Positions 1 through 64,000 of a stretch of DNA of 64,000 bases are shown here, in pieces; positions within the stretch are counted from its first letter, which is position 1; the number at the start of each line of letters is the position of its first letter. This stretch comes from a virus (lineage: Duplodnaviria; Heunggongvirae; Uroviricota; Caudoviricetes). The DNA is taken from the IMG/VR virus record IMGVR_UViG_3300029554_000003, positions 77,064 to 141,063 of that record; one strand, 5' to 3'. Under the pieces are notes generated by a model. It was given only the letters and a program-made list of their open reading frames with translations, had not been told where the DNA came from and ran no database searches. The translations under genes were made by a program, and so were the position numbers.

Positions 1-1446
1 AATCTAATGCAGTAGATAGTCCATCAATGAATCCATAAAAATCAGAAGAATTACCGAGACTATTGATAATACCTTCAAAAGTAGTCTGTAATTTATTTAA
101 CTTTCCCTGTAATGAATCAACATACTTTTCATTCATTACATCTAGTGTGCCGTTAGCATTTTCAGAACCAGCTTTATACTGATTATATAAGTCTGAACGA
201 TTCATCAATGCTTCAAAACGTGTAAGCTGAAATTTACCAGCAAGCGTTTGACCTACAGCGGCTTTTTGGGTTGCATCAATAGAATCCCAAACTTTCATAA
301 GGTCTTCCATGATGTTGCCAACGCCACGCATCTTGCCATCGCCATCTAAAACCTGTACACCAATTTTATTTAGAGTAGAAGTAACTTTTCCTAAGTCTAC
401 TCCATCATCTAGAGTCTTACCCATTGACAAATCTGAAAAGCGTGCATAAAGTGTTTTTAAGCCGTTACCGATTTGTTCTGGTGCTTCTCGTGTAACAGAT
501 TCGATAGTAGCAATTTGAGCGTTAAGTTGGTCTGTAGAAACTCCAAGCGTAGCTGCTGCTGACGCAGCTTTCTGTGATGCTTCTGCCAACTCTCCAACAT
601 CCGCAGCAGAAATGTTTGCTACGTTAGCCCAAGAATCTAGTGCGGCATTAAGTTTATCAATATTATTATCAAGACCATAAGCATTCATATATGCTGTGAT
701 TTGGTCTGACGTTGTAACAGTGTCTTGCTGAGAAGCATTTGCCAATTTAGTTGACATTTCCGCAAGTTGCTGAGACTTATTCAGGTCAAAACCTTGCTGA
801 CCAAAGATAAGAGTACTATTAGTCATGGCAACAGTTGTAGAGCCAAGAGCCTTAGCAGCTTCGTTGGCTTGTTTAGCATATTGAACCATCGAATCGCGTG
901 AATAATCAGTAACAAGCATAATCTGTGTCAATGAATCATCAAGGTCTTTGGCATATTCAACAGATTGACGAATAGAATCAGTCACGCCGTTAAAAGCACT
1001 TGACATAATGCCCCAACGGACTGTATTACCCATTGTATTAAATAATTTATCTACCATTGAACTGGTACTTTTAATACCGGTATCAATTTTACCTAATTGC
1101 GCAAGGACATCTGTAAAGGCAATTTTACCAGTAGACCCTGCCATAGAAAATGAATTTTGTAAATTACGTAACGAGAGTCCACTGTCATTTAGCTGACTGG
1201 TCAGCTTTGTCATATCGAGCATTCCAATTTTAGTATTAAAGCTCGAATTTAATGCTTTTTGAAACTTTTGAATATTATTGATGGCCGCAGAAACCTGCTT
1301 ATTATCAATAATATCTTGAGATTGCATTTCCTTTAACTGGACAGAAACTTTATTAAGTTCAGTCTGCAATTGAGTCAAACCAGAACGGTCTAATGTAGTT
1401 CGTAGATTATACTCAATAGTATTTGAATATTTACTAATGGTAATCA
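1..1446 (-). CDS. tail tape measure protein, N-terminal ~480 aa (gene continues beyond window start)
   Basis: Not in the ORF track because it runs off the edge. Reverse-strand reading is uninterrupted from ~1446 to position 1. Translation is Q/A/S/N-rich with low complexity (…LNKVSVQLKEMQSQDIIDNKQVSAAINNIQKFQKALNSS…), which is typical of a tape measure protein. It lies downstream of a chaperone-like gene and a terminator. The start codon is uncertain (GTG after an in-frame stop). Confidence 0.5.
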
Positions 1447-1518
1447 CCTACTTTATATCTATATGTACGATTCACAATCGTACCTCCTTTTGTATCTTTA
1501 TTAACGTTAACAAGGCAC

Positions 1519-1553
1519 AAAAAAAGAGCCTACTTTATATAAAAGTAGGCTCA
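1519..1553 (-). terminator. intrinsic terminator after chaperone-like gene
   Basis: Reverse-strand hairpin GAGCCTACTT-tatataa-AAGTAGGCTC followed by a T-run. Confidence 0.5.
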
Positions 1554-1574
1554 TAATAATTATTGAATTTTGTA

Positions 1575-2225
1575 CTAAAGCTCGAACAGAGGACCTTCCT
1601 CTTGTTCATTATTTTCTTTAACCTCTTCATTTTCTGTTGGCACGGTGGCAATATAATCAGTAGCCGCCTTAATTGCATCATTAACTTGTTCAGGAGTTGC
1701 CATAGCACTAACCTTAACTTTTTCTTTTAGTTTACTTTCATCCTTCGGAGTATTATTCATGCCCCACTTGTCAGCAATATCAAGAACTGTCTGAGCATCA
1801 CTTTCATTAAAAGCATCTTTAAAACGATTTACAGTAGACTCAACAATATCACCGCTAAAATTCTGAAATACGGAAAAGACACCACGCATAGATTGTAGAT
1901 ACTTGATATAATCATCAAGCCACACGCTACCAATTCGACCAAGAGCATCCATATCTACCGCAAAGTTTTCATTCATATCTGCGATAGTACCATCAGCCAA
2001 AAGAGCATCCCAAGCATCTAGAATATTATTTGAAACCATGCGGCCAAGCTCTTCCTTACGGTCAGGATATAGAATAATCGCCGCATACGCATATAGCGCA
2101 CGTTCAAAAACAAACTGGTTGACGAAGCCATTATCCTCAGCAGACTGTGCTGCAAAATGGATAATATCATACATGTCTTGTGAGGTCAGCTTTTTAGCTG
2201 TCTCTGTTTCAAAAAGAATTGCCAT
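1575..2225 (-). CDS. tail assembly chaperone-like protein (acidic C-terminus)
   Basis: 216 aa, immediately upstream of the tape measure protein. Acidic C-terminal tail (…ENEEVKENNEQEE…). Assignment by position only. Confidence 0.4.
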   Translation of the reverse strand: MAILFETETAKKLTSQDMYDIIHFAAQSAEDNGFVNQFVFERALYAYAAIILYPDRKEELGRMVSNNILDAWDALLADGTIADMNENFAVDMDALGRIGSVWLDDYIKYLQSMRGVFSVFQNFSGDIVESTVNRFKDAFNESDAQTVLDIADKWGMNNTPKDESKLKEKVKVSAMATPEQVNDAIKAATDYIATVPTENEEVKENNEQEEGPLFEL

Positions 2226-2290
2226 AAAAATCTCCTTTTATCTCTATGCCTATATGGTTATATTATACCATACTTTTAAAATAATGTCAA

Positions 2291-3817
2291 CTAAGATTTA
2301 AAAATATCTGGTGTAAATAAATGACCCATATTAAGTGTAATACTAATCTTAGTATTATTCAATACCTTGTAGGCAAGTTTATTACGATTTAACGCCATGC
2401 GGAAAACATTATCTCCTGTCTGTGACGGCATAACTTTACTTCTTAAAGTACCTAAATCAAACCCTTCAACAAGATAATATTTGTTGCCACCATACTTCAA
2501 AATAGTATCTGAATTATCATAAATCTTTCTAAGAATATCATAAATTGAAAATATCTTATTATTTACAATAAGCAAGGTTGAATAGTCTCCTTGAATACCA
2601 CTACCAGCTATAGCATCCACAAGACTCAAAGCACCAGCCGCCTGCCTGATATTGTACCAGTCCATAGCATTAACAGTAGTACCAAGAGCACCGACAAGGC
2701 TATATCCGTACTGACCAGCGCCGGGCGCAAATGCATTTAATTTTTTGGCTAACTGCTGATATGTCATACTTCTAGCAACAAATCCTTCAACTCCAAGAGC
2801 ACGTGAGCCTGGGCCGCTACCTTGAAATGGCGCACTTTCACGTAATTTGACATTTCCGCCAAATTCAAGCACAATGCCGCCTTTGTTCCAATAAATATGA
2901 ACATCTTCCTTAGATTCTTTGCCTTCAAGAGTATCTGTTATCTGTTGTGCCGTCCAATTGGAATAAAACTTACCATCTGCGGCAGATACCATCTGCTTTA
3001 TCTTTTCATCATTTTCCATAATAAGCTGTTGACCTTCATTTGCGGCAACATTAATTGCATGTGCTTCTGCCATTTCATGAACTGTACCGCCAATAGAGTT
3101 AAAAGCAGCTGCAATAGAATCTGCGGCAGATTGAAAGCTATTCTGAATATCAGCACTGCCACCATCACCGAGAGAAGCAAGAATATCTAGATTTTCTCGT
3201 ACCTTCTCCATTGCAAGAACAATCTTCGTTTCAGACTCCTTGACCATTCCCGCGCTAATGCTTGCATCTGTTGGAATACCTTGTAGGTCTGATGGGACAT
3301 TTCCACTTGTATAATATGCATCAACTAGACGCGCAGCAACTAAGTATTCATAATTAGATGCAAGTGTCCAGATAATATTATTAACAGCTTCATTGACTGC
3401 TGTAGTAATACTGGATACATGAGTCAAACAATCTTGCACGGACGAACTAAATGCGGCACCTACATTTGCTAAACTGACACCATCGACAAAAATATCACCA
3501 GACGTGCTATACGATTTGGCAATACCTTTGCTATCAAAGTTTGCAATGTTTTTCATTGCCGCATCAATATTTTGACCTATTATACCACCATTTGAAATCC
3601 AGTTATCCATCATAGATTTAATCTGTCTACCAGTATATTTTTTACCACTGGCCGCATTTACTTGATTAAATCTTTGAGTAAATGTACTTACTTGACGTTT
3701 CATAATACGATGCATCGTGTCATCGTCAATATCGGCTTGTCCTCTGGCAATAGTATAAGCAAGATATTCTTTACCGCCATTATACGCTTGAATGGCACGC
3801 CAATTAAAATTGCTCAT
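2291..3817 (-). CDS. tail structural protein (sheath- or tube-associated), 508 aa
   Basis: Long ORF with an AGGAGGT RBS, located in the tail module between the putative major tail protein and the chaperone. No motif recognised. Confidence 0.4.
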   Translation of the reverse strand: MSNFNWRAIQAYNGGKEYLAYTIARGQADIDDDTMHRIMKRQVSTFTQRFNQVNAASGKKYTGRQIKSMMDNWISNGGIIGQNIDAAMKNIANFDSKGIAKSYSTSGDIFVDGVSLANVGAAFSSSVQDCLTHVSSITTAVNEAVNNIIWTLASNYEYLVAARLVDAYYTSGNVPSDLQGIPTDASISAGMVKESETKIVLAMEKVRENLDILASLGDGGSADIQNSFQSAADSIAAAFNSIGGTVHEMAEAHAINVAANEGQQLIMENDEKIKQMVSAADGKFYSNWTAQQITDTLEGKESKEDVHIYWNKGGIVLEFGGNVKLRESAPFQGSGPGSRALGVEGFVARSMTYQQLAKKLNAFAPGAGQYGYSLVGALGTTVNAMDWYNIRQAAGALSLVDAIAGSGIQGDYSTLLIVNNKIFSIYDILRKIYDNSDTILKYGGNKYYLVEGFDLGTLRSKVMPSQTGDNVFRMALNRNKLAYKVLNNTKISITLNMGHLFTPDIFKS

Positions 3818-4056
3818 ATTACCTCCTAAATAACATTAGTATATATTGCAATAGCAATATATATTATTGCTATTTAAAAAGAAAAAGGGTGTCCCAGTTA
3901 AGGAACACCCTTTAGCTTATTTAGCTACAGACTTCTTTAACTTAGAAACACTGGGAATAGTTTCATCTACAAAAGTCTTAGTAGTCGAATCAACTGCATT
4001 AGCAGTTACGTCTGAATGTTGTTTGTTAGCCGCAGATTCAGTTGACGTTGCGGCTT

Positions 4057-5130
4057 TTATTCCCCCGCTGTTTCGGAGAAGACAGACTTAGAATACCAAC
4101 TATCTACATCGGAATCCTTTGTACGACCATCGTGACCAAGAACATCCTTATTCTTATAGTTGTGAGTTGTATCAGTCTTGTCAACAACCTGTAGCGTAGC
4201 CATAACCTTCTTCTTTTTGTTGAATTTTGTATAGGCAGGCATACAGTCAATAGTGAATGTAAATGTTGATGGGTCACCATTATTAGCCATAGAGAACGTA
4301 AAGTTACTCTGGATTTTACCACGAGGAATGATAAATTCAGCAGGAAGGTCTACGCCAGTCTCTTCATCACGGAAAAGGGTAGACGCTTCGATATAATAGT
4401 AACCAGCAAAGTTCTCAGCATCAATCTGCATCTCATAGGCTTCATCGTAATGAACCTCATAGCAGTCAATACGTACAGTGTCGCCAGCCTTTACAGCAGC
4501 ATCCTGCTTACTATCGCCGGGAGTATCGGCAGCAAGCTGGAAAGCAATTGTCTTACCTTCGGCTTCAATTTCACCGTGGTCACCAAGAGTAGCGGCAGTC
4601 AGTGTTTTGCCATCATTAATAACAAAAACCTGCTTGTCGGTAACAGCAGAAAGATAATTAGCTTGAGCACCAGCACTATCGAGAGTAACAGGATAGATAG
4701 GAGCTTCTTTTGTAACGATGATAGTCGCACCATTACGGTCTTCATCAGTTAGCTTAGCGATAATTTTATCATCAGAAGTTTCAGCAACCATATCATATGT
4801 AGCATGGACATAGATAGGAGTCTTATTTTCATCAGTCTTCTTGCCATGTACTAGACCAGCACCAGACAGCATAGCGAAGCTGGTAGGACTCATTAGAGAA
4901 TCCTCAAGAGTCAAGGTAAGAGTCTTCTCACCATCCCAGGCGATTAGACGAGGATTACCTTTGCCACCTTGTGCATAAACAGTGGTAGCAGCACCTTCAA
5001 GGCTAGAAGTCTTGGCGGTGTCAATATAAAGCATAGGCTGACCAGCATCGAAGTGCTGGTCACCGAGGTCTACGGATGTAAGAGGCTTGAAGACTACATC
5101 GCAGATTTCTCGCACGCCAAATCTATTCAT
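4057..5130 (-). CDS. putative major tail protein
   Basis: 357 aa with an AGGAGA RBS. It follows the head-tail joining genes and precedes the chaperone and tape measure protein. Composition is beta-rich. Assignment by position only. Confidence 0.4.
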   Translation of the reverse strand: MNRFGVREICDVVFKPLTSVDLGDQHFDAGQPMLYIDTAKTSSLEGAATTVYAQGGKGNPRLIAWDGEKTLTLTLEDSLMSPTSFAMLSGAGLVHGKKTDENKTPIYVHATYDMVAETSDDKIIAKLTDEDRNGATIIVTKEAPIYPVTLDSAGAQANYLSAVTDKQVFVINDGKTLTAATLGDHGEIEAEGKTIAFQLAADTPGDSKQDAAVKAGDTVRIDCYEVHYDEAYEMQIDAENFAGYYYIEASTLFRDEETGVDLPAEFIIPRGKIQSNFTFSMANNGDPSTFTFTIDCMPAYTKFNKKKKVMATLQVVDKTDTTHNYKNKDVLGHDGRTKDSDVDSWYSKSVFSETAGE

Positions 5131-5237
5131 AGATTTCTCCTTACATTTAGGAATTTGTATACATTTTCCTTAGTCATAGAAACATAACGCGCTAATTTCT
5201 ATGTCTATTATATAACGCGGCAAAACCACGATTATAC

Positions 5238-6008
5238 TCAATAAATACCGTTCATCCAATTATCAGGCTCGTCCATCTTGCTAACATCCATCATAGGAGT
5301 AGTAGCTACCTTCTGATATAAGTCATATGCCATCTTAATTGTATACCTCTTAATACTATCAAACAACTGAAATGGAGTATAATTATATATGACATTAATA
5401 TCAATTGCCAAACCAATAGAAAGAGCAGAAGCATAATTGCCAAAGATACTATTAGCTTTCTTCTTATCTTTATCGCTCTTTATCTGATTTCGTATTTCTC
5501 GACCACGTTGAAGTTTGGCCGCAATTTCGGCAGCTGCATCATTAGCAGGATTAAATTCTTCTTCATACTTATCAGTGCCTACTGGCAAAAATAATTCTTT
5601 CAATGTAATTCTGAAATTTTCAAAATTCATAGGATTAAGTTGCCCTACTATCGGTCCATTTTCCTGTACTCTAAAATTGATACACCCAGCGTCATATTCA
5701 ATTATATAATTAGGAAAAATAAGGCCGAAAAGGTTATCTACATTTCTTTTAGTGTTTTCGTCCTGTTGGATGATTACTAATAATATTTGAAAATCGTCCA
5801 TATATCCTAATTGACTTTTGCCCACGTTTTTCATTTCTGCGGCAAGTTCTTTCGCCTTGACAAAAAGTTCAATTGACATAAGAAACGAATCTTCACCAAA
5901 AGCACAAATATCTTTAATAGACGGTTGCGAGATAGCAACATTTGCTCCCGCAACCGTCACTGGCATTCCAGAAAGATATTTACCTAAATCTCCTTGTAAC
6001 TCTGACAT
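5238..6008 (-). CDS. hypothetical virion/neck protein
   Basis: 256 aa ORF in the structural operon, translationally coupled to the upstream gene. Confidence 0.4.
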   Translation of the reverse strand: MSELQGDLGKYLSGMPVTVAGANVAISQPSIKDICAFGEDSFLMSIELFVKAKELAAEMKNVGKSQLGYMDDFQILLVIIQQDENTKRNVDNLFGLIFPNYIIEYDAGCINFRVQENGPIVGQLNPMNFENFRITLKELFLPVGTDKYEEEFNPANDAAAEIAAKLQRGREIRNQIKSDKDKKKANSIFGNYASALSIGLAIDINVIYNYTPFQLFDSIKRYTIKMAYDLYQKVATTPMMDVSKMDEPDNWMNGIY

Positions 6009-6020
6009 GCTGCACCAGCT

Positions 6021-6632
6021 TTATAAATCTTGCGGCGCAGGCTTAGTATTATCAATATTCTGTGAATCATCGGCTTCGCTATGGCTGGCTGAGTATCGTA
6101 GCATTACGCCACCTAAATATTCATTTAAAACAAGCTGTTGCGCACCTAAGAATTGTAGCTTGCCTATGCCAGATAGACGAGTATCATTCATAATACCGTC
6201 AATATATCCAGCAATCATCCAAGGACGCAATTGATAGTCATCTAGTTCCCAATAGTCAAGTTGTGAGATAATCGTAAAGCTAATAACGCAATTGCGATAG
6301 CGAGGATTCTCAGAAGGAGAAAAATCATCAAAGTCTAACATGATATAAGATTTAACTTCTTCATGTTCTCCAAAAGAGAGCTTGGGAGTAGCCTTGATAT
6401 ATTGATTATCATGTAGGTCTTTAATAGTATATTGTTCAATCTTACGCTGATATTGGTCTTGTGTCCTATCAAGACAATCAGGCGTATTAATAATAAGTAA
6501 CTTTTTCAGCATATCGCTGTAAGGCCTACTTTCAACAAAAAGTTTTCGCCAAATGGTTTCTTGGTCTTCTGCATGAGAAAGAAAAGTAGACTTATAATTA
6601 GTTCGTAAGATATTAGAAGCAACGTGTTTCAT
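6021..6632 (-). CDS. hypothetical virion/neck protein
   Basis: 203 aa ORF, tightly packed in the structural operon. Confidence 0.4.
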   Translation of the reverse strand: MKHVASNILRTNYKSTFLSHAEDQETIWRKLFVESRPYSDMLKKLLIINTPDCLDRTQDQYQRKIEQYTIKDLHDNQYIKATPKLSFGEHEEVKSYIMLDFDDFSPSENPRYRNCVISFTIISQLDYWELDDYQLRPWMIAGYIDGIMNDTRLSGIGKLQFLGAQQLVLNEYLGGVMLRYSASHSEADDSQNIDNTKPAPQDL

Positions 6633-6646
6633 GTAACCTCCAATCC

Positions 6647-7783
6647 TTATAACGATTTAATCTTAACTGGTACATCTGTCTCAACATCACCATATGCCGC
6701 ATGGATAACAAATTTACCTTTCTTGCCAGATATAATTTCTACCTTGCAAGAATCATTGTTGGAATCTATAATCTTAGCCATAGATTCATCATCAATAGAG
6801 AATGTAGCTTTTTCACCTTCTGAGAGTTTCTTAATCCAATAGGTGTGAATATCATATGGATAAACCTCTTGCGGTCCTTGAATTAAAGGATTCTGCCATT
6901 CGATAATTACTGTCTGGAAGAAATCTCCATAGCAAATATCAAACGTTTTTACCGCACCCGCATACACTTTAACTTTACACATGCGGCCATTCTCATATTC
7001 CTCAAGTATTTTGACTCTTGGATTATTCTTGACTTCCCAATGAATCTTTGGGTCATATGCTTCATTTAAGATAGCATATCCAACAACAGAATTTTGTTTA
7101 GCCGTTGTCGCACCGCTAATAACATTGATGGGTGTAGTTTCGTCTTTGAGAATACTGGGTAGCTCTGCGATGCTGTTATCATAATACTCTTGGATTTCAA
7201 GCTCTAAAATACCCGGTACTGTAATCGAATCTGTAACTTGTACTTCCCATGTATGTCCAGCAAGTTTGATGTGAGTAAAACGATGAAAAAAGTCTCTAGT
7301 ATTTTCATCATTCTTAATATAGATGCGGCCAGACAGATTAAGTTCATTGATGTTAATATTATTCTTAATGAACCAACGAAGGTCTGTTTCTACAGGGCCA
7401 CGCATATATACCCAATATTCTTGACCATTTACGTCAAGCGTGTAATCACAGCGAATAATCTCAGACCGCAGATAAGCCGTCTCTGTAATCACTGGAAGAT
7501 AGACCATCCAATGAGTTCCGCTATCTAACAGTTCAAAAGTTTCACCAGCTTTTAGGCCGCTCTTGAAATCGACAGAGATATACTTCTTGTCATAATCCGC
7601 CTTCAAACCTCCTGACATGGAATTGATAAGACAAGGCCAAGACTGATTATTGAATTTAATCATTCTCTTATTATAGTCATTCTTTAAAGCTGCTTGAAAA
7701 GACCTATATTTAGACTGATTAATTCTTCCCATGTTATCGCCGCCGAGATATTGTAAGCGAGCACCTAATGTCTGAATACTCAT
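6647..7783 (-). CDS. hypothetical virion protein (378 aa)
   Basis: Long ORF in the head-tail joining region. Overlaps the upstream gene by 4 nt, suggesting translational coupling. Confidence 0.45.
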   Translation of the reverse strand: MSIQTLGARLQYLGGDNMGRINQSKYRSFQAALKNDYNKRMIKFNNQSWPCLINSMSGGLKADYDKKYISVDFKSGLKAGETFELLDSGTHWMVYLPVITETAYLRSEIIRCDYTLDVNGQEYWVYMRGPVETDLRWFIKNNININELNLSGRIYIKNDENTRDFFHRFTHIKLAGHTWEVQVTDSITVPGILELEIQEYYDNSIAELPSILKDETTPINVISGATTAKQNSVVGYAILNEAYDPKIHWEVKNNPRVKILEEYENGRMCKVKVYAGAVKTFDICYGDFFQTVIIEWQNPLIQGPQEVYPYDIHTYWIKKLSEGEKATFSIDDESMAKIIDSNNDSCKVEIISGKKGKFVIHAAYGDVETDVPVKIKSL

Positions 7784-8100
7784 AGGCTCTCCATAACATC
7801 GTTGGCGATATTGCAGGCTTCAAAAATCATACGGCGAAAGAGCATAAATTCAATATCTTTACCTTGCTCTTTGATACCTTGCAGTTTATATACGAGTTGA
7901 TAAAGTTTTGGCGCATTAGGTGTTACAAGAGCCATACCTGTAATCTCAATAACTAGAGTATCTAATGGCTTAATCCAATCTTTACCATCCTCGAATGTAG
8001 GTAGAAGTTTAAAAATTTGATTTGTGATGCGTTCTAGACTATCCTTAACATTTTCTACCTGATAGTCTAGAATCCTATCATCTATTACCATTAACGCCAT
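7780..8100 (-). CDS. hypothetical head-tail connector protein
   Basis: 106 aa, ATGA-type overlap with the neighbouring gene. Confidence 0.4.
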   Translation of the reverse strand: MALMVIDDRILDYQVENVKDSLERITNQIFKLLPTFEDGKDWIKPLDTLVIEITGMALVTPNAPKLYQLVYKLQGIKEQGKDIEFMLFRRMIFEACNIANDVMESL

Positions 8101-8101
8101 A

Positions 8102-8611
8102 TTATTTCACTGGCTCCATAATCATACCAAAAGAAGAACGAACATGGCCTTTCTTATCAACATACCTGCGGCAATAGACTCGTTGAGCGTGAAAGGCTTT
8201 CTGCTCATACTCCTGTTTCATCGTGATAAGTGAACGCATATGATTGGCCTGAGACGTAAATGAAAAGTCTGAACTTGAATACTTCTGACGAATAAGGTCA
8301 ACTGTGGCAAGTTGATAACTAATCCATTCCGCAATCATATAATAACGGATGATAATTTTTTCCTCTACTGTAAGGCAAGTAGAGAAACATTTATTTTCAT
8401 AATCTAAAGTAAATGGGTGCGCCCAATGCGGGAACTCAAATTTAGGAACTGCCGCAATCAAAATTTCTTCAAGCAGCTTTTCAGTATCCTCTTTTGTAAG
8501 TTCCATAAACATATCATCGGTAACGCCCGCTAGGAAAAATTCATACATCTCCTGAAAAGAAGTTGGAGGTATGACTTCCATATCTTTATCAATATCTATA
8601 TCTTGTGGCAT
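8102..8611 (-). CDS. hypothetical head completion protein
   Basis: 169 aa ORF in the structural operon. Confidence 0.4.
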   Translation of the reverse strand: MPQDIDIDKDMEVIPPTSFQEMYEFFLAGVTDDMFMELTKEDTEKLLEEILIAAVPKFEFPHWAHPFTLDYENKCFSTCLTVEEKIIIRYYMIAEWISYQLATVDLIRQKYSSSDFSFTSQANHMRSLITMKQEYEQKAFHAQRVYCRRYVDKKGHVRSSFGMIMEPVK

Positions 8612-8637
8612 TTGGCAAACCTCCTACTTATTTTATA

Positions 8638-9207
8638 TTACTCGGTAGTTGTCTTAACGCGGCGCTTACGCGGTTCGGCATCTTTTTGAACTCGGCGTTG
8701 ACGTGGTTTATCAGCAACATTGGTATCACTATTATCATAAGCATGATTATTCTTAATAGCGGCATCAATATTGACACCTGTTTTATCCGCAATGGCCTTA
8801 ATCTTAGCGCGGTCATTAATTTCAAGTTTAATTGCATCATCTTTAAGAGTCTCAATAATGCCTTGCGGCGCAAAATCAAGAGCGTCCAAGAGTACATCAA
8901 TATCGTCTTCAAGCAAGCACTTCTTTACATTTGCTTCTGTCCAATCATATTCAATTGCATCATAAGGAACACCAAATTCTGCGGCAAGTGACTTATTGCC
9001 AACATTAATATAATTCTGTAGAAGAATTGAACCGCCGGGGCTGAAAAACAGCTCGCGCAGTTCACCTGCTGTAACACGCATAGTAACATCAGGCATAAGA
9101 CGGCGTGAACGGCCAGAAGAAGGGAGAATGTACCCAGTTTGGCAGTTTACAATACTGCGGATAGGAACTAGTGTATCATCGCTAATTAGTTCAACTTCAT
9201 TACTCAT
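8638..9207 (-). CDS. hypothetical head-tail adaptor protein
   Basis: 189 aa ORF with a basic C-terminus, downstream of the capsid genes. Confidence 0.4.
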   Translation of the reverse strand: MSNEVELISDDTLVPIRSIVNCQTGYILPSSGRSRRLMPDVTMRVTAGELRELFFSPGGSILLQNYINVGNKSLAAEFGVPYDAIEYDWTEANVKKCLLEDDIDVLLDALDFAPQGIIETLKDDAIKLEINDRAKIKAIADKTGVNIDAAIKNNHAYDNSDTNVADKPRQRRVQKDAEPRKRRVKTTTE

Positions 9208-9272
9208 ATTATATTTTCTCCTTTTAAATCTTAAAAAAAGAAGGGGCGCTCTGCGTCCCTTCCAATAATTAA

Positions 9273-10175
9273 TTATTTGAAATTAACAACGGGGTCGTTA
9301 ACTCCATCAGCAAGGATTCCCTGCGTATCGGCATATACATAATATACCTTATCCATTCCTTCACCTTTTTCCATGAGCTTCTTAGAGCCACGAACAAGGT
9401 TGTCAAAATTGATTGTAAACTTAGAAAAATCCTGCTTGCTGCAAGCCTTAGAATAATCCTGTAGCAGCATGAAAGCAGTATAACCATCAGCATTTGGCAT
9501 ATCACTATTAAATGAATACGTGGTATCCTTAAAGTTAAAGATGGCAGAGACATTCTTAGGATTGCTCAAACGAATTGGGTTATTGCTTACATCAATATCT
9601 TCAAATACGTTACCCACAAAGTTTACGGTAGCACCTTCAGCAAGATTATAAAGGCTTACGCCGTTATTCTTTAGCTTACCCTTGAACGTATTGTTCTTAA
9701 AGGTTACATCCGCAATATCACGTGCGTTGCTGATGCTAAACTCAACCATATTGTAAATATTCTTATTACCAGCATCGAATACGTTGTTCTCAAATACAAT
9801 CTTGCCAGAAGTCATGACAGATAGTGCAGTGCGGGTAGTACCTGAAATTTCACTATTCTTTAGTGTAAAAGGCTTTGTACCGTTAACCTTGACGGCAAGT
9901 GTCTTGTCATTAGCATCTGCGCCAGTAGCTACAAGTTTGACATTATCAAGTGTGACTGCCGCGTCTGAAACCGCTACTGGTTTTTCAAATGCTACGCCGT
10001 TACCCTTAACGGTAATGTCATTGCTAAAAGTTACAGGCTCTTCGATTGCAGCGGTTCCCGCTGGGACAAACAGTGTACCACCAGCGGGAACATTTGCGAT
10101 TGCTTCTGAGACAGTATCATAATCGCCAGCATTTACCTCGTCTTTCCCAGGTGTGGGAGGTTCTGGGTCAGGCAT
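9273..10175 (-). CDS. putative capsid decoration/fibre protein with beta-helix-like repeats
   Basis: 300 aa, immediately after the major capsid gene. Repetitive N/G/V-rich segments (…VTFKNNTFKGKLKNNGVSLYNLAEGATVNFVGNVF…). Confidence 0.35.
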   Translation of the reverse strand: MPDPEPPTPGKDEVNAGDYDTVSEAIANVPAGGTLFVPAGTAAIEEPVTFSNDITVKGNGVAFEKPVAVSDAAVTLDNVKLVATGADANDKTLAVKVNGTKPFTLKNSEISGTTRTALSVMTSGKIVFENNVFDAGNKNIYNMVEFSISNARDIADVTFKNNTFKGKLKNNGVSLYNLAEGATVNFVGNVFEDIDVSNNPIRLSNPKNVSAIFNFKDTTYSFNSDMPNADGYTAFMLLQDYSKACSKQDFSKFTINFDNLVRGSKKLMEKGEGMDKVYYVYADTQGILADGVNDPVVNFK

Positions 10176-10186
10176 TGGCGTTGGGT

Positions 10187-11233
10187 TTAGCGAGTTGCTT
10201 TTTTTAGTGCTGTGTTCTGATAAGAGCAGATAGAAGGATTAGAGAATACAGCGACACCAAACTTCTTGTAAGTTTGGAGGTCGGTTGACCAATCGTCATT
10301 ATCAGAGACGGTACGAACAGCAGTCTGACCCTCGAATACAATCTTGACTGGCTTTTCACCAACAGAAGCGAAAATATAAGCCTGAGAGGGGTCAACAACC
10401 TTTTCGGCATTGGTTTCATCAACCATAGACTGTTGGAGGATAATTACAGGGTGCCCCTTGTAATCAGCAAAGAAGCCCTTGCGGAAAAGCTCTTCTTTCA
10501 TAGAATCAGAAGCCCAGTCAGCAGAAGCAGGCTTCATAGTAGAAGCGAACTCACGAGTGCAGTAGATGGTAGAAGTGCCGTTGCCATAAGCATCGGAAAT
10601 GGCAAGCAGTTCGTCCATCTTAGTCTCGTCAAAGCCAGCACCGACATACTTGTTAGCAGTAGGAAGCTGTTCGACAGTCTGGGTCAGAGCCTTTAGGATT
10701 TCAGCGTAAATGTATTCATCGACACCTTCAAGCATGATATTGGTGAAGTCGGCGAATGAATAGCGACCATCAAGGAATTCCTCGAAGCCGATGCGAATAG
10801 CATAACCAATGGCGCTAGTAGCAACTTCGAGTTCCTTACCATCAAGCATCATTGTCTCGTAACGACCAGCAAGGCCAACACGAGTTACGAAAGCCTTGGC
10901 ACGCTTACGAGCAGCTTCAGTAATGCGGAGCTTGAAAACGGCCTTATCGCCCTGAGCGACTGTCTGAACATCAGCAAACTGCTCAAATTGCTGCATAACC
11001 TTGACGGGAAGAATCTCGTCAATTGTGTTTTCAATTAGTTCATAGACAGCGACCTCGTTGCGACGGAAGAGACGATAATCGCCAGCAAGTAGATTGAACT
11101 GTTCACGAAGAGTACGGTTAACGGTATCAACGTCAAATGATTCCTCGTTGCCATTTACTGAAAAAGTAAGGGGAGCATTCTTGGTAGCGGCACGAGCGAG
11201 CTTTTTAAGTTCGTCAAATTTCATTAGTTCCAT
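10187..11233 (-). CDS. major capsid protein
   Basis: 348 aa, positioned after the scaffold and portal genes. Size and position fit an HK97-fold major capsid protein. AGGAG RBS. Confidence 0.5.
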   Translation of the reverse strand: MELMKFDELKKLARAATKNAPLTFSVNGNEESFDVDTVNRTLREQFNLLAGDYRLFRRNEVAVYELIENTIDEILPVKVMQQFEQFADVQTVAQGDKAVFKLRITEAARKRAKAFVTRVGLAGRYETMMLDGKELEVATSAIGYAIRIGFEEFLDGRYSFADFTNIMLEGVDEYIYAEILKALTQTVEQLPTANKYVGAGFDETKMDELLAISDAYGNGTSTIYCTREFASTMKPASADWASDSMKEELFRKGFFADYKGHPVIILQQSMVDETNAEKVVDPSQAYIFASVGEKPVKIVFEGQTAVRTVSDNDDWSTDLQTYKKFGVAVFSNPSICSYQNTALKKATR

Positions 11234-11252
11234 TATCTATCTTACTCCTTTC

Positions 11253-11777
11253 TTATTCAGCAATGACTTGTAGTTTAAGGCCGGGCTGACCATCAGGCAT
11301 AGTGGTTAGCTTGGCGACTTTGACGGCTAGACCTTCGCCCTTAGCGTCCTTCTCAAGAACGCCATTAGTACCGGGAACGAGAACGTCACCGAGGTCATAA
11401 TCGTCAGCCTTGACGTTGTTTGTGGTGAAAATGTCACCAGCATACATGCGGAAAACACGAGGTGTCATAACGCCATCATAGAAGTCAGACTTCTTCATGG
11501 CGTAGTCACGGTGCATCTGCTTGCGCTCGTCATAGAGCTTTTCTTCATTGAAGACCATCATCCAAGGGCCTTCACCAGTGAAGTTAATCTTGCCAGCGGC
11601 ATAATCGTACTTTACGAAAGTACCCTGTTCAAGCATTGTAATAGAATCATCAGCGGGGAGCTGACCATAAACACCACCACTGCGGGGAGCAGAGAGGTGG
11701 TTAGGTTCGACAACAGCAAAATTGTCGTGACCAGTAAGCTGAATCTTAGCATCAGCGCGGTCTACATGTAGAGCCAT
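11253..11777 (-). CDS. hypothetical capsid-associated protein
   Basis: 174 aa ORF between the scaffold and major capsid genes. Confidence 0.4.
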   Translation of the reverse strand: MALHVDRADAKIQLTGHDNFAVVEPNHLSAPRSGGVYGQLPADDSITMLEQGTFVKYDYAAGKINFTGEGPWMMVFNEEKLYDERKQMHRDYAMKKSDFYDGVMTPRVFRMYAGDIFTTNNVKADDYDLGDVLVPGTNGVLEKDAKGEGLAVKVAKLTTMPDGQPGLKLQVIAE

Positions 11778-11790
11778 TTAATCCTCCTAT

Positions 11791-13134
11791 TTAATAGTTT
11801 TGTGCTTCGCGGAGAGCAGATAGCATTGGGTCAGCATCTTCCGCAATAGTTTCATCATCTAGAGAAAATGTTGTGAGAGGGGTAGAATCTATTTCTTCCT
11901 CTTCATCAAAATTAACATTCTTCTGGACATATAGTAAAGCGAGCTTGCTTTCAATCTCGCCAATAGTGAATTTATCTTTATCAGCGATAATTTCCGCTTT
12001 GTCTTCGTCAGAGAGCATATGATACTTGGCAATCATAGCATCCTTATCGGCATTAATGCGCTCTGCCTTAAACTTACGAAGCTCTTCTGCTTCTGCTTCG
12101 AGAGCTGTGAACTTATCAGTAAGCTCTTTTAGCTGTTCAGAAAGTTCAGAAACCTGATTCTCAAGCTCGTGCTTTTTCTCTGGCTTCTTTTCATCTTCCT
12201 TATCATCGGAATCATCAGAATCATCATCTGATTCATCTTCTTTGTCTTCGGAATCAGAGTCTTTTTTATCTTCTTTCTTCTCTTCTTCCTTAGCAAAAGT
12301 TTCTTCGGCGGAGTCTTCGCTAGATTCAACGTTTTTGTTTGTCTCAACGTTTTCGGCAAACTCTTCTACCACAGGAGCTTCTTTCTCAACTGTGGCAGTA
12401 GGCTCTACCTCAACGCTTTCAACGTTTTCTTTTGGCATAGACCCTCCTTTTGTCAACGCACTTTTTAATTCATTCATCATAGCAAATAAAGTATGTGAAA
12501 ACTCTTTGTTATAAGAGAAATGTTCACTTACTTCTGGGCTAGTGACAGATGCGCCCTCAAAACAAGGTTCTACATCATCGCCCAAGATACAAAGTTTAGT
12601 AAAGATTGCATCATTTATAATAAAAAACTCAACATCGTTACTATCAGTTGTCCAATGACCATCAACATTATCAATTTCCATTGACTGTCCTTGGCCTTGG
12701 TTGATACACTTATCCAGTTCAGGATACTGCCCAGTCCACAGATAACCAGTGGTCATCATGTATTCGCGCGTAGTGGTTTCACCAAACTCATTTGTATCAT
12801 CAAATTTCTGAAACCAAACTTCCGCATCTGGAGCAACGAAACCGTATGGAACGGTCTTGCAAGAGAATTTTATTTCCCCATCTTCAATGTGAAGAACTTC
12901 ACCGTGGTCACCAAAGTCTTCTTTGTTCTCATTATAAGCAGCTACGATTGGTGTAGCAGGTAACGAGTTCGCCATCTGGATGGCCGTGTTCTTGTCAATG
13001 AAAGAACCATTACGGTTCTTACCAAGATACATGACCTTAATCTCACATTTAGAAATGCCGGGGTTGATAGCATCTGGTGCTAGATTAATGAATTCTGGGC
13101 TATCAATTGTAGCCACAGACCTGTTTCTTAGCAT
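11791..13134 (-). CDS. scaffolding-like protein (acidic low-complexity centre, coiled-coil C-terminus)
   Basis: 447 aa. Central E/D/K/S-rich run (…EDKEDESDDDSDDSDDKEDEKK…) followed by a heptad-like region (…LENQVSELSEQLKELTDKFTALEAEAEELRKF…). Lies directly after the portal gene. Confidence 0.5.
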   Translation of the reverse strand: MLRNRSVATIDSPEFINLAPDAINPGISKCEIKVMYLGKNRNGSFIDKNTAIQMANSLPATPIVAAYNENKEDFGDHGEVLHIEDGEIKFSCKTVPYGFVAPDAEVWFQKFDDTNEFGETTTREYMMTTGYLWTGQYPELDKCINQGQGQSMEIDNVDGHWTTDSNDVEFFIINDAIFTKLCILGDDVEPCFEGASVTSPEVSEHFSYNKEFSHTLFAMMNELKSALTKGGSMPKENVESVEVEPTATVEKEAPVVEEFAENVETNKNVESSEDSAEETFAKEEEKKEDKKDSDSEDKEDESDDDSDDSDDKEDEKKPEKKHELENQVSELSEQLKELTDKFTALEAEAEELRKFKAERINADKDAMIAKYHMLSDEDKAEIIADKDKFTIGEIESKLALLYVQKNVNFDEEEEIDSTPLTTFSLDDETIAEDADPMLSALREAQNY

Positions 13135-13140
13135 TTAATT

Positions 13141-14742
13141 CTATCCTTCCGCTTCTCTATTAGCGATTGTTTTGTCAGACTTTTGGTCATCAGGCTTCTC
13201 AGGACGACCGCCCTTATTACCCGAAGATGGAGTCTGCTGTTGTTTCGTCTTCGCTGTAGTATCTCCATTGCTGCCATTGCTCATAGTAGAAGATAGAGCA
13301 GGAGCAACGAAAACCTCATTCAAAGACATAACATCATTCTCAAAGTATGCGGTCATAAGTACCGCACTCTGAGATTGACCAAGAGCAACTTGCGGCAAGA
13401 GCTTGGAAAATCCAAGAGATGTCATATCTTTATACTGCTTAGATAGGTCTTTATAATTATAAACGGTAGTAGGCAGAATATCGACATGATAATAAAGTCG
13501 CTTACTGTTCTTGTTAAATGGTGCCAACAGACGTTCCGCAAATGTCTGAAATTGTAAAATAAGGTCAGACATAGTAGCTTCATCATTTGCAATAGATTTC
13601 TCCAGTGCAAGATTACCATCTGCATTAAAAAGGTTTTGTCCAGTACCAGCTTCGTTGTACACAGAACGTTCAACTTTGTTGAGCTGGTCTACAGAAGAAA
13701 CATTACCTTTGTCCGCAAGGTCTGCTACATCAACATCCGCGAACGTTGTCAACACGTCAACTCCAACAGCGTCACCAAGCATGGCAACCGCGTTAGTATG
13801 GAGCTGTTGCGCTTCTTGGACATCGAAGATTAAATCACCGTTCTTATCAATAGGCATCTTTTGGATAATAATCTTCAAAATCTGTTGAAGCATCTTTTTC
13901 TTATCTAAATCCTGCGCGTCTTCCAAATCCAACAGCTTAGGAATAATACTCATGAACAGTGGCGCGTCACCGCCCGTGATATTAAACTTCACTGTTGTCG
14001 ATGGGTCAAGCAAAAACCAGCCGTTAGTATCACCAGCATAATCAATGGGTAACTTACCATCCTTATAAGCAAGGTACGCTTTCTGGACTTCCTTCGGCCA
14101 CAGTTTTAGAACTCTTAAACGATACGCAGTATCGGAAAAAGCATCATCGAAATATTTCATATTAAATTCAACCGCAGGATTGCCGTTAAGTTGATAACGG
14201 CTGCGGCAATAGGAAATAGGCAATTCTTGAATAAAACAAGCATCCTTTTGCTGTACAATAACGCCATAATATGCACCTGTACGTACAACTTTTAGCGCAA
14301 TCTCGCCAAACACTTTTTTGAGGTTGCAATTTTCAAGATAGCGTGTTGATTTATACCAACCTTCAACTACCTTTTTAGATTTACCATCTTGTTTTAATTT
14401 TTCATCATATATCATTGGCGTGATAAACCAATCATATTTGAATAGGAAAGCCATATAACGACACAGGCGGCTATAGATACCGCTTGTCTTGAAGAAATAA
14501 TTAGAAATCTTACGCTGTTCATTCATATTATTCTGCTCAATAGCCTTTAGCACATCTTCTTTGGTGTACTTCTTGCGGCGAGAATATTTGTCTGTAATAA
14601 CCTGACCAATATCAAGAACAACATCATTAGAGAGAGTTTTGTTCCCTACCTTAATCTTATTAAATGCCAAAGGTCCTGATTGCCTATTGGCATTTGAAAT
14701 GATGCGGCAATCGCGTTCATTCTTATCTTTAACGGTAGCCAA
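13141..14742 (-). CDS. portal protein
   Basis: 533 aa, immediately downstream of the large terminase. Size and position are typical of a portal. Confidence 0.55.
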   Translation of the reverse strand: MATVKDKNERDCRIISNANRQSGPLAFNKIKVGNKTLSNDVVLDIGQVITDKYSRRKKYTKEDVLKAIEQNNMNEQRKISNYFFKTSGIYSRLCRYMAFLFKYDWFITPMIYDEKLKQDGKSKKVVEGWYKSTRYLENCNLKKVFGEIALKVVRTGAYYGVIVQQKDACFIQELPISYCRSRYQLNGNPAVEFNMKYFDDAFSDTAYRLRVLKLWPKEVQKAYLAYKDGKLPIDYAGDTNGWFLLDPSTTVKFNITGGDAPLFMSIIPKLLDLEDAQDLDKKKMLQQILKIIIQKMPIDKNGDLIFDVQEAQQLHTNAVAMLGDAVGVDVLTTFADVDVADLADKGNVSSVDQLNKVERSVYNEAGTGQNLFNADGNLALEKSIANDEATMSDLILQFQTFAERLLAPFNKNSKRLYYHVDILPTTVYNYKDLSKQYKDMTSLGFSKLLPQVALGQSQSAVLMTAYFENDVMSLNEVFVAPALSSTMSNGSNGDTTAKTKQQQTPSSGNKGGRPEKPDDQKSDKTIANREAEG

Positions 14743-14752
14743 AGCTCACCTC

Positions 14753-15109
14753 CTAATATCCTGCTGCTTTCATGATATAATCATAACTTAGTCTTCCTTC
14801 ATCATAATAAGGAATAGTAACTAATTTCAGATTATGTTCCAAGCAAAATTTTCTTTTTAATGTATCGTTATACTTTTGATATTTGAGGGCGCGACCACCA
14901 CCATATTTTCCAACAGGTACATAATGCTGTGCTCCTTGATATTCTATAAGGAAGTCAATATTGCCGCAATCGTCAAATACGCAAAAATCAAAACGAAGAT
15001 TTCTGCCAGACTTGCCAATAAGTCCCTCAAATTCATACTCTTCCTCAAAAGGTAAACCTGCGTCTGTTAGTATTTCATATATTTTTATTTCACCAATAGA
15101 ATCACGCAT
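14753..15109 (-). CDS. hypothetical protein
   Basis: 118 aa ORF between the large terminase and the portal. Confidence 0.35.
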   Translation of the reverse strand: MRDSIGEIKIYEILTDAGLPFEEEYEFEGLIGKSGRNLRFDFCVFDDCGNIDFLIEYQGAQHYVPVGKYGGGRALKYQKYNDTLKRKFCLEHNLKLVTIPYYDEGRLSYDYIMKAAGY

Positions 15110-15236
15110 TGTTCGTCCTTTCGGAATTTCTTACTATACCATATAAAATTACACTCTATAAAATAATACAGTTTTGCCCAACTTTTATAAAAATTTTTAT
15201 ATAAAAATAGGGCACGACCGCATTGGTCGCACCCTA

Positions 15237-17018
15237 CTAATGCTTCGTAAAGAACATAAATCCACTTAAATCTCTTGAATTGCGGCGGTTTCGCCTATCC
15301 TCTTGGCGTTTACACCAATAGAGTCCATAGATTAGAGCAGACACTTTATCCTTTAGAATCTTTCTATTAGATTGTTTCAGGATGATATTTGCACCTTCAT
15401 TATCTTGTACCAAATTTGCCATTTGTGATTTCAAAATATCCGTGGCAACATATGGCCGCAAATAATCCTGACGCTGTAATGGTGACATCTTCTTTCCTTG
15501 CGCTTGCTGCAAGAGCTTATTTTTAGCTGTATTTGAGTCAATTAAAAATTTTAATTTACCGTTGCGCAATTGCGTCTGAGTGTAAGAATACAGTTCTGTA
15601 TTCATTGGAGCATTTGCTTTCATCATCCAAATCGCATTTTTGATTGTGTTTTCATTCTCGAACGATTTATAATTCTTACGGTCTTGCTCGTTAGGAATAT
15701 CGTCTAAATTGATAATGCCCATGTTAGGAAGAAGCTCGTCTGTTTCTGGGTCGTTCTGGTCTGTAATTAGGTAATCAAGCAGTCCAACGCCTAAACCATT
15801 CGCATCCAAAACTATGGCTTCGCATTTGAACGCATTAAACAATTGCTTAATTCTAATGGCTTGATATTCAAAGTGAGATTCAGATAAAGTGAAAATGTTC
15901 ACTATCTTTTTATCATTAACGCCTGTTGTTCTTGCAGGAGAAGATTCAATGATTACAATTTCTGTCGGGCAGTTAAGGCGACCTACGTCTACGCCCATAA
16001 CGTAGAATGTGTCTCTATTTTGTCCCTTGTCGTATCCATTCTTGGCGAGATTAATAATCCTGTGTTTGTCAAACTTATTCATATCGAAGAACGCACCGTC
16101 TAAAGTTCCTGACCAGACGGACCCGTATTCACGTTCAAATCCAATCTCGTCCATCGAGTTGCCTGTCTCTTGGGCTTGAATGTAGTTCGCTGGCTGTAAT
16201 CCTTCGACTACTGGTACTCTCCAATCGCCTCCTAGAATGAAAGAATCGTATCCATTACTTGACACCATACGACACAGCGCATCGATTAGCTTGTCGTAAG
16301 CATAAGTACCTTTGAATCCTGCGCTTGTAACGTAAATATCGTTTTGATTCAACGTTTCATCTGGGTCTACTTTTCCATTGACTTTTCTAGAAATAACAAG
16401 CATCGGCGCAATGATTTCTTCGTACTTTTGCTGGTCTGTAATGGTTGCTACCTCTTCTGTAAGTACAGCTTGAGCACGAAAACCACGAGAACCAGAAGTC
16501 ATGCTTACGTTCTTAATTGTACTTCCGTTGCGGAAACTGTATGTTACTTCATCTTTCGATTGACTTGTCTTTGCCAAAGTTCCTCGTGTATCCCAAACAA
16601 TTTCTCTTGCTAGTCCGGGAATTAACTTACATATCTCCTGCATCTTTGATTGAAGAATCATTGCTGACTGACCTTTAGCATCTGCTACTGTAATTAGTGT
16701 AGAGCCTGGATAAAGAATTGCCTTGACCATTAAAGACAAAACAGCCATAAAAGATTTGGAAAATCCTCGACTAAATACTTCATAGACAGTCCTGTACCGC
16801 ATATTGATACGGAGAATCATGCGCTGAGTTGGATAGAATTGAAACTTATTGTTAGGATTAAGCGAAGCCATATAATCTACAAATTTATCTGGATACATAC
16901 GCCAATAGGCAATAATACGTTGATATTTATCTAGATTATCCTCAATCTTTTTTGGGTCAATCTCGGCAACGCTTTTTTTATTATGCGCCGCAATCTTCAA
17001 TAAATTACTCAGCGCCAT
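15237..17018 (-). CDS. terL: terminase large subunit
   Basis: The track ORF is 15237..17093; the likely start is the internal ATG at 17018 (MALSNLL…), which removes the overlap with the upstream gene. Roughly 590 aa with a Walker-A-like RGFSKS segment and a C-terminal nuclease-like acidic region. Lies upstream of the portal. Confidence 0.6.
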   Translation of the reverse strand: MALSNLLKIAAHNKKSVAEIDPKKIEDNLDKYQRIIAYWRMYPDKFVDYMASLNPNNKFQFYPTQRMILRINMRYRTVYEVFSRGFSKSFMAVLSLMVKAILYPGSTLITVADAKGQSAMILQSKMQEICKLIPGLAREIVWDTRGTLAKTSQSKDEVTYSFRNGSTIKNVSMTSGSRGFRAQAVLTEEVATITDQQKYEEIIAPMLVISRKVNGKVDPDETLNQNDIYVTSAGFKGTYAYDKLIDALCRMVSSNGYDSFILGGDWRVPVVEGLQPANYIQAQETGNSMDEIGFEREYGSVWSGTLDGAFFDMNKFDKHRIINLAKNGYDKGQNRDTFYVMGVDVGRLNCPTEIVIIESSPARTTGVNDKKIVNIFTLSESHFEYQAIRIKQLFNAFKCEAIVLDANGLGVGLLDYLITDQNDPETDELLPNMGIINLDDIPNEQDRKNYKSFENENTIKNAIWMMKANAPMNTELYSYTQTQLRNGKLKFLIDSNTAKNKLLQQAQGKKMSPLQRQDYLRPYVATDILKSQMANLVQDNEGANIILKQSNRKILKDKVSALIYGLYWCKRQEDRRNRRNSRDLSGFMFFTKH

Positions 17019-18519
17019 ACTGCTCTGCCAATCTCTTAGCTTCTTCTTCGCGTTCTTCAATTTGGAATTGCTGGAAGTCCGCAGCTTCTTCATCAGTTAC
17101 CGCATTATCTTCATCGGTTTTGATGCCCTCTGCGATAATTTCATCTACGCTCTTGGTTTTATTCTCTTCAAGTTTCTTAATATAAGACTCAATAAGATTA
17201 CCTAGGCCAAGCTCGTTCTTTACGAGATTGTCAGTATAGTTCTTCATATCGTTGATGATAAAATCAATCTTGTCTTGCGGCACATTGATTGGGTCATCTT
17301 TTCTTGGGATAATTCCACCTTTAGATTCTACAAATGCAACCAGCTCACCAATCGAGTCAATGTCTCTCTTCTTCTCTTCCTGCTTTTGGCTATCAGTGAA
17401 TTTACCTGACTTACGCAACATGTCATTGGCACCCTGTAGGTCTTTAAATGTCTTAATATCACCTACATCTAGGGCTTGATTCATCTTTAAATCGGTCTTA
17501 CAGATATTTTTCAATACTTGTTCACGGTCTGTAGATAACTCATAATCCGCCGCATACTTCTGGTATAATTCTTCCATCTTAACCCATTCAGATGGTTTAT
17601 ATAAAAGACCCCATTTAAGAGAAAGATATTTAATATCGTCTTCTGTAAGACTTTCTGTAATTTGCGCTTCATCAATTCGCGCAACATCTGGAATAAAGTC
17701 ATTTTGCATTTCACCAGTAATATCTAGTGGCGCATTACTAATATTCTCTACTGGGTTTACGCCAAGAGAAGAAGCAACGTCAGGCATAAGGTCAAGCACT
17801 TGTGGCTCAGGCTCTTCCACCTCTTTTGGTTGCTCTTTTTTCTTTTCCTTTTCGGCTTTCTTGGCTAAGAATTCCTGCTCAACATCTTTGGCCGCGCTGA
17901 TAACGTCTGCATTTTTCTTGATTTCCTCTGAATCAACTGTATTTTCGGGAACTTCAAGTTCTTTTTTATCAAGCACGCTATCAGGATTGCTCGCAACCTC
18001 TTCCTCACCTTGCCGCATTTTTTCATTAATGCGGTCTAAGACACTTTTGCGGCTCATTGTATTATATTCAGCTTGTGAAATCTCACCAGCTTTAAGGCTC
18101 TCTAGGAGTCTATTTTCAAATTCTTCATCGTAGGATGTTCCTTTAATATTCTGTTGCTCTCTCCTAGCCTGCTGGAATTTTTCATTATTTATTTTCTCAG
18201 AGTCAGCATATTTCAAATTATTATACTGTTCCATATTCATAGTACGAAGATAGGTGCCGATAACTGACATTGGGCCAAAAGTAGCAGGATTCTTTATATA
18301 GCTTTTATTTGCCAGCTCAACCCATTTTTTCTCAACATATGGCACATCCATCTTCTTTAAAATCCATTTGAATGTATCTGGTCGGCGATTATCAATATAC
18401 ATTGTTAAGCAAGTCTTGCAAAGGTCACATCTTTCATCTGTATTAGGTATTTTATAAAAATCAGTTTCTTTCTTAGTCTTGCCGCATTTTGCGCATGTTT
18501 TCATAGATACGTTTGCCAT
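17005..18519 (-). CDS. zinc-ribbon protein, candidate terminase small subunit / packaging protein
   Basis: Likely start at 18519 (MANVSMKTCAKCGKTKK…, AGGAGA RBS). N-terminal CxxC…CxxC ribbon, then a long acidic, coiled-coil-like region. Directly upstream of terL. Confidence 0.4.
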   Translation of the reverse strand: MANVSMKTCAKCGKTKKETDFYKIPNTDERCDLCKTCLTMYIDNRRPDTFKWILKKMDVPYVEKKWVELANKSYIKNPATFGPMSVIGTYLRTMNMEQYNNLKYADSEKINNEKFQQARREQQNIKGTSYDEEFENRLLESLKAGEISQAEYNTMSRKSVLDRINEKMRQGEEEVASNPDSVLDKKELEVPENTVDSEEIKKNADVISAAKDVEQEFLAKKAEKEKKKEQPKEVEEPEPQVLDLMPDVASSLGVNPVENISNAPLDITGEMQNDFIPDVARIDEAQITESLTEDDIKYLSLKWGLLYKPSEWVKMEELYQKYAADYELSTDREQVLKNICKTDLKMNQALDVGDIKTFKDLQGANDMLRKSGKFTDSQKQEEKKRDIDSIGELVAFVESKGGIIPRKDDPINVPQDKIDFIINDMKNYTDNLVKNELGLGNLIESYIKKLEENKTKSVDEIIAEGIKTDEDNAVTDEEAADFQQFQIEEREEEAKRLAEQYGAE

Positions 18520-18583
18520 AAATCTCCTTTCTATACAATAAACCCACTCCAACCAATAGAAGGTAGAAGTGGGTAGATAAGTA

Positions 18584-19672
18584 TTATTTCTTTTTAGACT
18601 TGCGGCATTCACGGCATGTAGAATAGAAGCCGTCTTTTGCGGAATTATTCTTTGAGAAGAATAAAGGATGCGCCAATTTGGTCTTTCCGCATTTGCCGCA
18701 CTTTTTCCACTGCCCATATTCCACATTTGTGTAATACCACATAACATAATTCTTTTGAGCCTGTTCCGCAATCATCTTTGGAATCTTTTTACGCCATAGC
18801 GTTGAGAAATATTGCGCGGTATGCGAAACGCCATATTCCTTCTCCATCATGCCGCATATCTCGTCATTTGATTTGCCATCAATCTTCCATACCAAAAGGT
18901 CATATAACATAGCGGTTGTCTGGTCTTTAGATTTGAATGTTTGTTCAATTAAATTCTCAAAGTCTAGAAGCTCCCAATGCATATCGCAATTGAGGTCAGT
19001 ATAGCATTCCTGTTTAATTGATGAATAGTATGTAAGTAGGAATGAAATATGAACTGGATTGAACAATGAGATAACTCCATTAGATACTGGGTATCCACGT
19101 GAATCGAAATAAATTTTCTCAGACAAGTCCATATGTGCCATGTTCTTTAGCTGTGCTGAAACCTTTGACTTGGCAGGCCAGCCCTTGACAGACTGTTTTA
19201 ACAGGTACATCTGCTGATATGTCTCGATAATCTGCTTTTTCAGATAATAACGTTGCTTTCCAGTAGCAGAAAGAAATTGTCGTTTGAGTGATGTGATAAT
19301 TGAATCGAATTCCCGCATACCAGGAATATTCTCTAGGTCTTCTTCTGAGATACTATCTTTATTATCTAGAATTTGATTCTTATCATTGTTGACGAGTGCA
19401 TAGATGCCATCCTCGCCATTTTCCATATTCTCAACCATTTCCTCAAAAGAAATCTGTCGTTTGTTTACTGTTGCTTCTCTATTCTTTGTGATAATACTGC
19501 GCTCTTTTTTCTTTTCTTTTTTAGTTTGATTTCTGTCTGCGGCAAAAAGCAGATAATCTGTCATCACACGCAGATAATTTGCATCTAATTTCTCTTGAGA
19601 AGTGGCTGCAATGGTTTCCCGCACACATTCAAGTCGTTCTTCCTGTGTCTTCAATGTGTAATCAAGTGCCAT
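18584..19672 (-). CDS. hypothetical protein with C-terminal zinc ribbon
   Basis: 362 aa. C-terminal CGKCGKTK…CRECR motif resembles the N-terminal ribbon of the next gene. Preceded by an extended -10 (TGGTATAAT) and an AGGAGA RBS. Confidence 0.4.
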   Translation of the reverse strand: MALDYTLKTQEERLECVRETIAATSQEKLDANYLRVMTDYLLFAADRNQTKKEKKKERSIITKNREATVNKRQISFEEMVENMENGEDGIYALVNNDKNQILDNKDSISEEDLENIPGMREFDSIITSLKRQFLSATGKQRYYLKKQIIETYQQMYLLKQSVKGWPAKSKVSAQLKNMAHMDLSEKIYFDSRGYPVSNGVISLFNPVHISFLLTYYSSIKQECYTDLNCDMHWELLDFENLIEQTFKSKDQTTAMLYDLLVWKIDGKSNDEICGMMEKEYGVSHTAQYFSTLWRKKIPKMIAEQAQKNYVMWYYTNVEYGQWKKCGKCGKTKLAHPLFFSKNNSAKDGFYSTCRECRKSKKK

Positions 19673-20700
19673 ATCTTTACTTCTCCTTCTCTATTGGTTT
19701 TATTGCACCTATATTATACCATAAAAGAGCATGAAGAGCAAGTCTGTCAAGGAAAAATTTTAAATATTTTAAAAATTTTTCTATGTATATTATATTTAAG
19801 GATGCGACAAATTAAATTACCGTTTTTTGCCCATAAAATGGCTACACTCGCAAGCTCGTTCGCCTAAAATGATTACATTTATTTTGTGCGGTTATAGGTC
19901 GGCGCTCCGCTATGTGTCGCGGGCGCCAACATTATACTATTTGTTTTTTCTCTTGGAAAACTTGAGCGTAGCGAAAGTTTATAGCGATGAACGTTACATA
20001 GTAACGGACATCGCATATCGCCTATAACTAAAATCTATAGAGATGTACCTATAAAGACGTATAGAAAATTCTGCACTATTACCCCTGCTCACTCTCCCCT
20101 TGCATGGAACCTATTGGATGTGCTACTTTTCTAAGAGTATCCTATCCCCTCTGTATGCGGCACGGCAGAGATACCGTTCGTCTCATGTAAACTAATAAAC
20201 CAACGCAAGACCGCTTGGCTACAGAGATATTCTGCTGCAAGTGAGAGTACATCCATACTTCTCACGGCAGAATAAATCTGCAACGTTTAAGACCCAGTTA
20301 TTCACCTCATTGGGGTTTTTTGATTTAGGATAGCTCCTAAGCCGACTGGGAACGGCGCTATAGTTAGTTTTGTATATATTATAGCAAAAGATTCAGTGCT
20401 TTTCAATAATTTCGTGAAAATTTTTTAATGCCGTAATCGGAAATGTCAAGAAGGCCAATAGAGAGAATGAAGAGGAAAGTGATAGGCTTATTGCTGTCTG
20501 CGAAAATCCTCATAATACGGAGCTTAGCGCAGAATCGTATTATGGAAATTGAAAATTTCATCAAGGTTGATAATTTGGTATTTCAAAAAATAACTTAGGT
20601 CGGTAATTTGTGCCGTGTTATGGTATTTTATTTTTTCACTTAGGTCGGTAATTTGTCGTGGGCGGGTAGCACCTGAGCGCTCGACCGCGCCGAACCCGGA

Positions 20701-20724
20701 ACGCCCCCCCCCTATAGGGGGGGC
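20701..20724. repeat. perfect G/C hairpin CCCCCCCC-TATA-GGGGGGG
   Basis: Seen directly in sequence, in an otherwise AT-rich intergenic region, at the edge of the GC-rich island. Confidence 0.8.
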
Positions 20725-20731
20725 TAACATG

Positions 20732-21100
20732 TTAGCGTGTCAACAGTTTAGCCGCCGCGAGTTTGTCGAGCGCCGCGCCCACGTGAGCGGAATAATCAAA
20801 ATCCCATCCACCAATGAGCGAATCCGCGAACGTCTCCATGGCGTCACGGTCGTAGCCCTCCAACTGATTGACCAAACGGGCAGCGATGGCCGCAACCGTG
20901 CTATCAGACACAGGCCTACGGCCCTCAAACGCTACTGACAGTGCGCGGACGGTCGAGCCGTCACGGCTAGCCGTGAGCGTCAAAACCTCACCATGAGCAG
21001 CAGCACAGACGGCTAGAACATGATCCGCATTGGTTGACGTGCGAGCGATGCACACGGGACGGTTAGAACGGGCGAGCAGGCGGACGGTGGACTTTTTCAT
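20732..21100 (-). CDS. high-GC hypothetical protein (compositionally foreign)
   Basis: The track ORF is 20732..21181; the likely start is M28 (MKKSTVRLL…) at ~21100. About 60% GC in a 35% GC genome. Ala/Arg-rich. Confidence 0.35.
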   Translation of the reverse strand: MKKSTVRLLARSNRPVCIARTSTNADHVLAVCAAAHGEVLTLTASRDGSTVRALSVAFEGRRPVSDSTVAAIAARLVNQLEGYDRDAMETFADSLIGGWDFDYSAHVGAALDKLAAAKLLTR

Positions 21101-21282
21101 TTTAGGCTCCAAACTTGAAAGCGGACGCGAACTGTTTTGTTCGTTAAAAACATTATACCAAAAGAGTAAACGATTAGGCACAACAATTTAAAAAAGTTTC
21201 TAGCAGCTTTAACATTTACGTGCTTGGGGTAAGCGTATTCAAGTGTCGTGCTTGCGTGTGTGAACCACTTTATTAGTTTGTC

Positions 21283-21330
21283 GGCAACTCTTGCTTGCCA
21301 CGTAAAAGAAACTATGTTATACTTAGAGCT
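21283..21330 (+). promoter_or_regulatory. plus-module promoter (TTGCCA-N17-TATACT)
   Basis: Consensus-like -35 and -10 with TGT upstream of the -10, about 40 nt before the 21366 start. Confidence 0.45.
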
Positions 21331-21365
21331 AAGGGAACCAACCGACTAATAGAGGGGTTAGAACT

Positions 21366-21665
21366 ATGAGTTTCGTGCATACTATTTACCTTGAGAACGG
21401 CTATCGCTTTAGTATTCCAGACAATGACCTTACCACCATTGCCGATAAGGTTATTCGTTATGTTAGCAAACAGCTAGGGCATTACAACTATACAGCGGGT
21501 CAGCTTTACGGTGTTGCTAATTGCGAGCTAGAGTTTTACCTTGTCAACCGTTTGGCAAATGAAGTATTCGTAGGTAAAGAAGTAGACTGCACGTGCGTCA
21601 ATGCCGAGGATGACAAGTTTCTCACACTTGAAATACTTGACAAGATAAACGTTATAATCCAGTAG
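21366..21665 (+). CDS. hypothetical protein
   Basis: 99 aa. Paralogue of the 21856 gene (shared Y-x-NY…DND-I pattern). Confidence 0.45.
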   Translation: MSFVHTIYLENGYRFSIPDNDLTTIADKVIRYVSKQLGHYNYTAGQLYGVANCELEFYLVNRLANEVFVGKEVDCTCVNAEDDKFLTLEILDKINVIIQ

Positions 21666-21855
21666 GGTAAAGAATAAGGCGTTGCACTTGTAAAGGTGTA
21701 GCGCCTTATTGCTATGCACGATTAAATGTTGTTACATAATCCAAGAGATACAAACATTAACGTCAACACAAATAGTCAAAACTTTTTAGTTGCACTCATG
21801 CGGTCAAAGTGCTATACTTTTCAGTAAGGAAAGCAACCAAGAGAAGGGTTCAAAG

Positions 21856-22164
21856 ATGAACAATAGCATCGAGGTTTATATTACTTCTAATTATTCGGTA
21901 GTACTATGCGATAATGATATTAACAGTATTACCGAGTCCGTTCGTGAAATACTCTATTCAATGCCGCGACCTGATGATTATACTGTTGCCGATGTTATAA
22001 CAAAAGCAGGTATGATTGTACGCATGTACATTGAGAACATAATGGAACAAGAAGCAGAAGAAGAATACAGCTATGCCGATTTAGATGATAAGCAACGAAC
22101 TAAGTTAGATTATCAGTACGTTACCAAGAAAGTTCTTGAACAGATTGAAGTCATAGCTAAATAG
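21856..22164 (+). CDS. hypothetical protein
   Basis: The track ORF starts at 21790; the likely start is MNNSIEV at 21856. Paralogue of the 21366 gene. Followed by a GC hairpin terminator. Confidence 0.45.
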   Translation: MNNSIEVYITSNYSVVLCDNDINSITESVREILYSMPRPDDYTVADVITKAGMIVRMYIENIMEQEAEEEYSYADLDDKQRTKLDYQYVTKKVLEQIEVIAK

Positions 22165-22172
22165 ATACAAGC

Positions 22173-22205
22173 AAAGGCGTTACTAAACGGTAACGCCTTT
22201 ATTTG
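22173..22205 (+). terminator. intrinsic terminator
   Basis: AAAGGCGTTAC-taaacg-GTAACGCCTTT followed by a T-rich tract. Confidence 0.55.
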
Positions 22206-22505
22206 TCTAGACTAGCTAAAGCACTTGCCGCAAATGCTACAGCTCTTTAGTCTCATGGTATGCGACCTATGGCTAGCGCCAAAACGTTAGCGGTATCCCG
22301 AAACCACGACCAAGCGCCGCATAATCACGCAACTGTTTTGGTTGCTTTTGGTCGGATGCAACTGTTTTAGTTGCTCTTCTGGTTGACCATGTAAAAGGGC
22401 GAAGCCCACAAAAAGGCCATTTATGGGCAGAAAATTATAATGCCGCGATTTAGTTTTGTCAAGAATTTTTTTCAAAAAACTTTTTTAAAAAAATACTTGC
22501 GTTCG

Positions 22506-22541
22506 ATGCAACGTCCCGTTATACTATAGTTGTAACACAAA
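22506..22541 (+). promoter_or_regulatory. plus-module promoter (TTGCGT-N17-TATACT)
   Basis: Seen in sequence. Preceded by the TTGTCAAG…TTTTTCAAAAAAC upstream motif that recurs before other plus-module promoters. Confidence 0.45.
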
Positions 22542-22563
22542 GAGCCAACCAAAGGGGTTTGCA

Positions 22564-22746
22564 ATGTTCAAAGATAGCACGATGGCAAAGTGGTACGATG
22601 TTGTCGAGGTCGTTGCATGGATTGTCTATGCCGTCACGTTCATTTGGTTCCTGCTCACGGATGCAAACGCAGCGGTCAATGCTAATTTATTAGCTGCTGC
22701 GTGGGCGTTCCCGATGCAAATGTATCGCGCCTACTGGGATTTGTAG
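22564..22746 (+). CDS. small membrane protein
   Basis: 60 aa with one hydrophobic helix (…VVAWIVYAVTFIWFLL…). Confidence 0.4.
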   Translation: MFKDSTMAKWYDVVEVVAWIVYAVTFIWFLLTDANAAVNANLLAAAWAFPMQMYRAYWDL

Positions 22747-22826
22747 AAATTGTGACGGTTGCAATGACCACCATAATCTGTTAGAATAACAAGCGTAGCG
22801 AAGCAACAAGGAAAGGAAAAATCGCT

Positions 22827-23306
22827 ATGAGCAACATTGATGATACCATCAAGAAGATGAACACCGCCAACATTCTGTTTGACGCTTTTGGTGACGGGCA
22901 TGAGTTCACGATGCACGATTACGAGGAACTTGCCGCAACGGTCAATGAACTTTTTGGTGGTTGTTACAGTGAAGATAATCCCTGCTACAGCGTTGGTTGG
23001 CTTCGTGAACATTATACGGCTTTTGGCATTGAAAAAGTTGGCGCTCGTGAGATTGAAATAATGACTTCTCGTTACGCCTATGAACGTGTTCATTATAATG
23101 ATACTGATATGTATTATAATAAATACGTTGGTCGCAAATACGAACCTAAAACCGTTAAGCAATTTATTTATCGTATGACTGATGCTAAAAGTTGTTCAAA
23201 TGTTATCGAGCTTCGCAAGAAAGAAATTAGATACGAGATTGACCGAGTGACGGCGAATATTGAAGCTAGCCAAAAGTATCTCGAAAAGCTCAAGAAGATG
23301 CTTTAA
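22827..23306 (+). CDS. hypothetical protein
   Basis: 159 aa ORF followed by a GC hairpin terminator at 23315-23350. Confidence 0.45.
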   Translation: MSNIDDTIKKMNTANILFDAFGDGHEFTMHDYEELAATVNELFGGCYSEDNPCYSVGWLREHYTAFGIEKVGAREIEIMTSRYAYERVHYNDTDMYYNKYVGRKYEPKTVKQFIYRMTDAKSCSNVIELRKKEIRYEIDRVTANIEASQKYLEKLKKML

Positions 23307-23314
23307 TAATTAGT

Positions 23315-23350
23315 AACCGCCCATCTGAAAAGGTGGGCGGTTTATTGTTT
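23315..23350 (+). terminator. intrinsic terminator
   Basis: ACCGCCCACC-ttttcag-ATGGGCGGT hairpin plus a T-run. Confidence 0.6.
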
Positions 23351-23562
23351 AACGTTTCACGTGAAACATAGCGCAACCCAAAAGCCCATAGTTGGGCAGA
23401 AAATTATACATGAGCGCAAAACGTTTGTCAAGCGTCAAATCGAAAAAACTTGAGAAAAATAAAATTATTTTATCCCAAAATAGTTAGGTTTTTCGCTTGC
23501 GCTCACACGCAAAGCGTGTATAATAATAGCTGTAAGCAAGCAAGGAACAGAAAGGACTTGCA

Positions 23563-23676
23563 ATGTTTGAAACCATGAACCCCAACAGCCCGTACTTCTC
23601 TGACTACATTGACGAGCTTGAAGCCTACTACCCGGACGAGCCGTGCGACTTCTATCTTGAGGACGAGGACGAGTAA
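23563..23676 (+). CDS. small acidic protein (37 aa)
   Basis: Not in the ORF track (shorter than 60 aa). ATG with a GGAACAGAAAGGA leader, ends in DEDE, followed by a terminator hairpin at 23682-23707. Confidence 0.3.
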   Translation: MFETMNPNSPYFSDYIDELEAYYPDEPCDFYLEDEDE

Positions 23677-24426
23677 AAAAGAAGCCCACCCTTGCGGGTG
23701 GGTTTTTCTTTGACCAACTAGCTAAAAAAATGCACAGCCCTCTAGCTTAATAATAATAAGATAGGGCGATTTTTCTGTCAAGCGTCAATCTGAAAAAACA
23801 TGAAAAAAGTTTTTCAAGATTCTGCTGTACTATCACACGTAAAAGTGTTATACTTAGGTCGTAGACCAAGAGAAAGGATAGAATAGTGTACTACCTCAAG
23901 CGTGATAATGCTAAAGACTTTAGCATTGACAAATGCACGGGCTACGATTCGAGTGCTCCACTTGCGGCGCATAAGGCAAGGGCGAGAGCGATAGCCGAAT
24001 GCGAACGTACAACGTGCGAGGTCATAGACGATAGCGGCAACGTGGTATTTATTGCTTTGGCGCATTAACTAAAGGCTCCCACGGGAGCCTTTTATTTTGG
24101 CTCTTTTGGTCGTACCTATGCGCGTAGGCATTTTGCTAAATGGCACCTTGTAGGCGATTCTGTGGGCTTACAAGGGCAAAAAATTATGAATTAGTGGTCA
24201 CAACTTGATAGAGTTGTTTTTTCTATGTATTCGTGTATTCACGCTCTCACAGTTTGACTTTTCACCTGACCTATGTTACACTAAAGGATTAGACCAGGAG
24301 ACTTATGGAGGAATTGTGTGCAGCAAATTGATACTTGCCAAACTAGCACGCTTACCGCATAATAATAGTTGTCCAAAGGCGAGGGCGTAAGAGTAACAGG
24401 TAGTTACACGCCCGAGCGGGGATAGA

Positions 24427-24912
24427 ATGGAGTTAGCAATGTCTAACGCTCAGAACTACAACAAGGCTCTTGGTTTCGCGGCTCAGGCTCACACCGACAA
24501 GTACAACACCACCAAGACGCGCGTACTTGCCACAGGCGTTGAGCTTTCGGACGAGGCTTTCGATGCACTTTACCGCGCGGCGGTTGGTACTTCGGGTCTG
24601 GTTGGTACCGCGCCCACCGAGATTAGCGATGTTCAAGCGGACGCGCTTGACCTGCTTGTTGCGTTCCTCAATGCTAACCGTGATGAATGGTTCACGTTCT
24701 CCGATTTGTGCGGTCGTTCTGGAGTTATCAAAACTAGCAAGGTTCATGATTGGTATAGCGGTAACACCTATGTTACGCTTGATAATAGAGATACGCGCAA
24801 CACTCTCAAAGAGTTCTTCGACCGTCTGATTAAGGCTAAGGTCTTTGAGGTGGATACGATGGTGTTCAAGTCGAACGGTACTAACGTTCTTTATGTTTAC
24901 AAGGCGCGTTAG
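24427..24912 (+). CDS. hypothetical protein
   Basis: 161 aa, ~50% GC. Its leader shares the AATAGTTGTCCAAAGG…GAGCGGGGA motif with the 27595 gene. Confidence 0.45.
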   Translation: MELAMSNAQNYNKALGFAAQAHTDKYNTTKTRVLATGVELSDEAFDALYRAAVGTSGLVGTAPTEISDVQADALDLLVAFLNANRDEWFTFSDLCGRSGVIKTSKVHDWYSGNTYVTLDNRDTRNTLKEFFDRLIKAKVFEVDTMVFKSNGTNVLYVYKAR

Positions 24913-24967
24913 TTTCTGATAGCTAGGGCGGGGTATTCCCCGCCCGCCTTTAGAATTGGAGTTTGTT

Positions 24968-25207
24968 ATGTTGTATTTCGTTTCTGTTAACGGTATTGAC
25001 GCGGACTATCCGCTTGACGATTACGATAACTTTATCGTTGAAGCTGATAGCGAGCAAAATCTTGCCGCTGCTATCGTTGCTGCCCGCATGGATTGTGGCG
25101 AAGATTCTAAAGAGCTTGACAGTTCCGTGTGGCGTGTGCGTGAGTTGGGCGAAGAGTTCGACTACAACGTTAATCTTGAGTACGTTTGTAAGGGTAAGCG
25201 TCTTTAG
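24968..25207 (+). CDS. hypothetical protein
   Basis: The track ORF starts at 24956; the likely start is MLYFVSV. About 80 aa. Terminator at 25217-25246. Confidence 0.4.
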   Translation: MLYFVSVNGIDADYPLDDYDNFIVEADSEQNLAAAIVAARMDCGEDSKELDSSVWRVRELGEEFDYNVNLEYVCKGKRL

Positions 25208-25258
25208 TTAGTCAAAGGGTAGGGCTTACGCCCTACCCGCTCTTTGAAAGTGGAATAA

Positions 25259-25741
25259 ATGAAAGCAATTGTTTTAGATTTGGATGGAGTGCTTGTTGAT
25301 TTTTACAACGTCAACGGGTGGTTGCCTATGTTGCAAGCAGAAAACGCCGCGCCTTACTTAATCGCCAAGCCTTTAGGAGACTACAAGAAGCTAAACGGTT
25401 TGCTTGCCGCCTTGCAAGGCTACGGTTACGCGGTCGAGGTCGTTAGTTGGTTGGCAAAAGGCAAGACCACGAAACGGTTTGATAGCGCGGTACGCAAGAA
25501 TAAACGCGCATGGTTGCGCAAGTATTACCCTGCTATCGACTTGAATAACGTTCACGTGGTCAAGCATGGTACTAACAAGTGGCGCGTATCTAACTACAAG
25601 GGCGGCATTTTGTTTGACGATGAAAGCGGCAACGTACACGCATGGCAACGTGATACATCGAGCGGTAAGGCGGTACGTATCAAAGACGAAACTACTTTGC
25701 TAGACGCGCTAGAGTCTCTTATTATCCAAGAGCTAGAATAG
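25259..25741 (+). CDS. HAD-superfamily 5'(3')-deoxyribonucleotidase-like (NT5C family)
   Basis: N-terminal DLDGVLVD, the HAD motif I (DxDG). About 160 aa, a size typical of phage NT5C-like nucleotidases. Confidence 0.5.
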   Translation: MKAIVLDLDGVLVDFYNVNGWLPMLQAENAAPYLIAKPLGDYKKLNGLLAALQGYGYAVEVVSWLAKGKTTKRFDSAVRKNKRAWLRKYYPAIDLNNVHVVKHGTNKWRVSNYKGGILFDDESGNVHAWQRDTSSGKAVRIKDETTLLDALESLIIQELE

Positions 25742-25814
25742 AGTTAGGGGAGCGGCAACGTTCCCCTATGTTTGATTATTGCCTATGTTTCACGTGAAAC
25801 ATTAAGGAGGACAA

Positions 25815-25949
25815 ATGAAGTCGTACCATTTGGTTAAATGGTTACCTGTTTTAATGGGCTGTATTGGTTTGATTCAATTGGCTTTAAACGCACCTGATTG
25901 GAGCGTTGTATTTTTCTTCTTTATGATTCTAGCTTATGCGATATTTTAA
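25815..25949 (+). CDS. small membrane protein (44 aa)
   Basis: Not in the ORF track. GGAGG RBS, hydrophobic (…LPVLMGCIGLIQLALN…FFFFMILAYAIF), followed by a terminator at 25948-25972. Confidence 0.3.
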   Translation: MKSYHLVKWLPVLMGCIGLIQLALNAPDWSVVFFFFMILAYAIF

Positions 25950-26128
25950 AGGCACCTTTTAGGTGCCTTTTTCCGTTGCGCCATAGTTGGCGGCGATTTT
26001 ACCACAACACGCAACCAAAAGCAAGAGAAAAATTAGAAAAACTTTTTCTTTTTTCTCGCGTGCGGCACGTCCCGAAAGTGTTATTATTAAAAGCGTAGAG
26101 ATTAGCCCCAACGTTTAAGGAGTTTCCA

Positions 26129-26842
26129 ATGGCTAATTTTTGTGTCCTAGATTGTGAGACCGCGCCAACTGTCAATCATAAGGATAACAAGGCGCACCCC
26201 GAGACGTCTTTGGTTTACGACTTTGGTTACACTATCCGCGACAACGACAATAACGCCATTCGTGAGCGTTCGTTTGTAGTCACGGATACGTTCTATCAAG
26301 TTGACCTAATGAAAAGCGCCTACTACGCCGATAAAATCCCTACCTATTATGAGGGTATCAAGTCGGGCGAATGGGTTGAAGCATCTTTCAATGAGGTTTG
26401 GCGCACGTTCAAGGCTGATTGTAAAGAGTGCAACGTTAAAAGCGCATGGGCGTACAATTGTCGATTTGACGAGATAGCATTAAACAACACGTTGCGCACG
26501 TATTCAAACGGTTTTGTTACGTGGTTCATGCCATTTAAGCTACGACTTAAAGACGTTTGGGACTACGCAAGTAACATTACTAGTTCCAAGCGCTATCTAA
26601 AGTATTGCGTAGCAACGGGCGCATTTACACCTAGCGGAAACCCGTCAACTAGCGCTGAAAGCGTGTACCGCTTTATCAATAATGAACACGACTTTACCGA
26701 GGATCACACAGCACTATCAGATGCACGTATCGAAGCCGCTATTTTGCTTGCGGCAAAGGCTAAGCACAAAAAGACGCGCCACGGTTCGCGTGGTCAAGGT
26801 TGGCGAGACGCGAGCGCGGCATTTAAAGCGCTTGACCGTTAA
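26129..26842 (+). CDS. DEDD-family 3'-5' exonuclease (DnaQ-like)
   Basis: Exo I motif LDCET (D-x-E). Exo II-like YNCRFDEIAL. Exo III HTALSDARIEAA (H-x-A-x-x-D-A). Terminator at 26848-26876. Confidence 0.6.
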   Translation: MANFCVLDCETAPTVNHKDNKAHPETSLVYDFGYTIRDNDNNAIRERSFVVTDTFYQVDLMKSAYYADKIPTYYEGIKSGEWVEASFNEVWRTFKADCKECNVKSAWAYNCRFDEIALNNTLRTYSNGFVTWFMPFKLRLKDVWDYASNITSSKRYLKYCVATGAFTPSGNPSTSAESVYRFINNEHDFTEDHTALSDARIEAAILLAAKAKHKKTRHGSRGQGWRDASAAFKALDR

Positions 26843-27594
26843 ACGAATGGGGAGCCTAACGGCTCCCTTTTCTTTTACCATGAGCAAAAGTGATTCTAGC
26901 GCCCTATGGCGTGCGGCAAACGCCTTTATTTAAAATAAGGACTTTACCCTAATGGCACCTTAAAACGCGTCTCATGGCCGCTATGGCGATATTTTTTTAT
27001 TTAAGTACCACATTATCCGGCAAGAAGTTAGCTATGGTAAACCGTGAATCATTGTTAGGTACCTAACTAATTAAAATAGTTTACCCAGGCAAACTATCCA
27101 AGACGCCATTTATGGCGCAAAAAATTTTACTACGCCCGAGCTGTTTTGTCAAGCATTATTTTCAGATTTTTTTGAAAACATATTTCCTTCACAAATCCCG
27201 ATTGAAGCGCTTCAATTATTAAAACGCTTTAAACGCACTTGTTTAAACAACCGTAGCCCCAACCTCCTAATTAGGTTTGTCAAGAAAAATCTTTTGGCAA
27301 TTTTGAGAAAAACACAAACATAACACAACCCGAAACCCAAATTTTTTTATGCAAGTTTTGCCGCAAATGGCTTGATTCTATTCATTTTGCTTTATCCGGC
27401 TACAGTGCCGATATTTTGAGAATCTAAAAAAACTAGCCTATTTACCTGCGGTTTCCATATTTTGAACACAATTTTTAAAATAGTTCTTGCCAAAAAGTCT
27501 ATGCAATAGTAAAGTAATAGTTGTCCAAAGGGGACAGAGAAAAAAGAGCCGAACGGCGGCTCACTCGCGTCTCGGGGACGGAAGGGGTTAGCTC

Positions 27595-28023
27595 ATGGCT
27601 ACCACTCGCACTAAGTTCCAGTTCACCGACTACCAGATGTTCGCGGCCCTCGTGAACGTGGCGGGCGAAGTCTCGCCCGAGGTTATCAAGTCCGCGCTGG
27701 GGGATAACTATGACCCCGAGAAGCACACGCCCGAGAACCTTGCCCGCAAGGTTTCGCATAAGTTCCACGTTCTCAAGGAAAACGCCGCCAAGCCCAAGGT
27801 ACCGAGCAAGACGGCCGAGCTTAATAAAGCGCTTGCCGAGCAGGTCGCGGCAGAGTTCGCCGATGGCGAACCGTTCACGCTCAATGACGTGATGATTAAG
27901 CATCCCGCCGAGGTCAGAACGTTCTCTAAGGCAGGCGTCATCGTGAACGTTCTGCTTGCCGAAAAGCGCGTGCGCAAGGCGGCACCCATCAACAACAAGA
28001 CCGCCTATGTTATTGTAGCCTAG
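27595..28023 (+). CDS. high-GC hypothetical protein
   Basis: 142 aa, ~58% GC. Conserved leader shared with the 24427 gene. Confidence 0.4.
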   Translation: MATTRTKFQFTDYQMFAALVNVAGEVSPEVIKSALGDNYDPEKHTPENLARKVSHKFHVLKENAAKPKVPSKTAELNKALAEQVAAEFADGEPFTLNDVMIKHPAEVRTFSKAGVIVNVLLAEKRVRKAAPINNKTAYVIVA

Positions 28024-28099
28024 GCGGGCTAGGGTGGGGCGATAACAAGCCCCACCCGCTACCCTTGCACCTATAGAACAGCATAAGGACGGCTAGCCG

Positions 28100-28363
28100 A
28101 TGGATTACAGACGCGCGGCATTGATTGAGGTATTCGGGAACTTGCCCGATACGGAACTCCGCAAGCTAGGGCACGACTTGCAAGCCCACCACCTAAACGC
28201 GATGAAAAGCGGCAAGGTAGTTTTGCTACCTACCGAGATTCATAAGATAGTACACGACCTTACGCATTTGGCGGGCAACGCCTACGCAAGCGGCGAAACG
28301 GAAAACGCCGAAACGCTCACGCAATGCGCGCAAGCGCTCATAACGCAATTTACAATAAAATAA
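28100..28363 (+). CDS. high-GC hypothetical protein
   Basis: 87 aa, followed by a terminator at 28375-28411. Confidence 0.4.
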   Translation: MDYRRAALIEVFGNLPDTELRKLGHDLQAHHLNAMKSGKVVLLPTEIHKIVHDLTHLAGNAYASGETENAETLTQCAQALITQFTIK

Positions 28364-29407
28364 CACAATTAAATAAAAGCGCTCTACTTTTAAGTAGGGC
28401 GCTTTACTTTTGCGTTTAATTCCTACTGAAAAGGTAGGGAAAAAATCGCCCTGCCTAGCACAAATGCGCAGAAAAGTCAAGATATTTTGAAAAAATTCAC
28501 AGAAATTCCATAGTTGGGTCGATTTTACACGATTAGGTACCTTATTGTCAAGATTTTTCAAGCAAAAACATAACTTTTTCACAGCTTTTTGACCTCCTGA
28601 AACGCGTTTTTAGGGCGCTCGCGCCCATACCCTTGCGTTCCTAGGCACTTTTGGCTATCGCCCGCCCTAGGGCCATTACAGGGCCGCACACGCGAAAAAA
28701 ATTAAGTTAGGTACCGAGCAACCAGAGCAAGTGTTACCCTAGGTTAACTCCGAATCATTGTGAGGTACCTAACTATTATTTGTGGAGATTCCGTGTTGGT
28801 TTTGTGAAAGGTCTTGCGGAACCTCGCTACCTGTGGTAGCGAGTTCCCCTGTATTTTCTGTGATTTTCACAGAAATACTGGACAAATCAGGAATTGTATG
28901 GTATAATATAATAAGGGAATACTATACAATAATACCATATTTGGGACTGCCGCCGCCGTTGCGCCTATATGGCGAAAATGTGTAGAAATGGGGCCTGCCA
29001 GCCCAGCGCCTGCAAAATCCTAAAACGAAAGTCAATCATAAAATTAAATAAAAAAATCCCTCCCCGCCTATATGGCGAGAAGGGACAGAACTAGCACAGG
29101 CATAAGCCAAGAGAGCGTTCTAAAATGAATTTTAATCGTTTTTGCGTACCCCTGTGTGACTTCTAGAGCCAATAGAAAGTGAGAATCAATCGCCAAAGGC
29201 GCGCTTGCGCGTCATAAAATAGGTTCACATAAACCAAGAGACAGAAGAAAAAGAAGCGTGCGGCACATGCTTTTTGTCAACGAAAATCAATGCGGAAATG
29301 TGACTAAATTAGTTACATTTAAAAAGTGTTTTTTTAATATATGTTTTTATTAAAGTGTAAATTACACTTTCCTGCCCAAAAGTTTTGGCCGCACTTGAAA
29401 ATCAATC

Positions 29408-29785
29408 CTATTTTGCCTTGGGCTTGCGCTTGCGCTTGCATACCATAGACATCTCATACGTCTTAGAATTGAGAATGAATCGGATTTTACCATCATCGCC
29501 GACCTCGATGCCATGCGGGGAATCCTCCCAGTCACCGATAGTCATGGTAAGCTCTCCAAGTGCATCCGCAATGGAATTCATAATCAATCGCTTTTCAGAC
29601 ATTTTATTCTCCTTCTTGTCTGTATCGGGCCTGTAAGCTGCGTCATACTCGATGCCATGCTCTAGCAGATAGAGGTTGGCCGCACTTGCTTTGAGTATTG
29701 CCTGCTGTCTCTTGGACTCGATATACTCGTCAGGAATCTCTATGGTATGCTCGTTACCCTTCATATCATAGTAGGTGTGCCGCAT
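29408..29785 (-). CDS. hypothetical protein (basic C-terminus)
   Basis: 125 aa. C-terminal KRKRKPKAK is encoded by a CTTGCG x3 tandem repeat. Confidence 0.4.
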   Translation of the reverse strand: MRHTYYDMKGNEHTIEIPDEYIESKRQQAILKASAANLYLLEHGIEYDAAYRPDTDKKENKMSEKRLIMNSIADALGELTMTIGDWEDSPHGIEVGDDGKIRFILNSKTYEMSMVCKRKRKPKAK

Positions 29786-29854
29786 GTGCTTACTTCCTTC
29801 TATCTCTTGGAATAGGCCGGGAGTCTCGTCAAATGGACTCCACGGCCCTTCTAA

Positions 29855-29890
29855 TTAAAAACTCTAATAAGTAGACCCTACTTATTAAAT
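29855..29890 (-). terminator. intrinsic terminator
   Basis: Reverse-strand AATAAGTAG-ggtc-TACTTATT hairpin followed by a T-run. Confidence 0.45.
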
Positions 29891-29896
29891 ATTTCG

Positions 29897-30232
29897 CTAC
29901 AGAGCCTTGTACGTGAAGGTCTTGCTATTCACAGCCGCCTTCTCGGCACGACCGTCCTCAACGAGGAAACGCATGTTGGCTGCGACCTTGCGAGAGCTGA
30001 CATCCTCGCCCATGTGCATGGCTACTGCCTTGGAGGTGGCTCCCGCCTGCGCATCAAAAGACTTGAGAGCTGTGTAAATCTCGTCAAGGAAAGCCTGCTT
30101 CTCTGCGGACTTCTCAGCGTCCTTGGCACGCTTGCGCTCGATAGCCGCAAGCTGCTTATCACAGAACTCAACCACCTCGGCATTGTCGGACATGGCAGAC
30201 TTGATGGTGTTGTAAATCTCGAACTGGGTCAT
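29897..30232 (-). CDS. hypothetical protein
   Basis: The track start is a GTG at 30259; the likely ATG is at 30232 (MTQFEIYNT…). Preceded by a copy of the conserved promoter and leader. Confidence 0.45.
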   Translation of the reverse strand: MTQFEIYNTIKSAMSDNAEVVEFCDKQLAAIERKRAKDAEKSAEKQAFLDEIYTALKSFDAQAGATSKAVAMHMGEDVSSRKVAANMRFLVEDGRAEKAAVNSKTFTYKAL

Positions 30233-30456
30233 GTTAATCTTCTTTCTCTTGGAACCCACGGGAGGTTTCTTATCCCCTCCCTTTCTTTAATTATATTATA
30301 CTATAAGTTTTCACTGGCCGCAAGAACTTTTTGAGAATGAATTTGGTTTTCAAAATGAAACTCGAAATGAAAATCAAAATTGAAATTGAAAACCATTTTT
30401 ATAAACCAATAGCGCGTTGGAATCGAAAATTAAAAAGGGTGCGGCTAATTTTTTTC

Positions 30457-30485
30457 TTGACATTGATTTGCTGAACTGGTAAAAT
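30457..30485 (+). promoter_or_regulatory. plus-strand consensus promoter TTGACA-N17-TAAAAT (antisense to the HTH gene)
   Basis: Seen in sequence. It points into the 3' end of the minus-strand gene at 30585..31232. No convincing plus-strand ORF lies downstream. Confidence 0.4.
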
Positions 30486-30584
30486 GCGCACTTACTCCCA
30501 CTAAGTCATGTAATCATTTTTAACCCTATATGGGCTTTTTCACCAGCTTTTGGACACTATTCAAGATTAACTAGACACCATTTT

Positions 30585-31232
30585 TCACTCTATATGGACT
30601 AACTTCCTGAATCTACATCCTTGCTCACCAGACACTTTGGCTACCTTATATCTATATTCTATGATACCCATGTCTTTTAAAGTTTCCAAAGCCTGTCCAA
30701 CCTGCTTATTCTTAGTTCCATGATTATTTACTTTAAGAGTATCACAGATAACCTTATTAGTTATTTCAGGGTCTTTTTTAAAGCAACCGCTTATCGCTTT
30801 ACAAGCACCATATACTCTCAATACCATAACTAAATCTTTGCGGCCAAACCTATTATCGTATATTTTATCATATACCTTTTTATCTACTTTGGCAAATCTC
30901 CACCCTTCATCGAACTTATGCCGCCAATATGTCTTATCTTCTTTCATATCATATTCTAGCATATCGAATTTGCCCATGTCAATATCGTTTACTTCACTGG
31001 GATTGCCAGCATGGTTCAATATGGTATCTTCCAGCTTACGAACACTGCGGCGAATGTTTCTGTCACTCATACCCACTTCTTGTGCCACATCCCACGGTAT
31101 CACTTTTCCATCTACATAGCTTACATTATTGTCTTTTATCTCCATAACCGAACAATTGCGTTGAAACCAGAAATCTATAGCATATTCTGAATCACTCCAA
31201 GGTCTATCGAAAAATATCAATCTTTGCGGCAT
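30585..31232 (-). CDS. helix-turn-helix DNA-binding protein (regulator or initiator candidate)
   Basis: 215 aa. The segment WDVAQEVGMSDRNIRRSVRKLE looks like an HTH. Lies immediately downstream of the iteron array. Confidence 0.45.
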   Translation of the reverse strand: MPQRLIFFDRPWSDSEYAIDFWFQRNCSVMEIKDNNVSYVDGKVIPWDVAQEVGMSDRNIRRSVRKLEDTILNHAGNPSEVNDIDMGKFDMLEYDMKEDKTYWRHKFDEGWRFAKVDKKVYDKIYDNRFGRKDLVMVLRVYGACKAISGCFKKDPEITNKVICDTLKVNNHGTKNKQVGQALETLKDMGIIEYRYKVAKVSGEQGCRFRKLVHIE

Positions 31233-31286
31233 ATAGCATCACTCAAAATAATTGCATAAACACGCGAGTGCGCGAGCGTGTTTAAT

Positions 31287-31458
31287 AACAACTATATAAC
31301 AACTATATAAACAATTATAAAACAACTCTATAACAACTAATATAGGAATACACAAAATGTCCGCATTAGATACACGTTTTGTCCGCATTAGATACACAAA
31401 ATGTCCGCTAAAGATACATGTTTTGTCCGTTTTTGATATACGTTTTTTCCGTTGGACT
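31287..31458. repeat. iteron array: ~5x 11-bp AACAACTATAT, then ~5x ~22-bp ACAC(A/G)…GTCCGCATTAGAT
   Basis: Tandem direct repeats seen directly in the 275-bp intergenic region upstream of the HTH gene. Confidence 0.75.
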
Positions 31459-31508
31459 TGTTTCACTTGCACACTATATGTTGCCAATAAACTAACCATA
31501 CAAATCAC

Positions 31509-32120
31509 TTAACGCTTATTAAGCGCCAAACCCGTCAGTTCAAATAACTTGCAATAGGGATGATTTTCATCTTTATAAGGCTTATACTCAATTAAGCCTT
31601 TGTCCGCAAGCCATTCAACGTACTCTTGAGCAAGCTCACGGTTCTTTTTATTATATGGCATATAGCACATGTCGCAAACATTCTTCATAGAGAAGATATA
31701 ATTACGATGCTTTACATCATGCTGATAATTATACATCTTAGCCAAGCAGCAATAAGCGGTAGTAACCTGAGTGGCATAATCAATCGTCCATTCAAATGGG
31801 AAATCGTCAAAAAGTGAAGCAGTCTGCTCTTCACCCAAGAGAACAAAATAATTATTATTAACACTATAATTATAATTATAATTATATAACTCATTTTCTT
31901 CGTCGAACGGCGTTAGCATTTCATTCTTAATAGCTTTATCTATTAGTTCTTTAAATTCTTTCGCATCACCTGCACCGCCGCAAATGTAATAAATATCGCC
32001 AAGGTTAAAACCATCACGACCATTCTTATCTGCTTCATCTGAACGATACTGCGCCGCAAGCGAAATAAAAGGATTATACTCCTTATCCAGCAGCTTCTTA
32101 CCTAAATCTACTCTATACAT
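31509..32120 (-). CDS. hypothetical protein
   Basis: 203 aa ORF. Confidence 0.4.
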   Translation of the reverse strand: MYRVDLGKKLLDKEYNPFISLAAQYRSDEADKNGRDGFNLGDIYYICGGAGDAKEFKELIDKAIKNEMLTPFDEENELYNYNYNYSVNNNYFVLLGEEQTASLFDDFPFEWTIDYATQVTTAYCCLAKMYNYQHDVKHRNYIFSMKNVCDMCYMPYNKKNRELAQEYVEWLADKGLIEYKPYKDENHPYCKLFELTGLALNKR

Positions 32121-32243
32121 TTCAAACTAACCTCTCTAATTAGAGCATTATAATACATTTATAGTATAACATACTTCGTCTATTTTGTCAAATAAAAGAA
32201 AAGACCCACGGCCATAGGCCGCAGGTCTTTTACTACGCACTAT

Positions 32244-32795
32244 TTAATTTTTTCTATCCTTCTTTTGGATACAAATATACTCAGATTCCCAGTTTTCTTC
32301 ATCGAGAGTGCCCGTATGAATCTTCAATGAAAAATCTCTTTCCGCTGCTCGAAGAGCATCCGTAAATGTTTTATAAGTCAAATAATCACCGACAATATAA
32401 TCTAAATGTTGAAAAGGAATGACACAAATATCCTTATAACCGCAAACATAAACGTAATGAATATACTCAGATAATAACCTTACGACTTTATTGACATCTT
32501 TGTCTTTGGCCGCAATCTCAATACTGAATTTATATATATTATCAATTTCATCAATATCAAACGGCAAACCCCAAGATACTACAATAACAGGCTTTTTATT
32601 GTCTTTTTGATACCAAGTAGCTTCAAAGCCCTTTTTCTGAAAATATAAAACAACTTCATGACACTCTTGGAGAGTCATGTTTCCGTATGCGGCCCTTGTA
32701 ACACAATTCTGATTATGTGGCTTGTCCAAATTCTTATATAACTCTTCTGTCATATCATCAACAAGACTGTATATATTATCAGTCCAAATCATCAC
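32244..32795 (-). CDS. hypothetical protein
   Basis: 183 aa ORF. Confidence 0.4.
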   Translation of the reverse strand: MMIWTDNIYSLVDDMTEELYKNLDKPHNQNCVTRAAYGNMTLQECHEVVLYFQKKGFEATWYQKDNKKPVIVVSWGLPFDIDEIDNIYKFSIEIAAKDKDVNKVVRLLSEYIHYVYVCGYKDICVIPFQHLDYIVGDYLTYKTFTDALRAAERDFSLKIHTGTLDEENWESEYICIQKKDRKN

Positions 32796-33051
32796 TACGC
32801 CCTTTCATAGCTACAAAATATCCCCAAGTGTCCATTGTAGACTTCCAATTGCTATTTACCTTTATGCCGCATAGTGCTAACATATCAGGTATAGGCCAAA
32901 AATGCCTACTGCCGATAGGACACCAAATTTCACGTTCAGGGCATACATGCTTGTGAAGTTCTTCTTTGCTGATAATGGCGGCAGTCCCATATGGCAGGCT
33001 TTCAAGCATATCATACACATAATCCATAATTTTAAACTGCCAGTCAATCAT
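32779..33051 (-). CDS. hypothetical protein
   Basis: 90 aa, overlaps the downstream gene (coupled). Confidence 0.35.
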   Translation of the reverse strand: MIDWQFKIMDYVYDMLESLPYGTAAIISKEELHKHVCPEREIWCPIGSRHFWPIPDMLALCGIKVNSNWKSTMDTWGYFVAMKGRSDDLD

Positions 33052-33097
33052 TGGCCCATCATCTTTGCTTCTGCTGTCTATTCATATCGGATACATA

Positions 33098-33472
33098 TTA
33101 TAACCTATTAGACACTCCATCAATCCAGTCAATACTCTCAAGAATAGTTTTGCCATCTTTCTCAGTGATTATACAACCAAAAGCAAAATCCGTATTATAG
33201 TTGTCAGTCACACCCCAACAATTGTAACACTCGCCCTCTTCGTCTGCACCAGTAGTCAAAGCATCATCAATCAGGTCATACATAGTAGGCAGCTCGGTAT
33301 CATTGCATGTATCCTTATTAGCTGCAAGAATCTCAACTTGCTTTGCGGCACACTGATAAATATAATAATTCGCAGATAGCACGAAGTCCAAAGTCCAATA
33401 GACATTTTCCTTTGCATATTTTTCATTACTCAACAGCATATGCGCTCCTAGTCCCAATCGTTGACAGTCCAA
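33098..33472 (-). CDS. hypothetical protein
   Basis: 124 aa ORF. Confidence 0.4.
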   Translation of the reverse strand: MDCQRLGLGAHMLLSNEKYAKENVYWTLDFVLSANYYIYQCAAKQVEILAANKDTCNDTELPTMYDLIDDALTTGADEEGECYNCWGVTDNYNTDFAFGCIITEKDGKTILESIDWIDGVSNRL

Positions 33473-33774
33473 TAGACGCTCAAATGACCACCAGCAGCAT
33501 CATACTCGTCAGCATCATGCCAGTAGTAATCACAGACGCACAGGCCAAGGTCCTCAAGGGTATTCTTAGCATCGAGCATTTCCTTTTCAGTACCATAGCA
33601 AGAAACCCAATAGGCACAGCCAGCATAATAATCCTTACGCTCTTCGAGAAGCATGTCGGCAGCAATATTCACCAAAGGAGTAACTTCCTTCCAGAGATTG
33701 CGGCCATTGACAACCTCATATGCCGCGTCCAGAAGACCGTCAACCTGTGCAAGAATCGTCTCAACCTTGGTCAT
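33448..33774 (-). CDS. hypothetical protein
   Basis: 108 aa, directly downstream of a conserved promoter and leader copy (33781-33860). Confidence 0.45.
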   Translation of the reverse strand: MTKVETILAQVDGLLDAAYEVVNGRNLWKEVTPLVNIAADMLLEERKDYYAGCAYWVSCYGTEKEMLDAKNTLEDLGLCVCDYYWHDADEYDAAGGHLSVYWTVNDWD

Positions 33775-34362
33775 ATACTTTCTCCTTCTCTTGGAAGACT
33801 TTATCTTGTCCTCTCCCTTTCTTTAATAATATTATATAACATTATTAGAGAGACTGCAAGAAAAATCTTATACGGCCAATGGCCTTATTCTTTGTGCTCT
33901 TGGATTACCTCGCGCACAAGGAACACAGTCTCCTTTACCGCGTATAAAATCATACAGATACCAACGATAAAGCCAATGGCGCATAGAATAGTAAAGATAA
34001 GCAAACTCATGGAAGAGCTACCAATCAACATCGCCAGATTCATCATGATGTCCATACAGCACGAGAAAACAAATGATAGGACAGGACAGAATAGCACAGA
34101 ATCCAATGATTGTAAAAACAAGACAGACAACTCCTAACACTTCATTAATCATAATCTTCATCGTCCCATACGTCAATCACGTTTCCGAGCCAATCATAAA
34201 AAGTTTCGCCACTGCCGCTTTCAATTTTATTGACGTAATCAGCAATACTATCTGTATCATCAGTGGTATTAAGGGCATCTAAAATATCTTTATAGATATA
34301 ATCCATATAACCTCCAATAGAAAAAGGAGAATAGATTTCTCTACTCTCCTTGTGCGGCCAAT

Positions 34363-35112
34363 CTAGTTTTCAAAATTAGTTTCTTTTTGAAGCTGACGCT
34401 CATACTTCTGACCTTCATCATAGCCTTCGTTATAGGCATCAACCTCAGCAGCCGCATACCCATCATCATAGCCCTCTTCATAACCAAGATTGCGGCCACT
34501 ATCGTACTCACGACTCATGTCTTCATACTTTTTCCTTTTGGCGGCCTCAAAGCCATCTTCATAGCCAGTTTGGTAACCATGCTTATACTGACTACCATTG
34601 CCGCCATTACCGTCATTCTTGCAATATGTTTTTAAAACTTTATTATATGCGCCAGCAGTCTGGAAATAACGTTTAGCAACACACGCATTGAATCCTGCGG
34701 ACTCACTGTACACATCACTATCAGCGCATTTGGAACGTGTCACGTCACCATCTTTCCACCACACGATAGTCCAAGGCTTGTCATATTTGACGCGCTTAAT
34801 CTGATTGACGCTATTCTCATTGAACCTGCGGCGAACCTTTTCATCACGCTGTTTCTTCTCTTGGATTAGCTTTTCATGCCCATCCACAAGCGCAGCATAA
34901 ATATTCTCAAGCAAATCATCGGACAGTTCCATATTAACAATGCGGTCATTGACATCAGTACTGTAGTTAAACTTACCAAGGAATTTAGCATTTGTGACTG
35001 CAAGCTGACGTGCGGCGCGTGCAATTTCATTGGTTTCATATAGTTGATGCTGGACACTAGCATCTTTATACAAAACACTATCAGGTATAGGATTTTTCTC
35101 AATACCAAGCAT
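34363..35112 (-). CDS. hypothetical protein
   Basis: The track ORF is 34363..35169; the likely start is M20 (MLGIEK…) at 35112. Tyr/Gly/Glu-rich C-terminus. Confidence 0.4.
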   Translation of the reverse strand: MLGIEKNPIPDSVLYKDASVQHQLYETNEIARAARQLAVTNAKFLGKFNYSTDVNDRIVNMELSDDLLENIYAALVDGHEKLIQEKKQRDEKVRRRFNENSVNQIKRVKYDKPWTIVWWKDGDVTRSKCADSDVYSESAGFNACVAKRYFQTAGAYNKVLKTYCKNDGNGGNGSQYKHGYQTGYEDGFEAAKRKKYEDMSREYDSGRNLGYEEGYDDGYAAAEVDAYNEGYDEGQKYERQLQKETNFEN

Positions 35113-35113
35113 A

Positions 35114-35536
35114 CTAGTTCTCCTTACCAAAGTCCTTCTGGACCTGCTCGAAATACTTATAAAGGTCATCGTTCAGTTGTCCAAGCATAGCGGTACGAAT
35201 CCAAGCATCGAGCTTGGTAATTCCATCCTGTCCGTGACCAGCAAATTCATACCAAGGAACCTCCATGCCATAATCGTCTTCAAGAAGTTTACGGATCTCT
35301 TCGTCAACGAACATATTCGCAATTTTCTCACTGTCAGATTCATATGTCACGAGAAAACAATCAGGATGCCCCGCAAATGAAGCATTGCCGCACACTTCAT
35401 CAGAAGTAAACATATCATCGCAGACTTCTTCCCAATCGGTATCGGCGTTATATGTGCCGTTCTCGAAGTTGGCAACGATAAAGTTCTTGGCATCATCCTC
35501 GACCATGTTCTTGAAAGAAAAATAAATCCAACCCAT
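35114..35536 (-). CDS. hypothetical protein
   Basis: 140 aa ORF. Confidence 0.4.
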   Translation of the reverse strand: MGWIYFSFKNMVEDDAKNFIVANFENGTYNADTDWEEVCDDMFTSDEVCGNASFAGHPDCFLVTYESDSEKIANMFVDEEIRKLLEDDYGMEVPWYEFAGHGQDGITKLDAWIRTAMLGQLNDDLYKYFEQVQKDFGKEN

Positions 35537-35570
35537 TCTAATTCCTCTCTTGGATAACTAATATACCAGA

Positions 35571-35771
35571 TTAAAGGTTCTCAATGCTGCCAACATACCC
35601 CTCATAGACAAGATGATGCTCACGAAGGTTCTTAGCGGCAACCTCGGCCATGATGCGGTTAAGCTGCTCAAGGCTCTTGAACATGCACTCAGTATACTCG
35701 ATGCCGCAGAAACGACCATCGCCCTCGTAGAACTTGTTGAAGATAATGTTAGCCTTCATGTACTTAGCCAT
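35571..35771 (-). CDS. hypothetical small protein
   Basis: 66 aa, directly after a conserved promoter and leader copy. Confidence 0.4.
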   Translation of the reverse strand: MAKYMKANIIFNKFYEGDGRFCGIEYTECMFKSLEQLNRIMAEVAAKNLREHHLVYEGYVGSIENL

Positions 35772-35868
35772 ATTGGAAAGCCTTTCTTTTTCTCTTGTCT
35801 TTCTTTAATTATATTATATAAGAATGAAAGATGAATCACAAGTATTTTTTTTCTACTCTATTGGTCTG

Positions 35869-36081
35869 TTACAACTTCCTACCACAGATGGGGCAAAAGT
35901 TAATATCAATAGAGCTAGCGGTCGATTCGCCATCTTCGTCCTCAATGCAAATGAATTTGCGCTGCGGATTTTTGTAAACATCGCAAATGGTGATAGAATA
36001 GTCCACACCCTCAGAATATCCATCATCAAGCATGTTTGCGCCAAATCGAACATCGGCAGGGTACTCACAATACTTGCACAT
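35869..36081 (-). CDS. zinc-ribbon small protein (paralogue of 40382..40588)
   Basis: MCKYC…CPICGRKL. Four Cys arranged as CxxC…CxxC. Shares both termini with the 40382 gene. Confidence 0.5.
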   Translation of the reverse strand: MCKYCEYPADVRFGANMLDDGYSEGVDYSITICDVYKNPQRKFICIEDEDGESTASSIDINFCPICGRKL

Positions 36082-36155
36082 AGAAGAACTTCTTTCTCTT
36101 GGTTTCTTTAATTATATTATATAACAATTTCAAACAGAACGCAAGAACCTTTTTT
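36082..36155 (-). promoter_or_regulatory. conserved promoter + leader copy
   Basis: Reverse strand TTGCGT-N17-TATAAT, then ATTAAAGAAACCAAGAGAAAGAAG, then ATG. Confidence 0.55.
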
Positions 36156-36158
36156 GGA

Positions 36159-36482
36159 CTAATGACGCATAATAGGATAGAATAACCGTTGATAAAGTAT
36201 TTGACCGCAATCTCGCCACCACTTTTCACGGTCTGCTGGAATGTATACAATGACCGTAACATCGCAAAGTTCCCAAAAAGGTTTTATGGGTTCAACGCTA
36301 CAATATGCAAAAAAATGATATTTATTTAATAAATCAATCGCTTTCTTAATATCTTTAAGAGTGCGTTTATCACAGCCCGCATAAACTGAACACCACTCAA
36401 ATTGAGTCGGCGGCATAAAGATTGTCTTTTTAAGGAAATATTTAAAAAAGACATTGGTTTCGCAATAGGTCAAAATATTCAT
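36159..36482 (-). CDS. hypothetical protein
   Basis: 107 aa ORF. Confidence 0.4.
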   Translation of the reverse strand: MNILTYCETNVFFKYFLKKTIFMPPTQFEWCSVYAGCDKRTLKDIKKAIDLLNKYHFFAYCSVEPIKPFWELCDVTVIVYIPADREKWWRDCGQILYQRLFYPIMRH

Positions 36483-36489
36483 ATTACCT

Positions 36490-36783
36490 CTAGTAATGAT
36501 AACAAATAGTCACTTCTACGTCATCAGTATCATCACAATGATGCGCAGTGCGAATTACAACGCTGAATCCAGCGTCAGCATATTTTGCAAGAACTTTAAT
36601 ATCAGGCGCAGTAAGGCCAATAAGATAAAGAGTACAATACGTAGTATTATCATAGGGACTATATTTGAAAGATGCGTCAATCATAGTTTCAAGAGTAGTA
36701 CGTTGGTCTGTATAAGAAGGATTATTATGAATGTATTCGCGTTTAAACTCTAAAGGTTGAATCATCAAATCACTCCTTATCAA
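36490..36783 (-). CDS. hypothetical protein (paralogue family B)
   Basis: 97 aa ending …VTICYHY. Paralogue of the 36770..37030 gene (…LTVYHY). Confidence 0.4.
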   Translation of the reverse strand: MIRSDLMIQPLEFKREYIHNNPSYTDQRTTLETMIDASFKYSPYDNTTYCTLYLIGLTAPDIKVLAKYADAGFSVVIRTAHHCDDTDDVEVTICYHY

Positions 36784-37030
36784 AATAATGATAGACAGTC
36801 AGTGTCACACCATTCTTATCAGATTCATTGCTAATCATAACATCATATCCAGCATCAATATATTTAAAAAGAGTATTAATGCGGTAGGTGGTAAGACAAT
36901 TAAGAGTAAGGTCACAATGTACGCGATCCTTACCTGAGTCATACCTAAGAGCGTCATCAATCTTCACTTCAAGAGTATCAAGGTTGGAATTTTGAAGAGA
37001 CTTTCTTTTTACTTCGTTTGGTAAAATCAT
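36770..37030 (-). CDS. hypothetical protein (paralogue family B)
   Basis: 86 aa with a similar C-terminal motif. Confidence 0.4.
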   Translation of the reverse strand: MILPNEVKRKSLQNSNLDTLEVKIDDALRYDSGKDRVHCDLTLNCLTTYRINTLFKYIDAGYDVMISNESDKNGVTLTVYHYFDKE

Positions 37031-37278
37031 ATTTACTCCTTAATAAGATAAAAGTTCCCACGTGTTGACCAAAAAGGCTTCATTCGTATCGACAGCATAT
37101 AGAAGAACATGACCATCGCCATAAATCTCTTCAATCTGGCAGATAATGAACTTGCGAGTATAGGGATTAAGATACTGTACATAATCGTTGCGCTTCATAT
37201 ACTTTCCTTTCTCTCTTGGTATACTTATATTATATACTATTATTTCACCATTTGCAAGAAAAATTTTAAGCGTGCGAT

Positions 37279-37645
37279 TTAAAAAGCAGTCATATGATAT
37301 AGCTGGTCAACTAAAAGATAAAAATAATGTCCAAGTATATCATTATCACACTCACAACGACTTGGCGGCAAAGTAATACTTGGATATACAACATCATTCG
37401 TGTTTACTTTATAAGTATTAAATACAACAACAAGGCTGCCTTCCATTGGCTTTGTAGTCAAAAAAATACTACAATATCCCAATGGTTCTTTGTCATATTT
37501 AGAAATAATTTCAAAAGAGCAGGACGTATCAAAATTATCAGCTTCATCTTTATAAAACTTAATAACGCCAACTTCCCAACACGCGCTGCTTGTATTAAAA
37601 CAATAGACTTTTAAGGCATTGTAGATTTCTTTAAAAATATTCACG
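37279..37645 (-). CDS. hypothetical protein (paralogue family C)
   Basis: Likely GTG start at 37645 (AGGAGA-N6-GTG). Shares …CW.VG..KFYK… and …LG.YFY.L…LY with the 37655 gene. Confidence 0.4.
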
Positions 37646-37654
37646 CTTTTTCTC

Positions 37655-38038
37655 CTAATAAAAAACAGCCAAAGCATATAAATTATGTATCAAACGATAA
37701 AAATAACGTCCCAAAACATCGTCAGTGACTTCATATCGACTTAGTGGCAAAGTAACTTTAGGATACACGTTGCCAGTTCCATAGACACTTTCCTTATATG
37801 CCTTAAATGAAACAGTCAAACAATCAAAAGAAGTTTCTGTATTGACTAGAGTGATGCTACACTGACCAAAAGATTCTTGGTTATAGCTGGCAAGAATATC
37901 AAAAGTACAATACGAAATAAGACGATTTTTGTAAAACTTTACATGACCAACCGTCCAACATTGAGTCCTATCAAGACTATGTTTTTTAATAGCATTGTAG
38001 ATTTTCTCTAGAATATTTAAAGCATTTGAATCATTCAT
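37655..38038 (-). CDS. hypothetical protein (paralogue family C)
   Basis: 127 aa. See the 37279 entry. Confidence 0.4.
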   Translation of the reverse strand: MNDSNALNILEKIYNAIKKHSLDRTQCWTVGHVKFYKNRLISYCTFDILASYNQESFGQCSITLVNTETSFDCLTVSFKAYKESVYGTGNVYPKVTLPLSRYEVTDDVLGRYFYRLIHNLYALAVFY

Positions 38039-38045
38039 AACTCTC

Positions 38046-38444
38046 CTAATAACAACGCATTAAAGTATCAACTTCATCTACAAAACTATAAACGTATTGA
38101 CCAATAGAATCCCAGTCCTTGCCGCCATGATACGGAATAACGAACTTTGCAGTTGAATTACCCATATGACGATTATACTCCCAAATCGAAAAATCTAGCT
38201 TGTGTTGCGTTTCCAAATTATGGTCAGTAATTATTAAATCATCAACGGATACGCAACCTTTAAGTGATTCATCATCAAGCCAAACCATACTGAAAAACAC
38301 TTTGCTTGGATTAAGTTTATTTACAGAAATACGTACGGGCTTCCAATCAAAATGACAAAGAGGACGCTCGTGATATACCTGCTCCACATGAGCGGTATAT
38401 TCTTTCAGACTCTTAACAATTTCATCAGTCAGGTAATAACTCAT
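38046..38444 (-). CDS. hypothetical protein (distant family C member?)
   Basis: 132 aa. C-terminal …GQYVYSFVDEV… weakly resembles family C. Confidence 0.35.
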   Translation of the reverse strand: MSYYLTDEIVKSLKEYTAHVEQVYHERPLCHFDWKPVRISVNKLNPSKVFFSMVWLDDESLKGCVSVDDLIITDHNLETQHKLDFSIWEYNRHMGNSTAKFVIPYHGGKDWDSIGQYVYSFVDEVDTLMRCY

Positions 38445-38446
38445 TG

Positions 38447-38785
38447 CTAATCCTTATCAAAATCGTTCGCGGCCAATAGACAATCAAGAACATGTGCGGC
38501 ATCCGCTACTTTCTCTAGAACTCCCACAACAGTACCAGCATTATATCCTTCACTGTCTCGAAAACATAGCACAAAATTGTAAGCAGCAGAATCGCTATCG
38601 TCCAAACTACCACCGTTAGGATAGATGTGAATATTACAATCAGCAGTCTTATATGAAAGACTAGAAGCTACACGGACATATAGATTATCCTCTTGCTTCT
38701 TGACAATATTAAGGATATACCAAGAATACTTAGAAACGTTGTCATACATGAAATCGTGGATAAGCTGATTCATAAATTTGTTCAT
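38447..38785 (-). CDS. hypothetical protein
   Basis: The track ORF runs to 38830; the likely start is MNKFMNQ at 38785. Confidence 0.35.
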   Translation of the reverse strand: MNKFMNQLIHDFMYDNVSKYSWYILNIVKKQEDNLYVRVASSLSYKTADCNIHIYPNGGSLDDSDSAAYNFVLCFRDSEGYNAGTVVGVLEKVADAAHVLDCLLAANDFDKD

Positions 38786-38786
38786 C

Positions 38787-39095
38787 TTACACTCCAAGCA
38801 TATCACAAATAGTGGCGTAAATACACGCACCCTCCATATAATTCGCGCTATATACCTTTATATCCTTAACATAATCACTGCCGAGCTTTGCAACAGTGAA
38901 TCGCGACACATACTCAAAATCCTCGCAGGCAACGTAAGCTGTGACGCTCACATGCTTATCTTCAAAAGCATAAGTATAAGTCTGCTCGTCCATGCTTGCG
39001 ATTGCCACATCCTCATGGCACATGCGCATCACATGGTTGACGTTGGCGAAAACCTGCTTGACAGTCTGCTTAAACTTCTTGCTGCTCTGGGTCAT
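38787..39095 (-). CDS. hypothetical protein
   Basis: 102 aa, after the conserved promoter copy at 39096-39160. Confidence 0.4.
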   Translation of the reverse strand: MTQSSKKFKQTVKQVFANVNHVMRMCHEDVAIASMDEQTYTYAFEDKHVSVTAYVACEDFEYVSRFTVAKLGSDYVKDIKVYSANYMEGACIYATICDMLGV

Positions 39096-39164
39096 GTTTT
39101 ATCCCTTCCTTGTCTTTCTTTATATATATTATATAATAATATAAGACTGGCCGCAAGTATAAAA

Positions 39165-39497
39165 TTATCGGTAAAGCATCTTAATTGCCATGTCGATAAT
39201 GTCATTCATATAGATGCTACCGACCTCGCATTTATAATCCTCTACCTTCAACTCTAATGTATCACAGCCATCATAGAACGAGAAAAGTACATGGCCAATG
39301 AGATAGTCACAGTCATATGTATACTCTTCAAAATAATTTATGACGCAAGAGCAAAGAAGTTGATTATCTGCCTTTTGCCGCACATCGAATGATACTACAT
39401 TATCATGCTCTTTAGGCTTACATGCTTTCCAACTATACATATCGCTATTACTGCACTTACCATAAATGGTATCAAACAAAATCTTAGCGCTTTTCAT
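39165..39497 (-). CDS. hypothetical protein
   Basis: Likely start is MKSAK at 39497 (GAGGAGAGAAA RBS). Confidence 0.4.
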   Translation of the reverse strand: MKSAKILFDTIYGKCSNSDMYSWKACKPKEHDNVVSFDVRQKADNQLLCSCVINYFEEYTYDCDYLIGHVLFSFYDGCDTLELKVEDYKCEVGSIYMNDIIDMAIKMLYR

Positions 39498-39549
39498 TTT
39501 CTCTCCTCTTTTGGAAAACAAAAACATGGGCCTGCGCCCCTGTTTACAA

Positions 39550-39711
39550 TTAATATAGAGACAACTTGTTCTCAGGCACGTAAACCGTAGAGCCATTTAG
39601 ATACTTGACAAGGACTGTTCCATTGCTATTGAAGTGCAGAATCTTAACAACGCTTACAAGACCAGCAGGACCAGCATAGGTAACATAATCTCCAACAGAC
39701 AACTTAATCAT
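39550..39711 (-). CDS. small KOW/SH3-like protein
   Basis: Likely start is MIKLSVGDYVTY… at 39711. About 53 aa. Confidence 0.3.
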   Translation of the reverse strand: MIKLSVGDYVTYAGPAGLVSVVKILHFNSNGTVLVKYLNGSTVYVPENKLSLY

Positions 39712-39982
39712 TTTCGTCCTCTTCCTCTTCGTTATCCTCAATCCACTCATGGTCTACAGTCATGTATCCAGCTTCTGCCAAGTCATCATACATGTCAAAC
39801 CAAAGATAATCATTCAACTCAGTATTAGTGCGGATAGTTCCATCACCATACAGATCGGCTTCTTCAACCATATTAGAAATATAATCGTAAGCGTCAGGAT
39901 GTTCAACCAAATCATCAAGGCGTGTTTTGCCGCCAGACCAAGCAGGGAACCGATAAAGGGGAGTGTCACAAACGTAACGCAT
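39704..39982 (-). CDS. acidic hypothetical protein
   Basis: 92 aa ending EDNEEEEDEND. Conserved promoter copy upstream. Confidence 0.4.
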   Translation of the reverse strand: MRYVCDTPLYRFPAWSGGKTRLDDLVEHPDAYDYISNMVEEADLYGDGTIRTNTELNDYLWFDMYDDLAEAGYMTVDHEWIEDNEEEEDEND

Positions 39983-40045
39983 GTCTTTCTTCTTTCTCTT
40001 GGCTTTCTTTAATAATATTATATAATATTAAAGAGCGTAGGTCAA

Positions 40046-40372
40046 CTAGAAAATAGTAAGGATTTTTGATTCCTTTACCATATCGCAAAAGAGCATGACT
40101 GCGAAGTTCTGAACAGGACTCTCGCCCATTACGCCCTTCTCACCTAGATATGTGCGGCCAATCTTGCTATATGTAACATCCTTCCCATTCTGATATTCAC
40201 AATAAATATCGAAATAGACAGGTACTTGCTTGCGACCTACCACTGTGAACTTGATACCACGATAGTAAAAAGTGCTGCGCGTTTCGCCGTTATACTCACC
40301 AATCAGCCAACCCTCATTATATGCGATGGTATCCAAAGCCGACAAAATGTTAGATATAAGGTTGCAATTCAT
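40046..40372 (-). CDS. hypothetical protein
   Basis: 108 aa ORF. Confidence 0.4.
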   Translation of the reverse strand: MNCNLISNILSALDTIAYNEGWLIGEYNGETRSTFYYRGIKFTVVGRKQVPVYFDIYCEYQNGKDVTYSKIGRTYLGEKGVMGESPVQNFAVMLFCDMVKESKILTIF

Positions 40373-40381
40373 TAAATCTCC

Positions 40382-40588
40382 TTAGAGCTTGCGACCACAG
40401 AAAGGACAATACTGAATCTCACGCGAAAAACCTATAATACCACAATATTCACCCATCAAATAATACGCTTTGTCTACATCTGAATAATAGAGATAAAGTC
40501 CAACTTCTCCGTCTGGATTCTCGTAATCATTGCAGTTGATACTCTCTCCCCAGTGGGAGTTCATCTTGAAATTACAATACTTGCACAT
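40382..40588 (-). CDS. zinc-ribbon small protein (paralogue of 35869..36081)
   Basis: MCKYC…CPFCGRKL. Confidence 0.5.
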   Translation of the reverse strand: MCKYCNFKMNSHWGESINCNDYENPDGEVGLYLYYSDVDKAYYLMGEYCGIIGFSREIQYCPFCGRKL

Positions 40589-40813
40589 ATAGTCTCCTTA
40601 AAGATAGTAAACATCTTCACGCTTGGCAGTGTGAAATACGCCGTCTTCGTCAACAATAACAAGACTATCGCAGAAGAAAAGAATATCTACAACTACGCCA
40701 TATACATCGCCGTACAGAGCCTTATAAAGAACCTTGGAGCCAATCATGTAATTTCCTTTCCCTTTTGGTCTATATATACTATATAATAATATATAACGAA
40801 ATACAAGAACTTT

Positions 40814-41206
40814 TTAATGCGGCATCAAGAGATTTATAAAGGCTCCATAAGGCGATACAATCCAAGGAATAATAATAGTAAATTCTATAACCGCAATACC
40901 CGCGAAAACTGCACTTAGGCCATAGCAGACATAACTTGTAGCTTCGAGAGCTTCATATTTATTCCTTATGCTACTTTTTTGATACTTTGTTAACGGTAAT
41001 TTCTCCCAGTCAGAATATTCCTTACTTTTAGCCATACAAAATCGAGCTACAACCAAAAGAGCAATAGCAAGAACAGCAAGGACGATAACTTTACTGGCAT
41101 ATGCTGCAATCACATATGAAGCGTATGCGGGAATCATTTCTTTTGTGACAGCGCCTACAGCAATTCCAAGTTGATTTGCAATTTCTTTAATAACTTCTGT
41201 ATCCAT
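40814..41206 (-). CDS. membrane protein (paralogue family D)
   Basis: 130 aa. N-terminus …EVIKEIANQLGIAVGAVTKEMIPAYA…, then two transmembrane segments. Paralogue of the 41224 gene. Confidence 0.45.
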   Translation of the reverse strand: MDTEVIKEIANQLGIAVGAVTKEMIPAYASYVIAAYASKVIVLAVLAIALLVVARFCMAKSKEYSDWEKLPLTKYQKSSIRNKYEALEATSYVCYGLSAVFAGIAVIEFTIIIPWIVSPYGAFINLLMPH

Positions 41207-41223
41207 TGTCCACGCCTTTCCAA

Positions 41224-41589
41224 CTAATGAAGAATATAATTAATAAAAGAACCATAAGGAGAATATACCCAGAGAGTAACAGATGAAATTGAATTAATCA
41301 AAAGAACGAAAAACACTGTTGCACAAAACCCAGCAAGAGTACCAATTATAAAATAAAGACTCGAATCGTAGGATGGATTTAAATCGCCTTTTCTTTTTTC
41401 AATTATGCCCTTTTTCATAAAAAATATCGTCAAAGTTAAAGTCAATGCAAATAAACATCCAAACAGAATAACTCCGAAGATATTAAATCCTATTTCAAAT
41501 TGAGCAAATGCGGGAATCACTTCTTTGGTAACTGCATCAACCGTAATACCCAGTTGGTTTGCAATCTCTTGAATAGCTTCTGCGTTCAT
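41224..41589 (-). CDS. membrane protein (paralogue family D)
   Basis: 121 aa. N-terminus …EAIQEIANQLGITVDAVTKEVIPAFA…. Confidence 0.45.
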   Translation of the reverse strand: MNAEAIQEIANQLGITVDAVTKEVIPAFAQFEIGFNIFGVILFGCLFALTLTLTIFFMKKGIIEKRKGDLNPSYDSSLYFIIGTLAGFCATVFFVLLINSISSVTLWVYSPYGSFINYILH

Positions 41590-42521
41590 TATTCAGATTC
41601 CTTCATCATCGCACGGCCTAAATCGGTGATAACACGACCACGTGGCTGTTTTTGAATATAACGCTTGGATAACAGATAAGGCTCAATCTTCGTCTGTACA
41701 GTATCTTTATCCATACCAAGAGTAAGACAAATTGTATCCACACCTACAGCACGCGTATTGCTGTTAAGGAAATTCATATAATCCATATCATCTTGATTAA
41801 GACCAAACTTATTAATTCCCATCACATATAGGGCTTCATCAACAATTTCAGGATTGATTACACCATCATTCATAACCAATGCAAAATCATATACACGGGC
41901 TACATAAGAGTTGGCATTGCGTGGAATACCGCGAGTAGTTGCCGCAATCTTATAGACACTCTCTTCATCAATCTTGATTTTCTTCTCTTGACAAATCTTC
42001 TCTACAATAGATGCCATATCAGCTTTAGAGTATGCGGCCAATTTAATTTGAATAGGAAAACGGTTCAAAAGCGCATCATTAAGACCACCATAAAGATTAG
42101 TTGCGGCAATAAGAGTAAAATGCGGCAAGCTCACCCTTGTCGCCACTCCGTCCACTACAACATCTGCTTGGAACTGCTCCATTGCAAAATATAGAGACTC
42201 TTGCAATCTTTGGCTAATTCTATGAATTTCGTCGATGAAAAGTACGTCATTGTCTTTAAGATTAAGAAGAATCTCGTCAATTACCTTCTTATCATTAATC
42301 GCAGGGCCAGAGAAAGCCTTAAACCCGTAGCCAAGCTCGTGCGCGATTACATTAGCTGTCGCTGTTTTCCCGCACCCAGACTGGCCTGTAATAATCGTAT
42401 GCGGGAAAGACTCCTTCTTAATCTGCGCTGCTTTAATATAGATTTGCAACATCTTTTGGACTTTTGGCTGTCCTTTCAAATCTTCAATCTTACAAGGACG
42501 GAAACCGAACTCAGAAGCCAT
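41589..42521 (-). CDS. RuvB-like AAA+ ATPase (Holliday-junction helicase homologue)
   Basis: Likely start is MASEFGFRP at 42521. Walker A GQSGCGKT. Walker B VLFIDEIHR. Sensor and arginine-finger region …FTLIAATNLYGGLNDALLNRF… Overall collinear with RuvB. Confidence 0.6.
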   Translation of the reverse strand: MASEFGFRPCKIEDLKGQPKVQKMLQIYIKAAQIKKESFPHTIITGQSGCGKTATANVIAHELGYGFKAFSGPAINDKKVIDEILLNLKDNDVLFIDEIHRISQRLQESLYFAMEQFQADVVVDGVATRVSLPHFTLIAATNLYGGLNDALLNRFPIQIKLAAYSKADMASIVEKICQEKKIKIDEESVYKIAATTRGIPRNANSYVARVYDFALVMNDGVINPEIVDEALYVMGINKFGLNQDDMDYMNFLNSNTRAVGVDTICLTLGMDKDTVQTKIEPYLLSKRYIQKQPRGRVITDLGRAMMKESE

Positions 42522-42614
42522 ATAAAATCCTTTCTGCTTCATTTCTTAAATATATTATATCATTTTATATGGCTTACTACAAGAAAAAAAATAGGGCTAT
42601 TTCTAGCCCTACCA

Positions 42615-42914
42615 TTAGTACTTAGGAATTCGTCCATTAAACTTGCGTTCGCCGCATTTGGTAAATTTATCGCAATCTAAGTAAGAACATACAAAGTTAT
42701 CTTCTTCATCGAAGATACCGTTATCACTATGGAATACATATACATCGTGCGGCTTCTCATACTCTTCCCAAGCGTCCATATTGTAGGCAATATCATGTGC
42801 GAGGAAAAGTGCAATATTTGCATCACTATCTAGAATAGGAATTACCTTCATTCCACGATAGGAATCAACACCATCTTCAAACCAGTCCATCATAACAAAA
42901 AACATATTTACCAC
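42615..42914 (-). CDS. hypothetical protein
   Basis: 99 aa ORF. Confidence 0.35.
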   Translation of the reverse strand: MVNMFFVMMDWFEDGVDSYRGMKVIPILDSDANIALFLAHDIAYNMDAWEEYEKPHDVYVFHSDNGIFDEEDNFVCSYLDCDKFTKCGERKFNGRIPKY

Positions 42915-43249
42915 TCCACTACTAAAACAAAATGACCGTTACAAGGTGTCACGTAACAATTATAACCTAAACTATGATAATACACAACAATACTGCGGCG
43001 AAATTCTACATCCTGCGCTCGTTCATCACCACAGGGGAAAAGCTCGACCTTACAACGGAACTTCATACGCTCTGCCGCAGCAATAATCTCTTCATTGATT
43101 TTATCTTCTAACTCTTGTGGAATGTCATAATCATACTTATAAAGAGTATCATAGACCATCGTGCGGGCATCATTAGCAATCATAAAATACCTTTCTAAAT
43201 CATCGCGCGACAAGTTACAACTGGGCGACCTTGCCAATCGCGCATACAA
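42908..43249 (-). CDS. hypothetical protein
   Basis: 113 aa ORF. Confidence 0.35.
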   Translation of the reverse strand: MYARLARSPSCNLSRDDLERYFMIANDARTMVYDTLYKYDYDIPQELEDKINEEIIAAAERMKFRCKVELFPCGDERAQDVEFRRSIVVYYHSLGYNCYVTPCNGHFVLVVEW

Positions 43250-43388
43250 TCTCTATTAAACCAAGTATCACAAGGGCGATACTTAGGCTCAAACCAAGGA
43301 CAATTAGGACAAGAAGCACGCAATGGTGCGATACTGCCCGTCTGCCGCATCCATGCGCGGCATACATCTCCATGAGCACATGCGGCCA

Positions 43389-43700
43389 TTATTCATGCTC
43401 CTTACGATAACGCACAGCATCTGCCGCAGTCGCTAGGAAATATTCATGCTCATGGCCCGGCCAGTTGTACTCAACGAATACGCCCATTGTACGCAGAATT
43501 GACTGTGCGCCACGTAGCTTAGCTTCATATCGCTCACGAGTATCAGAGAAGACCTTCAACTCGTCCTCAGATTTGCTTTTCGTAGACGAGCCGATAATGC
43601 TGCGCTCAATGTCTTTCGTGGTATTGAACCAACTCAGCACGCTTGCCTGCTTCTCCTTTGTTAGATAATCATAATTATCTGGATAATCAAATGTACACAT
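43389..43700 (-). CDS. hypothetical protein
   Basis: 103 aa ORF. Confidence 0.35.
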   Translation of the reverse strand: MCTFDYPDNYDYLTKEKQASVLSWFNTTKDIERSIIGSSTKSKSEDELKVFSDTRERYEAKLRGAQSILRTMGVFVEYNWPGHEHEYFLATAADAVRYRKEHE

Positions 43701-43702
43701 AT

Positions 43703-43918
43703 CTACTCTTTCATCACTGTAATTGTAGACTCACTACCGAGTCTATGTCCTATAGTTGCATTATACCCAAGTTTCTGCAAGATTATACATATATCTTCAC
43801 ATTCTTTTTGCGGCATTTCATATACGCAATATTCAAAGCCAATAGGTGAGTCAGATGCTTCTTGCTCTTGGATAATATCTAAGATGCGTTTGAGGTCATA
43901 TATGGTATCTTTTTCCAT
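43703..43918 (-). CDS. hypothetical protein
   Basis: 71 aa ORF. Confidence 0.3.
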   Translation of the reverse strand: MEKDTIYDLKRILDIIQEQEASDSPIGFEYCVYEMPQKECEDICIILQKLGYNATIGHRLGSESTITVMKE

Positions 43919-43935
43919 AATTATAAATCCACTAT

Positions 43936-44325
43936 CTAGCTATTGTCTCTCTTTCTCAAGTTACGGATACGGTTTTCAATATCCTTAATTACTTTCATAG
44001 AACAGACACGTACTCCTGTTCCCTTACCGTAGGCAGAGCAACTATTACAGGTTCCGTACTCACTGAAATACATACAAGTATTGCTTTTTTTGATACACCT
44101 GTTTAAGTCCTCCTCCAATTTTTCCCAATTATCTGGCTTATTAAGATAGAGAAAGGTAGAGTCGGTAATTAGCGAATTGGTTTCAATTTCCCATTTGTCT
44201 TTCCTTTTATCATATGTAAAGCTGAGCACTTCCTGCTTTTTACCGTCATATTTGTATAGATACTCGGTATCTAATGGAATCTCATGACCTTCGGCATCTT
44301 TTGGTAATGTAATCTGAGTTGTCAT
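43936..44325 (-). CDS. Cys-rich hypothetical protein
   Basis: 129 aa containing …CMYFSEYGTCNSCSAYGKGTGVRVCS…. Confidence 0.35.
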   Translation of the reverse strand: MTTQITLPKDAEGHEIPLDTEYLYKYDGKKQEVLSFTYDKRKDKWEIETNSLITDSTFLYLNKPDNWEKLEEDLNRCIKKSNTCMYFSEYGTCNSCSAYGKGTGVRVCSMKVIKDIENRIRNLRKRDNS

Positions 44326-44336
44326 TTAGTCTCCTT

Positions 44337-44816
44337 CTATACAATCATATAATCGTCTACAAGACCCTTGGCCTTAGCACGAGCAGGCATGTAACGTCCA
44401 GCCCACATGCGCTTAATAACATCCTCGGGTACACGCTCAACACCACTACGCTTAGCATTCTGCGGCAAAGCAATGTCAAGACCACGGTTGAAGTACACAA
44501 GGATAACCTTATCGGCGTTCTTGCCGCAATTCTCGACAGTCTTACGAAGCGACTTCCAAGAGATGTGAGTAGCATCTGCAATTACGTTAATATCATTACA
44601 GAGGTTGTCATTAATCTGATTATAGAAGTCCTTGATAACGTCCTTCTCGTATTTAAAATAATCCATAGAAGGAAGGAAATCAGGGTCGTTTGCCATATAC
44701 TCAAAGCGGATATAATCGCGCGAAACAATCTCGGCATCAAGCTCGGCGTAATGCTCGTGCGCCCAAAACGACTTGCCGCAGCCAGGAATTCCTGCTAAAA
44801 TATAAAGGTTAGCCAT
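44337..44816 (-). CDS. P-loop polynucleotide-kinase-like protein (AAA_33/Pnk-like)
   Basis: N-terminal LYILAGIPGCGKS Walker A. About 160 aa. Size and motif resemble the kinase domain of T4 Pnk and related zeta-toxin-like kinases. Confidence 0.5.
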   Translation of the reverse strand: MANLYILAGIPGCGKSFWAHEHYAELDAEIVSRDYIRFEYMANDPDFLPSMDYFKYEKDVIKDFYNQINDNLCNDINVIADATHISWKSLRKTVENCGKNADKVILVYFNRGLDIALPQNAKRSGVERVPEDVIKRMWAGRYMPARAKAKGLVDDYMIV

Positions 44817-45283
44817 ATTTATCTCCTTCTTTTGGCTTAATGTCTAATCGTAAAGTCGATGTGCTTTTCTTGCTTTATCATATTCCTGCTTTGGATTATA
44901 TTCATCTTGACATTCATGCGTTAAATGCCAAGATTTACATACCTTACATTTATACGGGCGAAGAACTTTAGAACTATTAATAAATATAGTCTTTGCCGCG
45001 CACAATGCATCATATCGACAGGAATACTTTCTCTTTGATTTACAAGTATCTATGTTTTATACCTTACATGAACAAAGTGACTACAAAGAAAACTTTTATC
45101 ATACAATTTTGTAGTATCTTCAATCATAGGACGTGTATCGTTATAATATCCACAATCCACATTGCTGCAATGTTCTTTGATTCTGTTTTGACACACAGTA
45201 CAAATAAAAGTAGACATTGTATATTCTTTCTCTTGGTCTTTCTTTAAATCTATTATATCATTTTAAATTGCCGTCTGTCAATA

Positions 45284-45321
45284 AAAAAAATAGGGTAACT
45301 TCTTTTATAGAAGTTACCCTA
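45284..45321 (-). terminator. intrinsic terminator ending the structured-RNA transcript
   Basis: Reverse-strand GGGTAACTTCT-ataaa-AGAAGTTACCC followed by TTTTTTTT. Confidence 0.6.
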
Positions 45322-45810
45322 CATAATGTGTGGAGGAAGTGACTGGTGACGCTCCAGATTCCCTGTTAAGGAACACATCGCTTTCGAGGCGAGTCCGAAC
45401 GCTGGTTCGATTCCACTTCCTTATGGCGGCTAACCGAAGTGCTGCCCTCCATTCCCTCTCGGGAACGCACCGCTTTCTAGGCGGGCCTAGTCGCTGGACT
45501 AGTTGATTAGCCAAAGCAGGATGCGTATTCACGGCGCATCCAGAGGGTCTGTTTTTACGGTGTTTCAGCTCACCTATTACTCCGTGAAAGCACTCGCTTA
45601 TCTCCTAGCAAGAAGGCTCGCTATTCTCTCGAATAGCTATGCGGTGTTGCCTATTCTACCGCAAAAGCTGTTTTCGGCACAGCTTCAAAGCCACCGCCAA
45701 TAGGGGCGTGAATGTATGGCGGGGCAACTGGAATACGATTCCAATACTTGAATCACAAGTACGTTCTGATTAGCAGTCAGACCTAACTCCCCGTTAGTTG
45801 TCTGCCCCAT
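45322..45810 (-). ncRNA. GC-rich hairpin-dense non-coding transcript (~490 nt), function unknown
   Basis: Over 50% GC in a 35% GC background. The ORFs on the track here (45314..45532-, 45503..45703+) are short and lack RBSs. A promoter-like sequence lies at ~45812-45838 on the reverse strand, and the terminator is at 45284-45321. More than eight perfect local hairpins of 5-7 bp. Confidence 0.4.
45717..45808 (-). tRNA. tRNA-Ser(GCU)-like, class II, with encoded CCA (non-canonical T-loop)
   Basis: Hand fold on the reverse strand. Acceptor GGGGCAG/TTGCCCC. D-arm CTAAC-GGGGA-GTTAG. Anticodon arm TCTGA-CUGCUAA-TCAGA. Long variable hairpin GTACTTG…CAAGTAT. T-arm TTGGA-ATCGTAT-TCCAG. Ends G-CCA. 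The T-loop departs from the T54/A58 consensus. Confidence 0.45.
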
Positions 45811-45985
45811 ATAAACAGCATCAGACCTCTCTCTGTCAAGTTTCGCTATAAAGAAGCGCTGCGAGTTATCATTATTCTGTATCTAATGCTGTTTTAAACA
45901 GGTAGGAGCGGCGTAAGAGATTCTAACTCTCACCAAAGGCTTGGAAGGCCTGTATGCTAACATTACACCAACGCCGCATATAAGG

Positions 45986-46059
45986 TGACAGTGATTAGAT
46001 TTGAACTAATGACCTCACGGGTATGAGCCGTGCGCTCTAACCATCTAAGCTACACTGCC
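45986..46059 (-). tRNA. tRNA-Met/Ile2 (CAU)
   Basis: GGCAGTG…GCTTAGATGGTTAGAGC…CACGG-CUCAUAC-CCGTG…CATTAGTTCAAATCTAATG-like T-arm…CACTGTC-A. Confidence 0.7.
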
Positions 46060-46073
46060 AAATAAACTAAAGG

Positions 46074-46146
46074 TGGGCCGTCAGGGGGTCGAACCCTGGA
46101 CCTTGGGATTAAGAGTCCCCTGCTCTACCAACTGAGCTAACGACCC
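46074..46146 (-). tRNA. tRNA-Lys (CUU)
   Basis: GGGTCGT TA GCTCAGTTGGTAGAGC A GGGGA-CUCUUAA-TCCCA AGGTC CAGGG-TTCGACC-CCCTG ACGGCCC A. One G·A at 27-43. Confidence 0.65.
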
Positions 46147-46154
46147 ATATAAGG

Positions 46155-46227
46155 TGTCCACGGGTAGAATTGAACTACCGACACGCAGATTTTCAGTCTA
46201 CTGCTCTACCTACTGAGCTACATGGAC
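46155..46227 (-). tRNA. tRNA-Phe (GAA)
   Basis: GTCCATG TA GCTCAGTAGGTAGAGC A GTAGA-CUGAAAA-TCTGC GTGTC GGTAG-TTCAATT-CTACC CGTGGAC A. Confidence 0.7.
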
Positions 46228-46231
46228 ATAT

Positions 46232-46306
46232 TGGCTTCTCTATTATGACTCGAACATAAACTAACGGAACCAAAATCCGTTGTGCTGCCAATTACACCAT
46301 AGAGAA
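46232..46306 (-). tRNA. tRNA-Gln (UUG) with encoded CCA
   Basis: U1:A72 acceptor TTCTCTA/TAGAGAA. Anticodon arm ACGGA-UUUUGGU-TCCGT. T-arm TTATG-TTCGAGT-CATAA. Then G-CCA. Confidence 0.65.
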
Positions 46307-46313
46307 ATTTTAG

Positions 46314-46385
46314 CGTGCCAGAGAAGATTCGAACTTCTATCTCGAGAGCGTCACCTCGCAATTTTGCCAGTTAAACTACTAACAC
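46314..46385 (-). tRNA. tRNA-like gene with non-canonical anticodon loop (6 or 8 nt)
   Basis: Perfect acceptor GTGTTAG/CTGGCAC (with G·U pairs). U8A9. D-arm GTTT-AACTGGCA-AAAT. Perfect T-arm AGAAG-TTCGAAT-CTTCT. Total length 72 nt. The anticodon helix CGAG(G)/(T)CTCG encloses GTGACGCT, so no 7-nt loop is possible. Anticodon undetermined. Confidence 0.45.
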
Positions 46386-46597
46386 ACTACTCACTAGTGG
46401 TAATTTTAAGGATAATTACGAACCTTTTAGTCTAAAGCTAGCTAGGCTTTAGAAGTTTGAAAATATAGGATTAAGCTATTTCCTATATTTTTCTATATAA
46501 CTAGTCGAACGTAAGAGCCGTATTTAACCAATTAAACTACCTCGCGTGATAAACGCGAAGGTTGGAGTCGAACCCACATCTGCTCTATGCTCGATTT

Positions 46598-46640
46598 GTT
46601 AACTATATTATATAAAATTATTTGGCGTTTGTCAAATTAA
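46598..46640 (-). promoter_or_regulatory. tRNA cluster 1 promoter (TTGACA-N17-TATAAT, near-identical to the one at 52325-52365)
   Basis: Reverse strand: TTGACAAACGCCAAATAATTTTATATAATATAG. The leader begins ACAAATCGAGC…GTGGGTTCGACTCCAAC… Overlaps the 3' end of the GIY-YIG gene. Confidence 0.6.
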
Positions 46641-46644
46641 TTTT

Positions 46645-47280
46645 TTAAATAAATTTCCAGTGTTTTTGATATGCAATTGTATTTGCTTTAGCTGCACTTC
46701 TAATATGCACAGTAATTCCACATATCTTTTTGGCTTGAGTATATTTATTCTCTTTTAAATATTTAGCCGCTTCTGTTATGGAATTAAAAATGATATTATC
46801 CGGTAGCATTAAAATTCTTTTACTATATTTTTGACGAACTAAATCTTGACTACTAAGAATAGAAACATTGCATTCTTCACAAGCTATTTTAACAGTTGAA
46901 ACATCACAACCGAAATATTGTGCTGTTTTCTTTTGATTTTGTAATTTTAAATACATATTAGCAATTTCTTGGTAATCGTAATATTTTTTACTATCGCCAC
47001 CTTTTGTAGCATTATATCCAGTATGACCATATGTGTTTAATTTAGCAATCCAATATTCTTCTCTTTTTGAAGAGTCTTCGGCAGAACATTCTTCTAATTG
47101 CTCAACATGAAAATGCTCAACGCCATATTTATTCATAGCAGAATACAGAGGACGTTTTTCACATCTTTCTTTTTTGCTATCTACAATATGCTCTCTAAAT
47201 CTTCTTTCGAGTGAAAAGTTGGTTTTGCCAACATATTGTTTTCCGTTAACATCATTTGTAATTACATAGATAAAAGCCAT
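46645..47280 (-). CDS. GIY-YIG homing endonuclease
   Basis: N-terminal IYVITNDVNGKQYVGKT…R…EH (GIY…YIG…R…E/H class). C-terminal DNA-binding region. Paralogue of 52591..53232. Sits at a tRNA cluster, as SegB does in T4. Confidence 0.65.
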   Translation of the reverse strand: MAFIYVITNDVNGKQYVGKTNFSLERRFREHIVDSKKERCEKRPLYSAMNKYGVEHFHVEQLEECSAEDSSKREEYWIAKLNTYGHTGYNATKGGDSKKYYDYQEIANMYLKLQNQKKTAQYFGCDVSTVKIACEECNVSILSSQDLVRQKYSKRILMLPDNIIFNSITEAAKYLKENKYTQAKKICGITVHIRSAAKANTIAYQKHWKFI

Positions 47281-47433
47281 ACAGTCCTCAATCCTACCTC
47301 AATAATAATATTGAGTAAGCAGGCGTTGAGGTTTATTCGCTTTTCCTTATGGTAGCTACTCCAATAAGTAGCTTACTCAATTATACAATATAAAAATCGT
47401 GTTATAGCGATTATATGATTTAGACCAAGATAG

Positions 47434-47524
47434 TGCAAGATTTTGGACTCGAACCAAAAATTTTCGCTAATCTGGCGATAATACAGTTTATAAGTCTGCT
47501 GTTTTACCATTAAACTAATCTTGC
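47434..47524 (-). tRNA. class-II-like tRNA embedded in a 17-bp extended stem; anticodon loop CUUAUAA (UAU?)
   Basis: Acceptor GCAAGAT/ATCTTGC. U8A9. D-arm GTTT-AATGGTA-AAAC. Anticodon arm GCAGA-CUUAUAA-ACTGT (A31·A39). Long variable hairpin TCGC-CAGATTA-GCGA. T-arm TTTGG-TTCGAGT-CCAAA. Flanked by the perfect 17-bp inverted repeat GACCAAGATAGTGCAAG/CTTGCACTATCTTGGTC. Confidence 0.5.
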
Positions 47525-47563
47525 ACTATCTTGGTCTTTATAAACTATAATCCAAAGTTTACA

Positions 47564-47637
47564 TGGACGATATTAAATTTGAACTAATGACCTCTTACGT
47601 ATCAATCAGCGCTCTAGCCAAACTGAGCTAACCGTCC
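47564..47637 (-). tRNA. tRNA-like paralogue of the CAU tRNA with disrupted anticodon stem (possible pseudogene)
   Basis: Acceptor GGACGGT/ATCGTCC. D-arm GCTC-AGTTTGGCTA-GAGC. T-arm ATTAG-TTCAAAT-TTAAT, nearly identical to 45986..46059. The anticodon region CTGATTGATACGTAAGA cannot form a 5-bp stem. Confidence 0.35.
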
Positions 47638-47681
47638 ATGCAATCTTTAGAATATAAATCTAATAAGTAACTGCTTTTAAA

Positions 47682-48587
47682 CTATTGGTGAGACTTTAGC
47701 CACTTCTGAACATACCAAAGCTGGCCGCACCCACCACCAATATCATCTTGACCAGCTGGGTCAAATGTCCTTACATTATAACCCTTTTTTAAGAACTTAT
47801 TCTGAAACTTCTTAATAACACTTAAGTTCCTAAACGCCGCGTCTTTCATGGTTTCATCAGATGCGCAAACTACACTAAAAGTAAAATTAAAGATTACAGG
47901 AGAAAACAGGTCTGTAAGTTCTTTAAAATTCTTATCTTCATTATTCGTTCCATCAATGCAGTAATTTAAGAACGGATGCCTACCTGTCTCTTTCCACCAG
48001 ATAGTTCCAGCATCCCTAATCTTTTGAAGATTCATCTTATTCTTAAATGGAATTAATACATTTCTCTCTGTATCATTGGACTTATGAATAGAAAATTGCA
48101 AACCAATTTTATCTATCTTCTTAGATAGAGCAATCATCTTTGCAAAAGTTTCATCATTATCGCATCCAATAGTCGAAAGTAGTAACTGAGCATTACTAAA
48201 CTGTTGATGAAGATTGATAATTGCTTTTTCAACTTCTGTCCAATTTAACATAGGCTCGCCCATGCTCATAAACATAAACTGTAACTTTTTACACTTTTCG
48301 TTAATGTCATTAATTAAACCTTTATCAGTTAAAACGGTTACAATCTGGTCTACAATTTCATCAGCAGTAAGATTCCTAACAAACTTAGACCCCGTGCCGC
48401 AAAAGCGACATCCAACAGGACAACCGCTCATAACACTACAACAAATTACAGTTCTATCATAGTAACTATTATATTTATATAGAACTGCTTCAGCGACCAT
48501 ATCTTTTTTTGTAAAGACATACTTCCATACATCGCCAGAATTTCCTTCAAAAGTCTTAAAATTCATAACAGCACTTTCATTTAGCAA
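47682..48587 (-). CDS. RlmN/Cfr-family radical-SAM RNA methyltransferase
   Basis: CCSVMSGCPVGCRFCGTG matches the CxxxCxxC cluster of the family. MSMGEPMLN matches MGMGEPLLN. LLSTIG matches TLSTSG. FSIHKSND matches ISLHAPND. C-terminal GQDDIGGGCGQLW matches GDDIDAACGQLAG. At 301 aa it is shorter than bacterial RlmN at the N-terminus. Confidence 0.65.
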   Translation of the reverse strand: MLNESAVMNFKTFEGNSGDVWKYVFTKKDMVAEAVLYKYNSYYDRTVICCSVMSGCPVGCRFCGTGSKFVRNLTADEIVDQIVTVLTDKGLINDINEKCKKLQFMFMSMGEPMLNWTEVEKAIINLHQQFSNAQLLLSTIGCDNDETFAKMIALSKKIDKIGLQFSIHKSNDTERNVLIPFKNKMNLQKIRDAGTIWWKETGRHPFLNYCIDGTNNEDKNFKELTDLFSPVIFNFTFSVVCASDETMKDAAFRNLSVIKKFQNKFLKKGYNVRTFDPAGQDDIGGGCGQLWYVQKWLKSHQ

Positions 48588-48817
48588 TCTTCGTCAAAAT
48601 AATAGTCTTCTAGCATAGCGGGAATGCCGTCAAGCAGCTCATTCTCGCCAAGAGTCTCTAAAGCAACATCAACCAAGTCGGCATCGTACATATCATAAAG
48701 CAGATCAAGATATGCGTCACGGTCAGATTTACTAATCTCCATTGTATTCCTCTTCGTCATACTCTCCATCATTGCATATCCAATCATTAACGCATACCTT
48801 GTCAGGTTCGTCATCAA
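48581..48817 (-). CDS. hypothetical acidic small protein
   Basis: 78 aa, after the conserved promoter copy at 48900-48960. Confidence 0.35.
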   Translation of the reverse strand: MMTNLTRYALMIGYAMMESMTKRNTMEISKSDRDAYLDLLYDMYDADLVDVALETLGENELLDGIPAMLEDYYFDEDC

Positions 48818-48974
48818 TTAAATGCTTGCGGCAAATTCCTAGATACCAAAGGTCTGTAGACTCATAATATTTGCAATTACCGCATATATTAGTCGCTTCA
48901 ACCATTATTTCTTCTTTCTCTTGGTTTCTTTAACTATATTATAGCATATCTTTTAACCAAAAGTCAAGAAAAAA

Positions 48975-49346
48975 TTAGGCATAAAATTCGTTGAAATTAT
49001 TAAGCCAATCCAAGAGAGCTAAAGATGTAAGTGGCGCCATGTTCCATAACTGCTCAGCACAATAAGTGCTAGTATGAGAAGGATTCTTTTCCATAGCATT
49101 TACAACAAGGTCATGGAAAACAGCACGGTCAACCTTTTTAAGTTCATCTACAATCTTCTCAATATCTTTCTGCTGACTAAGGTACACAATGAAATCAAGA
49201 ATCATAGCAGTCATTTTATTAAGGTGCATACTACACATTTCACTCATATTTCGACTCCAATTTAGGATGAATTGCCCATTCACCGCACCTGTCCCCACTT
49301 TGGGGAGAAGGATGTACAGTATAAACATTATAATCTGTTGGGTCAA
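48975..49346 (-). CDS. hypothetical protein
   Basis: 123 aa ORF. Confidence 0.35.
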   Translation of the reverse strand: MTQQIIMFILYILLPKVGTGAVNGQFILNWSRNMSEMCSMHLNKMTAMILDFIVYLSQQKDIEKIVDELKKVDRAVFHDLVVNAMEKNPSHTSTYCAEQLWNMAPLTSLALLDWLNNFNEFYA

Positions 49347-49438
49347 TAATTACATTTGGAGGAAAACGATAGCAACTGCAATTTTTGTAAAATCTGCAAT
49401 TGCCGCAGATACGCTGGACCTTATGCTTGACTTCCATT

Positions 49439-49975
49439 TTACTCTCCAAGCTCAATCTTCTTCTGCTGAACATCGAGCCAAATATCATGAATATTAACAG
49501 GAGTAAGATTATTCGTGTCAACACCTACATGATACGTCCAATCAACAAGACCCTTGGGAGCCGCATCATGGACATGACCGTACAGAATAACATTGGCGCT
49601 GTCTCCACACATTTCCTCGGGACGCTCGTGAATCATAATGAAACTGACATCGTTGTAATCAAGGCAAGATACCTTGTTTTCGATAATCCAGCCGAGCTTT
49701 TCCATTTCAGCAATGCGCTTCTTGGTATCGTGATTGCCGGGAATCACATGAATCTTTCCATTAAGACGAGAACCGTATTTAGCTACAGTCTCAAGCGGTC
49801 CCATGAAACAATCACCAAGATGGTAGACAGTATCATCAGGAGATACAACGGAATTCCACTTCTCAACGATGTGTTCGTTCATATCCTCGACATTATTAAA
49901 AGCACGCGACTGCTCACAATAGGTAATAATATTCTTGTGAGAAAAGTGAGTGTCGCTTACTACAAAGATGCTCAT
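49439..49975 (-). CDS. calcineurin-like metallophosphoesterase
   Basis: Likely start is MSIFVVSDTHFSH at 49975 (GGAGA RBS). Has the D-x-H, GD, GNHD and GH…H signature motifs. Confidence 0.65.
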   Translation of the reverse strand: MSIFVVSDTHFSHKNIITYCEQSRAFNNVEDMNEHIVEKWNSVVSPDDTVYHLGDCFMGPLETVAKYGSRLNGKIHVIPGNHDTKKRIAEMEKLGWIIENKVSCLDYNDVSFIMIHERPEEMCGDSANVILYGHVHDAAPKGLVDWTYHVGVDTNNLTPVNIHDIWLDVQQKKIELGE

Positions 49976-50033
49976 TGAATCTCCTTTCGATTTCTTAAAT
50001 ATATTATAACATAATATATAGCCAATAGTCAAC
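49976..50033 (-). promoter_or_regulatory. conserved promoter + leader copy
   Basis: Reverse strand TTGACT-N18-TATAAT, immediately after the terminator at 50034-50066. Confidence 0.55.
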
Positions 50034-50066
50034 AAAAAAAGGGACTCAAGAGAGTCCCTACAAAAA
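50034..50066 (-). terminator. intrinsic terminator closing tRNA cluster 2
   Basis: GGGACTC-tctt-GAGTCCC followed by TTTTTTT on the reverse strand. Confidence 0.6.
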
Positions 50067-50076
50067 TATCAATGTG

Positions 50077-50609
50077 TGCGGAAAAAGTTTATTCAGTGTT
50101 GGATGGTCATAAAAAATTGCTATATGAAGTAACTGAATAATAATCACGCACATTTGCGTCTATATAGCTCGCACACTATATAGACGAGAAAGGGGTTTAC
50201 AAATAACGACAAGGAAAAAATGTAAAGAGGGTGGGTGCTACTTTCTAATGAAAGCTGCTCTTATTTAAACATATAACGAAGTAACTCTTTACTAATCACT
50301 TGCCTTGCAAGAGAAAGCGATACGGAAATAGGCGTTTCAGTTTGAGTAATCAGCTCGGAATGGAGATTTGAAGTATCTGAAACATTATCACGTATCGCCC
50401 ACTTTAGTAAAATAAATGCGGAAAAGATAAAATCAGTTTAAACGTGCAACCGACACAGAGCTGGAGTCGAACCAGCGAGTACATTTTTCCAGAATGAAGT
50501 AACTGATTTATCATCACGCATTATAATAAATAAATGCGGAAAAGTTAGATTCAGTGTATAATATTAACATACCAAAATTAATGTGAAGTAACTGAATCTT
50601 AATCACGCA
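50077..50609. repeat. family of ~75-105-nt repeat elements (U1 50077-50150; partial 50277-50304; U2b 50326-50397; U3 50417-50520; U4 50535-50609)
   Basis: Each unit starts TGCGGAAAAG-[8-10 nt X] and ends TGAAGTAACTGA-[X' complementary to X]-(T/C)CACGCA. Internal sequences differ. U3 contains a perfect T-arm-like hairpin GCTGG-TTCGACT-CCAGC. Confidence 0.7.
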
Positions 50610-50735
50610 TTTAATAAACATTGGTGCCGCATCTAGGTAACGCTCCTAGCCAGTCTAAGACACTTGATTTACAGTCAAGACCTCGTCTTTAAAGGAATAC
50701 TGCGGCAGTTATATTTTAAAGTTTAGTATGCCTTG

Positions 50736-50817
50736 TCTTGGGTTCGGGAGTCGGACCCGAATGCCTTATGGCGCTATTTTTTGAGAATAGTGTGTATACC
50801 AGTTCCACCAACCCAAG
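50736..50817 (-). tRNA. tRNA-Leu (CAA)-like, class II, embedded in an extended stem
   Basis: Acceptor CTTGGGT/ACCCAAG. D-stem GTG/CAC. Anticodon arm CTATT-CUCAAAA-AATAG. Variable hairpin GCC-ATAA-GGC. T-arm TCGGG-TCCGACT-CCCGA (T-loop variant). Flanked by an ~18-bp imperfect inverted repeat AGTATGCCTT…/…AAGGCATACT. Confidence 0.45.
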
Positions 50818-50838
50818 GTAAGGCATACTAATATGTTT

Positions 50839-51288
50839 TTAATTGGTTTGTTCCTGAATCCCAAGCATATCAAAAAACTCGTCTGGAATAAACTTGTCAT
50901 CCAAAGGCTGATAGTCTTTCCAGATAATCAGAGGATACCAAGTCTTTGACCACTCAGTAAATTCAGCAAATTCATCATTATATCCAAAAGAAACAGCAAA
51001 ACCAAACCAGCTAGGCTTGACATGCGGGAAAGTCTTTTTGATAATTCCCTCGTTGTCAACAAAATCACCGATACGACCGCAAATAGTACAAACATTCCTA
51101 TAAGCATAAGTCCATTTACCAGCGTATTTATCATAATAGTTGATAATGATACTCTTACCATAATCATGCTTATGATTAGCCTTTTTCACAGTCTTTTTTT
51201 TCTGCTTACGAGCGGGAGCATTAGCAGCATCGTCAGGGATATAAGCGTATTTAGTTGCCAATACTTCATCCTTATAAGGATACGACAT
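50839..51288 (-). CDS. hypothetical protein
   Basis: 149 aa ORF. Confidence 0.4.
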   Translation of the reverse strand: MSYPYKDEVLATKYAYIPDDAANAPARKQKKKTVKKANHKHDYGKSIIINYYDKYAGKWTYAYRNVCTICGRIGDFVDNEGIIKKTFPHVKPSWFGFAVSFGYNDEFAEFTEWSKTWYPLIIWKDYQPLDDKFIPDEFFDMLGIQEQTN

Positions 51289-51545
51289 TTACAAAGCTCC
51301 TTTTCTGCTTTTGGATAAAATTATTTGGACAGAAGAATGTTATGAAGATATTCATCGGCTTCTTCAAACGTATCGAAGTCCTTGATAATCTCAAAACGAA
51401 CAGTTGAGCAATCAGTGTTGACACGAATAGAGTAGATGCCGCAAGTCTTTTCCTTGCAAATGACGAACTGCTTCATAACAAACCTCTTTCTCTCTCGGTT
51501 TATATATATTATATAATATTATAAACCAAAAGTCAAGGAAAAATA

Positions 51546-51637
51546 TGCGGAAAAATTGGGGTCAGACTAACAAATGCAGCGTACCGCATTTAAACATACC
51601 ATAATTCTTCACGAAGTAACTGAACCCTCGTCACGCA
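51546..51637. repeat. fifth copy (U5) of the GCGGAAAAG…GAAGTAACTGA…TCACGCA repeat element
   Basis: Same termini as U1-U4. Contains the internal hairpin AAATGC-agcgtacc-GCATTT. Confidence 0.6.
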
Positions 51638-51869
51638 TATTAAATCACTAATTATGAAAGAATGACACCCTGCTTCGCCTTGTTAATCTTGCGGCGAAGT
51701 TTGCGCATGATACCTACATTCTCTGAGTTCTTTCCCTTACGATTGATAAGCATCTGATAACGCTGCTCCATCGTCTCGACTGACTGTGCCATACTTTCTT
51801 ACCTTTCTCTTGGTTAAATATATTATATCAAATTACTCAACCATTTGTCAAGTAATTTTTTATAACAAA

Positions 51870-52300
51870 ATTGGTCGCGAAGTGCCGCTGACGCTGCGAC
51901 TTAACAGAGCTTATGAGACTCCGTGAGATACTGACCTCCCACCCGCAATTAAAGTAGTAGTTTTCACATCTGCCGAGGTTTGAAAACTACCAAAATATAC
52001 CAGATTCCTCTTCCCCTAGGCGTTTCTTTTCAAGTATACGCTGGCCCGCATTGTCTACGGCTACAGAGACGGCATATATAAAATCTTGCAAGCAAGATAA
52101 TATAATCACGTGGACGGTTTCAAACTGGGAAAGCCGCCAACCCTTTAATCTATAATCCCTGCAAAAGATTATAGAAGTCGGGAGACATTTACCTTGCAGC
52201 GATAACCTCTCCCCAAGCTATAACACAATCGTTAGGTGCTATTCTCACCAATTGAACTACAGCCCCTTGCGGGAAAGACAGGAGTCGAACCTGCATCTTC
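51870..52300 (-). ncRNA. second GC-rich structured non-coding region (~430 nt) behind the duplicated tRNA-cluster promoter
   Basis: No ORF of 60 aa or more. The leader after the promoter begins ACAAAATCGTGAAGGTGAAGATGCAGG-TTCGACT-CCTGT (isolated T-arm hairpin), then GGGGCTGTAGTTCAATTGGTGAGAATAGCACC (tRNA 5'-half-like), then ~350 nt of hairpin-rich sequence with no matching 3' half. Confidence 0.35.
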
Positions 52301-52324
52301 ACCTTCACGATTTTGTTAATTATA

Positions 52325-52365
52325 TTATATAAAATTACTTGGTATTTGTCAAGTAATTTTTTTAA
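52325..52365 (-). promoter_or_regulatory. tRNA cluster 2 promoter (TTGACA-N17-TATAAT)
   Basis: Reverse strand TTGACAAATACCAAGTAATTTTATATAATATAATTAACAAAATCG. Near-identical to the promoter and leader at 46598-46640. Confidence 0.6.
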
Positions 52366-52590
52366 CAGGCTGGCTCTTTCTGTGCTGCCCAGAAATTTTA
52401 TGATTCAGAGTCATATGTTCTACTGTTGAACTAAGAGCCAAAAAGTGGGCAAATTTATATAGCGACTGCCCAAACCGCTAAATTGACTTGGGGTAGTACA
52501 GGCGAGTTCAAAGCTCGGTCTACTACCACTTGGAGAGTGTCTAAGATTAGCACTCTATTTTAGTAATATATATATTACTAAAATACAACA

Positions 52591-53232
52591 CTAACTTTCT
52601 ACATATTCCCAATGGAAACCATACGATGTTTTGTTAATATTTTCACAAACCTGCTTAATATGCCTTGAAATTCCTTGTATAGATTTATTTGTAGTATAAT
52701 TGTTATCAAATAACCATTGAGACGCATCGTGCAATGATTGAAAAATTTTATTTTCTTCTATCAGTCGCACTTTTTTAGAATATCTTTCTTTACAAAGAGT
52801 ATTTGGTCGTAGCATTTCTATGCCACATTGTTTACATGCAAGTCGGACAGTATCAGCGCAACAATGAAAATATTTTGCTACTTTTATTGTATCATGTGTT
52901 TGTGAATACATGTCAGCTATTTTTTTATAATCATAAAATGAACAACCGTCTCCACCAATTGTAGCATTGTATCCATTGCGATAAGTATCTAATTTTGTTA
53001 TCCAATACTTTTCTTTTTCGTCAACTTCATCTGACGAACATTCTTCTAATTGAAAGGCATGAAAGTGCTCTACGCCATATTTTTTCATAGCTTTATAAAG
53101 AGGTCTACCTTGTATTTGTTCTTTTTTGCTGTCGCTTAAATGTTGGGCGAATCTTCTCTTAATTGTAAAATTAGTTTTTCCAACATATTTTTTGTTGTTG
53201 ACATCATTTACAATAACATAAATATAAGACAT
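52591..53232 (-). CDS. GIY-YIG homing endonuclease (second copy)
   Basis: Likely start is MSYIYVIVNDVNNKKYVGKT at 53232. Paralogue of 46645..47280, also adjacent to a tRNA-cluster promoter. Confidence 0.65.
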   Translation of the reverse strand: MSYIYVIVNDVNNKKYVGKTNFTIKRRFAQHLSDSKKEQIQGRPLYKAMKKYGVEHFHAFQLEECSSDEVDEKEKYWITKLDTYRNGYNATIGGDGCSFYDYKKIADMYSQTHDTIKVAKYFHCCADTVRLACKQCGIEMLRPNTLCKERYSKKVRLIEENKIFQSLHDASQWLFDNNYTTNKSIQGISRHIKQVCENINKTSYGFHWEYVES

Positions 53233-53502
53233 TTTATCACCCACTTAAATAATGAATGGAGCCAACTTAGGGTGCTGCCCCCTATGCTTCGCTTTACAAG
53301 AGCGATGTATTACTGTTATACTAAGCTGGCTTTACCAAAAAGAAAAATGAGCCTGCAATACTCTAGAAATCTTGCAGGCTCTAACACCACTATTACAATA
53401 TAAAAGTTGCGCAACAAAAATTATAACTTTTTGTCCAGAACTTTTATTTTGTAACTAAAAATATTATATCATATTGATATAAAGTCTGTCAAGAACTTTT
53501 TT

Positions 53503-54066
53503 TTAGCTGTCAAACCAATAGACAACAAGAATATCCTGCGGAGTTAGATAATATGCTCCTTCAATGCTACAATAACGCTTAATATCTTCGATAAAATCAC
53601 CGACACTATCTTTAAGCTCATTGTTAGAGGAATGACTTCCAAGCATATCATCTACCGCATACTTAGTAGAACTAATTGCATTATAATGATTGATAATATC
53701 AGAGAGCATGACAGCATTATATCCATATGCGCCGCACTCTTCCCAGTCTTCCCATTCTTTGAGAATTTTTTGCGGCACAAGACCATCATAGTCAAAATAC
53801 AGGCCAACGGGACAAGCAGATTCATCTACATATACACGGCCATTACCATCCATGAGCCAAGAAAACAACTCATAATTGCGACCATTGTATGGCTGGGCAT
53901 ATTCATACACGACACTATCATCATCATTGTTATAATACTTAGAAAATAACTCTACCGGATAATACTCTTCGCATCCATTCTTTTGTGCATACTCGCTAGT
54001 CTTGCGAGCAAGATAAACATGAATGTCTTGTCCCATAAAAAGCTCCTTACAGCGTATCCCTGTCAT
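53503..54066 (-). CDS. hypothetical protein
   Basis: 187 aa. The start may be M11 (MGQDIHVY). Confidence 0.4.
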   Translation of the reverse strand: MTGIRCKELFMGQDIHVYLARKTSEYAQKNGCEEYYPVELFSKYYNNDDDSVVYEYAQPYNGRNYELFSWLMDGNGRVYVDESACPVGLYFDYDGLVPQKILKEWEDWEECGAYGYNAVMLSDIINHYNAISSTKYAVDDMLGSHSSNNELKDSVGDFIEDIKRYCSIEGAYYLTPQDILVVYWFDS

Positions 54067-54400
54067 ATACTTGGCAGGAAAGGTTTAAGTCCATAAGATT
54101 GGCGTAAATATCACTAAGTCGATTCGCAATATCTGCACGAGTGTTATTCTTGCACGAACGACCATTAAGATTCTTAATCTCGTTTTCCAAGTCACTCAGC
54201 TCAGAGTTGATGGCATGTTGTACCTCGTACAAATCATCACCAATAAGACCTTCAACACCAGTTGCGTAATTCGTATTGTGATAATTGAAAAGCATCATGG
54301 ACTCTAGTTCATCATAGTTGAAGCCGTTCTCTTTCAAGCAAACGTCCAAGTCGCGCTTCGAGTCAATATTGTAATATTTATCTTTGACAAACAAATCCAT
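54047..54400 (-). CDS. hypothetical protein
   Basis: 117 aa, after the conserved promoter copy at 54401-54460. Confidence 0.4.
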   Translation of the reverse strand: MDLFVKDKYYNIDSKRDLDVCLKENGFNYDELESMMLFNYHNTNYATGVEGLIGDDLYEVQHAINSELSDLENEIKNLNGRSCKNNTRADIANRLSDIYANLMDLNLSCQVYDRDTL

Positions 54401-54465
54401 GATACCTTCCTCTCTTTCTTTAACTATATTATATAACTTCTTAAACCTCTTGGCAAGAACTTTTT

Positions 54466-54885
54466 TTAACCAAATAGCTTTAGCAGACGGGCAAAATCTT
54501 GGTCAAGAAGAGACTCATAGGAAGGACGGCTTGTGCGAACAGTCTTTGCATCCTTGGTATCCTTTTCAATTTCCTCAATCTGCTTCTTGATTTCCTCAGC
54601 CTGAGACTTTAGGTCAGCGAGCTTAGCCGCACGCTCTTCACGCTCCTTCTTAATCTTCTCAGCCTGCTCCTTATCCTTTTTCTGCTTACGGCCATTGGAT
54701 ACAGTCATAAGCTCACGTGTAAGAGTGCTAGTCAGTTCATCAATAACCTTCATAACATCTTTGCCACTAGCTTTATGGTCTAGGTCAAGACCGTCCGAAT
54801 CAGTTACATGTACACCAAAGTCTACGACACCATCCTCATTTGCTGTCATAGCTAGATTAAAATTTAGACCATAAGATTCTGCCAT
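54466..54885 (-). CDS. hypothetical protein with K/E-rich coiled coil
   Basis: 139 aa ORF. Confidence 0.4.
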   Translation of the reverse strand: MAESYGLNFNLAMTANEDGVVDFGVHVTDSDGLDLDHKASGKDVMKVIDELTSTLTRELMTVSNGRKQKKDKEQAEKIKKEREERAAKLADLKSQAEEIKKQIEEIEKDTKDAKTVRTSRPSYESLLDQDFARLLKLFG

Positions 54886-54978
54886 TTACCATTCTCCTTT
54901 TAATTCTTTTGTTCCTTTAACTTCGTTAATATTATAACAAATATTTTTCTAGAAGTCAACTATTTTATTGAAAATATT

Positions 54979-55752
54979 TTAGTACCAACCATGAGACTGC
55001 CAATGTGCGGCTGCATTTTCCCAGCTACCATATCTATTTGACACATATTGTTCAGCAACCCTGTCTTGATTTTCCTGCGACAAGTCTCCATTCAAATAGG
55101 AAATATCAAGCTGATATGCGCCATAGTAGCGTCCATTGGTTGCGCTATAACTGCCGCCACTTTCCTTAGAAACAATGAAATCACGTGCAGAGCCATTCCA
55201 AGAGTAATTAGAATATGAATAACTTGGTGTACTATATAAGTTAGACTGTTGATTCTGATAACTTACCTGCGCCGCAGCTTTTTGAGCAGCAGCTTCTTGA
55301 GCCGCACGTTCTTCTGCTTCTTTCTTCTCTTGGAGAGCTTTCTGTTTCTTATCTGCACCATACTGTTTCCAGCTATCAAGTCGAGCCTTATATTGCTTTA
55401 GTTCTGTAATAGTGTCGCAAACAGATTGCTTCTCCATAATATCTTGAATCTCTAAAATATCATTCTGTTCAAGATAATCTCCGTAATTCTGAATAATATA
55501 TATAACATCATCAAACTGAGAGTCTTTCATGTTACATTTATCCACTAGCCATGTCTGAGCGTTATCGTACCCATCTTCCTTATATGGAATCATAGCATCA
55601 AGTGTAGTTGTGCGGACTGCCGCATTTGTAATTTCATCATTAACGATAATTGCATCTGCTTCGTTTACACAAAAAGCATTTGTCACGCCAGCGAGTGCCA
55701 CTACGGATAGGCACATAGCCAATGCTTTCGTTTTGTTTTTAATGAATTTCAT
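54979..55752 (-). CDS. secreted transglycosylase-like protein (Rpf/IsaA-type domain)
   Basis: N-terminal signal peptide MKFIKNKTKALAMCLSVVALAGVTNAF. C-terminal KESGGSYSATNGRYYGAYQLD…VAEQYV…GSWENAAAHWQSHGW matches the transglycosylase-like ESGG…NG.YYG..Q…W core. Confidence 0.55.
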   Translation of the reverse strand: MKFIKNKTKALAMCLSVVALAGVTNAFCVNEADAIIVNDEITNAAVRTTTLDAMIPYKEDGYDNAQTWLVDKCNMKDSQFDDVIYIIQNYGDYLEQNDILEIQDIMEKQSVCDTITELKQYKARLDSWKQYGADKKQKALQEKKEAEERAAQEAAAQKAAAQVSYQNQQSNLYSTPSYSYSNYSWNGSARDFIVSKESGGSYSATNGRYYGAYQLDISYLNGDLSQENQDRVAEQYVSNRYGSWENAAAHWQSHGWY

Positions 55753-55848
55753 TCGGATAATTCCTCTTTCTATTCCTATACGACAAGACGATTGCTTAAA
55801 AATATATAAAAAATGTGGGCAAAAGATTATAATCTTTTGCCCAATTAG

Positions 55849-56661
55849 TTAATTTGTAAAACGGATTTGCTTCTTCTTTAAAACCTCGCCAAGAGACAGA
55901 AAATCTTCACATTTATTACAATGGTTTGATAGACGCTTGCAACAACGACGCTCGCAGTTAATTTTGCTTGCAGTGAAACTTGGGTGGATTGCGTCACAAT
56001 GAAAATCCATATCTACATCTTCATTGATTTCACTCATTTGACCATGCCAATATTTATTAATGAACCATGCACGATATAAGACATCAAACTTTGCCCAATC
56101 ACATGGCAAACCGCATTCAAATTCAAAGACATCAAAATACGGATTGATAGTATCCATATCTTTTGGCATAAAGATTGGAGCCTTTGGATTGATACCACGG
56201 TCAAGTGTCATTGACGGCACCTGATTTAAAATTAGCCGCATTTGAACATTATTCTCTTGACAAATATCATGAACATTCTTTAGATTATAACATAAATCAT
56301 CGGCAATATATACATCAGATACACCTAAATTGATAAAAGACTCAAGACAGGAATAGGTTGGAACCTTCATATCTTGATTAAAAAAAAACTTATATGAATT
56401 TTCTTTAAGCTCTGCGGCCTTTGTAATGTCTGTTGGTGCTACGCGGATATAAATCTTGTCTGACACCTTGTTAATTGACTTGACGGTAGGCATATGAATA
56501 CCTTCTGGGAATTCAAGATTGATACGAGTATCCTCATACTCCTGCGCAAAGTCAATTAGATCCTCAATTGAATTGCGAGATTTGTAAAAGAGAATGTTAA
56601 ACTCTTTAACTTCATCGTTCAATTCGCCATTCAATTGAAATGGAATTGCCAATTTAATCAT
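55849..56661 (-). CDS. hypothetical protein with C-terminal Cys cluster
   Basis: 270 aa ending …CERRCCKRLSNHCNKCEDF…. Confidence 0.4.
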   Translation of the reverse strand: MIKLAIPFQLNGELNDEVKEFNILFYKSRNSIEDLIDFAQEYEDTRINLEFPEGIHMPTVKSINKVSDKIYIRVAPTDITKAAELKENSYKFFFNQDMKVPTYSCLESFINLGVSDVYIADDLCYNLKNVHDICQENNVQMRLILNQVPSMTLDRGINPKAPIFMPKDMDTINPYFDVFEFECGLPCDWAKFDVLYRAWFINKYWHGQMSEINEDVDMDFHCDAIHPSFTASKINCERRCCKRLSNHCNKCEDFLSLGEVLKKKQIRFTN

Positions 56662-57204
56662 ATATCATCCTTTCATAATAACCTATTTTATATTATATAA
56701 CAAAAAAGGGCAATTGTCAAGAGACAATCACCCTAAAAATCATTAAAGATATGCGGCCAAACGATTCCACAACCATTGTGGCAAATCAGAAGTCTCGACC
56801 TCATAATCATCCAAGAGGTCATAAACAATATCGGCAGAAGCGTGCCCATCATATTCAGTTTCAATTGTCTGAATTACATAATTTACCTTCTGCTCCATCT
56901 CTTCCTCGGCAGCAAGAAGCATCATGGGATTGCCCACAGAATTGTCCATGTGCAGCATTATTAGTCCTCCATCAAAATGTCGACAATCTTGAACATGTCT
57001 GCGGAGATACGCTCTACGCGCACACCGTAAATGATGTGAATCATGTCAATTGCACCATCAACATGATATCCAGAACCATCATCACGATGCTCAAGATAAT
57101 AATTTGCAAGGTGCAGAATAGCAGCGTTGTAAGAAGCCATCATATCTTTTCCTCTCTCTTGGCTATACCATAATTATAGCATATGATATAGCCAATCGTC
57201 AAGA

Positions 57205-58152
57205 TTAATTTTCAAACCAGTTTCGCAACTCGATAACCGAGGGGCAAGTTCCACGACCTTTCTCGCGGCACTCTTCTACAAACTCAGGGATTGCGTCCAT
57301 GAGACGAGGTTCAAATGCAAGCTTGGTCTTGATGTTCTTGATAGCATCAATGTCGCGTCCAGTCCAAACCTGCTGTAAAACTCCACGAGCCTGCTTCCAG
57401 TTCTTGTACCAAGGAGTCTTATATTTCACCATGAAACCGTTCGCATCCTCGAAGACAAAGCCCTCGATGTATGCACGTGCGGCCCACTTGTCAATAAAGG
57501 CTTCAAACTCCTGCCAGTTAGCAATGACTTTGCTAAGAACCTTGCAATAGAATCCGAAATGTCCCGCTACGTCAATAAGTGTATAGTACCCCGCATGGCT
57601 ATAGTTGAAATCATTGTACACCAAGTCCAAAAGCACGAGGTGAGGATGCGAATACTCAACAATATGCGGGTCATGGATAGGGTCAATGCACTCGAAGACA
57701 GCAGTGCAGTCATTCTTGTGCAGATATTCTGCGAATTCCTCCTGCTGTGCAGTGGTCAACGTCTTGTCAAGAACGTCACGGATATATCCCGCGAAGTCTC
57801 CTTCATTCGTGCTCTTGGATGCGATGAACAGTTTACCGTCCTCGGTCGGGTCGGCAGAAATCATCGCAAGGAATCCGTTAGACTTGACATATGCACACAC
57901 AGGGAACACAAGATTCTCGCGCAGGCTAGCCATTTCAGTCTCAGGACGTTCTCCAATATTGAAGAACTTGTTGTACGAACGTGCAACAACCTTATTATCA
58001 TCTTTTACAAAAAGTCCGCGTGCTTTAACATTAATATCATCCCATGCTTGGTTGAAAAAGCACTTGTTTGAGAAATTAAAAGAAGAGATTCCATTGGCAA
58101 GATGTTTCTCGCGCACAAGCGAGCTATTACGCAGTATATCGACTTCGTTCAT
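57205..58152 (-). CDS. ATP-dependent RNA ligase-like nucleotidyltransferase
   Basis: Candidate motif I is K in VKSNGFLAM. Motif IV is EGFVFED. Motif V is VKYKTPWYKNWK. At 315 aa the size fits the Rnl2/DraRnl class. Confidence 0.5.
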   Translation of the reverse strand: MNEVDILRNSSLVREKHLANGISSFNFSNKCFFNQAWDDINVKARGLFVKDDNKVVARSYNKFFNIGERPETEMASLRENLVFPVCAYVKSNGFLAMISADPTEDGKLFIASKSTNEGDFAGYIRDVLDKTLTTAQQEEFAEYLHKNDCTAVFECIDPIHDPHIVEYSHPHLVLLDLVYNDFNYSHAGYYTLIDVAGHFGFYCKVLSKVIANWQEFEAFIDKWAARAYIEGFVFEDANGFMVKYKTPWYKNWKQARGVLQQVWTGRDIDAIKNIKTKLAFEPRLMDAIPEFVEECREKGRGTCPSVIELRNWFEN

Positions 58153-58200
58153 TTATCTTCCTCTCTCTTGGTTTAATAATATTATACCATATATAAGTGT
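58153..58200 (-). promoter_or_regulatory. conserved promoter + leader copy
   Basis: Reverse strand TTGCCG-N17-TATAAT then TATTAAACCAAGAGAGAGGAAG. Confidence 0.5.
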
Positions 58201-58467
58201 GTGCGGCAAATATTTTTTTCTACAAAAAAAAGGAAAAGGAACTAGTCCTTTCCCTTAGTAGCATTTTCTTCAAATTCCATGCGCTCTAACTTTTCCTTAC
58301 GTTTTGCCTTATAAGTATCGTCTTTGCGCTGACGAATTAGCTTTGCTTTATGGGAAAACTTTTCAAAAGTATCATCATCGCTATACTCAAGTTCGTCCCA
58401 GTCACGAATTTTCACAATAAATCCTTTCAAAGAAAAATGCTGTCTAATATAAGTCTGACAATCTGTC

Positions 58468-58544
58468 TGGTGGGCTATACAGAACTCGAATCTGTAACCT
58501 AAAGATTAGAAGTCTTTTGCTCTATCCATTTGAGCTAATAGCCC
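58468..58544 (-). tRNA. tRNA-Arg (UCU) with encoded CCA
   Basis: GGGCTAT TA GCTCAAATGGATAGAGC A AAAGA-CUUCUAA-TCTTT AGGTTA CAGAT-TCGAGTT-CTGTA ATAGCCC A CCA. Confidence 0.7.
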
Positions 58545-58569
58545 GTCAAACAGATTGTCTAGAACTTGT

Positions 58570-58860
58570 CTAATAAGTGATGATATAGACCTTTCGGCTA
58601 GTATCGTGATAAATCTGCGTCACTTCTGCTAAAATATTGTGTAGTACAGCATCGCCAACAGTCTTCTTAGCTTCGTCATCGCCATATGCAAGAATAAAAT
58701 GCGGAACAATTGCATCATATGTATCACGAACAGGAACGCGCTTACCATTAACGAAATCTACAAGGGTAGTATACTGTTCACACCATACAAATACAAAATT
58801 CGGATTGAGCTTTGTAATGTATGAATTCATTTCCTTGTCAGGAATAATAATACAATTCAT
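58570..58860 (-). CDS. hypothetical protein
   Basis: 96 aa ORF. Confidence 0.4.
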   Translation of the reverse strand: MNCIIIPDKEMNSYITKLNPNFVFVWCEQYTTLVDFVNGKRVPVRDTYDAIVPHFILAYGDDEAKKTVGDAVLHNILAEVTQIYHDTSRKVYIITY

Positions 58861-58948
58861 TACTTAAATCGCTTTCCATAGTAATATGCGTATACAGAAA
58901 AAAGAAAAATAGAAACAATTCCTATAATTACAATCAACATGTTATCAC

Positions 58949-59392
58949 CTAATATACTTTTTCATAAATAAAAGAATCGTCACCAGTATAATAAAAATGC
59001 TGGATACCCTTATCACGCAAAGCGTGCAAGCACGCAGGACAACTTCGTGCTAAACCGAAATTAAATCGCTTTCCATTGCAGATACGATAAGTATATACCT
59101 TTACCTTTGAATAGTCAAGGTTGACATCAATACACTTTGGAATATTCAAAAGACAATCAATCTCTGCATGAAGATAATCATGAATAGGTTGACCATTCTC
59201 TCTAAACGTGCGATATTTGCGATTATACTTCTTTTGCAAAGGATTGGTCTTGCGACTATTGTGACCAGTAGCAAGAACTTTGCCTTTATAAGACATAACA
59301 GTGCCGAGTTTGAAAGGTTTATATGTAGATTCCAGTGCCGCCTTTCGCGCCAAATCAAACATCTTCATATCATGCTTACTAAACTCAGCCAT
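58949..59392 (-). CDS. CDA-fold zinc deaminase (dCMP deaminase or TadA-like)
   Basis: HAEIDCL (H-A-E) and SCPACLHAL (PCxxC) zinc-binding motifs. 147 aa. Confidence 0.55.
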   Translation of the reverse strand: MAEFSKHDMKMFDLARKAALESTYKPFKLGTVMSYKGKVLATGHNSRKTNPLQKKYNRKYRTFRENGQPIHDYLHAEIDCLLNIPKCIDVNLDYSKVKVYTYRICNGKRFNFGLARSCPACLHALRDKGIQHFYYTGDDSFIYEKVY

Positions 59393-59688
59393 TTATTAAA
59401 TCCTTTCACATCTTATATTATATATAATATCATAAGATGTATCCAGCGTCAAGAACTTTATTTCACCAAAGTAAAATTAGGATGATAACCAATTGACTTG
59501 CCGCATAGTGTAAGCAAGTTTACACAATTCGAGATAATACGCTCATACTCTTTAGTGCTATTGGCATTCTCCAATAGAGAGATAGAAGCGGCCATAGAAG
59601 TTTTTGCAAACTCTACAGGGCTTAACTCAATATAGATTTTTGTTTCTGGTGATAAATCATTCCAGTTCATATAACAGCATTCCCATCT

Positions 59689-60282
59689 TTAATCTAATAC
59701 TAGTTCCGTATTCTTCTTATATCGTTCATAATCCTCTTGCGGAACATCGAATACAGTAAAGATACCTGTCTTAATATACACGCCACCCATATTACCGTCA
59801 CGCTTAATGCGACTAAGCATGTCTTTCCATCCGTCCTCAATCACTTCAACGCGCTGTTTGTCTGGCGCTACGACATATGCGGCAGAATATTTGCGACCTT
59901 CTTCTTTGCTTACTTCACCGCTAAGATAAAGATACTGTGGAGTTTTACTAATATCTTCCTCATATGAACGATATATAGAAACCATGTTATCCATGAGGTT
60001 TCCTAAAACATAGATTTGAAGGATAGGACGCACATGCTTGTAATCACAGATAACAGTTGAAAGCCAGTCGTTCAAAGACATGTCCTCGCACTTAAACTCT
60101 GCACCAAAATCGTCCATCAACATAACTTCAAAGTCAAGTTCTTCTTCATAATCTTCGATGTTAAAGTCAATCGCTTCGGAGATATAATATTCAATTTCAT
60201 CATATGAAATAAGATTATCAAATTGTCCATATAAAGTATATGGAATATCATTTACAATAGCTTGAATCTTGCAATAACGCAT
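59689..60282 (-). CDS. hypothetical protein
   Basis: 197 aa ORF. Confidence 0.4.
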   Translation of the reverse strand: MRYCKIQAIVNDIPYTLYGQFDNLISYDEIEYYISEAIDFNIEDYEEELDFEVMLMDDFGAEFKCEDMSLNDWLSTVICDYKHVRPILQIYVLGNLMDNMVSIYRSYEEDISKTPQYLYLSGEVSKEEGRKYSAAYVVAPDKQRVEVIEDGWKDMLSRIKRDGNMGGVYIKTGIFTVFDVPQEDYERYKKNTELVLD

Positions 60283-60283
60283 A

Positions 60284-60856
60284 TTAACCTTTCATCCTAT
60301 AACGTCGAGAGTATTCCATCATACAACACGCGGCCGCTTGTGCAACATTTAATGAACGAATACTGCCATCTTGACGAATATAAATCATTTCATCGCACTT
60401 ATCAATGATTTCTTGCGGCAAACCATTGCACTCGCTACCATATACAAATGCGGATTTCATTGGAATATCTGCATCGAAAATATTCTGAGGATTATATTCA
60501 GGAATATTATCTACAGCAAAGATACTATATCCAAGAGGATGAAGAATTTCAATGACTTCATCAAAATTATCCGCATGATATACACGCTCTACATGAGTGC
60601 TACCCACGGCTCCTCTTCTGTCAAAGCGCTTGCGGCCAACGACATAAGTTTCCTTTGCAAGAAAACAATTAGACGCACGAATAATTGAACCTACATTAAA
60701 ACCGTGGTCAAGATTGATGCAGATGTTCACTAGCGGCATACGGTTAGGTTGAAGTGCCGCACGAATTTCCTCAGCAGACCACTTCTTATAAATGTCAATT
60801 ACATTGTTGCTTGGCTTTGCTTCGGTATTGATACCATGCGAATACTGAGTAATCAT
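60284..60856 (-). CDS. SpoU/TrmH-family RNA 2'-O-methyltransferase
   Basis: SPOUT motifs: …FVYGSECNGLPQEII… (motif 2-like) and …IYIRQDGSIRSLNVAQAAACCMMEY (motif 3, xSLNVsxAaai). 190 aa. Confidence 0.55.
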   Translation of the reverse strand: MITQYSHGINTEAKPSNNVIDIYKKWSAEEIRAALQPNRMPLVNICINLDHGFNVGSIIRASNCFLAKETYVVGRKRFDRRGAVGSTHVERVYHADNFDEVIEILHPLGYSIFAVDNIPEYNPQNIFDADIPMKSAFVYGSECNGLPQEIIDKCDEMIYIRQDGSIRSLNVAQAAACCMMEYSRRYRMKG

Positions 60857-61094
60857 AATATCCTTTACATATTAACCAGAATAGTAAGCATTAAATATCC
60901 ATAGTTCTTATCAACTTTAATATTGAAAGTAACCACATCTGCCTTTAAAATTGCGTCATGTTGTTCCTTTATCCATTCATTAAATGGAACAGAAGGAGTG
61001 CTCATTTCAGGAGTGTTATACATCGCAAATGAAATATATAAGTTATTTCGCGTATCATCATCAATAGCATCTAACAGACAATAAACATTCATAT

Positions 61095-61283
61095 TTACCA
61101 CTCAATCAATGAAAGCTGGTCAGTAAGGCGCTGGGACAGTTCATCATCTTCAATATAGAAAATATCTTCCTTATCATTTACAAGATAATTAGAGATAATC
61201 TGTCCAAAACGCTGGTCAGGATACTGTTCCCATAGGTCTTGAAACTTCACAAGAATATCATAGATTCTATTTACATCACGCAT
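61095..61283 (-). CDS. hypothetical small protein
   Basis: The track ORF runs to 61376; the likely start is MRDVNRIY at 61283. Confidence 0.3.
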   Translation of the reverse strand: MRDVNRIYDILVKFQDLWEQYPDQRFGQIISNYLVNDKEDIFYIEDDELSQRLTDQLSLIEW

Positions 61284-61626
61284 AATTGTTCCTTTCAAAT
61301 ATAAAATCAAGAGACTCCTACTGGTAATGCTCCAGTTTAAACGCCTTTGCAGGACGCTGCATAACTTTTCTGCCAAGGAGTTTCTTGACTTTATACTTGT
61401 ATTATATTATATATAAAGCCAAAGGTTAATTAAAACATTTCAAGAAATGCCTTATAGATTTCAAAACGAAACTTTTCAAAACGTGCGGCAAGTGCAACAT
61501 ATGAATAGCCGCATATAAAAAGTACGTATAGTACAAATAGACAATCTGCCATTATTACTCCCTAGAATTAAACATAAGACATGCTACAGTGTAGCCGAAA
61601 AAAGAAACCAATAGCAAAACAAATCA

Positions 61627-61809
61627 TTATTTCTTCTTCCAAATATTATCGCAGGTATATGGAACATTGTCAATATTTTTCTGTTGCGGACTTGCCTTAG
61701 AACGAATCTTTCTAGTTTCTAGCGCTATATGCTCCATATAACATTTTCCAACAATTGCCGCAATCACAAGAATAGTGATACAAATAATTGTAATAGACCC
61801 AATATCCAT
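61627..61809 (-). CDS. small membrane protein
   Basis: 60 aa with an N-terminal transmembrane segment (IICITILVIAAIVG). Conserved promoter copy upstream. Confidence 0.4.
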   Translation of the reverse strand: MDIGSITIICITILVIAAIVGKCYMEHIALETRKIRSKASPQQKNIDNVPYTCDNIWKKK

Positions 61810-61895
61810 TTTATCTCTTTCTCTTGGATTTTATTTGAATCTATTATATAATAAAAAAGTCCCAAAGTCAATAGAAACTTTGGGACTAATTTATA

Positions 61896-62828
61896 TTATT
61901 TTGTATTGACTACTGGAGTAGAGCCTTGCGGCACAACGACAGTATTACCATTCTTTGACATTTCCTTTAGAGCATCAATGTACTCTTGGGTTAGAACATT
62001 ATCAGTTAGAGACTCGTTGAGTACACGGTTTGCTTCTGCTTCTTTAGTAGCTTCAATAACCTTAGTCTCACCCTTAATCTTTGCAGTCTCCTGCTGATTC
62101 TGAGCCTTAGCTTTCTCTACTTCTGCGGCCTGAGAATCAGCATAAGCATTGGTAATGGATTTAGCATAAGAAATATCCTGAACGCTTACTTGCTCAACAG
62201 TAAGACCAATCTTAGACCACTTCTTTTCAAGAGCTTTTTGGACAGCCTTTGTGTACTGAGCGCGGTCAGTTAGCATTGTAATTGTATCGAATTGACCTGA
62301 AACTTCACGTGCAACAGAGCGTAGGTCATTAGCCGCGTAATTCTTAGTAAAGTTCTCTTGAGTGCCATATTCAGTGTAAAGATACTCAGCCGTCTTCGGG
62401 TCAAGGCTGTAGTTAATCTGAATATCAACATTAGCAGAAGAACCTGACTTATCATTTACAGTTACGCAAGGACCATCAGCGGAGCCACCATCATAGGAGT
62501 ATTCTGTGTCTTTACCGTAAAAGTTGATTAGGTTATTGCGCGTATCAAACGTAATTATATTGTTCCAAGGCGCAGTGAAATGAAAGCCTGCGTCTGTAGT
62601 AGACCCAGCTAGATTGCCGCCAAGAGAACGAAGAACAACTACTTCACCAACGTCTTGAGAATAGATGCTGCTAAGACCAATAGCAACTAGACCAAGCACG
62701 ATAACTATGACTCGCCTTCCTAGCGGAATACGCTCTTCATGTTCGTCTTCTTTGAAGAAGGATAGACATGTAGCAATTCCAGTAATCGTAATAAGAATAC
62801 CGATAGTAAAAAAAAGAATTTTAAACAT
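61896..62828 (-). CDS. SPFH/band-7 (stomatin/prohibitin-like) membrane protein
   Basis: Two N-terminal transmembrane segments, then an SPFH-like core (…VGEVVVLRSLGGNLAG…FHFTAPWNNIITFDTRN…), then an Ala/Glu/Lys-rich coiled-coil tail. Confidence 0.5.
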   Translation of the reverse strand: MFKILFFTIGILITITGIATCLSFFKEDEHEERIPLGRRVIVIVLGLVAIGLSSIYSQDVGEVVVLRSLGGNLAGSTTDAGFHFTAPWNNIITFDTRNNLINFYGKDTEYSYDGGSADGPCVTVNDKSGSSANVDIQINYSLDPKTAEYLYTEYGTQENFTKNYAANDLRSVAREVSGQFDTITMLTDRAQYTKAVQKALEKKWSKIGLTVEQVSVQDISYAKSITNAYADSQAAEVEKAKAQNQQETAKIKGETKVIEATKEAEANRVLNESLTDNVLTQEYIDALKEMSKNGNTVVVPQGSTPVVNTK

Positions 62829-62870
62829 TATAACCTTTCATCGTAGTTTGCTTCAATATTCAATTGTAAA

Positions 62871-63383
62871 CTAAATTGCTTTTAGCTGGTCAATGATTGG
62901 CAAAATTTGCATATTATTTGTGCCGATAGCGTAATTTTGCTGCTCTGAAATAAACACAATTCTGTCAAACGGCTCCCTGTCTTGCGGCGAAACCTTGCAT
63001 CTATACATTTCTGCAATTTCTTTTTCGCTTAGACGATGATATTTATCACGATTCTTATTGCGCGCAACTGCTACATTCTGTGGAGTCTCAACCCAAACAC
63101 AAATCACTTCACAACCATTGTAATTGACATTGTTGAAAAACTTATCGCGCTCGACACGATTGATATTGCGGTCATTTGCCACAACATAGCGATGTGATTT
63201 TAGAGCAATGTTGACTGCATTGTAGAAACGTTTGTCAACTGTATTAGCATCTTCTGAATTATACATGCGGCAATTGTCTCGCTTGATTGTCATACAATCT
63301 TCGTGCGAATCTTGAATTGCCTTTGCAAATACAGATTTACCACTTTGAGGTACACCGCACATTAAAATCAATGTATGCTTCAT
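62871..63383 (-). CDS. P-loop polynucleotide-kinase-like protein (second copy)
   Basis: LILMCGVPQSGKS Walker A. 170 aa. Paralogous in architecture to 44337..44816. Confidence 0.5.
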   Translation of the reverse strand: MKHTLILMCGVPQSGKSVFAKAIQDSHEDCMTIKRDNCRMYNSEDANTVDKRFYNAVNIALKSHRYVVANDRNINRVERDKFFNNVNYNGCEVICVWVETPQNVAVARNKNRDKYHRLSEKEIAEMYRCKVSPQDREPFDRIVFISEQQNYAIGTNNMQILPIIDQLKAI

Positions 63384-63389
63384 TTTAAC

Positions 63390-63770
63390 CTACCAATAAA
63401 TAGAGTACCTACTAATTGTAATATCAATACGGTCAACACCACGGAAAAATGTAACTTGACAATTTGACTCACGAGCTACGTGGTAGTTAAGAGAATCTTC
63501 AAGTGCGTCAAAAACTTCTTTTTGTTGGTTGGTAAAATCTTTTTCATCTGCTGGTACAAGTTTGCCGCTTTGAATGATTTTATCATAGAAATCTGAATCA
63601 TGCGGGAAAAGTTCTACCTTTGTCTTACCGCTATTGGCAGCTGCGGCAATCTCTTCCATTACAGTATTAAAATAGTCATATTTCTTAGCACGTTCAAATC
63701 GTTCGGTCTTCTTTTTTTCTAGCGCAGCGTTGCGCATCTGTCGTGCTTTTTCCACCGTAATTGGTTCCAT
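63390..63770 (-). CDS. hypothetical protein
   Basis: 126 aa, after the conserved promoter copy at 63771-63850. Confidence 0.4.
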   Translation of the reverse strand: MEPITVEKARQMRNAALEKKKTERFERAKKYDYFNTVMEEIAAAANSGKTKVELFPHDSDFYDKIIQSGKLVPADEKDFTNQQKEVFDALEDSLNYHVARESNCQVTFFRGVDRIDITISRYSIYW

Positions 63771-64000
63771 GTAATATCCTTTCTTTTATGCGTTGGCTAT
63801 ATTATAAACTATAGCTATTATATTTGTCAATAGTTTTTTAGAAATAATTTGAGTAAAAAATTTTTCTTGACAAAAGATTTGACAATCATTATACTTTTAA
63901 CTGGGTTGTTAAGGGGTTTACCCCTTAAATATATATAAAATAAATTATATTAGTTTATAATATAATTACACTAGTTTATAAATATATATATTGACTTTTA

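What the first reader, a model, noticed from the sequence alone, without database searches (positions are those of the whole stretch)
46560..52365. Duplicated tRNA-cluster promoter + leader carrying an isolated GGTTCGACTCC T-arm hairpin; second structured RNA region
The promoter and leader at 46598-46640 and at 52325-52365 are near-identical. Both read TTGACAAA(T/C)(A/G)CCAA(A/G)TAATTTTATATAATATA, then ACAAA(A)TCG, then an isolated T-arm hairpin (GTGGG-TTCGACT-CCAAC in one, GCAGG-TTCGACT-CCTGT in the other) about 20 nt from the predicted start. A third copy of the same hairpin sits inside repeat unit U3 (GCTGG-TTCGACT-CCAGC at 50466-50482). None has an upstream tRNA body. In cluster 1 the hairpin's 3' flank (CCTTCGCG) can pair with the following CGCGAGG-TA-GTTTAATTGGTTAAA (tRNA 5'-half-like). 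In cluster 2 it is followed by GGGGCTG-TA-GTTCAATTGG… This arrangement is reminiscent of circularly permuted tRNA genes, or of a T-loop minihelix used as a processing or recognition handle. Cluster 2 then continues into a ~430-nt GC-rich ORF-free region (51870-52300).
Basis: partly seen in the sequence, partly recalled or inferred. Interest (0 to 1): 0.7.

Follow-up and report, generated by a model that had tools for sequence, protein, structure and literature searches.

The report
Y RNA-like tRNA mimics in phage
The two "orphan T-arm" leaders are conserved RNAs that fold like a tRNA with its parts in rearranged order, the known Y RNA-like (YrlA) design, and the same phage genome encodes the Ro60 protein that such RNAs normally bind; they are unusual mainly in heading tRNA operons about 15-21 kb from that gene.

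Summary
Two perfect sigma-70-type promoters on the minus strand each drive a shared leader (AACAAA(A)UCG). About 23 nt downstream come a T-arm, a closed acceptor hairpin, U8-A9, a D-arm and a basal stem. This is a tRNA cloverleaf in circularly permuted order with no anticodon arm. The structure is conserved and covaries across 17 distinct copies from about 21 related ~140-kb phage contigs.

The only Rfam family resembling it is YrlA (Y RNA-like), at sub-threshold scores. The same genome, just beyond the window, encodes a TROVE/Ro60 protein. That gene is conserved across the family, yet no module lies within 10 kb of it.

The elements are therefore best read as YrlA-class tRNA mimics, probably partners of the phage Ro60, placed as 5' leaders of tRNA operons. 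They are neither permuted tRNA genes nor deletion remnants.

The "430-nt region" is composite: module, a ~285-nt family-specific structured RNA, and a non-canonical tRNA(CAU)-like gene. The third T-arm sits in one copy of an unclassified repeat RNA family.

Ro60 binding and RNase P processing are inferred, not shown. I rate this a new variant of a known kind, of moderate interest.

The parts
46607..46635 (-). Promoter P1 (TTGACA-17-TATAAT) driving RNA1 and the downstream tRNA array
   Evidence: 12/12 consensus match; conserved in relatives
46494..46606 (-). RNA1, the full YrlA-like element. It comprises the leader AACAAAUCGAGC, a second stem UCGAGC (46589-46594) paired with GUUCGA (46505-46510), and the tRNA-like core.
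   Evidence: Rfam YrlA 26.6 bits over model positions 1-114; MFE fold shows basal stems plus three hairpins
46515..46585 (-). RNA1 tRNA-like core. Basal stem GAGC (46582-85) with GCUC (46515-18); V region AGAU; T-arm 46561-46577; closed acceptor hairpin 46540-46560 (CUUCGCG-UUUAUCA-CGCGAGG); U8-A9 at 46538-39; D-arm 46522-46537.
   Evidence: Own covariance model 61.1 bits; pair counts; acceptor hairpin z = -3.8
45905..46385 (-). Array of six tRNAs downstream of RNA1 (one odd tRNA, then Gln, Phe, Lys, Met, Gly)
   Evidence: ARAGORN and Rfam
52324..52352 (-). Promoter P2 driving RNA2
   Evidence: 12/12 consensus match
52235..52303 (-). RNA2 tRNA-like core. Basal stem GGUG (52300-03) with CACC (52235-38); V region AAGAU; T-arm 52278-52294; weak acceptor hairpin 52260-52277 (CUUUCCC-GCAA-GGGGCUG); U8-A9 at 52258-59; D-arm 52241-52257.
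   Evidence: Own covariance model 50.1 bits; Rfam YrlA 20.7 bits over 52217-52319; 14 distinct homologs
51949..52234 (-). Central structured RNA of the cluster-2 transcript. It is a series of hairpins, ORF-free, GC 0.42, and specific to this phage family.
   Evidence: Alifold with compensatory pairs; nhmmer hits only in family loci; no Rfam match at E<=10
51872..51947 (-). Non-canonical tRNA(CAU)-like gene with anticodon loop CUCAUAA, T-loop AGCGUCA and an ACCA end. In some relatives it is replaced by a canonical tRNA-Met(CAT).
   Evidence: Cloverleaf 94% paired against 38-53% slid, and 4 of 5 T-stem pairs doubly changed; ARAGORN tRNA-Met at the same position in L005, L006, L012 and L020
50460..50476 (-). 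Third T-arm-like hairpin (GCUGG-UUCGACU-CCAGC), inside repeat unit U3
   Evidence: Local hit of the covariance model, 15.6 bits; compensatory GCAGG/CCUGC in relatives
50415..50530 (-). U3, one copy of the U-repeat RNA family. It is the scaffold that carries the third T-arm.
   Evidence: no Rfam match

Best explanation
RNA1 (46494-46606, minus strand) and the 5' module of RNA2 (52235-52303, minus strand) are paralogous Y RNA-like (YrlA-class) tRNA mimics.

Each is transcribed from a strong sigma-70-type promoter. The RNA folds into a tRNA 'elbow plus acceptor' made of a T-arm, an acceptor stem closed by a loop, U8-A9 and a D-arm. The nucleotides for U8-A14, A15-U48, G18-U55, G19-C56 and U54-A58 are all in place. 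The flanks pair into a basal stem where the anticodon stem would be.

Inferred steps:
- The basal stem and conserved 5' leader are bound by the phage's own Ro60/TROVE protein, encoded about 15 kb (RNA2) and 21 kb (RNA1) away in the same RNA-repair/tRNA gene block.
- The tRNA-like head is recognised by tRNA enzymes. RNase P can nick RNA1 at the 5' side of its 7-bp acceptor strand, as happens with M. smegmatis YrlA, and this would also separate the element from the downstream tRNA precursor.
- The resulting RNP acts in RNA quality control or repair during infection.

Shown here: sequence, fold, conservation and covariation, promoter context, and the presence of Ro60. Inferred: Ro60 binding, RNase P/CCA processing, and biological role.
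For: 1. YrlA is the top Rfam match for both elements, with full-length alignments.
2. The permuted cloverleaf is 88% paired against 41-51% in slid controls. 13 of 20 pairs change on both sides, and the covariation score is 0.50 against about 0.1. RNA1's acceptor hairpin changes by compensatory substitutions between lineages.
3. L226 is 100% identical to window 52,871-64,000. It encodes a 486-aa TROVE protein at window-equivalent ~67.15-68.6 kb, homologous to Thermus phage Ro60 at E=4e-22.
4. TROVE is present in 19 of the 21 family contigs that carry RNA2.
5. No other YrlA-like element lies next to TROVE. The window modules are therefore the only candidates found in the sequence I could search: the 64-kb window and +/-10 kb around TROVE, about half of the ~141-kb genome.
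6. The same module type in unrelated phages lies beside TROVE or Ro60-vWA proteins (L114, L098, L107). Those scored on Rfam YrlA reach only 32-38 bits (L114 and L107), so sub-threshold scores are normal for phage members.
7. Neighbouring genes include Rnl1, an Rnl2-type ligase, a P-loop kinase, a metallophosphatase and a SpoU methylase.
8. Precedents in the literature: PMC4201824 and PMC12135203.
Against: - Rfam scores (26.6 and 20.7 bits) are far below the gathering score of 69. The E-values (8e-4, 0.089) apply to 281-nt and 601-nt searches and would not be significant over the whole window.
- The family's GNCGAA(N)G motif is not matched exactly. RNA1 in the window has AUCGAG, relatives have GUCGAG, and RNA2 has AUCGUGAAG.
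- The elements are 15-21 kb from Ro60 and on the opposite strand. Described YrlA genes lie within 4 kb on the same strand.
- RNA2's acceptor hairpin is weak or absent in most variants. L022's RNA1 carries several stem-breaking changes.
- I set the structural register of alignment A2 by hand, and many of the double changes separate the two paralogs.
Confidence: 0.6

Rival explanations
1. Ro60-independent operon leader. The tRNA-like module serves only as an entry or processing site (RNase P, then 5'-monophosphate-stimulated RNase E) or as a 5' stabiliser for the polycistronic tRNA transcripts it heads.
For: Both copies sit about 23 nt after the start of tRNA-containing transcription units. RNA1 has the 7-bp acceptor plus 5-bp T-stem stack that RNase P needs, and M. 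smegmatis YrlA is cut there (PMC4201824). Similar modules lie inside tRNA arrays of unrelated phages whose fetched flanks show no Ro60 gene (L054, L065, L061, L073).
Against: RNA2's acceptor is only 4 bp in the window and in most relatives, which makes it a poor RNase P substrate. The conserved basal stem and leader are not needed for RNase P. Co-occurrence with a family-wide Ro60 gene would then be coincidence. This explanation also overlaps with the best one, since both could be true.
Confidence: 0.2
2. Decaying by-products of tandem tRNA duplication followed by truncation. The junction of two copies of one tRNA gives T-arm, acceptor 3' strand, spacer, acceptor 5' strand and D-arm automatically. 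On this view there is no present function.
For: Duplication and truncation would create exactly this order with all stems paired at birth. RNA1's acceptor 3' strand (CUUCGCG) equals that of the tRNA(CAU)-like gene at 51872-51947. RNA2's acceptor and L022's RNA1 look eroded.
Against: There are compensatory changes within lineages and between the paralogs in all four helices. The modules are kept at the same promoter-proximal place in 14 (RNA2) and 7 (RNA1) distinct variants. The tertiary-pair nucleotides and the 5' leader are invariant. The same architecture recurs in unrelated phages.
Confidence: 0.08
3. True circularly permuted or split tRNA gene. Its transcript would be nicked at the acceptor loop and joined or assembled, for example by the phage Rnl1, into a working tRNA.
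For: The 3'-half-before-5'-half order is present, and the phage encodes Rnl1, an Rnl2-type ligase and a kinase. If the internal loop of RNA1's basal stem were closed it would read UUAC+AUA, which is 7 nt.
Against: There is no anticodon arm and no CCA. The stem in the anticodon position is 4 bp and continues into a second helix. Position 37 would be U. ARAGORN and the Rfam tRNA and tmRNA models do not call it. No bacterial pathway for maturing permuted tRNAs is known (my own knowledge).
Confidence: 0.03

Closest known systems
YrlA (Y RNA-like A; Rfam RF02553; Chen et al. 2014, PMC4201824)
   Same: The order is the same: 5' stem strand, V region, T-arm, closed acceptor-like stem, D-arm, 3' stem strand. 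The nucleotides for tRNA tertiary pairs, including an A15:U48 Levitt pair, are conserved. The genome encodes a Ro60/TROVE protein. Phage examples are known.
   Different: The Rfam score is far below gathering. The GNCGAA(N)G motif is only approximated. The elements lie 15-21 kb from Ro60 on the opposite strand, not within 4 kb on the same strand. They are duplicated and placed as promoter-proximal leaders of tRNA operons. One copy is fused to a ~285-nt structured RNA and a tRNA(CAU)-like gene.
Mycobacterium smegmatis YrlA (RNase P-cleaved, CCA-added two-piece form; PMC4201824)
   Same: RNA1 has the 7-bp closed acceptor stem that the authors consider the determinant of RNase P cleavage.
   Different: Cleavage and CCA addition are untested here. 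RNA2 lacks the 7-bp stem in most variants.
Thermus phage phiLo Ro60 with Yrl1/Yrl2 (PMC12135203)
   Same: This is a phage-encoded Ro60 homologous to the one in this genome (E=4e-22), with phage-encoded Y RNA-like partners.
   Different: Yrl1 and Yrl2 lie directly upstream of the Ro60 gene. As I read the paper's text, they are stem-bulge-stem RNAs with a CGAA motif, and no tRNA-like domain is mentioned.
Circularly permuted tRNA genes of Cyanidioschyzon merolae (my own knowledge)
   Same: The 3' half (T-arm, acceptor 3' strand) is encoded upstream of the 5' half (acceptor 5' strand, D-arm).
   Different: Those genes encode complete tRNAs with anticodon arms, matured through a circular intermediate by eukaryotic or archaeal splicing enzymes. 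The elements here have no anticodon arm.
Phage T4 stable RNAs species 1 and 2 (rnaC, rnaD) in the tRNA cluster (my own knowledge)
   Same: They are small stable non-tRNA RNAs co-transcribed with phage tRNAs, of unknown function.
   Different: No sequence or structure comparison was made here, and T4 has no Ro60.

Membership tests
YrlA / bacterial Y RNA-like (RF02553) | tRNA-like domain: T-arm, closed acceptor-like stem, D-arm and V region, with conserved tertiary-pair nucleotides | tested here: met
   Full-length alignment to the model. 88% of cells paired and 13 of 20 pairs doubly changed. U8, A14, A15/U48, G18 G19 and UUCGA are all present.
YrlA / bacterial Y RNA-like (RF02553) | Score at or above Rfam's gathering threshold (69 bits) | tested here: not met
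   26.6 bits (RNA1) and 20.7 bits (RNA2); no hit at gathering. Calibration: phage elements beside Ro60-type genes score only 32.0 (L114) and 38.2 (L107) bits.
YrlA / bacterial Y RNA-like (RF02553) | GNCGAA(N0-1)G motif near the 5' end (presumed Ro60 contact; PMC4201824) | tested here: inconclusive
   Window RNA1 has AAUCGAGC, relatives L004 and L022 have AGUCGAG(C/G), and RNA2 has AAUCGUGAAGG. This gives 3-5 of 6 positions. The TROVE-adjacent element of L114 also reads GACGAGG.
YrlA / bacterial Y RNA-like (RF02553) | 5' and 3' ends pair into a stem below the tRNA-like domain | tested here: met
   GAGC/GCUC plus UCGAGC/GUUCGA in RNA1. GGUG/CACC in RNA2. The 4-bp stem is 98.5% paired, with 3 of 4 pairs covarying.
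YrlA / bacterial Y RNA-like (RF02553) | Encoded within ~4 kb of a Ro60/TROVE gene on the same strand | tested here: not met
   TROVE lies at window-equivalent ~67.15-68.6 kb on the + strand, ~15 kb from RNA2 and ~21 kb from RNA1. No module lies within +/-10 kb of TROVE in 22 family loci.
YrlA / bacterial Y RNA-like (RF02553) | Genome encodes a Ro60/Rsr ortholog | tested here: met
   A PF05731 TROVE protein of 486 aa in L226, which is 100% identical to the window over 11.1 kb. E=4e-22 to phage Ro60 structures 9KOP and 9L5Y. Present in 19 of 21 family contigs.
YrlA / bacterial Y RNA-like (RF02553) | Physically bound by Ro60/Rsr | not testable with these tools
   Needs EMSA or co-immunoprecipitation.
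Circularly permuted tRNA gene | 3' half encoded upstream of 5' half | tested here: met
   The order T-arm, acceptor, D-arm is read directly from the sequence.
Circularly permuted tRNA gene | Complete tRNA, including an anticodon arm, that can be reassembled | tested here: not met
   There is no anticodon stem-loop. The position is occupied by a 4-bp stem that continues into a second helix or a 285-nt insert. No tRNA is called.
Canonical tRNA (RF00005 / ARAGORN) | Cloverleaf in standard order, detected by tRNA finders | tested here: not met
   No call over 46494-46606 or 52217-52319. There is only a 15.7-bit partial tRNA hit.
Two-piece (permuted) tmRNA | Acceptor piece, then coding piece with a tag reading frame; detected by ARAGORN or RF04321 | tested here: not met
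   ARAGORN finds no tmRNA. There is no tmRNA or tmRNA_permuted hit at E<=10 over 51800-52400. The same models do find a tmRNA in L107.
Known large phage-associated RNAs (GOLLD, ROOL, group I intron) for the central region 51949-52234 | Match to the family covariance model | tested here: not met
   No such hit even at E<=10.

The most novel reading that the evidence does not exclude
The leaders are co-transcriptional loading sites that couple the phage Ro60 to its own tRNA operons. RNase P nicks the closed acceptor, CCA is added, and the resulting two-piece tRNA mimic with Ro60 bound recruits the neighbouring repair enzymes (Rnl1, Rnl2-type ligase, kinase, phosphatase) or host PNPase. This would allow it to survey, repair or protect phage tRNAs against host anticodon nucleases. 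The hypervariable acceptor hairpin of RNA2 would reflect an arms race or homing-endonuclease target-site turnover. The U repeats, one of which carries the same T-arm, and the 285-nt RNA would be further Ro60 ligands. Together this would make a multi-RNA phage Ro60 system.
Probability: 0.12. Interest if true: 0.8.

Novelty: new variant of a known kind. Interest (0 to 1): 0.5.

Why it matters
Ro60-Y RNA particles are well known from human autoimmunity and from bacterial RNA decay, but what they do in phages is barely understood. In this ~141-kb phage family the Ro60 gene is conserved, and the only Y RNA-like elements I could find near it are built into the starts of two tRNA operons, next to a full set of RNA-repair enzymes.

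That gives a concrete, testable link between Ro60, tRNA mimicry and phage tRNA supply or repair. It also shows that the usual search rule (a Y RNA within 4 kb of Ro60, above the Rfam threshold) misses phage members. Similar closed-acceptor tRNA mimics turned up in tRNA arrays of many unrelated phages, several of them beside TROVE or Ro60-vWA-like proteins.

Tried and rejected
1. **Permuted two-piece tmRNA for cluster 2.** The 5' strand GGGGCUG resembles a tmRNA start. I rejected this because ARAGORN and the Rfam tmRNA models give no hit, there is no G3:U70, no plausible tag, and GGGGCUG is not conserved in relatives.

2. **Group I intron, GOLLD, ROOL, RNase P RNA or T-box for the central region.** No Rfam hit at E<=10.

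3. **One giant Y-like RNA closed by pairing of the 5' leader with the far 3' end.** This is seen in the MFE fold. I consider it doubtful because the 3' partner is the acceptor strand plus trailer of the tRNA(CAU)-like gene and is not conserved in the L006/L012 group. A compensatory G4-C69 to A-U change supports the local tRNA-like pairing instead.

4. **An anticodon-like hairpin AGCAC/GUGUU after RNA2's D-arm.** It is broken by the G-to-A change in L014, L016 and L025, while the basal stem is kept.

5. **DUF2828/DUF7788 proteins as proven Ro60 homologs.** Only the vWA/MIDAS part aligns (hhalign E=2e-4, probability 45%), and there is no PDB sequence hit even with a profile. I therefore call them 'Ro60-vWA-like' only.

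6. **Many hits of my covariance model in other phages (for example L150, L218, L029, L042, L101) turned out to be ordinary tandem-tRNA junctions.** I discarded them after ARAGORN/Rfam checks.

7. **U repeats as C/D-box-like RNAs.** GUGAUGA occurs in U3, but the box is not conserved in other copies and the only Rfam hit is on the wrong strand at E=2.6.

8. **A Ro60 homolog inside the window.** None was found among ORFs of 300 aa or more, nor by tblastn.

9. **Close relatives among deposited phages.** None were found; only tRNA-sized matches appeared.

10. **Reviews and the 2014 supplementary tables on phage YrlA positions.** These were not available.


Full report
**Observation.** All features lie on the minus strand. 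Two perfect sigma-70-type promoters (46635->46607 and 52352->52324, 12/12 matches) are each followed by a shared leader (UUAACAAA(A)UCG). About 23 nt after the predicted start comes a T-arm with the loop UUCGACU. The exact motif GGTTCGACTCC occurs three times in the 64-kb window, against 0.01 expected. It is found only at the three 'orphan' T-arms and in none of the phage's called tRNAs. ARAGORN and Rfam call no tRNA over them. The promoter itself is a phage-wide consensus: there are nine TTGAC-N16-19-TATAATATA sites, all on the minus strand. What is specifically duplicated is therefore the leader plus the RNA that follows. Small corrections: the U3 hairpin is at 50460-50476, and the '430-nt GC-rich' stretch has a GC content of only 0.42-0.45 and is composite.

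**Anatomy.**
- RNA1 core (46515-46585) reads GAGC / AGAU / GUGGG-UUCGACU-CCAAC / CUUCGCG-UUUAUCA-CGCGAGG / UA / GUUU-AAUUGGUU-AAAU / ACG / GCUC. A second helix, UCGAGC (46589-94) with GUUCGA (46505-10), lies below it.
- RNA2 core (52235-52303) reads GGUG / AAGAU / GCAGG-UUCGACU-CCUGU / CUUUCCC-GCAA-GGGGCUG / UA / GUUC-AAUUGGUGA-GAAU / AG / CACC.
- This is a tRNA cloverleaf in circularly permuted order. The acceptor is capped by a loop, there is no anticodon arm, and the two flanks pair where the anticodon stem would be.
- The nucleotides for U8-A14, A15-U48, G18-U55, G19-C56 and U54-A58 are all present.
- A covariance model built from the family finds exactly these two full copies in the window (61 and 50 bits). 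U3 matches only as a local T-arm hit.

**Comparative evidence.** A neighbouring protein gene retrieved 21 related viral contigs of 80-147 kb from one metagenome. RNA2 is present in 17 of the loci and RNA1 in 7 distinct variants. In RNA1 the acceptor hairpin changes by compensatory substitutions: CUUCGCG/CGCGAGG becomes UCUCGCAC/GUGCGAGG, with a different loop. Between the paralogs every helix differs while staying paired. On a structure-registered alignment of 17 distinct copies:
- 88.2% of cells are paired, against 41-51% when partners are slid.
- 13 of 20 pairs have changes on both sides.
- The covariation score is 0.50, against about 0.1.

Caveats: I set the register by hand, and the two paralogs supply many of the double changes. 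RNA1's T-stem has one mismatch in most lineages. L022's copy carries several disruptive changes. RNA2's acceptor hairpin is hypervariable and convincingly stable only in the L013 and L011 variants (z -4.6 and -3.3), being a 4-bp hairpin in the window.

**What it resembles.** The only Rfam family that aligns over the full length is YrlA (Y RNA-like). RNA1 scores 26.6 bits and RNA2 20.7 bits, against a gathering score of 69. The quoted E-values apply to very short searches and are not significant on their own. YrlA RNAs are Ro60-bound tRNA mimics with this same order of elements. They are defined by the tRNA-like domain, a GNCGAA(N)G motif near the 5' end, and a position within 4 kb of Ro60 on the same strand. 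M. smegmatis YrlA, which has a 7-bp closed acceptor, is cut by RNase P and receives CCA (PMC4201824).

**The partner protein.** No ORF in the window has a TROVE domain. However, contigs encoding the window's terminal ORFs extend beyond it. L226 (ENA ERZ27235336 k119_50901, 141,103 bp) is 100% identical to window 52,871-64,000. It encodes a 486-aa TROVE protein at window-equivalent ~67.15-68.6 kb on the + strand.
- The protein is homologous to the Thermus phage Ro60 structures (E=4e-22).
- It has its own promoter and terminator.
- It sits in a block with an Rnl2-type ligase, a P-loop kinase, a SpoU methylase and Rnl1. The window adds a metallophosphatase and many tRNAs.
- The gene is present at 83-99% identity in 19 of the 21 family contigs.
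- No YrlA-like element lies beside it, by Rfam at E<=1 or by my model with filters off. None lies within +/-10 kb of it in 22 family loci.

The window's two modules, about 15 kb and 21 kb away on the other strand, are therefore the only Y RNA-like candidates I found. I could scan only about 84 kb of the ~141-kb genome.

**A wider class.** A degenerate pattern and the covariance model recovered many hits in other viral contigs. Most were tandem-tRNA junctions, but a clean set had no tRNA on either half and a paired, CCA-less acceptor hairpin: L107/L141, L061, L073, L054, L065, L098, L106, L114, L115, L069, L146, L158, L163, L171, L178, L185, L202 and L145. They lie in or next to tRNA arrays.
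- In L114 a true Ro60 (TROVE + Ro60-vWA; E=5e-25 to phage Ro60) starts about 430 nt downstream of one module, and about 90 nt after a second element that Rfam scores as YrlA at 32 bits.
- L098 and L107 have DUF2828/DUF7788 proteins with a Ro60-type vWA domain nearby.
- L107's module scores 38 bits on YrlA.

Sub-threshold scores are therefore normal for phage members of this class. The DUF2828 protein family is common in large phages (more than 170 hits) and typically sits downstream of tRNA arrays. Its relation to Ro60 beyond the vWA domain is unproven.

**Cluster 2 downstream.** The alignment shows that the last 76 nt (51872-51947) form a tRNA(CAU)-like gene with anticodon loop CUCAUAA, a non-canonical T-loop AGCGUCA and an encoded ACCA end. 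Its cloverleaf is 94% paired against 38-53% slid, and 4 of 5 T-stem pairs change on both sides. In L005, L006, L012 and L020 the same position holds a canonical tRNA-Met(CAT). Between the module and this tRNA lies a ~285-nt ORF-free RNA made of hairpins, with a few true compensatory changes. It is found only in this phage family and matches no Rfam family. Its nature remains open.

**U3.** The third T-arm sits in the variable part of one copy of a repeat family with the layout stem A, UGA, N5, stem B, UUACUUC, variable region, stem B', N5, UUUUCC, stem A'. There are at least five clear copies plus one or two diverged ones. They lie in an operon after tRNA-Leu and a tRNA-Tyr-like gene and before an intrinsic terminator. 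The hairpin is conserved with a compensatory change. The family is specific to this phage group and is unclassified.

**Mechanism and rivals.** The best-supported reading (confidence 0.6) is that these are YrlA-class tRNA mimics that partner with the phage Ro60, placed as 5' leaders of tRNA operons. RNA1 is likely to be nicked by RNase P, as mycobacterial YrlA is. The rivals are:
- a Ro60-independent processing or stability leader (0.2), which is not exclusive of the best reading;
- eroding by-products of tandem tRNA duplication (0.08);
- a true permuted or split tRNA (0.03).

Ro60 binding, processing and biological role are inferences.

**Novelty.** Phage Ro60 with Y RNA-like partners is known from mycobacteriophages, CcrColossus, phage G and phiLo (PMC4201824, PMC12135203, PMC7824862). 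The new points here are the position (remote from Ro60, opposite strand, promoter-proximal in tRNA operons), the duplication, the fusion to a further structured RNA and a tRNA-like gene, and the hypervariable acceptor hairpin. I found no paper describing such elements in phage tRNA operons. I rate this a new variant of a known kind, with interest 0.5.

Noticed in passing
window 50070-50610 and 51546-51640 (minus strand): There is a tandem family of ~80-115-nt structured 'U' repeats with the layout stem A, (G)UGA, N5, UUCAG, UUACUUC, variable 21-58 nt, CUGAA, N5, UUUUCC, stem A'. It has 5 clear copies plus 1-2 diverged ones (~50330-50400, ~50225-50300). They are co-transcribed after tRNA-Leu and a tRNA-Tyr-like gene, ahead of a terminator at 50040-50059. 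There is no Rfam match, and the family occurs only in this phage group. They could be further Ro60 ligands, since YrlB also carries a T-arm, but that is untested.
   Followed up: partly
window 50627-50713 (minus strand): An unannotated tRNA-Tyr(GUA)-like gene has a long variable arm, an odd D region, the non-canonical T-loop AGCGUUA and an encoded ACCA end. ARAGORN and Rfam both miss it. It shares the unusual AGCGUYA T-loop with the tRNA(CAU)-like gene at 51872-51947. It is conserved at 85-100% in relatives.
   Followed up: partly
window 52260-52277, and ORFs 46645-47280 and 52591-53244: RNA2's acceptor hairpin is hypervariable. At least four unrelated sequences occur among phages whose flanking RNA is 90-100% identical. 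Both modules lie just downstream of GIY-YIG homing-endonuclease genes. The variability might reflect endonuclease target-site turnover or gene conversion, as in T4 segB (my own knowledge).
   Followed up: no
window 46313-46385 and 47563-47638 (minus strand): ARAGORN reports two tRNAs with irregular anticodon loops, read as four-base anticodons 'gacg' and 'gata'. The first is conserved in relatives L012 and L022. They could be frameshift-suppressor-like or otherwise unusual tRNAs.
   Followed up: no
window 47433-47524 (minus strand): tRNA-Ile(UAU) is 92 nt long, with a ~20-nt insertion in the variable region (Rfam alignment). This is unusual for tRNA-Ile. It is conserved in relatives.
   Followed up: no
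L107/L141, L098 and 80 further loci (L142-L220): A ~500-aa DUF2828/DUF7788 protein with a Ro60-type vWA/MIDAS domain is very common in large phages (more than 170 hits). It usually lies downstream of big tRNA arrays, and L107 also has a tmRNA. About a dozen of the 80 loci hold clean closed-acceptor tRNA-like modules upstream on the same strand. This may be a second Ro60-like protein and tRNA-mimic pairing.
   Followed up: partly
L185 6109-6209 and L178 4655-4724: In these unrelated phages the T-arm, a closed acceptor (3-nt loop) and a D-arm are followed by an anticodon-arm-like hairpin (loops CUGAUAA and CUGUUAA). All four tRNA arms are therefore present in permuted order, which is closer to a true permuted or split tRNA than the window's elements are.
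   Followed up: no
window 57205-63383 and L226 1-10000: There is an extended RNA-repair and modification block: Rnl1 (57205-58152), SpoU methylase (60284-60856), a P-loop KTI12/AAA_33 kinase (62871-63383) and a Band_7 protein. Beyond the window lie an Rnl2-type ligase and Ro60. A metallophosphatase (49439-50035) and a radical-SAM protein (47682-48587) sit among the tRNAs. The tail genes carry SPbeta-type Pfam names (YomU, YonB, YomW), which hints at a Bacillota host.
   Followed up: partly
L016/L002 (contig 3300045988_101503): In this relative, a deletion that joins an upstream ORF (equivalent to window ~49240) to the sequence GCAUAGAGC has removed RNA1's promoter, leader and outer 5' strand. 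The tRNA-like core is left intact. This is a natural truncation variant.
   Followed up: no

Follow-up and report, generated by a model that had tools for sequence, protein, structure and literature searches.

In this study, we found that a short radical-SAM gene of a gut phage belongs to a large, widespread clade of truncated RlmN-like proteins whose conserved genomic partners are genes of NAD salvage and reconstitution. We propose, at a probability of roughly 40%, that its product is a class A radical-SAM C-methylase whose substrate is an adenine nucleotide of the NAD+/ADP-ribose pool, and not A2503 of 23S rRNA or A37 of tRNA. A substrate other than these two is proposed because the RNA-binding features have been shed and because the clade is co-encoded with NAD genes. 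The gene lies on the minus strand of the 64,000-nucleotide stretch of DNA analysed here (the window), and its attribution to a phage agrees with the portal, terminase-like, virion protein and sigma factor genes in the window.

The minus-strand open reading frame 47682..48587 comprises 301 amino acids when counted from a TTG codon. Judging from the sequence, the true start is almost certainly the ATG at 48566, since the TTG codon overlaps the stop of the upstream ORF and since the homologues, which are 294–297 amino acids long, begin with MN(F/Y)K. In one sibling protein (P0001), a difference of 1 nt brings another ATG (MKVAV...) into frame. The AF2 model of the 294-residue protein has a pLDDT of 95.1. 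The window gene is shown to be intact and the phage copy to be under purifying selection, with dN/dS of 0.06–0.1 against sibling phages and a syntenic position kept in more than 20 sibling contigs. The features of the gene are as follows.

47682..48566, minus strand: short RlmN-like radical-SAM gene, 294 amino acids from the ATG at 48566, stop codon included
48567..48587, minus strand: seven additional codons of the TTG-started ORF, overlapping the stop of the upstream ORF and probably not translated
48441..48443, minus strand: codon C42, equivalent to E. coli RlmN C118, the cysteine resolving the covalent intermediate
48399..48422, minus strand: codons C49-x3-C53-x2-C56 of the [4Fe-4S]/SAM cluster, equivalent to E. 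coli RlmN C125, C129 and C132
47727..47729, minus strand: codon C280, equivalent to E. coli RlmN C355 and Cfr C338; within DDIGGGCGQL, this is the cysteine that carries the methyl group

The initial annotation had placed the protein in the RlmN/Cfr superfamily on the strength of five collinear motifs, and all five are found, in order, in the translation: CPVGCRFC (the CxxxCxxC cluster), MSMGEP, LLLSTIG, FSIHKSND, and GQDDIGGGCGQL. It had also singled out the methyl-carrier cysteine, the absence of which would speak against this membership; this residue is present as C280, aligned to RlmN C355. The cluster cysteines C49-x3-C53-x2-C56 are invariant in all 94 lineages of the clade, gaps aside, and both mechanistic cysteines, C42 and C280, are conserved across the 94. 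The protein matches the TIGR00048 profile with E = 4.8e-32 (111.3 bits), and its PDB sequence matches include RlmN and Cfr. Foldseek comparison of the model with RlmN structures gave E = 1e-17 to 5e-20 at TM ~0.8, and the best 11 PDB fold matches are all RlmN or Cfr (TM 0.64–0.81). Similarity of this degree is well outside what chance would give. Sequence, predicted fold and the retained methyl-carrier and resolving cysteines thus bear out superfamily membership, and the protein can be assigned to the class A radical-SAM methylases, with a predicted RlmN/Cfr-type partial TIM-barrel and a C-terminal Cys-bearing loop. Likewise, the reported lack of about 80 N-terminal residues relative to RlmN proved accurate, as the profile alignment begins at position 81 of 355 and the alignment with 6fz6 at residue 93. 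The N-terminal accessory domain is absent, and the protein has 294 amino acids as compared to 340–384 for canonical members.

RlmN is a dual-specificity methyltransferase producing m2A2503 in 23S rRNA and m2A37 in tRNA, whereas Cfr produces m8A2503 and confers PhLOPSA resistance. The identity of the window protein as either of these, as first suggested, did not hold. Its 111.3 bits fall below the TIGR00048 RlmN cutoff of 290 bits, other RlmN equivalog models gave 53–73 bits against cutoffs of 422–633, and the Cfr models NF000424, TIGR04432 and NF011024 gave 89.2, 82.0 and 84.4 bits against cutoffs of 530, 550 and 468. When placed phylogenetically, the protein falls in neither the RlmN nor the Cfr clade; the short clade stands apart with bootstrap values of 80/80 in a tree built from capped distances, the Kimura correction being undefined above p ~0.85. 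Mean identity is 0.41 inside each of the two groups (short; canonical RlmN/Cfr) and 0.27 between them.

The active site carries a third set of residues. The RlmN residues around the target adenine, T116, N172, V174, K345, T346 and R347, are replaced by V, Q, M, D, P and A in the window protein, whereas the canonical sequences of the same alignment retain N at 172 and V at 174. The pocket residues R38, V40, Q96, M98, D/N269 and P270 are nearly invariant in the 21 NAD-linked and the 73 other lineages alike, and A271 is invariant in the former and present in 53 of the 73 latter. The Cfr signature consists of M95/Y97/W101/S103/D150/S151/S153/S328/Q329/F330, with Q329 required for C8 methylation. 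None of the ten is matched in the window protein, one tyrosine possibly excepted: the equivalent of Q329 is P270, a proline invariant in the short clade, and those of S328, F330 and W101 are D, A and R. In the Cfr-rRNA model, K27 and K35 of the N-terminal domain contact rRNA. At the positions of Cfr R184, R185 and K250, a basic residue is found in 94%, 67% and 89% of canonical members as compared to 0%, 0% and 41% of the short clade, and the window protein has A, Q and H there. Core pI has a median of 5.7 for the short clade versus 8.2 for canonical members; the core of the window protein itself, unlike the clade median, is basic with a pI of 8.3. These comparisons show the short clade to be a separate, truncated type of putative enzyme in which the RNA-contact arginines are lost and the N-terminal RNA-binding domain is missing.

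Compared with RlmN (TIGR00048; PDB 3RFA, 5HR7, 6FZ6), the window protein shares the fold, the CxxxCxxC cluster, the C118/C355 pair, MGEP, S-x-H and the C-terminal CGQL, and presumably also the methyl-cysteine/thiomethylene-radical chemistry. Unlike RlmN, to which it is 20–27% identical, its clade resides in a neighbourhood of NAD metabolism and not in the usual rlmN context. With Cfr (NF000424, TIGR04432; PDB 9P0P) it shares the superfamily, the fold and the cysteines, and some short-clade copies are on mobile elements; however, the short clade has neither the N-terminal domain nor the Cfr signature, and no member was found among the 72,556 plasmids of PLSDB, where the best matches, at no more than 31% identity, are true cfr or rlmN genes. 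There is a precedent for family members that do not act on A2503: the clostridial 'Cfr-like' proteins ClCs and ClCp are full-length and do not methylate it (Stojkovic et al. 2016, PMC5062987). These differ, going by their description, in being Cfr-like paralogues beside Cfr, whereas the short clade is N-terminally truncated and separate from canonical-length sequences.

The genomic neighbours of the clade were examined in 94 dereplicated lineages by unbiased clustering of all genes within 3 kb. The six most recurrent families all belong to NAD metabolism, and their identities were confirmed: Nampt/Namat (14 lineages), NrtR-type Nudix (10), PncA (6), NadE (6), Prs/Adps-like (6) and PncB (5). 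A NAD gene lies within 3 kb in 21 of the 94 lineages, and about three quarters have none at that distance. Flanks of 6 kb or more on either side were available for 45 lineages; a NAD gene is present in the locus in 17 of these, and within 100 bp in nine of the 17. In flank-filtered counts, all NAD neighbours are on the same strand as the radical-SAM gene. The linkage covers three NAD routes with six lineages each, namely NARP1-like, NARP2-like, and Preiss-Handler/NrtR operons. For example, the gene order is PncA-PncB-rSAM-NadE-...-NadD-PncC-NadK-NrtR in one lineage (L014) and Prs-like, Nampt-family, rSAM in Vibrio phage 496E54-1, and one protein (P0123) is a fusion of the radical-SAM enzyme with a NUDIX domain, encoded directly upstream of Nampt and NMNAT genes. 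A tRNA gene is found in 14 of the 45 loci, and within 100 bp only in the window's own lineage. Adjacency to tRNA genes is thus peculiar to the window phage lineage, while the neighbours that are consistent clade-wide, in phages as well as in bacteria, are NAD salvage and reconstitution genes. Two other contexts were considered and dropped. A serine-recombinase/TnpV cassette is found in one sub-lineage only. The cobamide lower ligand is linked to NaMN through CobT, but synthesis of 2-methyladenine for such ligands finds no cob gene among the recurrent neighbours and would leave the phage copies unexplained.

NARP1 (Adps + Namat) and NARP2 (Nampt + Nmnat) are described as two-gene pathways without a radical-SAM component, NARP1 occurring in only ~4.3% of phage genomes (Osterman et al. 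2024, doi 10.1101/2024.02.11.579819). Similarly, at least 12 phage lineages of the clade carry the short radical-SAM gene in a same-strand string with Prs-like plus Nampt-family or Nampt-family plus NMNAT/Nudix pairs, where the pairs are named by family and may be Prs/Nampt or true Adps/Namat. The window phage differs in having the radical-SAM gene and no NAD gene in the whole 64-kb window. Our literature search found no description of a radical-SAM gene together with NARP, Nampt, NrtR or phage RlmN.

The chemistry is inferred by homology to RlmN and Cfr; the substrate, too, is an inference, and the less certain one. The gene product would be a class A radical-SAM methylase reduced to its catalytic core and functional by itself. 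A first SAM would methylate C280, and the iron-sulfur cluster of C49/C53/C56 would split a second one, yielding a 5'-deoxyadenosyl radical. The S-methyl group would then become a thiomethylene radical that adds to an sp2 carbon of the purine ring, and C42 would resolve the covalent adduct, leaving a C-methyl group. NAD+ or ADP-ribose may serve as substrate, or else some scarcer derivative, for instance a signal built on ADP-ribose, and the methyl group would go to C2 or C8 of the adenine. Since radical-SAM methylases work slowly and spend two SAM on each turnover, bulk methylation of a millimolar NAD pool is kinetically implausible, and a low-abundance target would be needed. In the window phage, the gene would have become uncoupled from NAD genes and been kept under purifying selection in an accessory island of tRNA and RNA-repair genes. 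To our knowledge, every biochemically characterised member of the superfamily acts on RNA, and we know of no class A radical-SAM methylase acting on a free nucleotide. Gene adjacency speaks for functional coupling and does not give the identity of the substrate. Somewhat doubtful is the fuller proposal that no earlier class A radical-SAM methylase had a substrate other than RNA, and that the short clade C-methylates the adenine in NAD+, in ADP-ribose or in an immune signal derived from ADP-ribose. It would then be an unrecognised third component of the NARP1-/NARP2-like modules of phages and of NrtR-controlled NAD operons in gut bacteria. If true, the cofactor or signal could in this way be hidden from the NADases or effectors of defence in the contest of phages and bacteria over NAD depletion.

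The surroundings of the gene in the window are of a different kind. As the initial annotation had noted, tRNA genes adjoin it, the first beginning 43 nt past the stop codon. The neighbouring features are as follows.

44337..44816, minus strand: P-loop kinase, AAA_33/KTI12-like, which could be a polynucleotide or nucleoside kinase
45905..46385, minus strand: array of six tRNA genes, for Gly, Met, Lys, Phe, Gln and one unassigned
46645..47280, minus strand: homing endonuclease of the GIY-YIG type, situated between the tRNA blocks; PF01541 is the annotation at the sibling locus
47433..47638, minus strand: two tRNA genes directly downstream of the radical-SAM gene, one at 47563..47638 with an unusual anticodon loop and one at 47433..47524, a 92-nt tRNA-Ile with anticodon UAU
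48581..48817, minus strand: upstream small ORF of 78 amino acids abutting the radical-SAM gene, with no family match
48732..48905, minus strand: upstream small Cys-rich ORF of 57 amino acids (CGNC...C...C), with a sub-threshold match to the HiPIP-like PF18524 (16 bits against a cutoff of 28)
48938..48967, minus strand: sigma-70-like promoter match, TTGACT-18-TATAAT with extended TG, a consensus match only
49439..50035, minus strand: metallophosphoesterase gene (Metallophos_2, E = 8e-11)
57205..58152, minus strand: T4 Rnl1-family RNA ligase, of the tRNA repair type (PF09511, E = 6e-42)

In all, about 13 tRNA genes share an island with the Rnl1-family ligase, the P-loop kinase and the metallophosphoesterase. 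Rfam scans, of the whole window at the gathering threshold and of 45–46 kb by E-value, returned tRNAs only. The promoter match at 48938..48967 could drive the small ORFs, the radical-SAM gene and the tRNA genes, and no terminator-like site was found between it and the tRNAs. The island contains two GIY-YIG endonucleases and its tRNA content differs among sibling phages; the homing endonuclease between the tRNA blocks points to a plastic accessory island. Against INPHARED phages, the region gave only tRNA-sized Megablast matches, and hence there is no close cultured relative.

This context, with its possible tRNA co-transcription, counts against an NAD-pool substrate, as do the lack of a NAD gene in the window, the three quarters or so of lineages with none within 3 kb, the basic core of the window protein, and the RtcB RNA ligase that recurs near the gene in four lineages. 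It favours instead an RNA C-methyltransferase with a specificity unlike that of RlmN or Cfr, acting on adenine C2 or C8 in phage or host tRNAs or in other RNA. Such an enzyme could tune decoding or guard anticodon loops from host tRNA-cleaving defences within a tRNA supply-and-repair island. All characterised relatives being RNA methylases, this possibility has to be taken seriously; Rnl1 or the kinase is, like RtcB, also a recurrent neighbour in a small number of further lineages, the copy of Stenotrophomonas phage ANB28 is likewise within a tRNA cluster, and the window protein has kept the arginine equivalent to R114. Nevertheless, we consider it rather unlikely. The RNA-stacking arginines are lost clade-wide along with the N-terminal RNA-binding domain, tRNA distances over the lineages resemble random placement, and the invariant pocket is common to copies in bacterial NAD operons that have no phage tRNA context. 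Moreover, the Nudix fusion and the membership in NAD operons are hard to explain for a tRNA enzyme. Thus, of the tRNA-A37 idea in the initial annotation, the adjacency to tRNA genes stands for this phage and does not extend to the clade.

By analogy with viperin-type radical-SAM enzymes, the enzyme might also act on the (deoxy)nucleotide pool or on DNA, for example by producing a (d)ATP analogue with a C-methyl group for use as modified base or antimetabolite, with no relation to NAD as such. One short relative (P0201) carries a fused dGTPase HD domain of the defence type; however, this relative comes from a different, more distant group and is only 33% identical. Chromosomal copies in gut Bacilli lie between genes for MGMT-like and Tag-like 3-methyladenine glycosylase proteins, and near genes for nucleotidase/nucleoside hydrolase, His_Phos_1 and Ham1p-type NTP pyrophosphatase, which can be counted in favour since such neighbours police abnormal purines. 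Yet polymerase, glycosylase and DNA-modification genes are not recurrent over lineages, whereas NAD genes are, and PADLOC-DB gave zero matches for the window protein, another clade member (P0073) and the Vibrio phage copy. We therefore regard this substrate as improbable. Viperin and the prokaryotic viperins offer a partial parallel, as radical-SAM enzymes of host-virus conflict that act on free NTPs and match the window protein weakly in fold (TM ~0.5); they differ in carrying out a dehydration to ddh-NTP, in having no mechanistic cysteine pair, and in belonging to a different subfamily.

Little credence can be given to the gene being a passenger with no phage role, picked up recently in a recombination-prone tRNA/homing-endonuclease island. 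The plastic island with its two endonucleases and variable tRNA content, and the missing NAD partner genes, would fit such an origin, but the gene is uninterrupted and has all its catalytic residues, is syntenic in the sibling contigs, and combines low dN/dS with a dS that is saturated between phage and bacterial copies, which indicates an old transfer. Least credible is the mobile Cfr-like resistance determinant entertained by the initial annotation, which would methylate C8 of 23S A2503 and shield the peptidyl-transferase centre from antibiotics: apart from the common superfamily, it is favoured by copies 77–80% identical that are single cargo genes near NikA-like, TnpV and large serine recombinase genes (Tn4451-like cassettes of gut Firmicutes, a typical resistance-gene setting), but it is opposed by Cfr-model scores of 82–89 bits against cutoffs of 468–550, by the unmatched Cfr active-site residues with an invariant proline for Q329, by the absence of the N-terminal domain and rRNA-contact residues, by the absence of the clade from the 72,556 plasmids, by its presence in Vibrio, Salmonella, Stenotrophomonas and Aeromonas phages and in housekeeping NAD operons, and by the full-length clostridial 'Cfr-like' proteins that leave A2503 alone (PMC5062987).

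The window enzyme is thus probably not concerned with resistance or ribosome modification, and a nucleotide may be its target instead. RlmN and Cfr are textbook enzymes, and annotation pipelines label proteins resembling them as rRNA methyltransferases or potential linezolid/phenicol resistance genes; short-clade copies in phages and gut MAGs should not be counted as mobile cfr-like resistance genes. Furthermore, phage counter-defence against NAD+ depletion and the NrtR regulons of gut Bacilli may include an uncharacterised radical-SAM step, and the chemistry of class A radical-SAM methylases may reach free nucleotides.

As to the origin of the gene, the most similar sequences, at 82–84% identity, come from the chromosomes of uncultured gut Bacilli with which the phage otherwise shares no gene, and the phage most likely acquired it from its gut Bacilli host lineage. 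Some clade copies ride Tn4451-like cassettes in gut MAGs. Thousands of sequence clusters from gut and environmental metagenomes belong to the short clade, which occurs on at least 265 viral contigs. A profile search of a 5.8-billion-protein database was dominated by the gut-Bacilli subclade and did not increase the diversity, whereas a search with representatives and locus scans did. Cultured carriers include Vibrio phage 496E54-1 and its relatives, Salmonella phage Arash, and Stenotrophomonas and Xanthomonas T5-like phages.

The open reading frame of 301 codons at 47682..48587 (minus strand) had been described in the initial annotation as a phage-encoded RlmN/Cfr-family radical-SAM (rSAM) methyltransferase next to tRNA genes. 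Its translation contains all five family motifs in the order claimed there (CPVGCRFC, MSMGEP, LLLSTIG, FSIHKSND, and GQDDIGGGCGQL), and the first tRNA gene indeed lies 43 nt past the rSAM stop codon. Because the TTG start of this frame overlaps the stop codon of the upstream ORF, and because homologues of 294–297 aa, in hundreds, begin with MN(F/Y)K, the real start is ATG 48566, giving a protein of 294 aa. Upstream of this start (48567-48587), a 1-nt difference between the window and the sibling variant P0001 shifts the reading frame: the ATG from which P0001 starts (MKVAVMNF...) is not in frame in the window. Pfam detects only a generic Radical_SAM domain (32 bits), and the nearest NCBIfam model is RlmN (TIGR00048, E = 4.8e-32), followed by the Cfr models. 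A PDB sequence search returned only RlmN and Cfr chains (6fz6, 1.8e-20; 9p0p, 1e-15; 3rf9, 2.6e-12), and the best 11 PDB fold matches to an AlphaFold2 model built from a 72-sequence alignment (pLDDT 95.1, pTM 0.92) were all RlmN or Cfr (TM 0.64–0.81). The alignments start at position 81 of the RlmN profile and residue 93 of 6fz6; thus an N-terminal domain of ~80 residues is missing, as had been noted.

The protein is clearly a member of the RlmN/Cfr superfamily, but it is neither RlmN nor Cfr. Its 111 bits fall far short of the RlmN equivalog cutoff (290 bits), and its 82–89 bits with the Cfr models are likewise far below the thresholds of that family (468–550). When aligned with authentic E. 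coli rlmN, cfr, cfr(D), and 88 relatives, it retains the three cluster cysteines as well as both mechanistic ones, C118 and C355 (E. coli numbering), so that the class A radical-SAM methylase core is intact. The methyl-carrier cysteine, whose absence was to speak against the initial annotation, is therefore present. A 2025 structural study identified ten positions, all within 5 Å of A2503, at which Cfr and RlmN have different residues, and found Cfr Q329 to be required for C8 methylation. At the unambiguously aligned pocket positions the window protein resembles neither enzyme: R38, V40, Q96, M98, D269, P270, and A271 correspond to E. coli RlmN R114, T116, N172, V174, K345, T346 (= Cfr Q329), and R347, respectively. 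These residues are nearly invariant in all 94 dereplicated lineages of the truncated group to which the protein belongs (hereafter the short clade). Neighbour-joining separated 32 sequences with the short signature from 18 canonical RlmN/Cfr sequences in 80/80 bootstrap replicates, with a mean identity of 0.41 inside each group and 0.27 between them. Among positions that contact RNA in the Cfr-rRNA model and are conserved in canonical sequences, the equivalents of Cfr R184, R185, and K250 are basic in 94%, 67%, and 89% of canonical sequences versus 0%, 0%, and 41% of the short clade. The catalytic core of the short clade is typically acidic (median pI 5.7, versus 8.2 for canonical), with the window protein itself an exception (8.3). 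Thus, of the proposal that this is a tRNA A37 or Cfr-type enzyme, the superfamily, the cysteines, and the tRNA neighbours hold, whereas the scores, the pocket, and the separate clade do not agree with it. As precedent, A2503 is not methylated by ClCs and ClCp, two clostridial 'Cfr-like' proteins for which no substrate is known (PMC5062987), so membership in this family is no guarantee of an A2503 target.

An exhaustive search of 1.84 billion representative proteins gave 69 clusters (50% level) with E < 1e-30, mostly of 280–320 aa, and canonical-length proteins appeared only under ~100 bits. Cultured phages carry copies 43–54% identical to the window protein, labelled 'hypothetical', 'radical SAM, partial', 'RlmN', or 'prohibitin family protein', and at least 265 viral contigs in IMG/VR contain a relative. 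The copies 43–54% identical are in the following phages.

Vibrio phages, ~130–139 kb
Salmonella phage Arash
Stenotrophomonas phages ANB28 and BUCTxx99
Xanthomonas phage JGB6 and Aeromonas phage Ahp1
an uncultured phage, 462 kb

The prohibitin label, found on JGB6 and BUCTxx99, is apparently a mis-annotation; an SPFH/Band 7 (prohibitin-like) gene is present in the window at 61896-62828. Unexpectedly, the nearest relatives beyond the sibling phages are bacterial (74–84% identical), with no other gene in common with the window. The commonest bacterial variants, P0033 (exact sequence in 284 data blocks) and P0029, sit at a stable site in the chromosome of an uncultured, abundant gut bacterium, in the order CN-hydrolase, peptide deformylase, NT5C/nucleoside hydrolase, MGMT-like, rSAM, Tag-like glycosylase, acetyltransferase, His_Phos_1, ..., TilS, Ham1p. 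Other bacterial variants are lone cargo adjoining NikA-like, TnpV, and large serine recombinase genes, i.e., Tn4451-like cassettes, which adjoin tRNA-Gly and tmRNA genes. Carriers in GTDB are uncultured Bacilli and Clostridia, Candidatus Ventrenecus, Candidatus Faecimonas, and Victivallis. In four loci on gut Bacilli contigs (L007-L009, L041), small cassettes of this kind form arrays beside tRNA-Gly(UCC) and tmRNA, with the short rSAM, an Apyc1-like anti-Pycsar metallo-beta-lactamase, NUDIX, Abi_C, and methyltransferases as cargo. Synonymous divergence between phage and bacterial copies is saturated, which indicates that the transfer is old.

We collected 195 loci with a near-complete rSAM gene from the window, GenBank phages, GTDB genomes, IMG/VR, JGI/ENA metagenomes, and exact-protein lookups, and grouped them into 94 lineages (80% single linkage). 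When all ORFs within 3 kb were clustered without prior labels, the six most recurrent neighbour families all belonged to NAD metabolism.

Recurrent neighbour families within 3 kb of the rSAM gene (identities backed by Pfam; lineages of 94)
Nampt/Namat-family phosphoribosyltransferase: 14
NrtR-type Nudix with winged-helix domain: 10
PncA: 6
NadE: 6
Prs/Adps-like: 6
PncB: 5
helicase: 4
RtcB RNA ligase: 4
AAA_33 kinase: 3

With profile HMMs, an NAD gene was found within 3 kb in 21 of 94 lineages, and within 500 bp, on the same strand every time, in 15 of the 81 with enough flank. Since NARP1 (Adps + Namat) is reported in only ~4.3% of phage genomes, immediate adjacency in about one fifth of lineages is far above expectation. 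Among the 45 lineages with at least 6 kb of flank on both sides, the locus contains an NAD gene in 17 (within 100 bp in 9 of these) and a tRNA in 14 (within 100 bp in one, the window's own lineage); the remaining tRNA distances, 0.7 to 7 kb, are spread as under random placement. The NAD linkage spans rSAM copies 44% to 80% identical to the window protein and covers three biochemically different NAD+ routes, namely Prs-like and Nampt-family pairs (NARP1-like), Nampt-family and NMNAT/Nudix pairs (NARP2-like), and Preiss-Handler/NrtR operons, with six lineages each. For example, Candidatus Ventrenecus (L014) has PncA-PncB-rSAM-NadE-(small second rSAM)-NadD-PncC-NadK-NrtR on one strand, all abutting; a Bacilli MAG (L016) has Prs-rSAM-NadD/NadK fusion-NrtR, and Vibrio phage 496E54-1 has Prs-like, Nampt-family, and rSAM genes in this order. 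The small second radical-SAM protein (L014:10824-11525, 233 aa, CIYHCPFC motif), between NadE and NadD, did not recur in other lineages. In one Bacilli MAG, the short rSAM gene directly past PncA, PncB, NadE, and NadD is broken by a frameshift (L020:8001-8872), either a pseudogene or an assembly error.

Domain fusions were also found. The variant P0123, a true clade member (50% identical, same pocket signature), has a C-terminal NUDIX domain, and its gene lies directly upstream of Nampt and NMNAT genes. In P0201 (L206:724-3003, 759 aa), the RlmN-like domain, short and more distant (33% identity with the window protein), is joined to a dGTPase-type HD/HD_assoc part that matches the PADLOC anti-phage dGTPase model. 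Both fusion partners act on free nucleotides. The enzyme family itself is not new, and GenBank already contains several of the phage copies, named generically or wrongly; apparently new are the recognition of this truncated group as a separate clade whose invariant pocket is its own, the mobility of the gene among gut-bacterial chromosomes, serine-recombinase cassettes, and phages, and its systematic coupling to NAD+ metabolism, including the Nudix fusion. The publications on NARP1, NARP2, and NARP3, the preprints on RES and RyR, and the first description of the NrtR regulon do not mention a radical-SAM partner, and full-text searches for the combination with NAD modules gave nothing relevant. 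The NrtR regulon paper does describe NrtR-controlled nrtX-nrtY pairs of unknown function in Streptomyces, Frankia, Proteus, and Hahella (PMC2330246).

In RlmN and Cfr, a methyl-cysteine is converted through a 5'-deoxyadenosyl radical to a thiomethylene radical, and a second cysteine resolves the adduct, in agreement with the 2025 structural study. By analogy, C280 would be methylated by a first SAM, a second SAM would give the 5'-deoxyadenosyl radical and then the thiomethylene radical, the latter would add to the ring of an adenine at one of its sp2 carbons, and the adduct would be resolved by C42. The genomic coupling to NAD+ salvage and reconstitution suggests that the methyl group may go to an adenine nucleotide from the NAD+/ADP-ribose pool and not to A2503 or A37, a view that we tentatively take as the best explanation (probability ~0.4). 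NAD+ and the products of its breakdown, nicotinamide and ADP-ribose, are prime candidates because they are common to all three associated pathways. As a slow enzyme consuming two SAM per turnover could hardly modify a millimolar pool, a low-abundance derivative, for instance one with a signalling or regulatory function, is a more plausible target than the bulk of NAD+. One substrate is assumed for the whole clade, since NAD-linked and unlinked copies share the same pocket residues.

An RNA methylase of new specificity is somewhat less probable, albeit the leading alternative, and the local context in the window speaks for it. No NAD-pathway gene was found in the window, 64 kb of a phage that has ~76 kb more, and the accessory island around the rSAM gene, with ~13 tRNA genes, is a tRNA supply-and-repair inventory.

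44337-44816, AAA_33/KTI12-like P-loop kinase
46645-47280 and 52591-53244, two GIY-YIG homing endonucleases inside the tRNA region
49439-50035, metallophosphoesterase
57205-58152, T4 Rnl1-family RNA ligase

However, the NAD context across the clade, the domain fusions, and the lost RNA-binding features point to a nucleotide role instead. A role on the nucleotide pool or DNA unrelated to NAD would suit the HD fusion, but given the NAD linkage it is unlikely. The window is clearly phage, with portal, terminase-like, virion protein, and sigma factor genes, and the rSAM gene is 100% identical on IMG/VR contig 3300045988_112415 and human-gut contig OGNR01000006.1 (140.6 kb) and syntenic in more than 20 sibling contigs of 80–148 kb. 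Its dN/dS among sibling phages (0.06–0.1) indicates that purifying selection maintains it in the phage, and a passenger gene without role is very improbable. Least probable of all is Cfr-like resistance: despite the shared superfamily, the Cfr-specific residues are lacking at the unambiguous positions, P270 replacing Q329, and no short-clade member was found among 72,556 plasmids.

By consensus matching only, there is a strong sigma-70-like promoter match at 48967..48938; two small ORFs, then the rSAM gene and the first tRNAs, follow it with no terminator-like site in between. Two Cys-rich small ORFs upstream of the rSAM gene, 48732-48905 (57 aa) and 49240-49524 (94 aa), both contain CGNC, and one has a sub-threshold HiPIP-like match; a role as metal-binding or redox partners is conceivable. 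The ligase, kinase, and metallophosphoesterase dispersed through the tRNA region look like a tRNA repair kit. ARAGORN reports a 92-nt tRNA-Ile(UAU) at 47433-47524 and two tRNA-like genes with four-base 'anticodons' (gata, gacg), at 47563-47638 and 46313-46385, that score only 39–41 bits with Rfam, which finds two further tRNAs missed by ARAGORN (52370..52440, 53260..53330). Sibling phages with an identical rSAM gene differ in tRNA sets (for example, Asn and Lys(UUU) in L021 versus Phe and Lys(CUU) in the window), which suggests that homing endonucleases shuffle the array. Between the kinase gene and tRNA-Gly lies a GC-rich patch of ~530 nt (45300-45830; 46–61% versus ~30% GC in the flanks), in which Rfam finds nothing. 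The folds of both strands are far more stable than those of shuffled controls (z ~ -3.9); hairpin modules recur in the patch, along with a T-loop-like GGUUCGAUUCC motif (+ strand). The patch may represent a new non-coding RNA or else tRNA-like genes that are unusual or degenerate. Its conservation in sibling phages is 89–100%, but in them its sub-blocks 1–131, ~132–338, and 339–531 are present or absent independently.

What the first reader, a model, noticed from the sequence alone, without database searches (positions are those of the whole stretch)
50077..51637. Novel family of at least five ~75-105-nt repeat elements with conserved termini in tRNA cluster 2
Units U1-U5 all begin TGCGGAAAAG and end TGAAGTAACTGA…(T/C)CACGCA. 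The 8-10 nt following the 5' terminus is complementary to the segment after ACTGA. So each unit can close into a long terminal helix around a variable core. One core carries a perfect isolated T-arm hairpin (GCTGG-TTCGACT-CCAGC). The units are not regularly spaced and have no spacer-like uniqueness, so this is not a CRISPR array. They sit between a terminator (50034-50066) and tRNA-like genes. They could be small structured RNAs, processing signals (RNase III/RNase P-like substrates), homing-endonuclease targets, or a miniature mobile element (MITE-like).
Basis: seen in the sequence. Interest (0 to 1): 0.75.

Follow-up and report, generated by a model that had tools for sequence, protein, structure and literature searches.

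The report
Phage Y RNAs: partners of Ro60
The repeated 75-105-nt elements are six small structured RNAs of the Y RNA type, the partners of the RNA-quality-control protein Ro60, which this gut phage encodes about 3 kb beyond the window; they belong to a large, undescribed phage subfamily with its own conserved protein-docking stem.

Summary
It must be read on the minus strand, and there are six units, not five. Each unit is a fixed-geometry scaffold:
- a closing helix of free sequence;
- an invariant irregular helix, 5'-GUGAU / 5'-UUUCC (G-C, U.C, G.U, A-U, U.U);
- a second helix of free sequence;
- an invariant single-stranded UUACUUC;
- a variable core.

Both helices covary strongly. Rfam has no match.

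The family is large: 151 distinct units in 83 fetched viral loci. Cores are modular: 98 simple, 33 with a T-arm only, 14 with a permuted tRNA-like domain as in YrlA, and 6 with a whole tRNA.

In many lineages, arrays of 1-4 units sit 0-600 nt upstream of a TROVE (Ro60/Rsr) gene on the same strand, followed by an Rnl1-type RNA ligase. A 141-kb gut metagenome contig is 100% identical to the window's last 10.6 kb. It carries a TROVE gene 3.15 kb past the window's end.

The units are therefore phage Y RNAs, co-transcribed with tRNAs inside an RNA-repair island. This is a new sequence and structure variant of a known kind. It is not a MITE, not a CRISPR array and not decayed duplication. Ro60 binding itself is inferred, not shown.

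The parts
50077..50150 (-). Unit U1 (Y RNA-like, simple core). The closing helix extends to 50074-50153. It is the last unit before the terminator.
   Evidence: Regex and R1 hit at 65.8 bits. The MFE fold forms P1 and P2, z -3.1.
50208..50304 (-). It has P1 GGCAAG/CUUGUC, GUGAU, P2 GUAAAGAG/CUCUUUAC, UUACUUC and UUUUCC.
   Evidence: Helix-filter scan: P1 5/5, P2 8/8, and the MFE forms P1 and P2. The orthologue L080 6815-6900 scores 30.2 bits with R1. R1 itself did not score the window copy.
50321..50394 (-). Unit U2, with the variant termini UACG...CGUA (a compensatory change). Its closing helix extends to about 10 bp (GGGCGAUACG/CGUAUCGCUU).
   Evidence: (59.3 bits).
50417..50520 (-). Unit U3. 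Its core keeps a T-arm (GCUGG UUCGACU CCAGC) followed by a GG-loop hairpin (GUGU CGGUU GCAC), a reduced tRNA-elbow-like module.
   Evidence: 59.5 bits. The T-stem covaries in orthologues (GCAGG/CCUGU or CCUGC in L080, L122).
50535..50609 (-). Unit U4 (simple core).
   Evidence: 68.2 bits; z -2.95.
51546..51637 (-). Unit U5 (two-hairpin core), placed after a 46-aa ORF and just before the next promoter. In L137/L158 the unit at the same syntenic position carries a full permuted tRNA-like domain.
   Evidence: 58.1 bits. Synteny with L137/L158. Rfam YrlA scores 31.8 bits on the L137 unit.
50040..50059 (-). Intrinsic terminator that ends the tRNA and Y RNA transcription unit.
   Evidence: Terminator scan: 8-bp stem with a T-run.
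51508..51536 (-). Sigma-70-type promoter (TTGACT-17-TATAAT). It drives two small ORFs, tRNA-Leu, a tRNA-Tyr-like gene, then U4, U3, U2, U6 and U1.
   Evidence: Promoter scan, 11/12 matches. The gene order is read.
51822..51851 (-). Sigma-70-type promoter (12/12 matches) that drives the 46-aa ORF and U5.
50735..50817 (-). tRNA-Leu(CAA), co-transcribed upstream of the unit array.
   Evidence: ARAGORN.
57208..58152 (-). Rnl1-type RNA ligase. In related phages its homologue lies immediately downstream of TROVE, which in turn follows the units.
   Evidence: Pfam RNA_lig_T4_1, E 6e-42. Synteny units-TROVE-Rnl1 in L319, L408, L449, L365, L510, L532.
55852..56661 (-). 270-aa protein with no Pfam domain. 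Its homologues recur in the TROVE/Y RNA neighbourhoods of related phages.
   Evidence: tblastn, 31-52% identity in L319, L313, L449, L309, L375, L409, L368 and L097. No Pfam hit.
62874..63383 (-). Polynucleotide-kinase-like P-loop protein, part of the RNA-repair island.
   Evidence: Pfam AAA_33 / KTI12.

Best explanation
The six units are genes for Y RNAs, the small non-coding RNAs that bind the ring-shaped RNA-quality-control protein Ro60 (Rsr, TROVE domain).

**Expression.** They are transcribed from the minus strand. U5 follows a 46-aa ORF. The other five follow tRNA-Leu and a tRNA-Tyr-like gene in one operon that ends at the terminator at 50040-50059. They are presumably cut out of these precursors.

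**Architecture.** Each RNA folds into a rigid handle of fixed length:
- a closing helix P0/P1 of free sequence;
- an invariant irregular helix, 5'-GUGAU-3' over 5'-UUUCC-3' (G-C, U.C mismatch, G.U, A-U, U.U);
- an 8-10-bp helix P2 of free sequence;
- an invariant single-stranded UUACUUC.

**Proposed binding site (inferred).** The pattern 'pair, unpaired pyrimidine, G, A' on the 5' strand resembles the Ro60-contacted motif of other Y RNAs. Those motifs are GGUC[C]GA in vertebrates, protected G7 G8 C9 G11 A12 in Deinococcus Yrn1, and GNCGAA in YrlA. I propose it is the docking site for the phage's own Ro60, which is encoded 3.15 kb beyond the window's right end.

**Effector module (inferred).** The variable core on top of the handle is the effector module. 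Across the family it is a whole tRNA, a permuted tRNA-like domain as in YrlA, a T-arm only, or plain hairpins. In this window it is one reduced tRNA-elbow mimic (U3) and five plain cores.

**Proposed function (by analogy).** In Deinococcus, Salmonella and Thermus phage phiLo, the Y RNA tethers or gates Ro60 and recruits partners such as host PNPase. Here the RNP would work alongside the neighbouring RNA-repair genes (Rnl1, Rnl2-like ligase, PNK, phosphoesterase, SpoU methylase). Its likely role is to keep tRNAs and rRNAs usable, or to remodel host RNA, during infection.

**Shown versus inferred.** Shown: the structure and its covariation, the family, the TROVE linkage and the transcription-unit layout. 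Inferred: Ro60 binding, processing into discrete RNAs and the downstream function.
For: **1. Structure**
- In an alignment picked by sequence motifs only, the helices give 124 double-change cells against 50 in shuffles (0/500 shuffles reach it) and 15-50 when partners are slid.
- In a more diverse set, 14 of 17 pairs show compensatory changes and 94% of cells are paired.
- The scaffold has constant length.

**2. Family**
- There are 151 distinct units in 83 loci from many samples.
- Cores: 98 simple, 33 T-arm only, 14 permuted tRNA-like, 6 full tRNA.
- The Rfam YrlA model hits the permuted cores below threshold, at 31.8-32.6 bits.

**3. Ro60 linkage**
- In 10 of 10 tested loci, the roughly 490-aa ORF next to the units is TROVE, E 1e-11 to 1e-22.
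- Units lie 0-600 nt upstream of TROVE on the same strand, in arrays of 1-4, in 18 of the 80 TROVE loci fetched.
- R1 gives weak hits upstream of distant TROVEs as well.
- Contigs that carry near-identical orthologues of the window's units all appear among the TROVE-encoding contigs.

**4. The window's own genome**
- ENA contig k119_50901 (141 kb) is 100% identical to window 53390-64000.
- It encodes a 486-aa TROVE protein (53 bits against a cut-off of 23) 3.15 kb past the window's end, next to an Rnl2-like ligase.
- The best PDB match of this protein is phiRo60 of Thermus phage phiLo, E 2.7e-21.

**5. Precedent**
- phiRo60 binds two Y RNA-like RNAs encoded upstream of its gene and forms a complex with host PNPase (PMC12135203).
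- Bacterial Y RNAs mimic tRNA, occur as two or more per genome, and can be co-transcribed with a tRNA (PMC4201824).

**6. Context**
- Strong minus-strand promoters and a terminator frame the units.
- The neighbourhood encodes Rnl1, PNK, SpoU, a phosphoesterase and many tRNAs.
Against: - No binding or expression data exist for this family.
- In the window's lineage the units are not next to TROVE. They are about 15.5 kb away and on the opposite strand, and that TROVE gene has its own promoter and no adjacent unit.
- The conserved 5' motif is GUGAU, not the CGAA/GNCGAA motif used to define bacterial Y RNAs. The divergent members show that even the C is not kept.
- The Rfam YrlA model does not reach its gathering score on any member (at most 32.6 bits against 69) and does not hit the window's units at all at E<=10.
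- Five of the six window units lack any tRNA-like module.
- The invariant UUACUUC has no described counterpart in Y RNAs.
- Part of the apparent invariance and pairing is due to ascertainment. Members were collected with patterns containing GTGAT, AGTTACTTC and TTTCC, and the second alignment was filtered for helices.
Confidence: 0.8

Rival explanations
1. The units are cis-acting processing or stabilising cassettes of tRNA operon transcripts. The long terminal helix would be a substrate for a double-strand endonuclease (RNase III, Mini-III or RNase M5-like) or an insulator between tRNAs. On this view it has no function as a free RNA and no link to Ro60.
For: - The units are embedded in tRNA arrays and co-transcribed with tRNAs.
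- In L003, L349 and L391 the scaffold encloses a complete tRNA that Rfam scores at 63.9 bits, which looks like a leader/trailer stem.
- The closing helix extends into the flanks.
Against: - A plain processing stem does not need an invariant irregular helix plus an invariant 7-nt single strand kept across very different phages.
- Most units (98 of 151) enclose no tRNA-like element at all.
- Units occur as arrays directly upstream of TROVE genes even where no tRNA is next to them.
- U5 follows a protein gene, not a tRNA.
Confidence: 0.08
2. The units are free-standing tRNA-mimic decoys that work without Ro60. They would soak up host tRNA-targeting nucleases or tRNA-binding defence proteins, or be substrates of the phage RNA ligases.
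For: - T-arm, D-arm and whole-tRNA cores occur in the family.
- The window carries an RNA-repair island typical of phages that face anticodon nucleases.
- In the window's lineage the units are unlinked from TROVE.
Against: - The conserved part is the handle, not the tRNA-like core.
- Five of the six window units have no tRNA-like feature.
- The tight, same-strand adjacency to TROVE in many lineages is not explained.
Confidence: 0.07
3. The units are a miniature mobile element (MITE-like), a homing-endonuclease target, or simply decaying local duplications of tRNA genes.
For: - Several copies lie close together.
- Their termini look like imperfect inverted repeats.
- GIY-YIG endonuclease genes are nearby.
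- Chimeric units made by recombination between paralogues exist (L143 4470, L177 1245).
Against: - The helices change sequence while keeping pairing, so the termini are not a fixed transposase site.
- The motifs are strand-specific and the geometry is fixed.
- Each paralogue has its own orthologue at the same position in about 20 related contigs.
- There are no copies elsewhere in the 64-kb window.
Confidence: 0.02

Closest known systems
Bacterial and phage YrlA RNAs (Rfam RF02553; Chen et al. 2014, PMC4201824)
   Same: - It is a partner RNA of Ro60/Rsr and is encoded next to the TROVE gene in many genomes.
- The 5' and 3' ends form a long interrupted stem.
- The apical domain is a permuted tRNA mimic (T-arm, acceptor-like hairpin, then a UAGCUCA...GGUAGAGC D-arm). 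Fourteen distinct family members have exactly this order.
- There are several Y RNAs per genome.
- Co-transcription with tRNA is documented for Deinococcus Yrn1/Yrn2.
   Different: - The basal stem is different. It has an invariant GUGAU/UUUCC irregular helix plus UUACUUC, instead of the GNCGAA(N)G motif.
- No member reaches the Rfam gathering score (at most 32.6 bits against 69).
- Most members, including five of the six in the window, have no tRNA-like domain.
- There are up to six paralogues per genome.
- In the window's lineage the genes are about 15 kb from TROVE.
Yrl1/Yrl2 of Thermus phage phiLo with phiRo60 (PDB 9KOP, 9L5Y; PMC12135203)
   Same: - These are phage-encoded Y RNA-like RNAs upstream of a phage Ro60 gene, with a stem-bulge-stem shape.
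- phiRo60 is the best solved-structure match of the window phage's TROVE protein (E 2.7e-21).
- Binding to Ro60 and assembly with host PNPase have been shown experimentally.
   Different: - They were identified through CGAA motifs in a large internal bulge, and no tRNA-like module was reported.
- The proteins are only about 23% identical by tblastn.
- The GUGAU/UUUCC and UUACUUC motifs are not described there.
YrlB, Yrn2 and metazoan Y RNAs (simple-hairpin Y RNAs)
   Same: - Each is a long hairpin closed by the paired ends, with a small variable apical part.
- The Ro60 site is a helix with an unpaired pyrimidine followed by G and A on the 5' strand. The motif GGUCCGA forming a 'bulged helix' is stated in PMC4201824. 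The detailed pairing C-G, bulged C, G.U, A-U is recalled from my own knowledge of Stein et al. 2005.
   Different: - The sequences differ.
- Here the unpaired pyrimidine faces a C (a U.C mismatch) rather than being a one-sided bulge.
- There is an extra invariant UUACUUC strand.
D. radiodurans Yrn1
   Same: The tRNA-like domain is in normal order, with the Y stem taking the place of the acceptor stem. This is comparable to the six family members that enclose a whole tRNA (L003, L349, L391).
   Different: Those members score as bona fide tRNAs (63.9 bits, with an anticodon loop), so they might be processed into functional tRNAs. Yrn1 is not.

Membership tests
Y RNA (Ro60/Rsr-associated ncRNA, broad class) | Encoded with, or next to, a Ro60/Rsr (TROVE) gene in the same genome. 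| tested here: met
   - Family level: units lie 0-600 nt upstream of TROVE on the same strand in many loci.
- Window genome: TROVE lies 3.15 kb beyond the window's end, on a contig 100% identical to the window's last 10.6 kb.
- In this lineage the units are not adjacent to TROVE (about 15.5 kb away, opposite strand).
Y RNA (Ro60/Rsr-associated ncRNA, broad class) | The 5' and 3' ends pair into a long stem interrupted by an internal loop or bulge. | tested here: met
   Covariation supports P0/P1 and P2. The MFE folds of the single units form the stem.
Y RNA (Ro60/Rsr-associated ncRNA, broad class) | A conserved Ro60-binding motif on the 5' strand (GGUCCGA in animals, GNCGAAN0-1G or CGAA in bacteria and phage phiLo). 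| tested here: inconclusive
   The invariant motif here is (N)GUGAU opposite UUUCC. It shares the pattern 'pair, unpaired pyrimidine, G, A', but it is not CGAA (PMC4201824; PMC12135203).
Y RNA (Ro60/Rsr-associated ncRNA, broad class) | Physical binding to Ro60, and Ro60-dependent accumulation. | not testable with these tools
   This needs EMSA or RIP with the TROVE protein (L640:5160-6617) and Northern blots or RNA-seq.
YrlA (Rfam RF02553) | Reaches the curated gathering score of the covariance model (69 bits). | tested here: not met
   - The window units give no hit even at E<=10.
- The best family members score 31.8-32.6 bits.
- No YrlA hit appears in 20 other phage TROVE loci either.
YrlA (Rfam RF02553) | A permuted tRNA-like domain: T-arm, acceptor-like hairpin, D-arm. 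| tested here: inconclusive
   It is present in 14 distinct family members, including the syntenic counterpart of U5 in L137/L158. In the window only U3 keeps a T-arm plus a GG-loop hairpin, and the other five units have none.
tRNA (RF00005) | A cloverleaf scored by ARAGORN or Rfam. | tested here: not met
   No unit is called by ARAGORN or by Rfam. Only the cores of L003/L349/L391 units are.
CRISPR array | Regularly spaced identical repeats separated by unique spacers. | tested here: not met
   Spacing is irregular (14-930 nt). The conserved parts are split between the two ends of each unit and pair with each other.
MITE / transposon-derived repeat | Fixed terminal inverted repeats, target-site duplications and dispersed copies. 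| tested here: not met
   The termini covary instead of being fixed. There are no copies outside the cluster in 64 kb. Positions are orthologous in relatives.

The most novel reading that the evidence does not exclude
The GUGAU/UUUCC and UUACUUC handle would be a portable Ro60-docking cassette that phages use to load different cargo RNAs onto Ro60. The cargoes range from plain hairpins through tRNA-elbow mimics to complete, possibly chargeable tRNAs. A genome with six different handles would then programme one Ro60 ring for six different partners or substrates. Examples would be host PNPase, the phage Rnl1/Rnl2/PNK repair enzymes, or damaged tRNAs. This would make the system a modular, RNA-guided RNA-repair or RNA-decay platform, rather than a single Y RNA acting as a tether.
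Probability: 0.25. Interest if true: 0.75.

Novelty: new variant of a known kind. Interest (0 to 1): 0.55.

Why it matters
Y RNAs and Ro60 are best known from human autoimmunity and from a few bacteria. Phage examples were limited to about 22 genomes predicted in 2014 and one biochemical study in 2025.

This finding shows several new things:
- A large group of roughly 140-kb human-gut phages, and many other viral contigs, carry a distinct Y RNA subfamily that no Rfam model reaches threshold on.
- The subfamily has a sharply defined, invariant stem motif that can be tested directly as a Ro60 recognition element.
- Its cores are interchangeable, which documents how tRNA-derived modules are gained, reduced and lost.
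- The RNAs can be amplified to six paralogues, moved into tRNA operons, and kept together with RNA ligase and kinase genes.

Practical consequences:
- It gives a ready covariance model for annotating these RNAs.
- It gives a concrete RNA-protein pair for structural work.
- It points to a role for Ro60 RNPs in the phage-host conflict over tRNA integrity.

Tried and rejected
- **Rfam.** Scanned at gathering and at E<=10. Nothing hit the units.
- **Box C/D, k-turn or hammerhead-like reading of GUGAUGA/CUGA.** Rejected by inspection of the unit sequences: the GA of box C is not conserved across units, and there is no GA on the 3' strand.
- **Reading the units as odd tRNAs.** Rejected: P2 is not followed by acceptor-proximal T-stem geometry, and neither ARAGORN nor Rfam calls them.
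- **megablast and blastn of the region against 50,697 phage records.** No match, or chance matches only.
- **Exact 44-mer from the window's end in IMG/VR.** No match. The flank was instead obtained through the look-up of encoding contigs.
- **A protein partner shared in the immediate neighbourhood of distant members.** First tried with all-against-all BLAST. Only GIY-YIG and the 270-aa protein appeared. The TROVE link emerged only after more loci were fetched.
- **Listeria phage P100/CKA15.** Abundant RNAs near tRNAs, upstream of an Rsr-like gene, are reported for CKA15 (PMC12282133). P100 gp165 is DUF2828/DUF7788, and the scaffold model finds nothing in its tRNA region. That transcriptomic evidence therefore cannot be transferred to this family.
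- **R1 with filters off.** It scores long-core units worse and did not score U6. R1 with default filters also misses many long-core members, so a regex plus helix filter was used for the census.
Full report
**1. What is in the sequence**

Everything around the finding is encoded on the minus strand: eleven ARAGORN tRNAs, the ORFs, four strong sigma-70-type promoters and the terminator. Read on that strand, each unit has this layout:

5'-[closing helix]-GUGAU-N-[P2 5' strand ending in CAG]-(U/A)UACUUC-[variable core]-[P2 3' strand starting with CUG]-N-UUUCC-[closing helix]-3'

- The pattern CGTGA-N4-20-CAGWTACTTC occurs five times in the window, all inside 50077-51637 on the minus strand. Shuffles give 0.00.
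- The five units are U1 50077-50150, U2 50321-50394, U3 50417-50520, U4 50535-50609 and U5 51546-51637.
- A sixth, more divergent unit (U6, 50208-50304) has a different closing helix (GGCAAG/CUUGUC) but the same GUGAU, UUACUUC and UUUUCC motifs and a perfect 8-bp P2.
- Single-sequence folds form the predicted terminal helices, with z-scores of -1.8 to -3.1.

**2. The transcription layout**

- The promoter at 51851-51822 drives a 46-aa ORF followed by U5.
- The promoter at 51536-51508 drives two small ORFs, tRNA-Leu, an uncalled tRNA-Tyr-like gene, then U4, U3, U2, U6 and U1.
- This second unit ends at the terminator at 50059-50040. A further promoter for the next gene follows immediately.
- The units are therefore parts of tRNA-containing precursors.

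**3. The structure is under selection**

- Pattern scans of IMG/VR found orthologues in about 35 contigs of 80-147 kb. Each paralogue has its own orthologue at the same position.
- With the cores cut out, nearly all scaffolds have exactly the same length.
- In an alignment of 41 scaffolds chosen by sequence motifs only, the proposed helices give 124 cells with changes on both sides. Column shuffles give 50 (0/500 reach the observed value) and slid partners give 15-50.
- More distant members show that the closing helix can be any sequence: UGCG/CGCA, GACG/CGUC, AGCG/CGCU, GCAA/UUGC, AAGG/CCUU, GAUGCU/AGCAUC.
- The top of P2 also changes in a compensatory way: CAG/CUG becomes UAG/CUA, AAG/CUU or GAG/CUC.
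- In a 52-sequence diverse alignment, 14 of 17 pairs have compensatory changes. That set had been filtered for pairing, so its paired fraction is inflated.
- What never changes is G-C, U.C, G.U, A-U (GUGAU over UUUCC) and the single-stranded UUACUUC. This invariance is partly imposed by the search patterns.

**4. It is not in Rfam and has no cultured relative by DNA similarity**

- Rfam gives no hit on the units at E<=10.
- There is no DNA similarity to 50,697 phage records.
- By portal protein, the nearest cultured phages are gut phage Phass-1 (40%) and Enterococcus siphoviruses of about 140 kb (30%). The host is therefore probably a Firmicute. This is an inference.

**5. The cores are modular and often tRNA-like**

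A covariance model of the scaffold (R1) finds exactly the five units in the window and 111 hits in relatives. Three further pattern scans plus a helix filter give 151 distinct units in 83 loci:

| Core type | Distinct units |
|---|---|
| Simple core | 98 |
| T-arm only | 33 |
| T-arm, then acceptor-like hairpin, then UAGCUCA...GGUAGAGC D-arm | 14 |
| Complete tRNA in normal order | 6 |

- The third type is the permuted order that defines YrlA. Rfam YrlA scores these at 31.8-32.6 bits, below its threshold of 69.
- Rfam scores the enclosed complete tRNA at 63.9 bits.
- In L137/L158 the unit at the position syntenic to U5 has the full YrlA-type core. Cores are therefore exchanged or reduced on a conserved handle.
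- In the window, U3 keeps a T-arm whose stem covaries in orthologues, plus a GG-loop hairpin.

**6. The link to Ro60**

- In loci from other lineages, a roughly 490-aa ORF follows the units. All ten tested are TROVE-domain proteins, E 1e-11 to 1e-22, and several also match vWA_Ro60.
- tblastn finds TROVE in 23 held loci.
- Loci fetched with a TROVE alignment show arrays of one to four units 0-600 nt upstream of the gene on the same strand in 18 of 80 loci. Weak R1 hits appear upstream of distant TROVEs too.
- The usual order is units, TROVE, Rnl1-type ligase. A 270-aa protein lies a few kb further on. The ligase and the 270-aa protein are homologues of window 57208-58152 and 55852-56661.

**7. 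The window's own genome has Ro60**

- No ORF in the window is TROVE.
- The 126-aa protein at the window's right end is encoded on ENA contig ERZ27235336 k119_50901 (141,103 bp, human gut). That contig is 100% identical to window 53390-64000 over 10,611 nt.
- Beyond the window it carries an Rnl2-like RNA ligase and a 486-aa TROVE protein (53 bits against a cut-off of 23). The TROVE gene sits at window-equivalent 67,154-68,614 on the plus strand.
- Its best solved-structure match is phiRo60 of Thermus phage phiLo (9KOP/9L5Y, E 2.7e-21).
- In this lineage the TROVE gene has its own promoter and no adjacent unit. The Y RNA genes have therefore moved into the tRNA operon.

**8. Comparison with what is known**

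- Chen et al. 2014 (PMC4201824) describe bacterial Y RNAs as follows. They are encoded near Ro60 in more than 250 bacteria and 22 phages. They have a tRNA-like module and a 5' motif GNCGAAN0-1G that resembles the vertebrate GGUCCGA bulged helix. There are at least two per species, and Yrn2 is co-transcribed with tRNA-Asp and Yrn1.
- The 2025 phiLo study (PMC12135203) shows that a phage Ro60 binds two phage Y RNA-like RNAs encoded upstream of its gene, and that it assembles with host PNPase.
- The present units share the genomic logic, the overall architecture and, in some members, the tRNA-like domain.
- They differ in the handle motif (GUGAU/UUUCC plus UUACUUC, not CGAA), in copy number, in core diversity and in being missed by Rfam. 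Rfam also finds no YrlA in 20 other phage TROVE loci.
- I therefore file them under the broad class of Y RNAs, but not under Rfam family YrlA.

**9. Mechanism**

*Shown:*
- a conserved structured handle with a variable core;
- co-transcription signals shared with tRNAs;
- genomic coupling to TROVE and to RNA-repair genes.

*Inferred:*
- the irregular helix, and perhaps UUACUUC, is the Ro60 docking site;
- the RNAs are excised from the precursors;
- the RNP acts in RNA quality control, repair or decay during infection, possibly by recruiting host PNPase.

*Rivals.* A pure processing cassette, a Ro60-independent tRNA decoy and a mobile element are each less consistent with the evidence, for the reasons given under the rival explanations.

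**10. Verdict**

The 'novel kind' and MITE readings are not. This is a new sequence and structure variant of a known kind. It is moderately interesting, because it defines a testable Ro60 recognition motif and a modular Y RNA architecture that is widespread in gut phages.

Noticed in passing
window 51874-52318 (-): A roughly 445-nt non-coding transcript lies between two 12/12 promoters. Its ends pair (UCGUGAAG/CUUCGCGA), and the reading CGUGAAG/CUUCGCG is followed by ACCA, like a tRNA acceptor end. Near the 5' end it has a T-arm (GCAGG UUCGACU CCUGU), a GNRA-capped hairpin and a D-arm-like element in YrlA order. Rfam YrlA scores it at only 20.7 bits, and there is no tmRNA, RNase P or intron hit. 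The fold z-score is -2.6. Its identity is unknown.
   Followed up: partly
window 52370-52440 (-), 53260-53330 (-), 50622-50712 (-): Three tRNA or tRNA-like genes have non-canonical T-loops. Two have GGGCAGCACAG/GGGGGCAGCACCC in place of GGUUCGAAUCC, and Rfam scores them at 46 and 43 bits while ARAGORN misses them. The third is a tRNA-Tyr(GUA)-like gene ending in GCGGCACCA, with a T-loop AGCGUUA, which neither tool calls.
   Followed up: no
window 46313-46385 (-), 47563-47638 (-), 47433-47524 (-): ARAGORN reports two tRNAs with four-base anticodons (gacg, gata) and a 92-nt tRNA-Ile(tat). These may be odd or intron-bearing phage tRNAs.
   Followed up: no
window 46648-47280 (-), 52594-53244 (-): Two GIY-YIG (SegE-like) homing-endonuclease genes are inserted between tRNA and ncRNA genes. 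Homologues recur in the same islands of related phages.
   Followed up: partly
window 47685-63383 (-) and L640 1-9770: This is an RNA-centred island. It holds a radical SAM protein, a metallophosphoesterase, Rnl1 ligase, a cytidine-deaminase-like protein, a SpoU methyltransferase, an SPFH/Band-7 protein and a PNK-like kinase. Just outside the window lie an Rnl2-like ligase and TROVE.
   Followed up: partly
L003 8849-9760; L612 1489-1905; L600 1210-1549: In L003 a ROOL RNA (298 bits) is flanked on both sides by units of this family. A GOLLD RNA and a tmRNA lie near TROVE genes in other phage loci. Large ornate RNAs, tRNA arrays and Ro60/Y RNA modules therefore share the same islands.
   Followed up: no
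L143 4470-4543; L177 1245-1318: These are chimeric units whose 5' half comes from one paralogue and whose 3' half comes from another. This breaks P2 and is evidence of recombination between neighbouring units.
   Followed up: no
window 50166-50195 (-): A perfect 11-bp hairpin (CGUCUAUAUAG...CUAUAUAGACG) lies between U6 and U1. It belongs to neither unit.
   Followed up: no
L644 36571-38091 (Listeria phage P100 gp165): This is the Rsr-like protein discussed for phage CKA15. It matches DUF2828/DUF7788 rather than TROVE in Pfam. Its upstream tRNA region has no unit of this family.
   Followed up: yes
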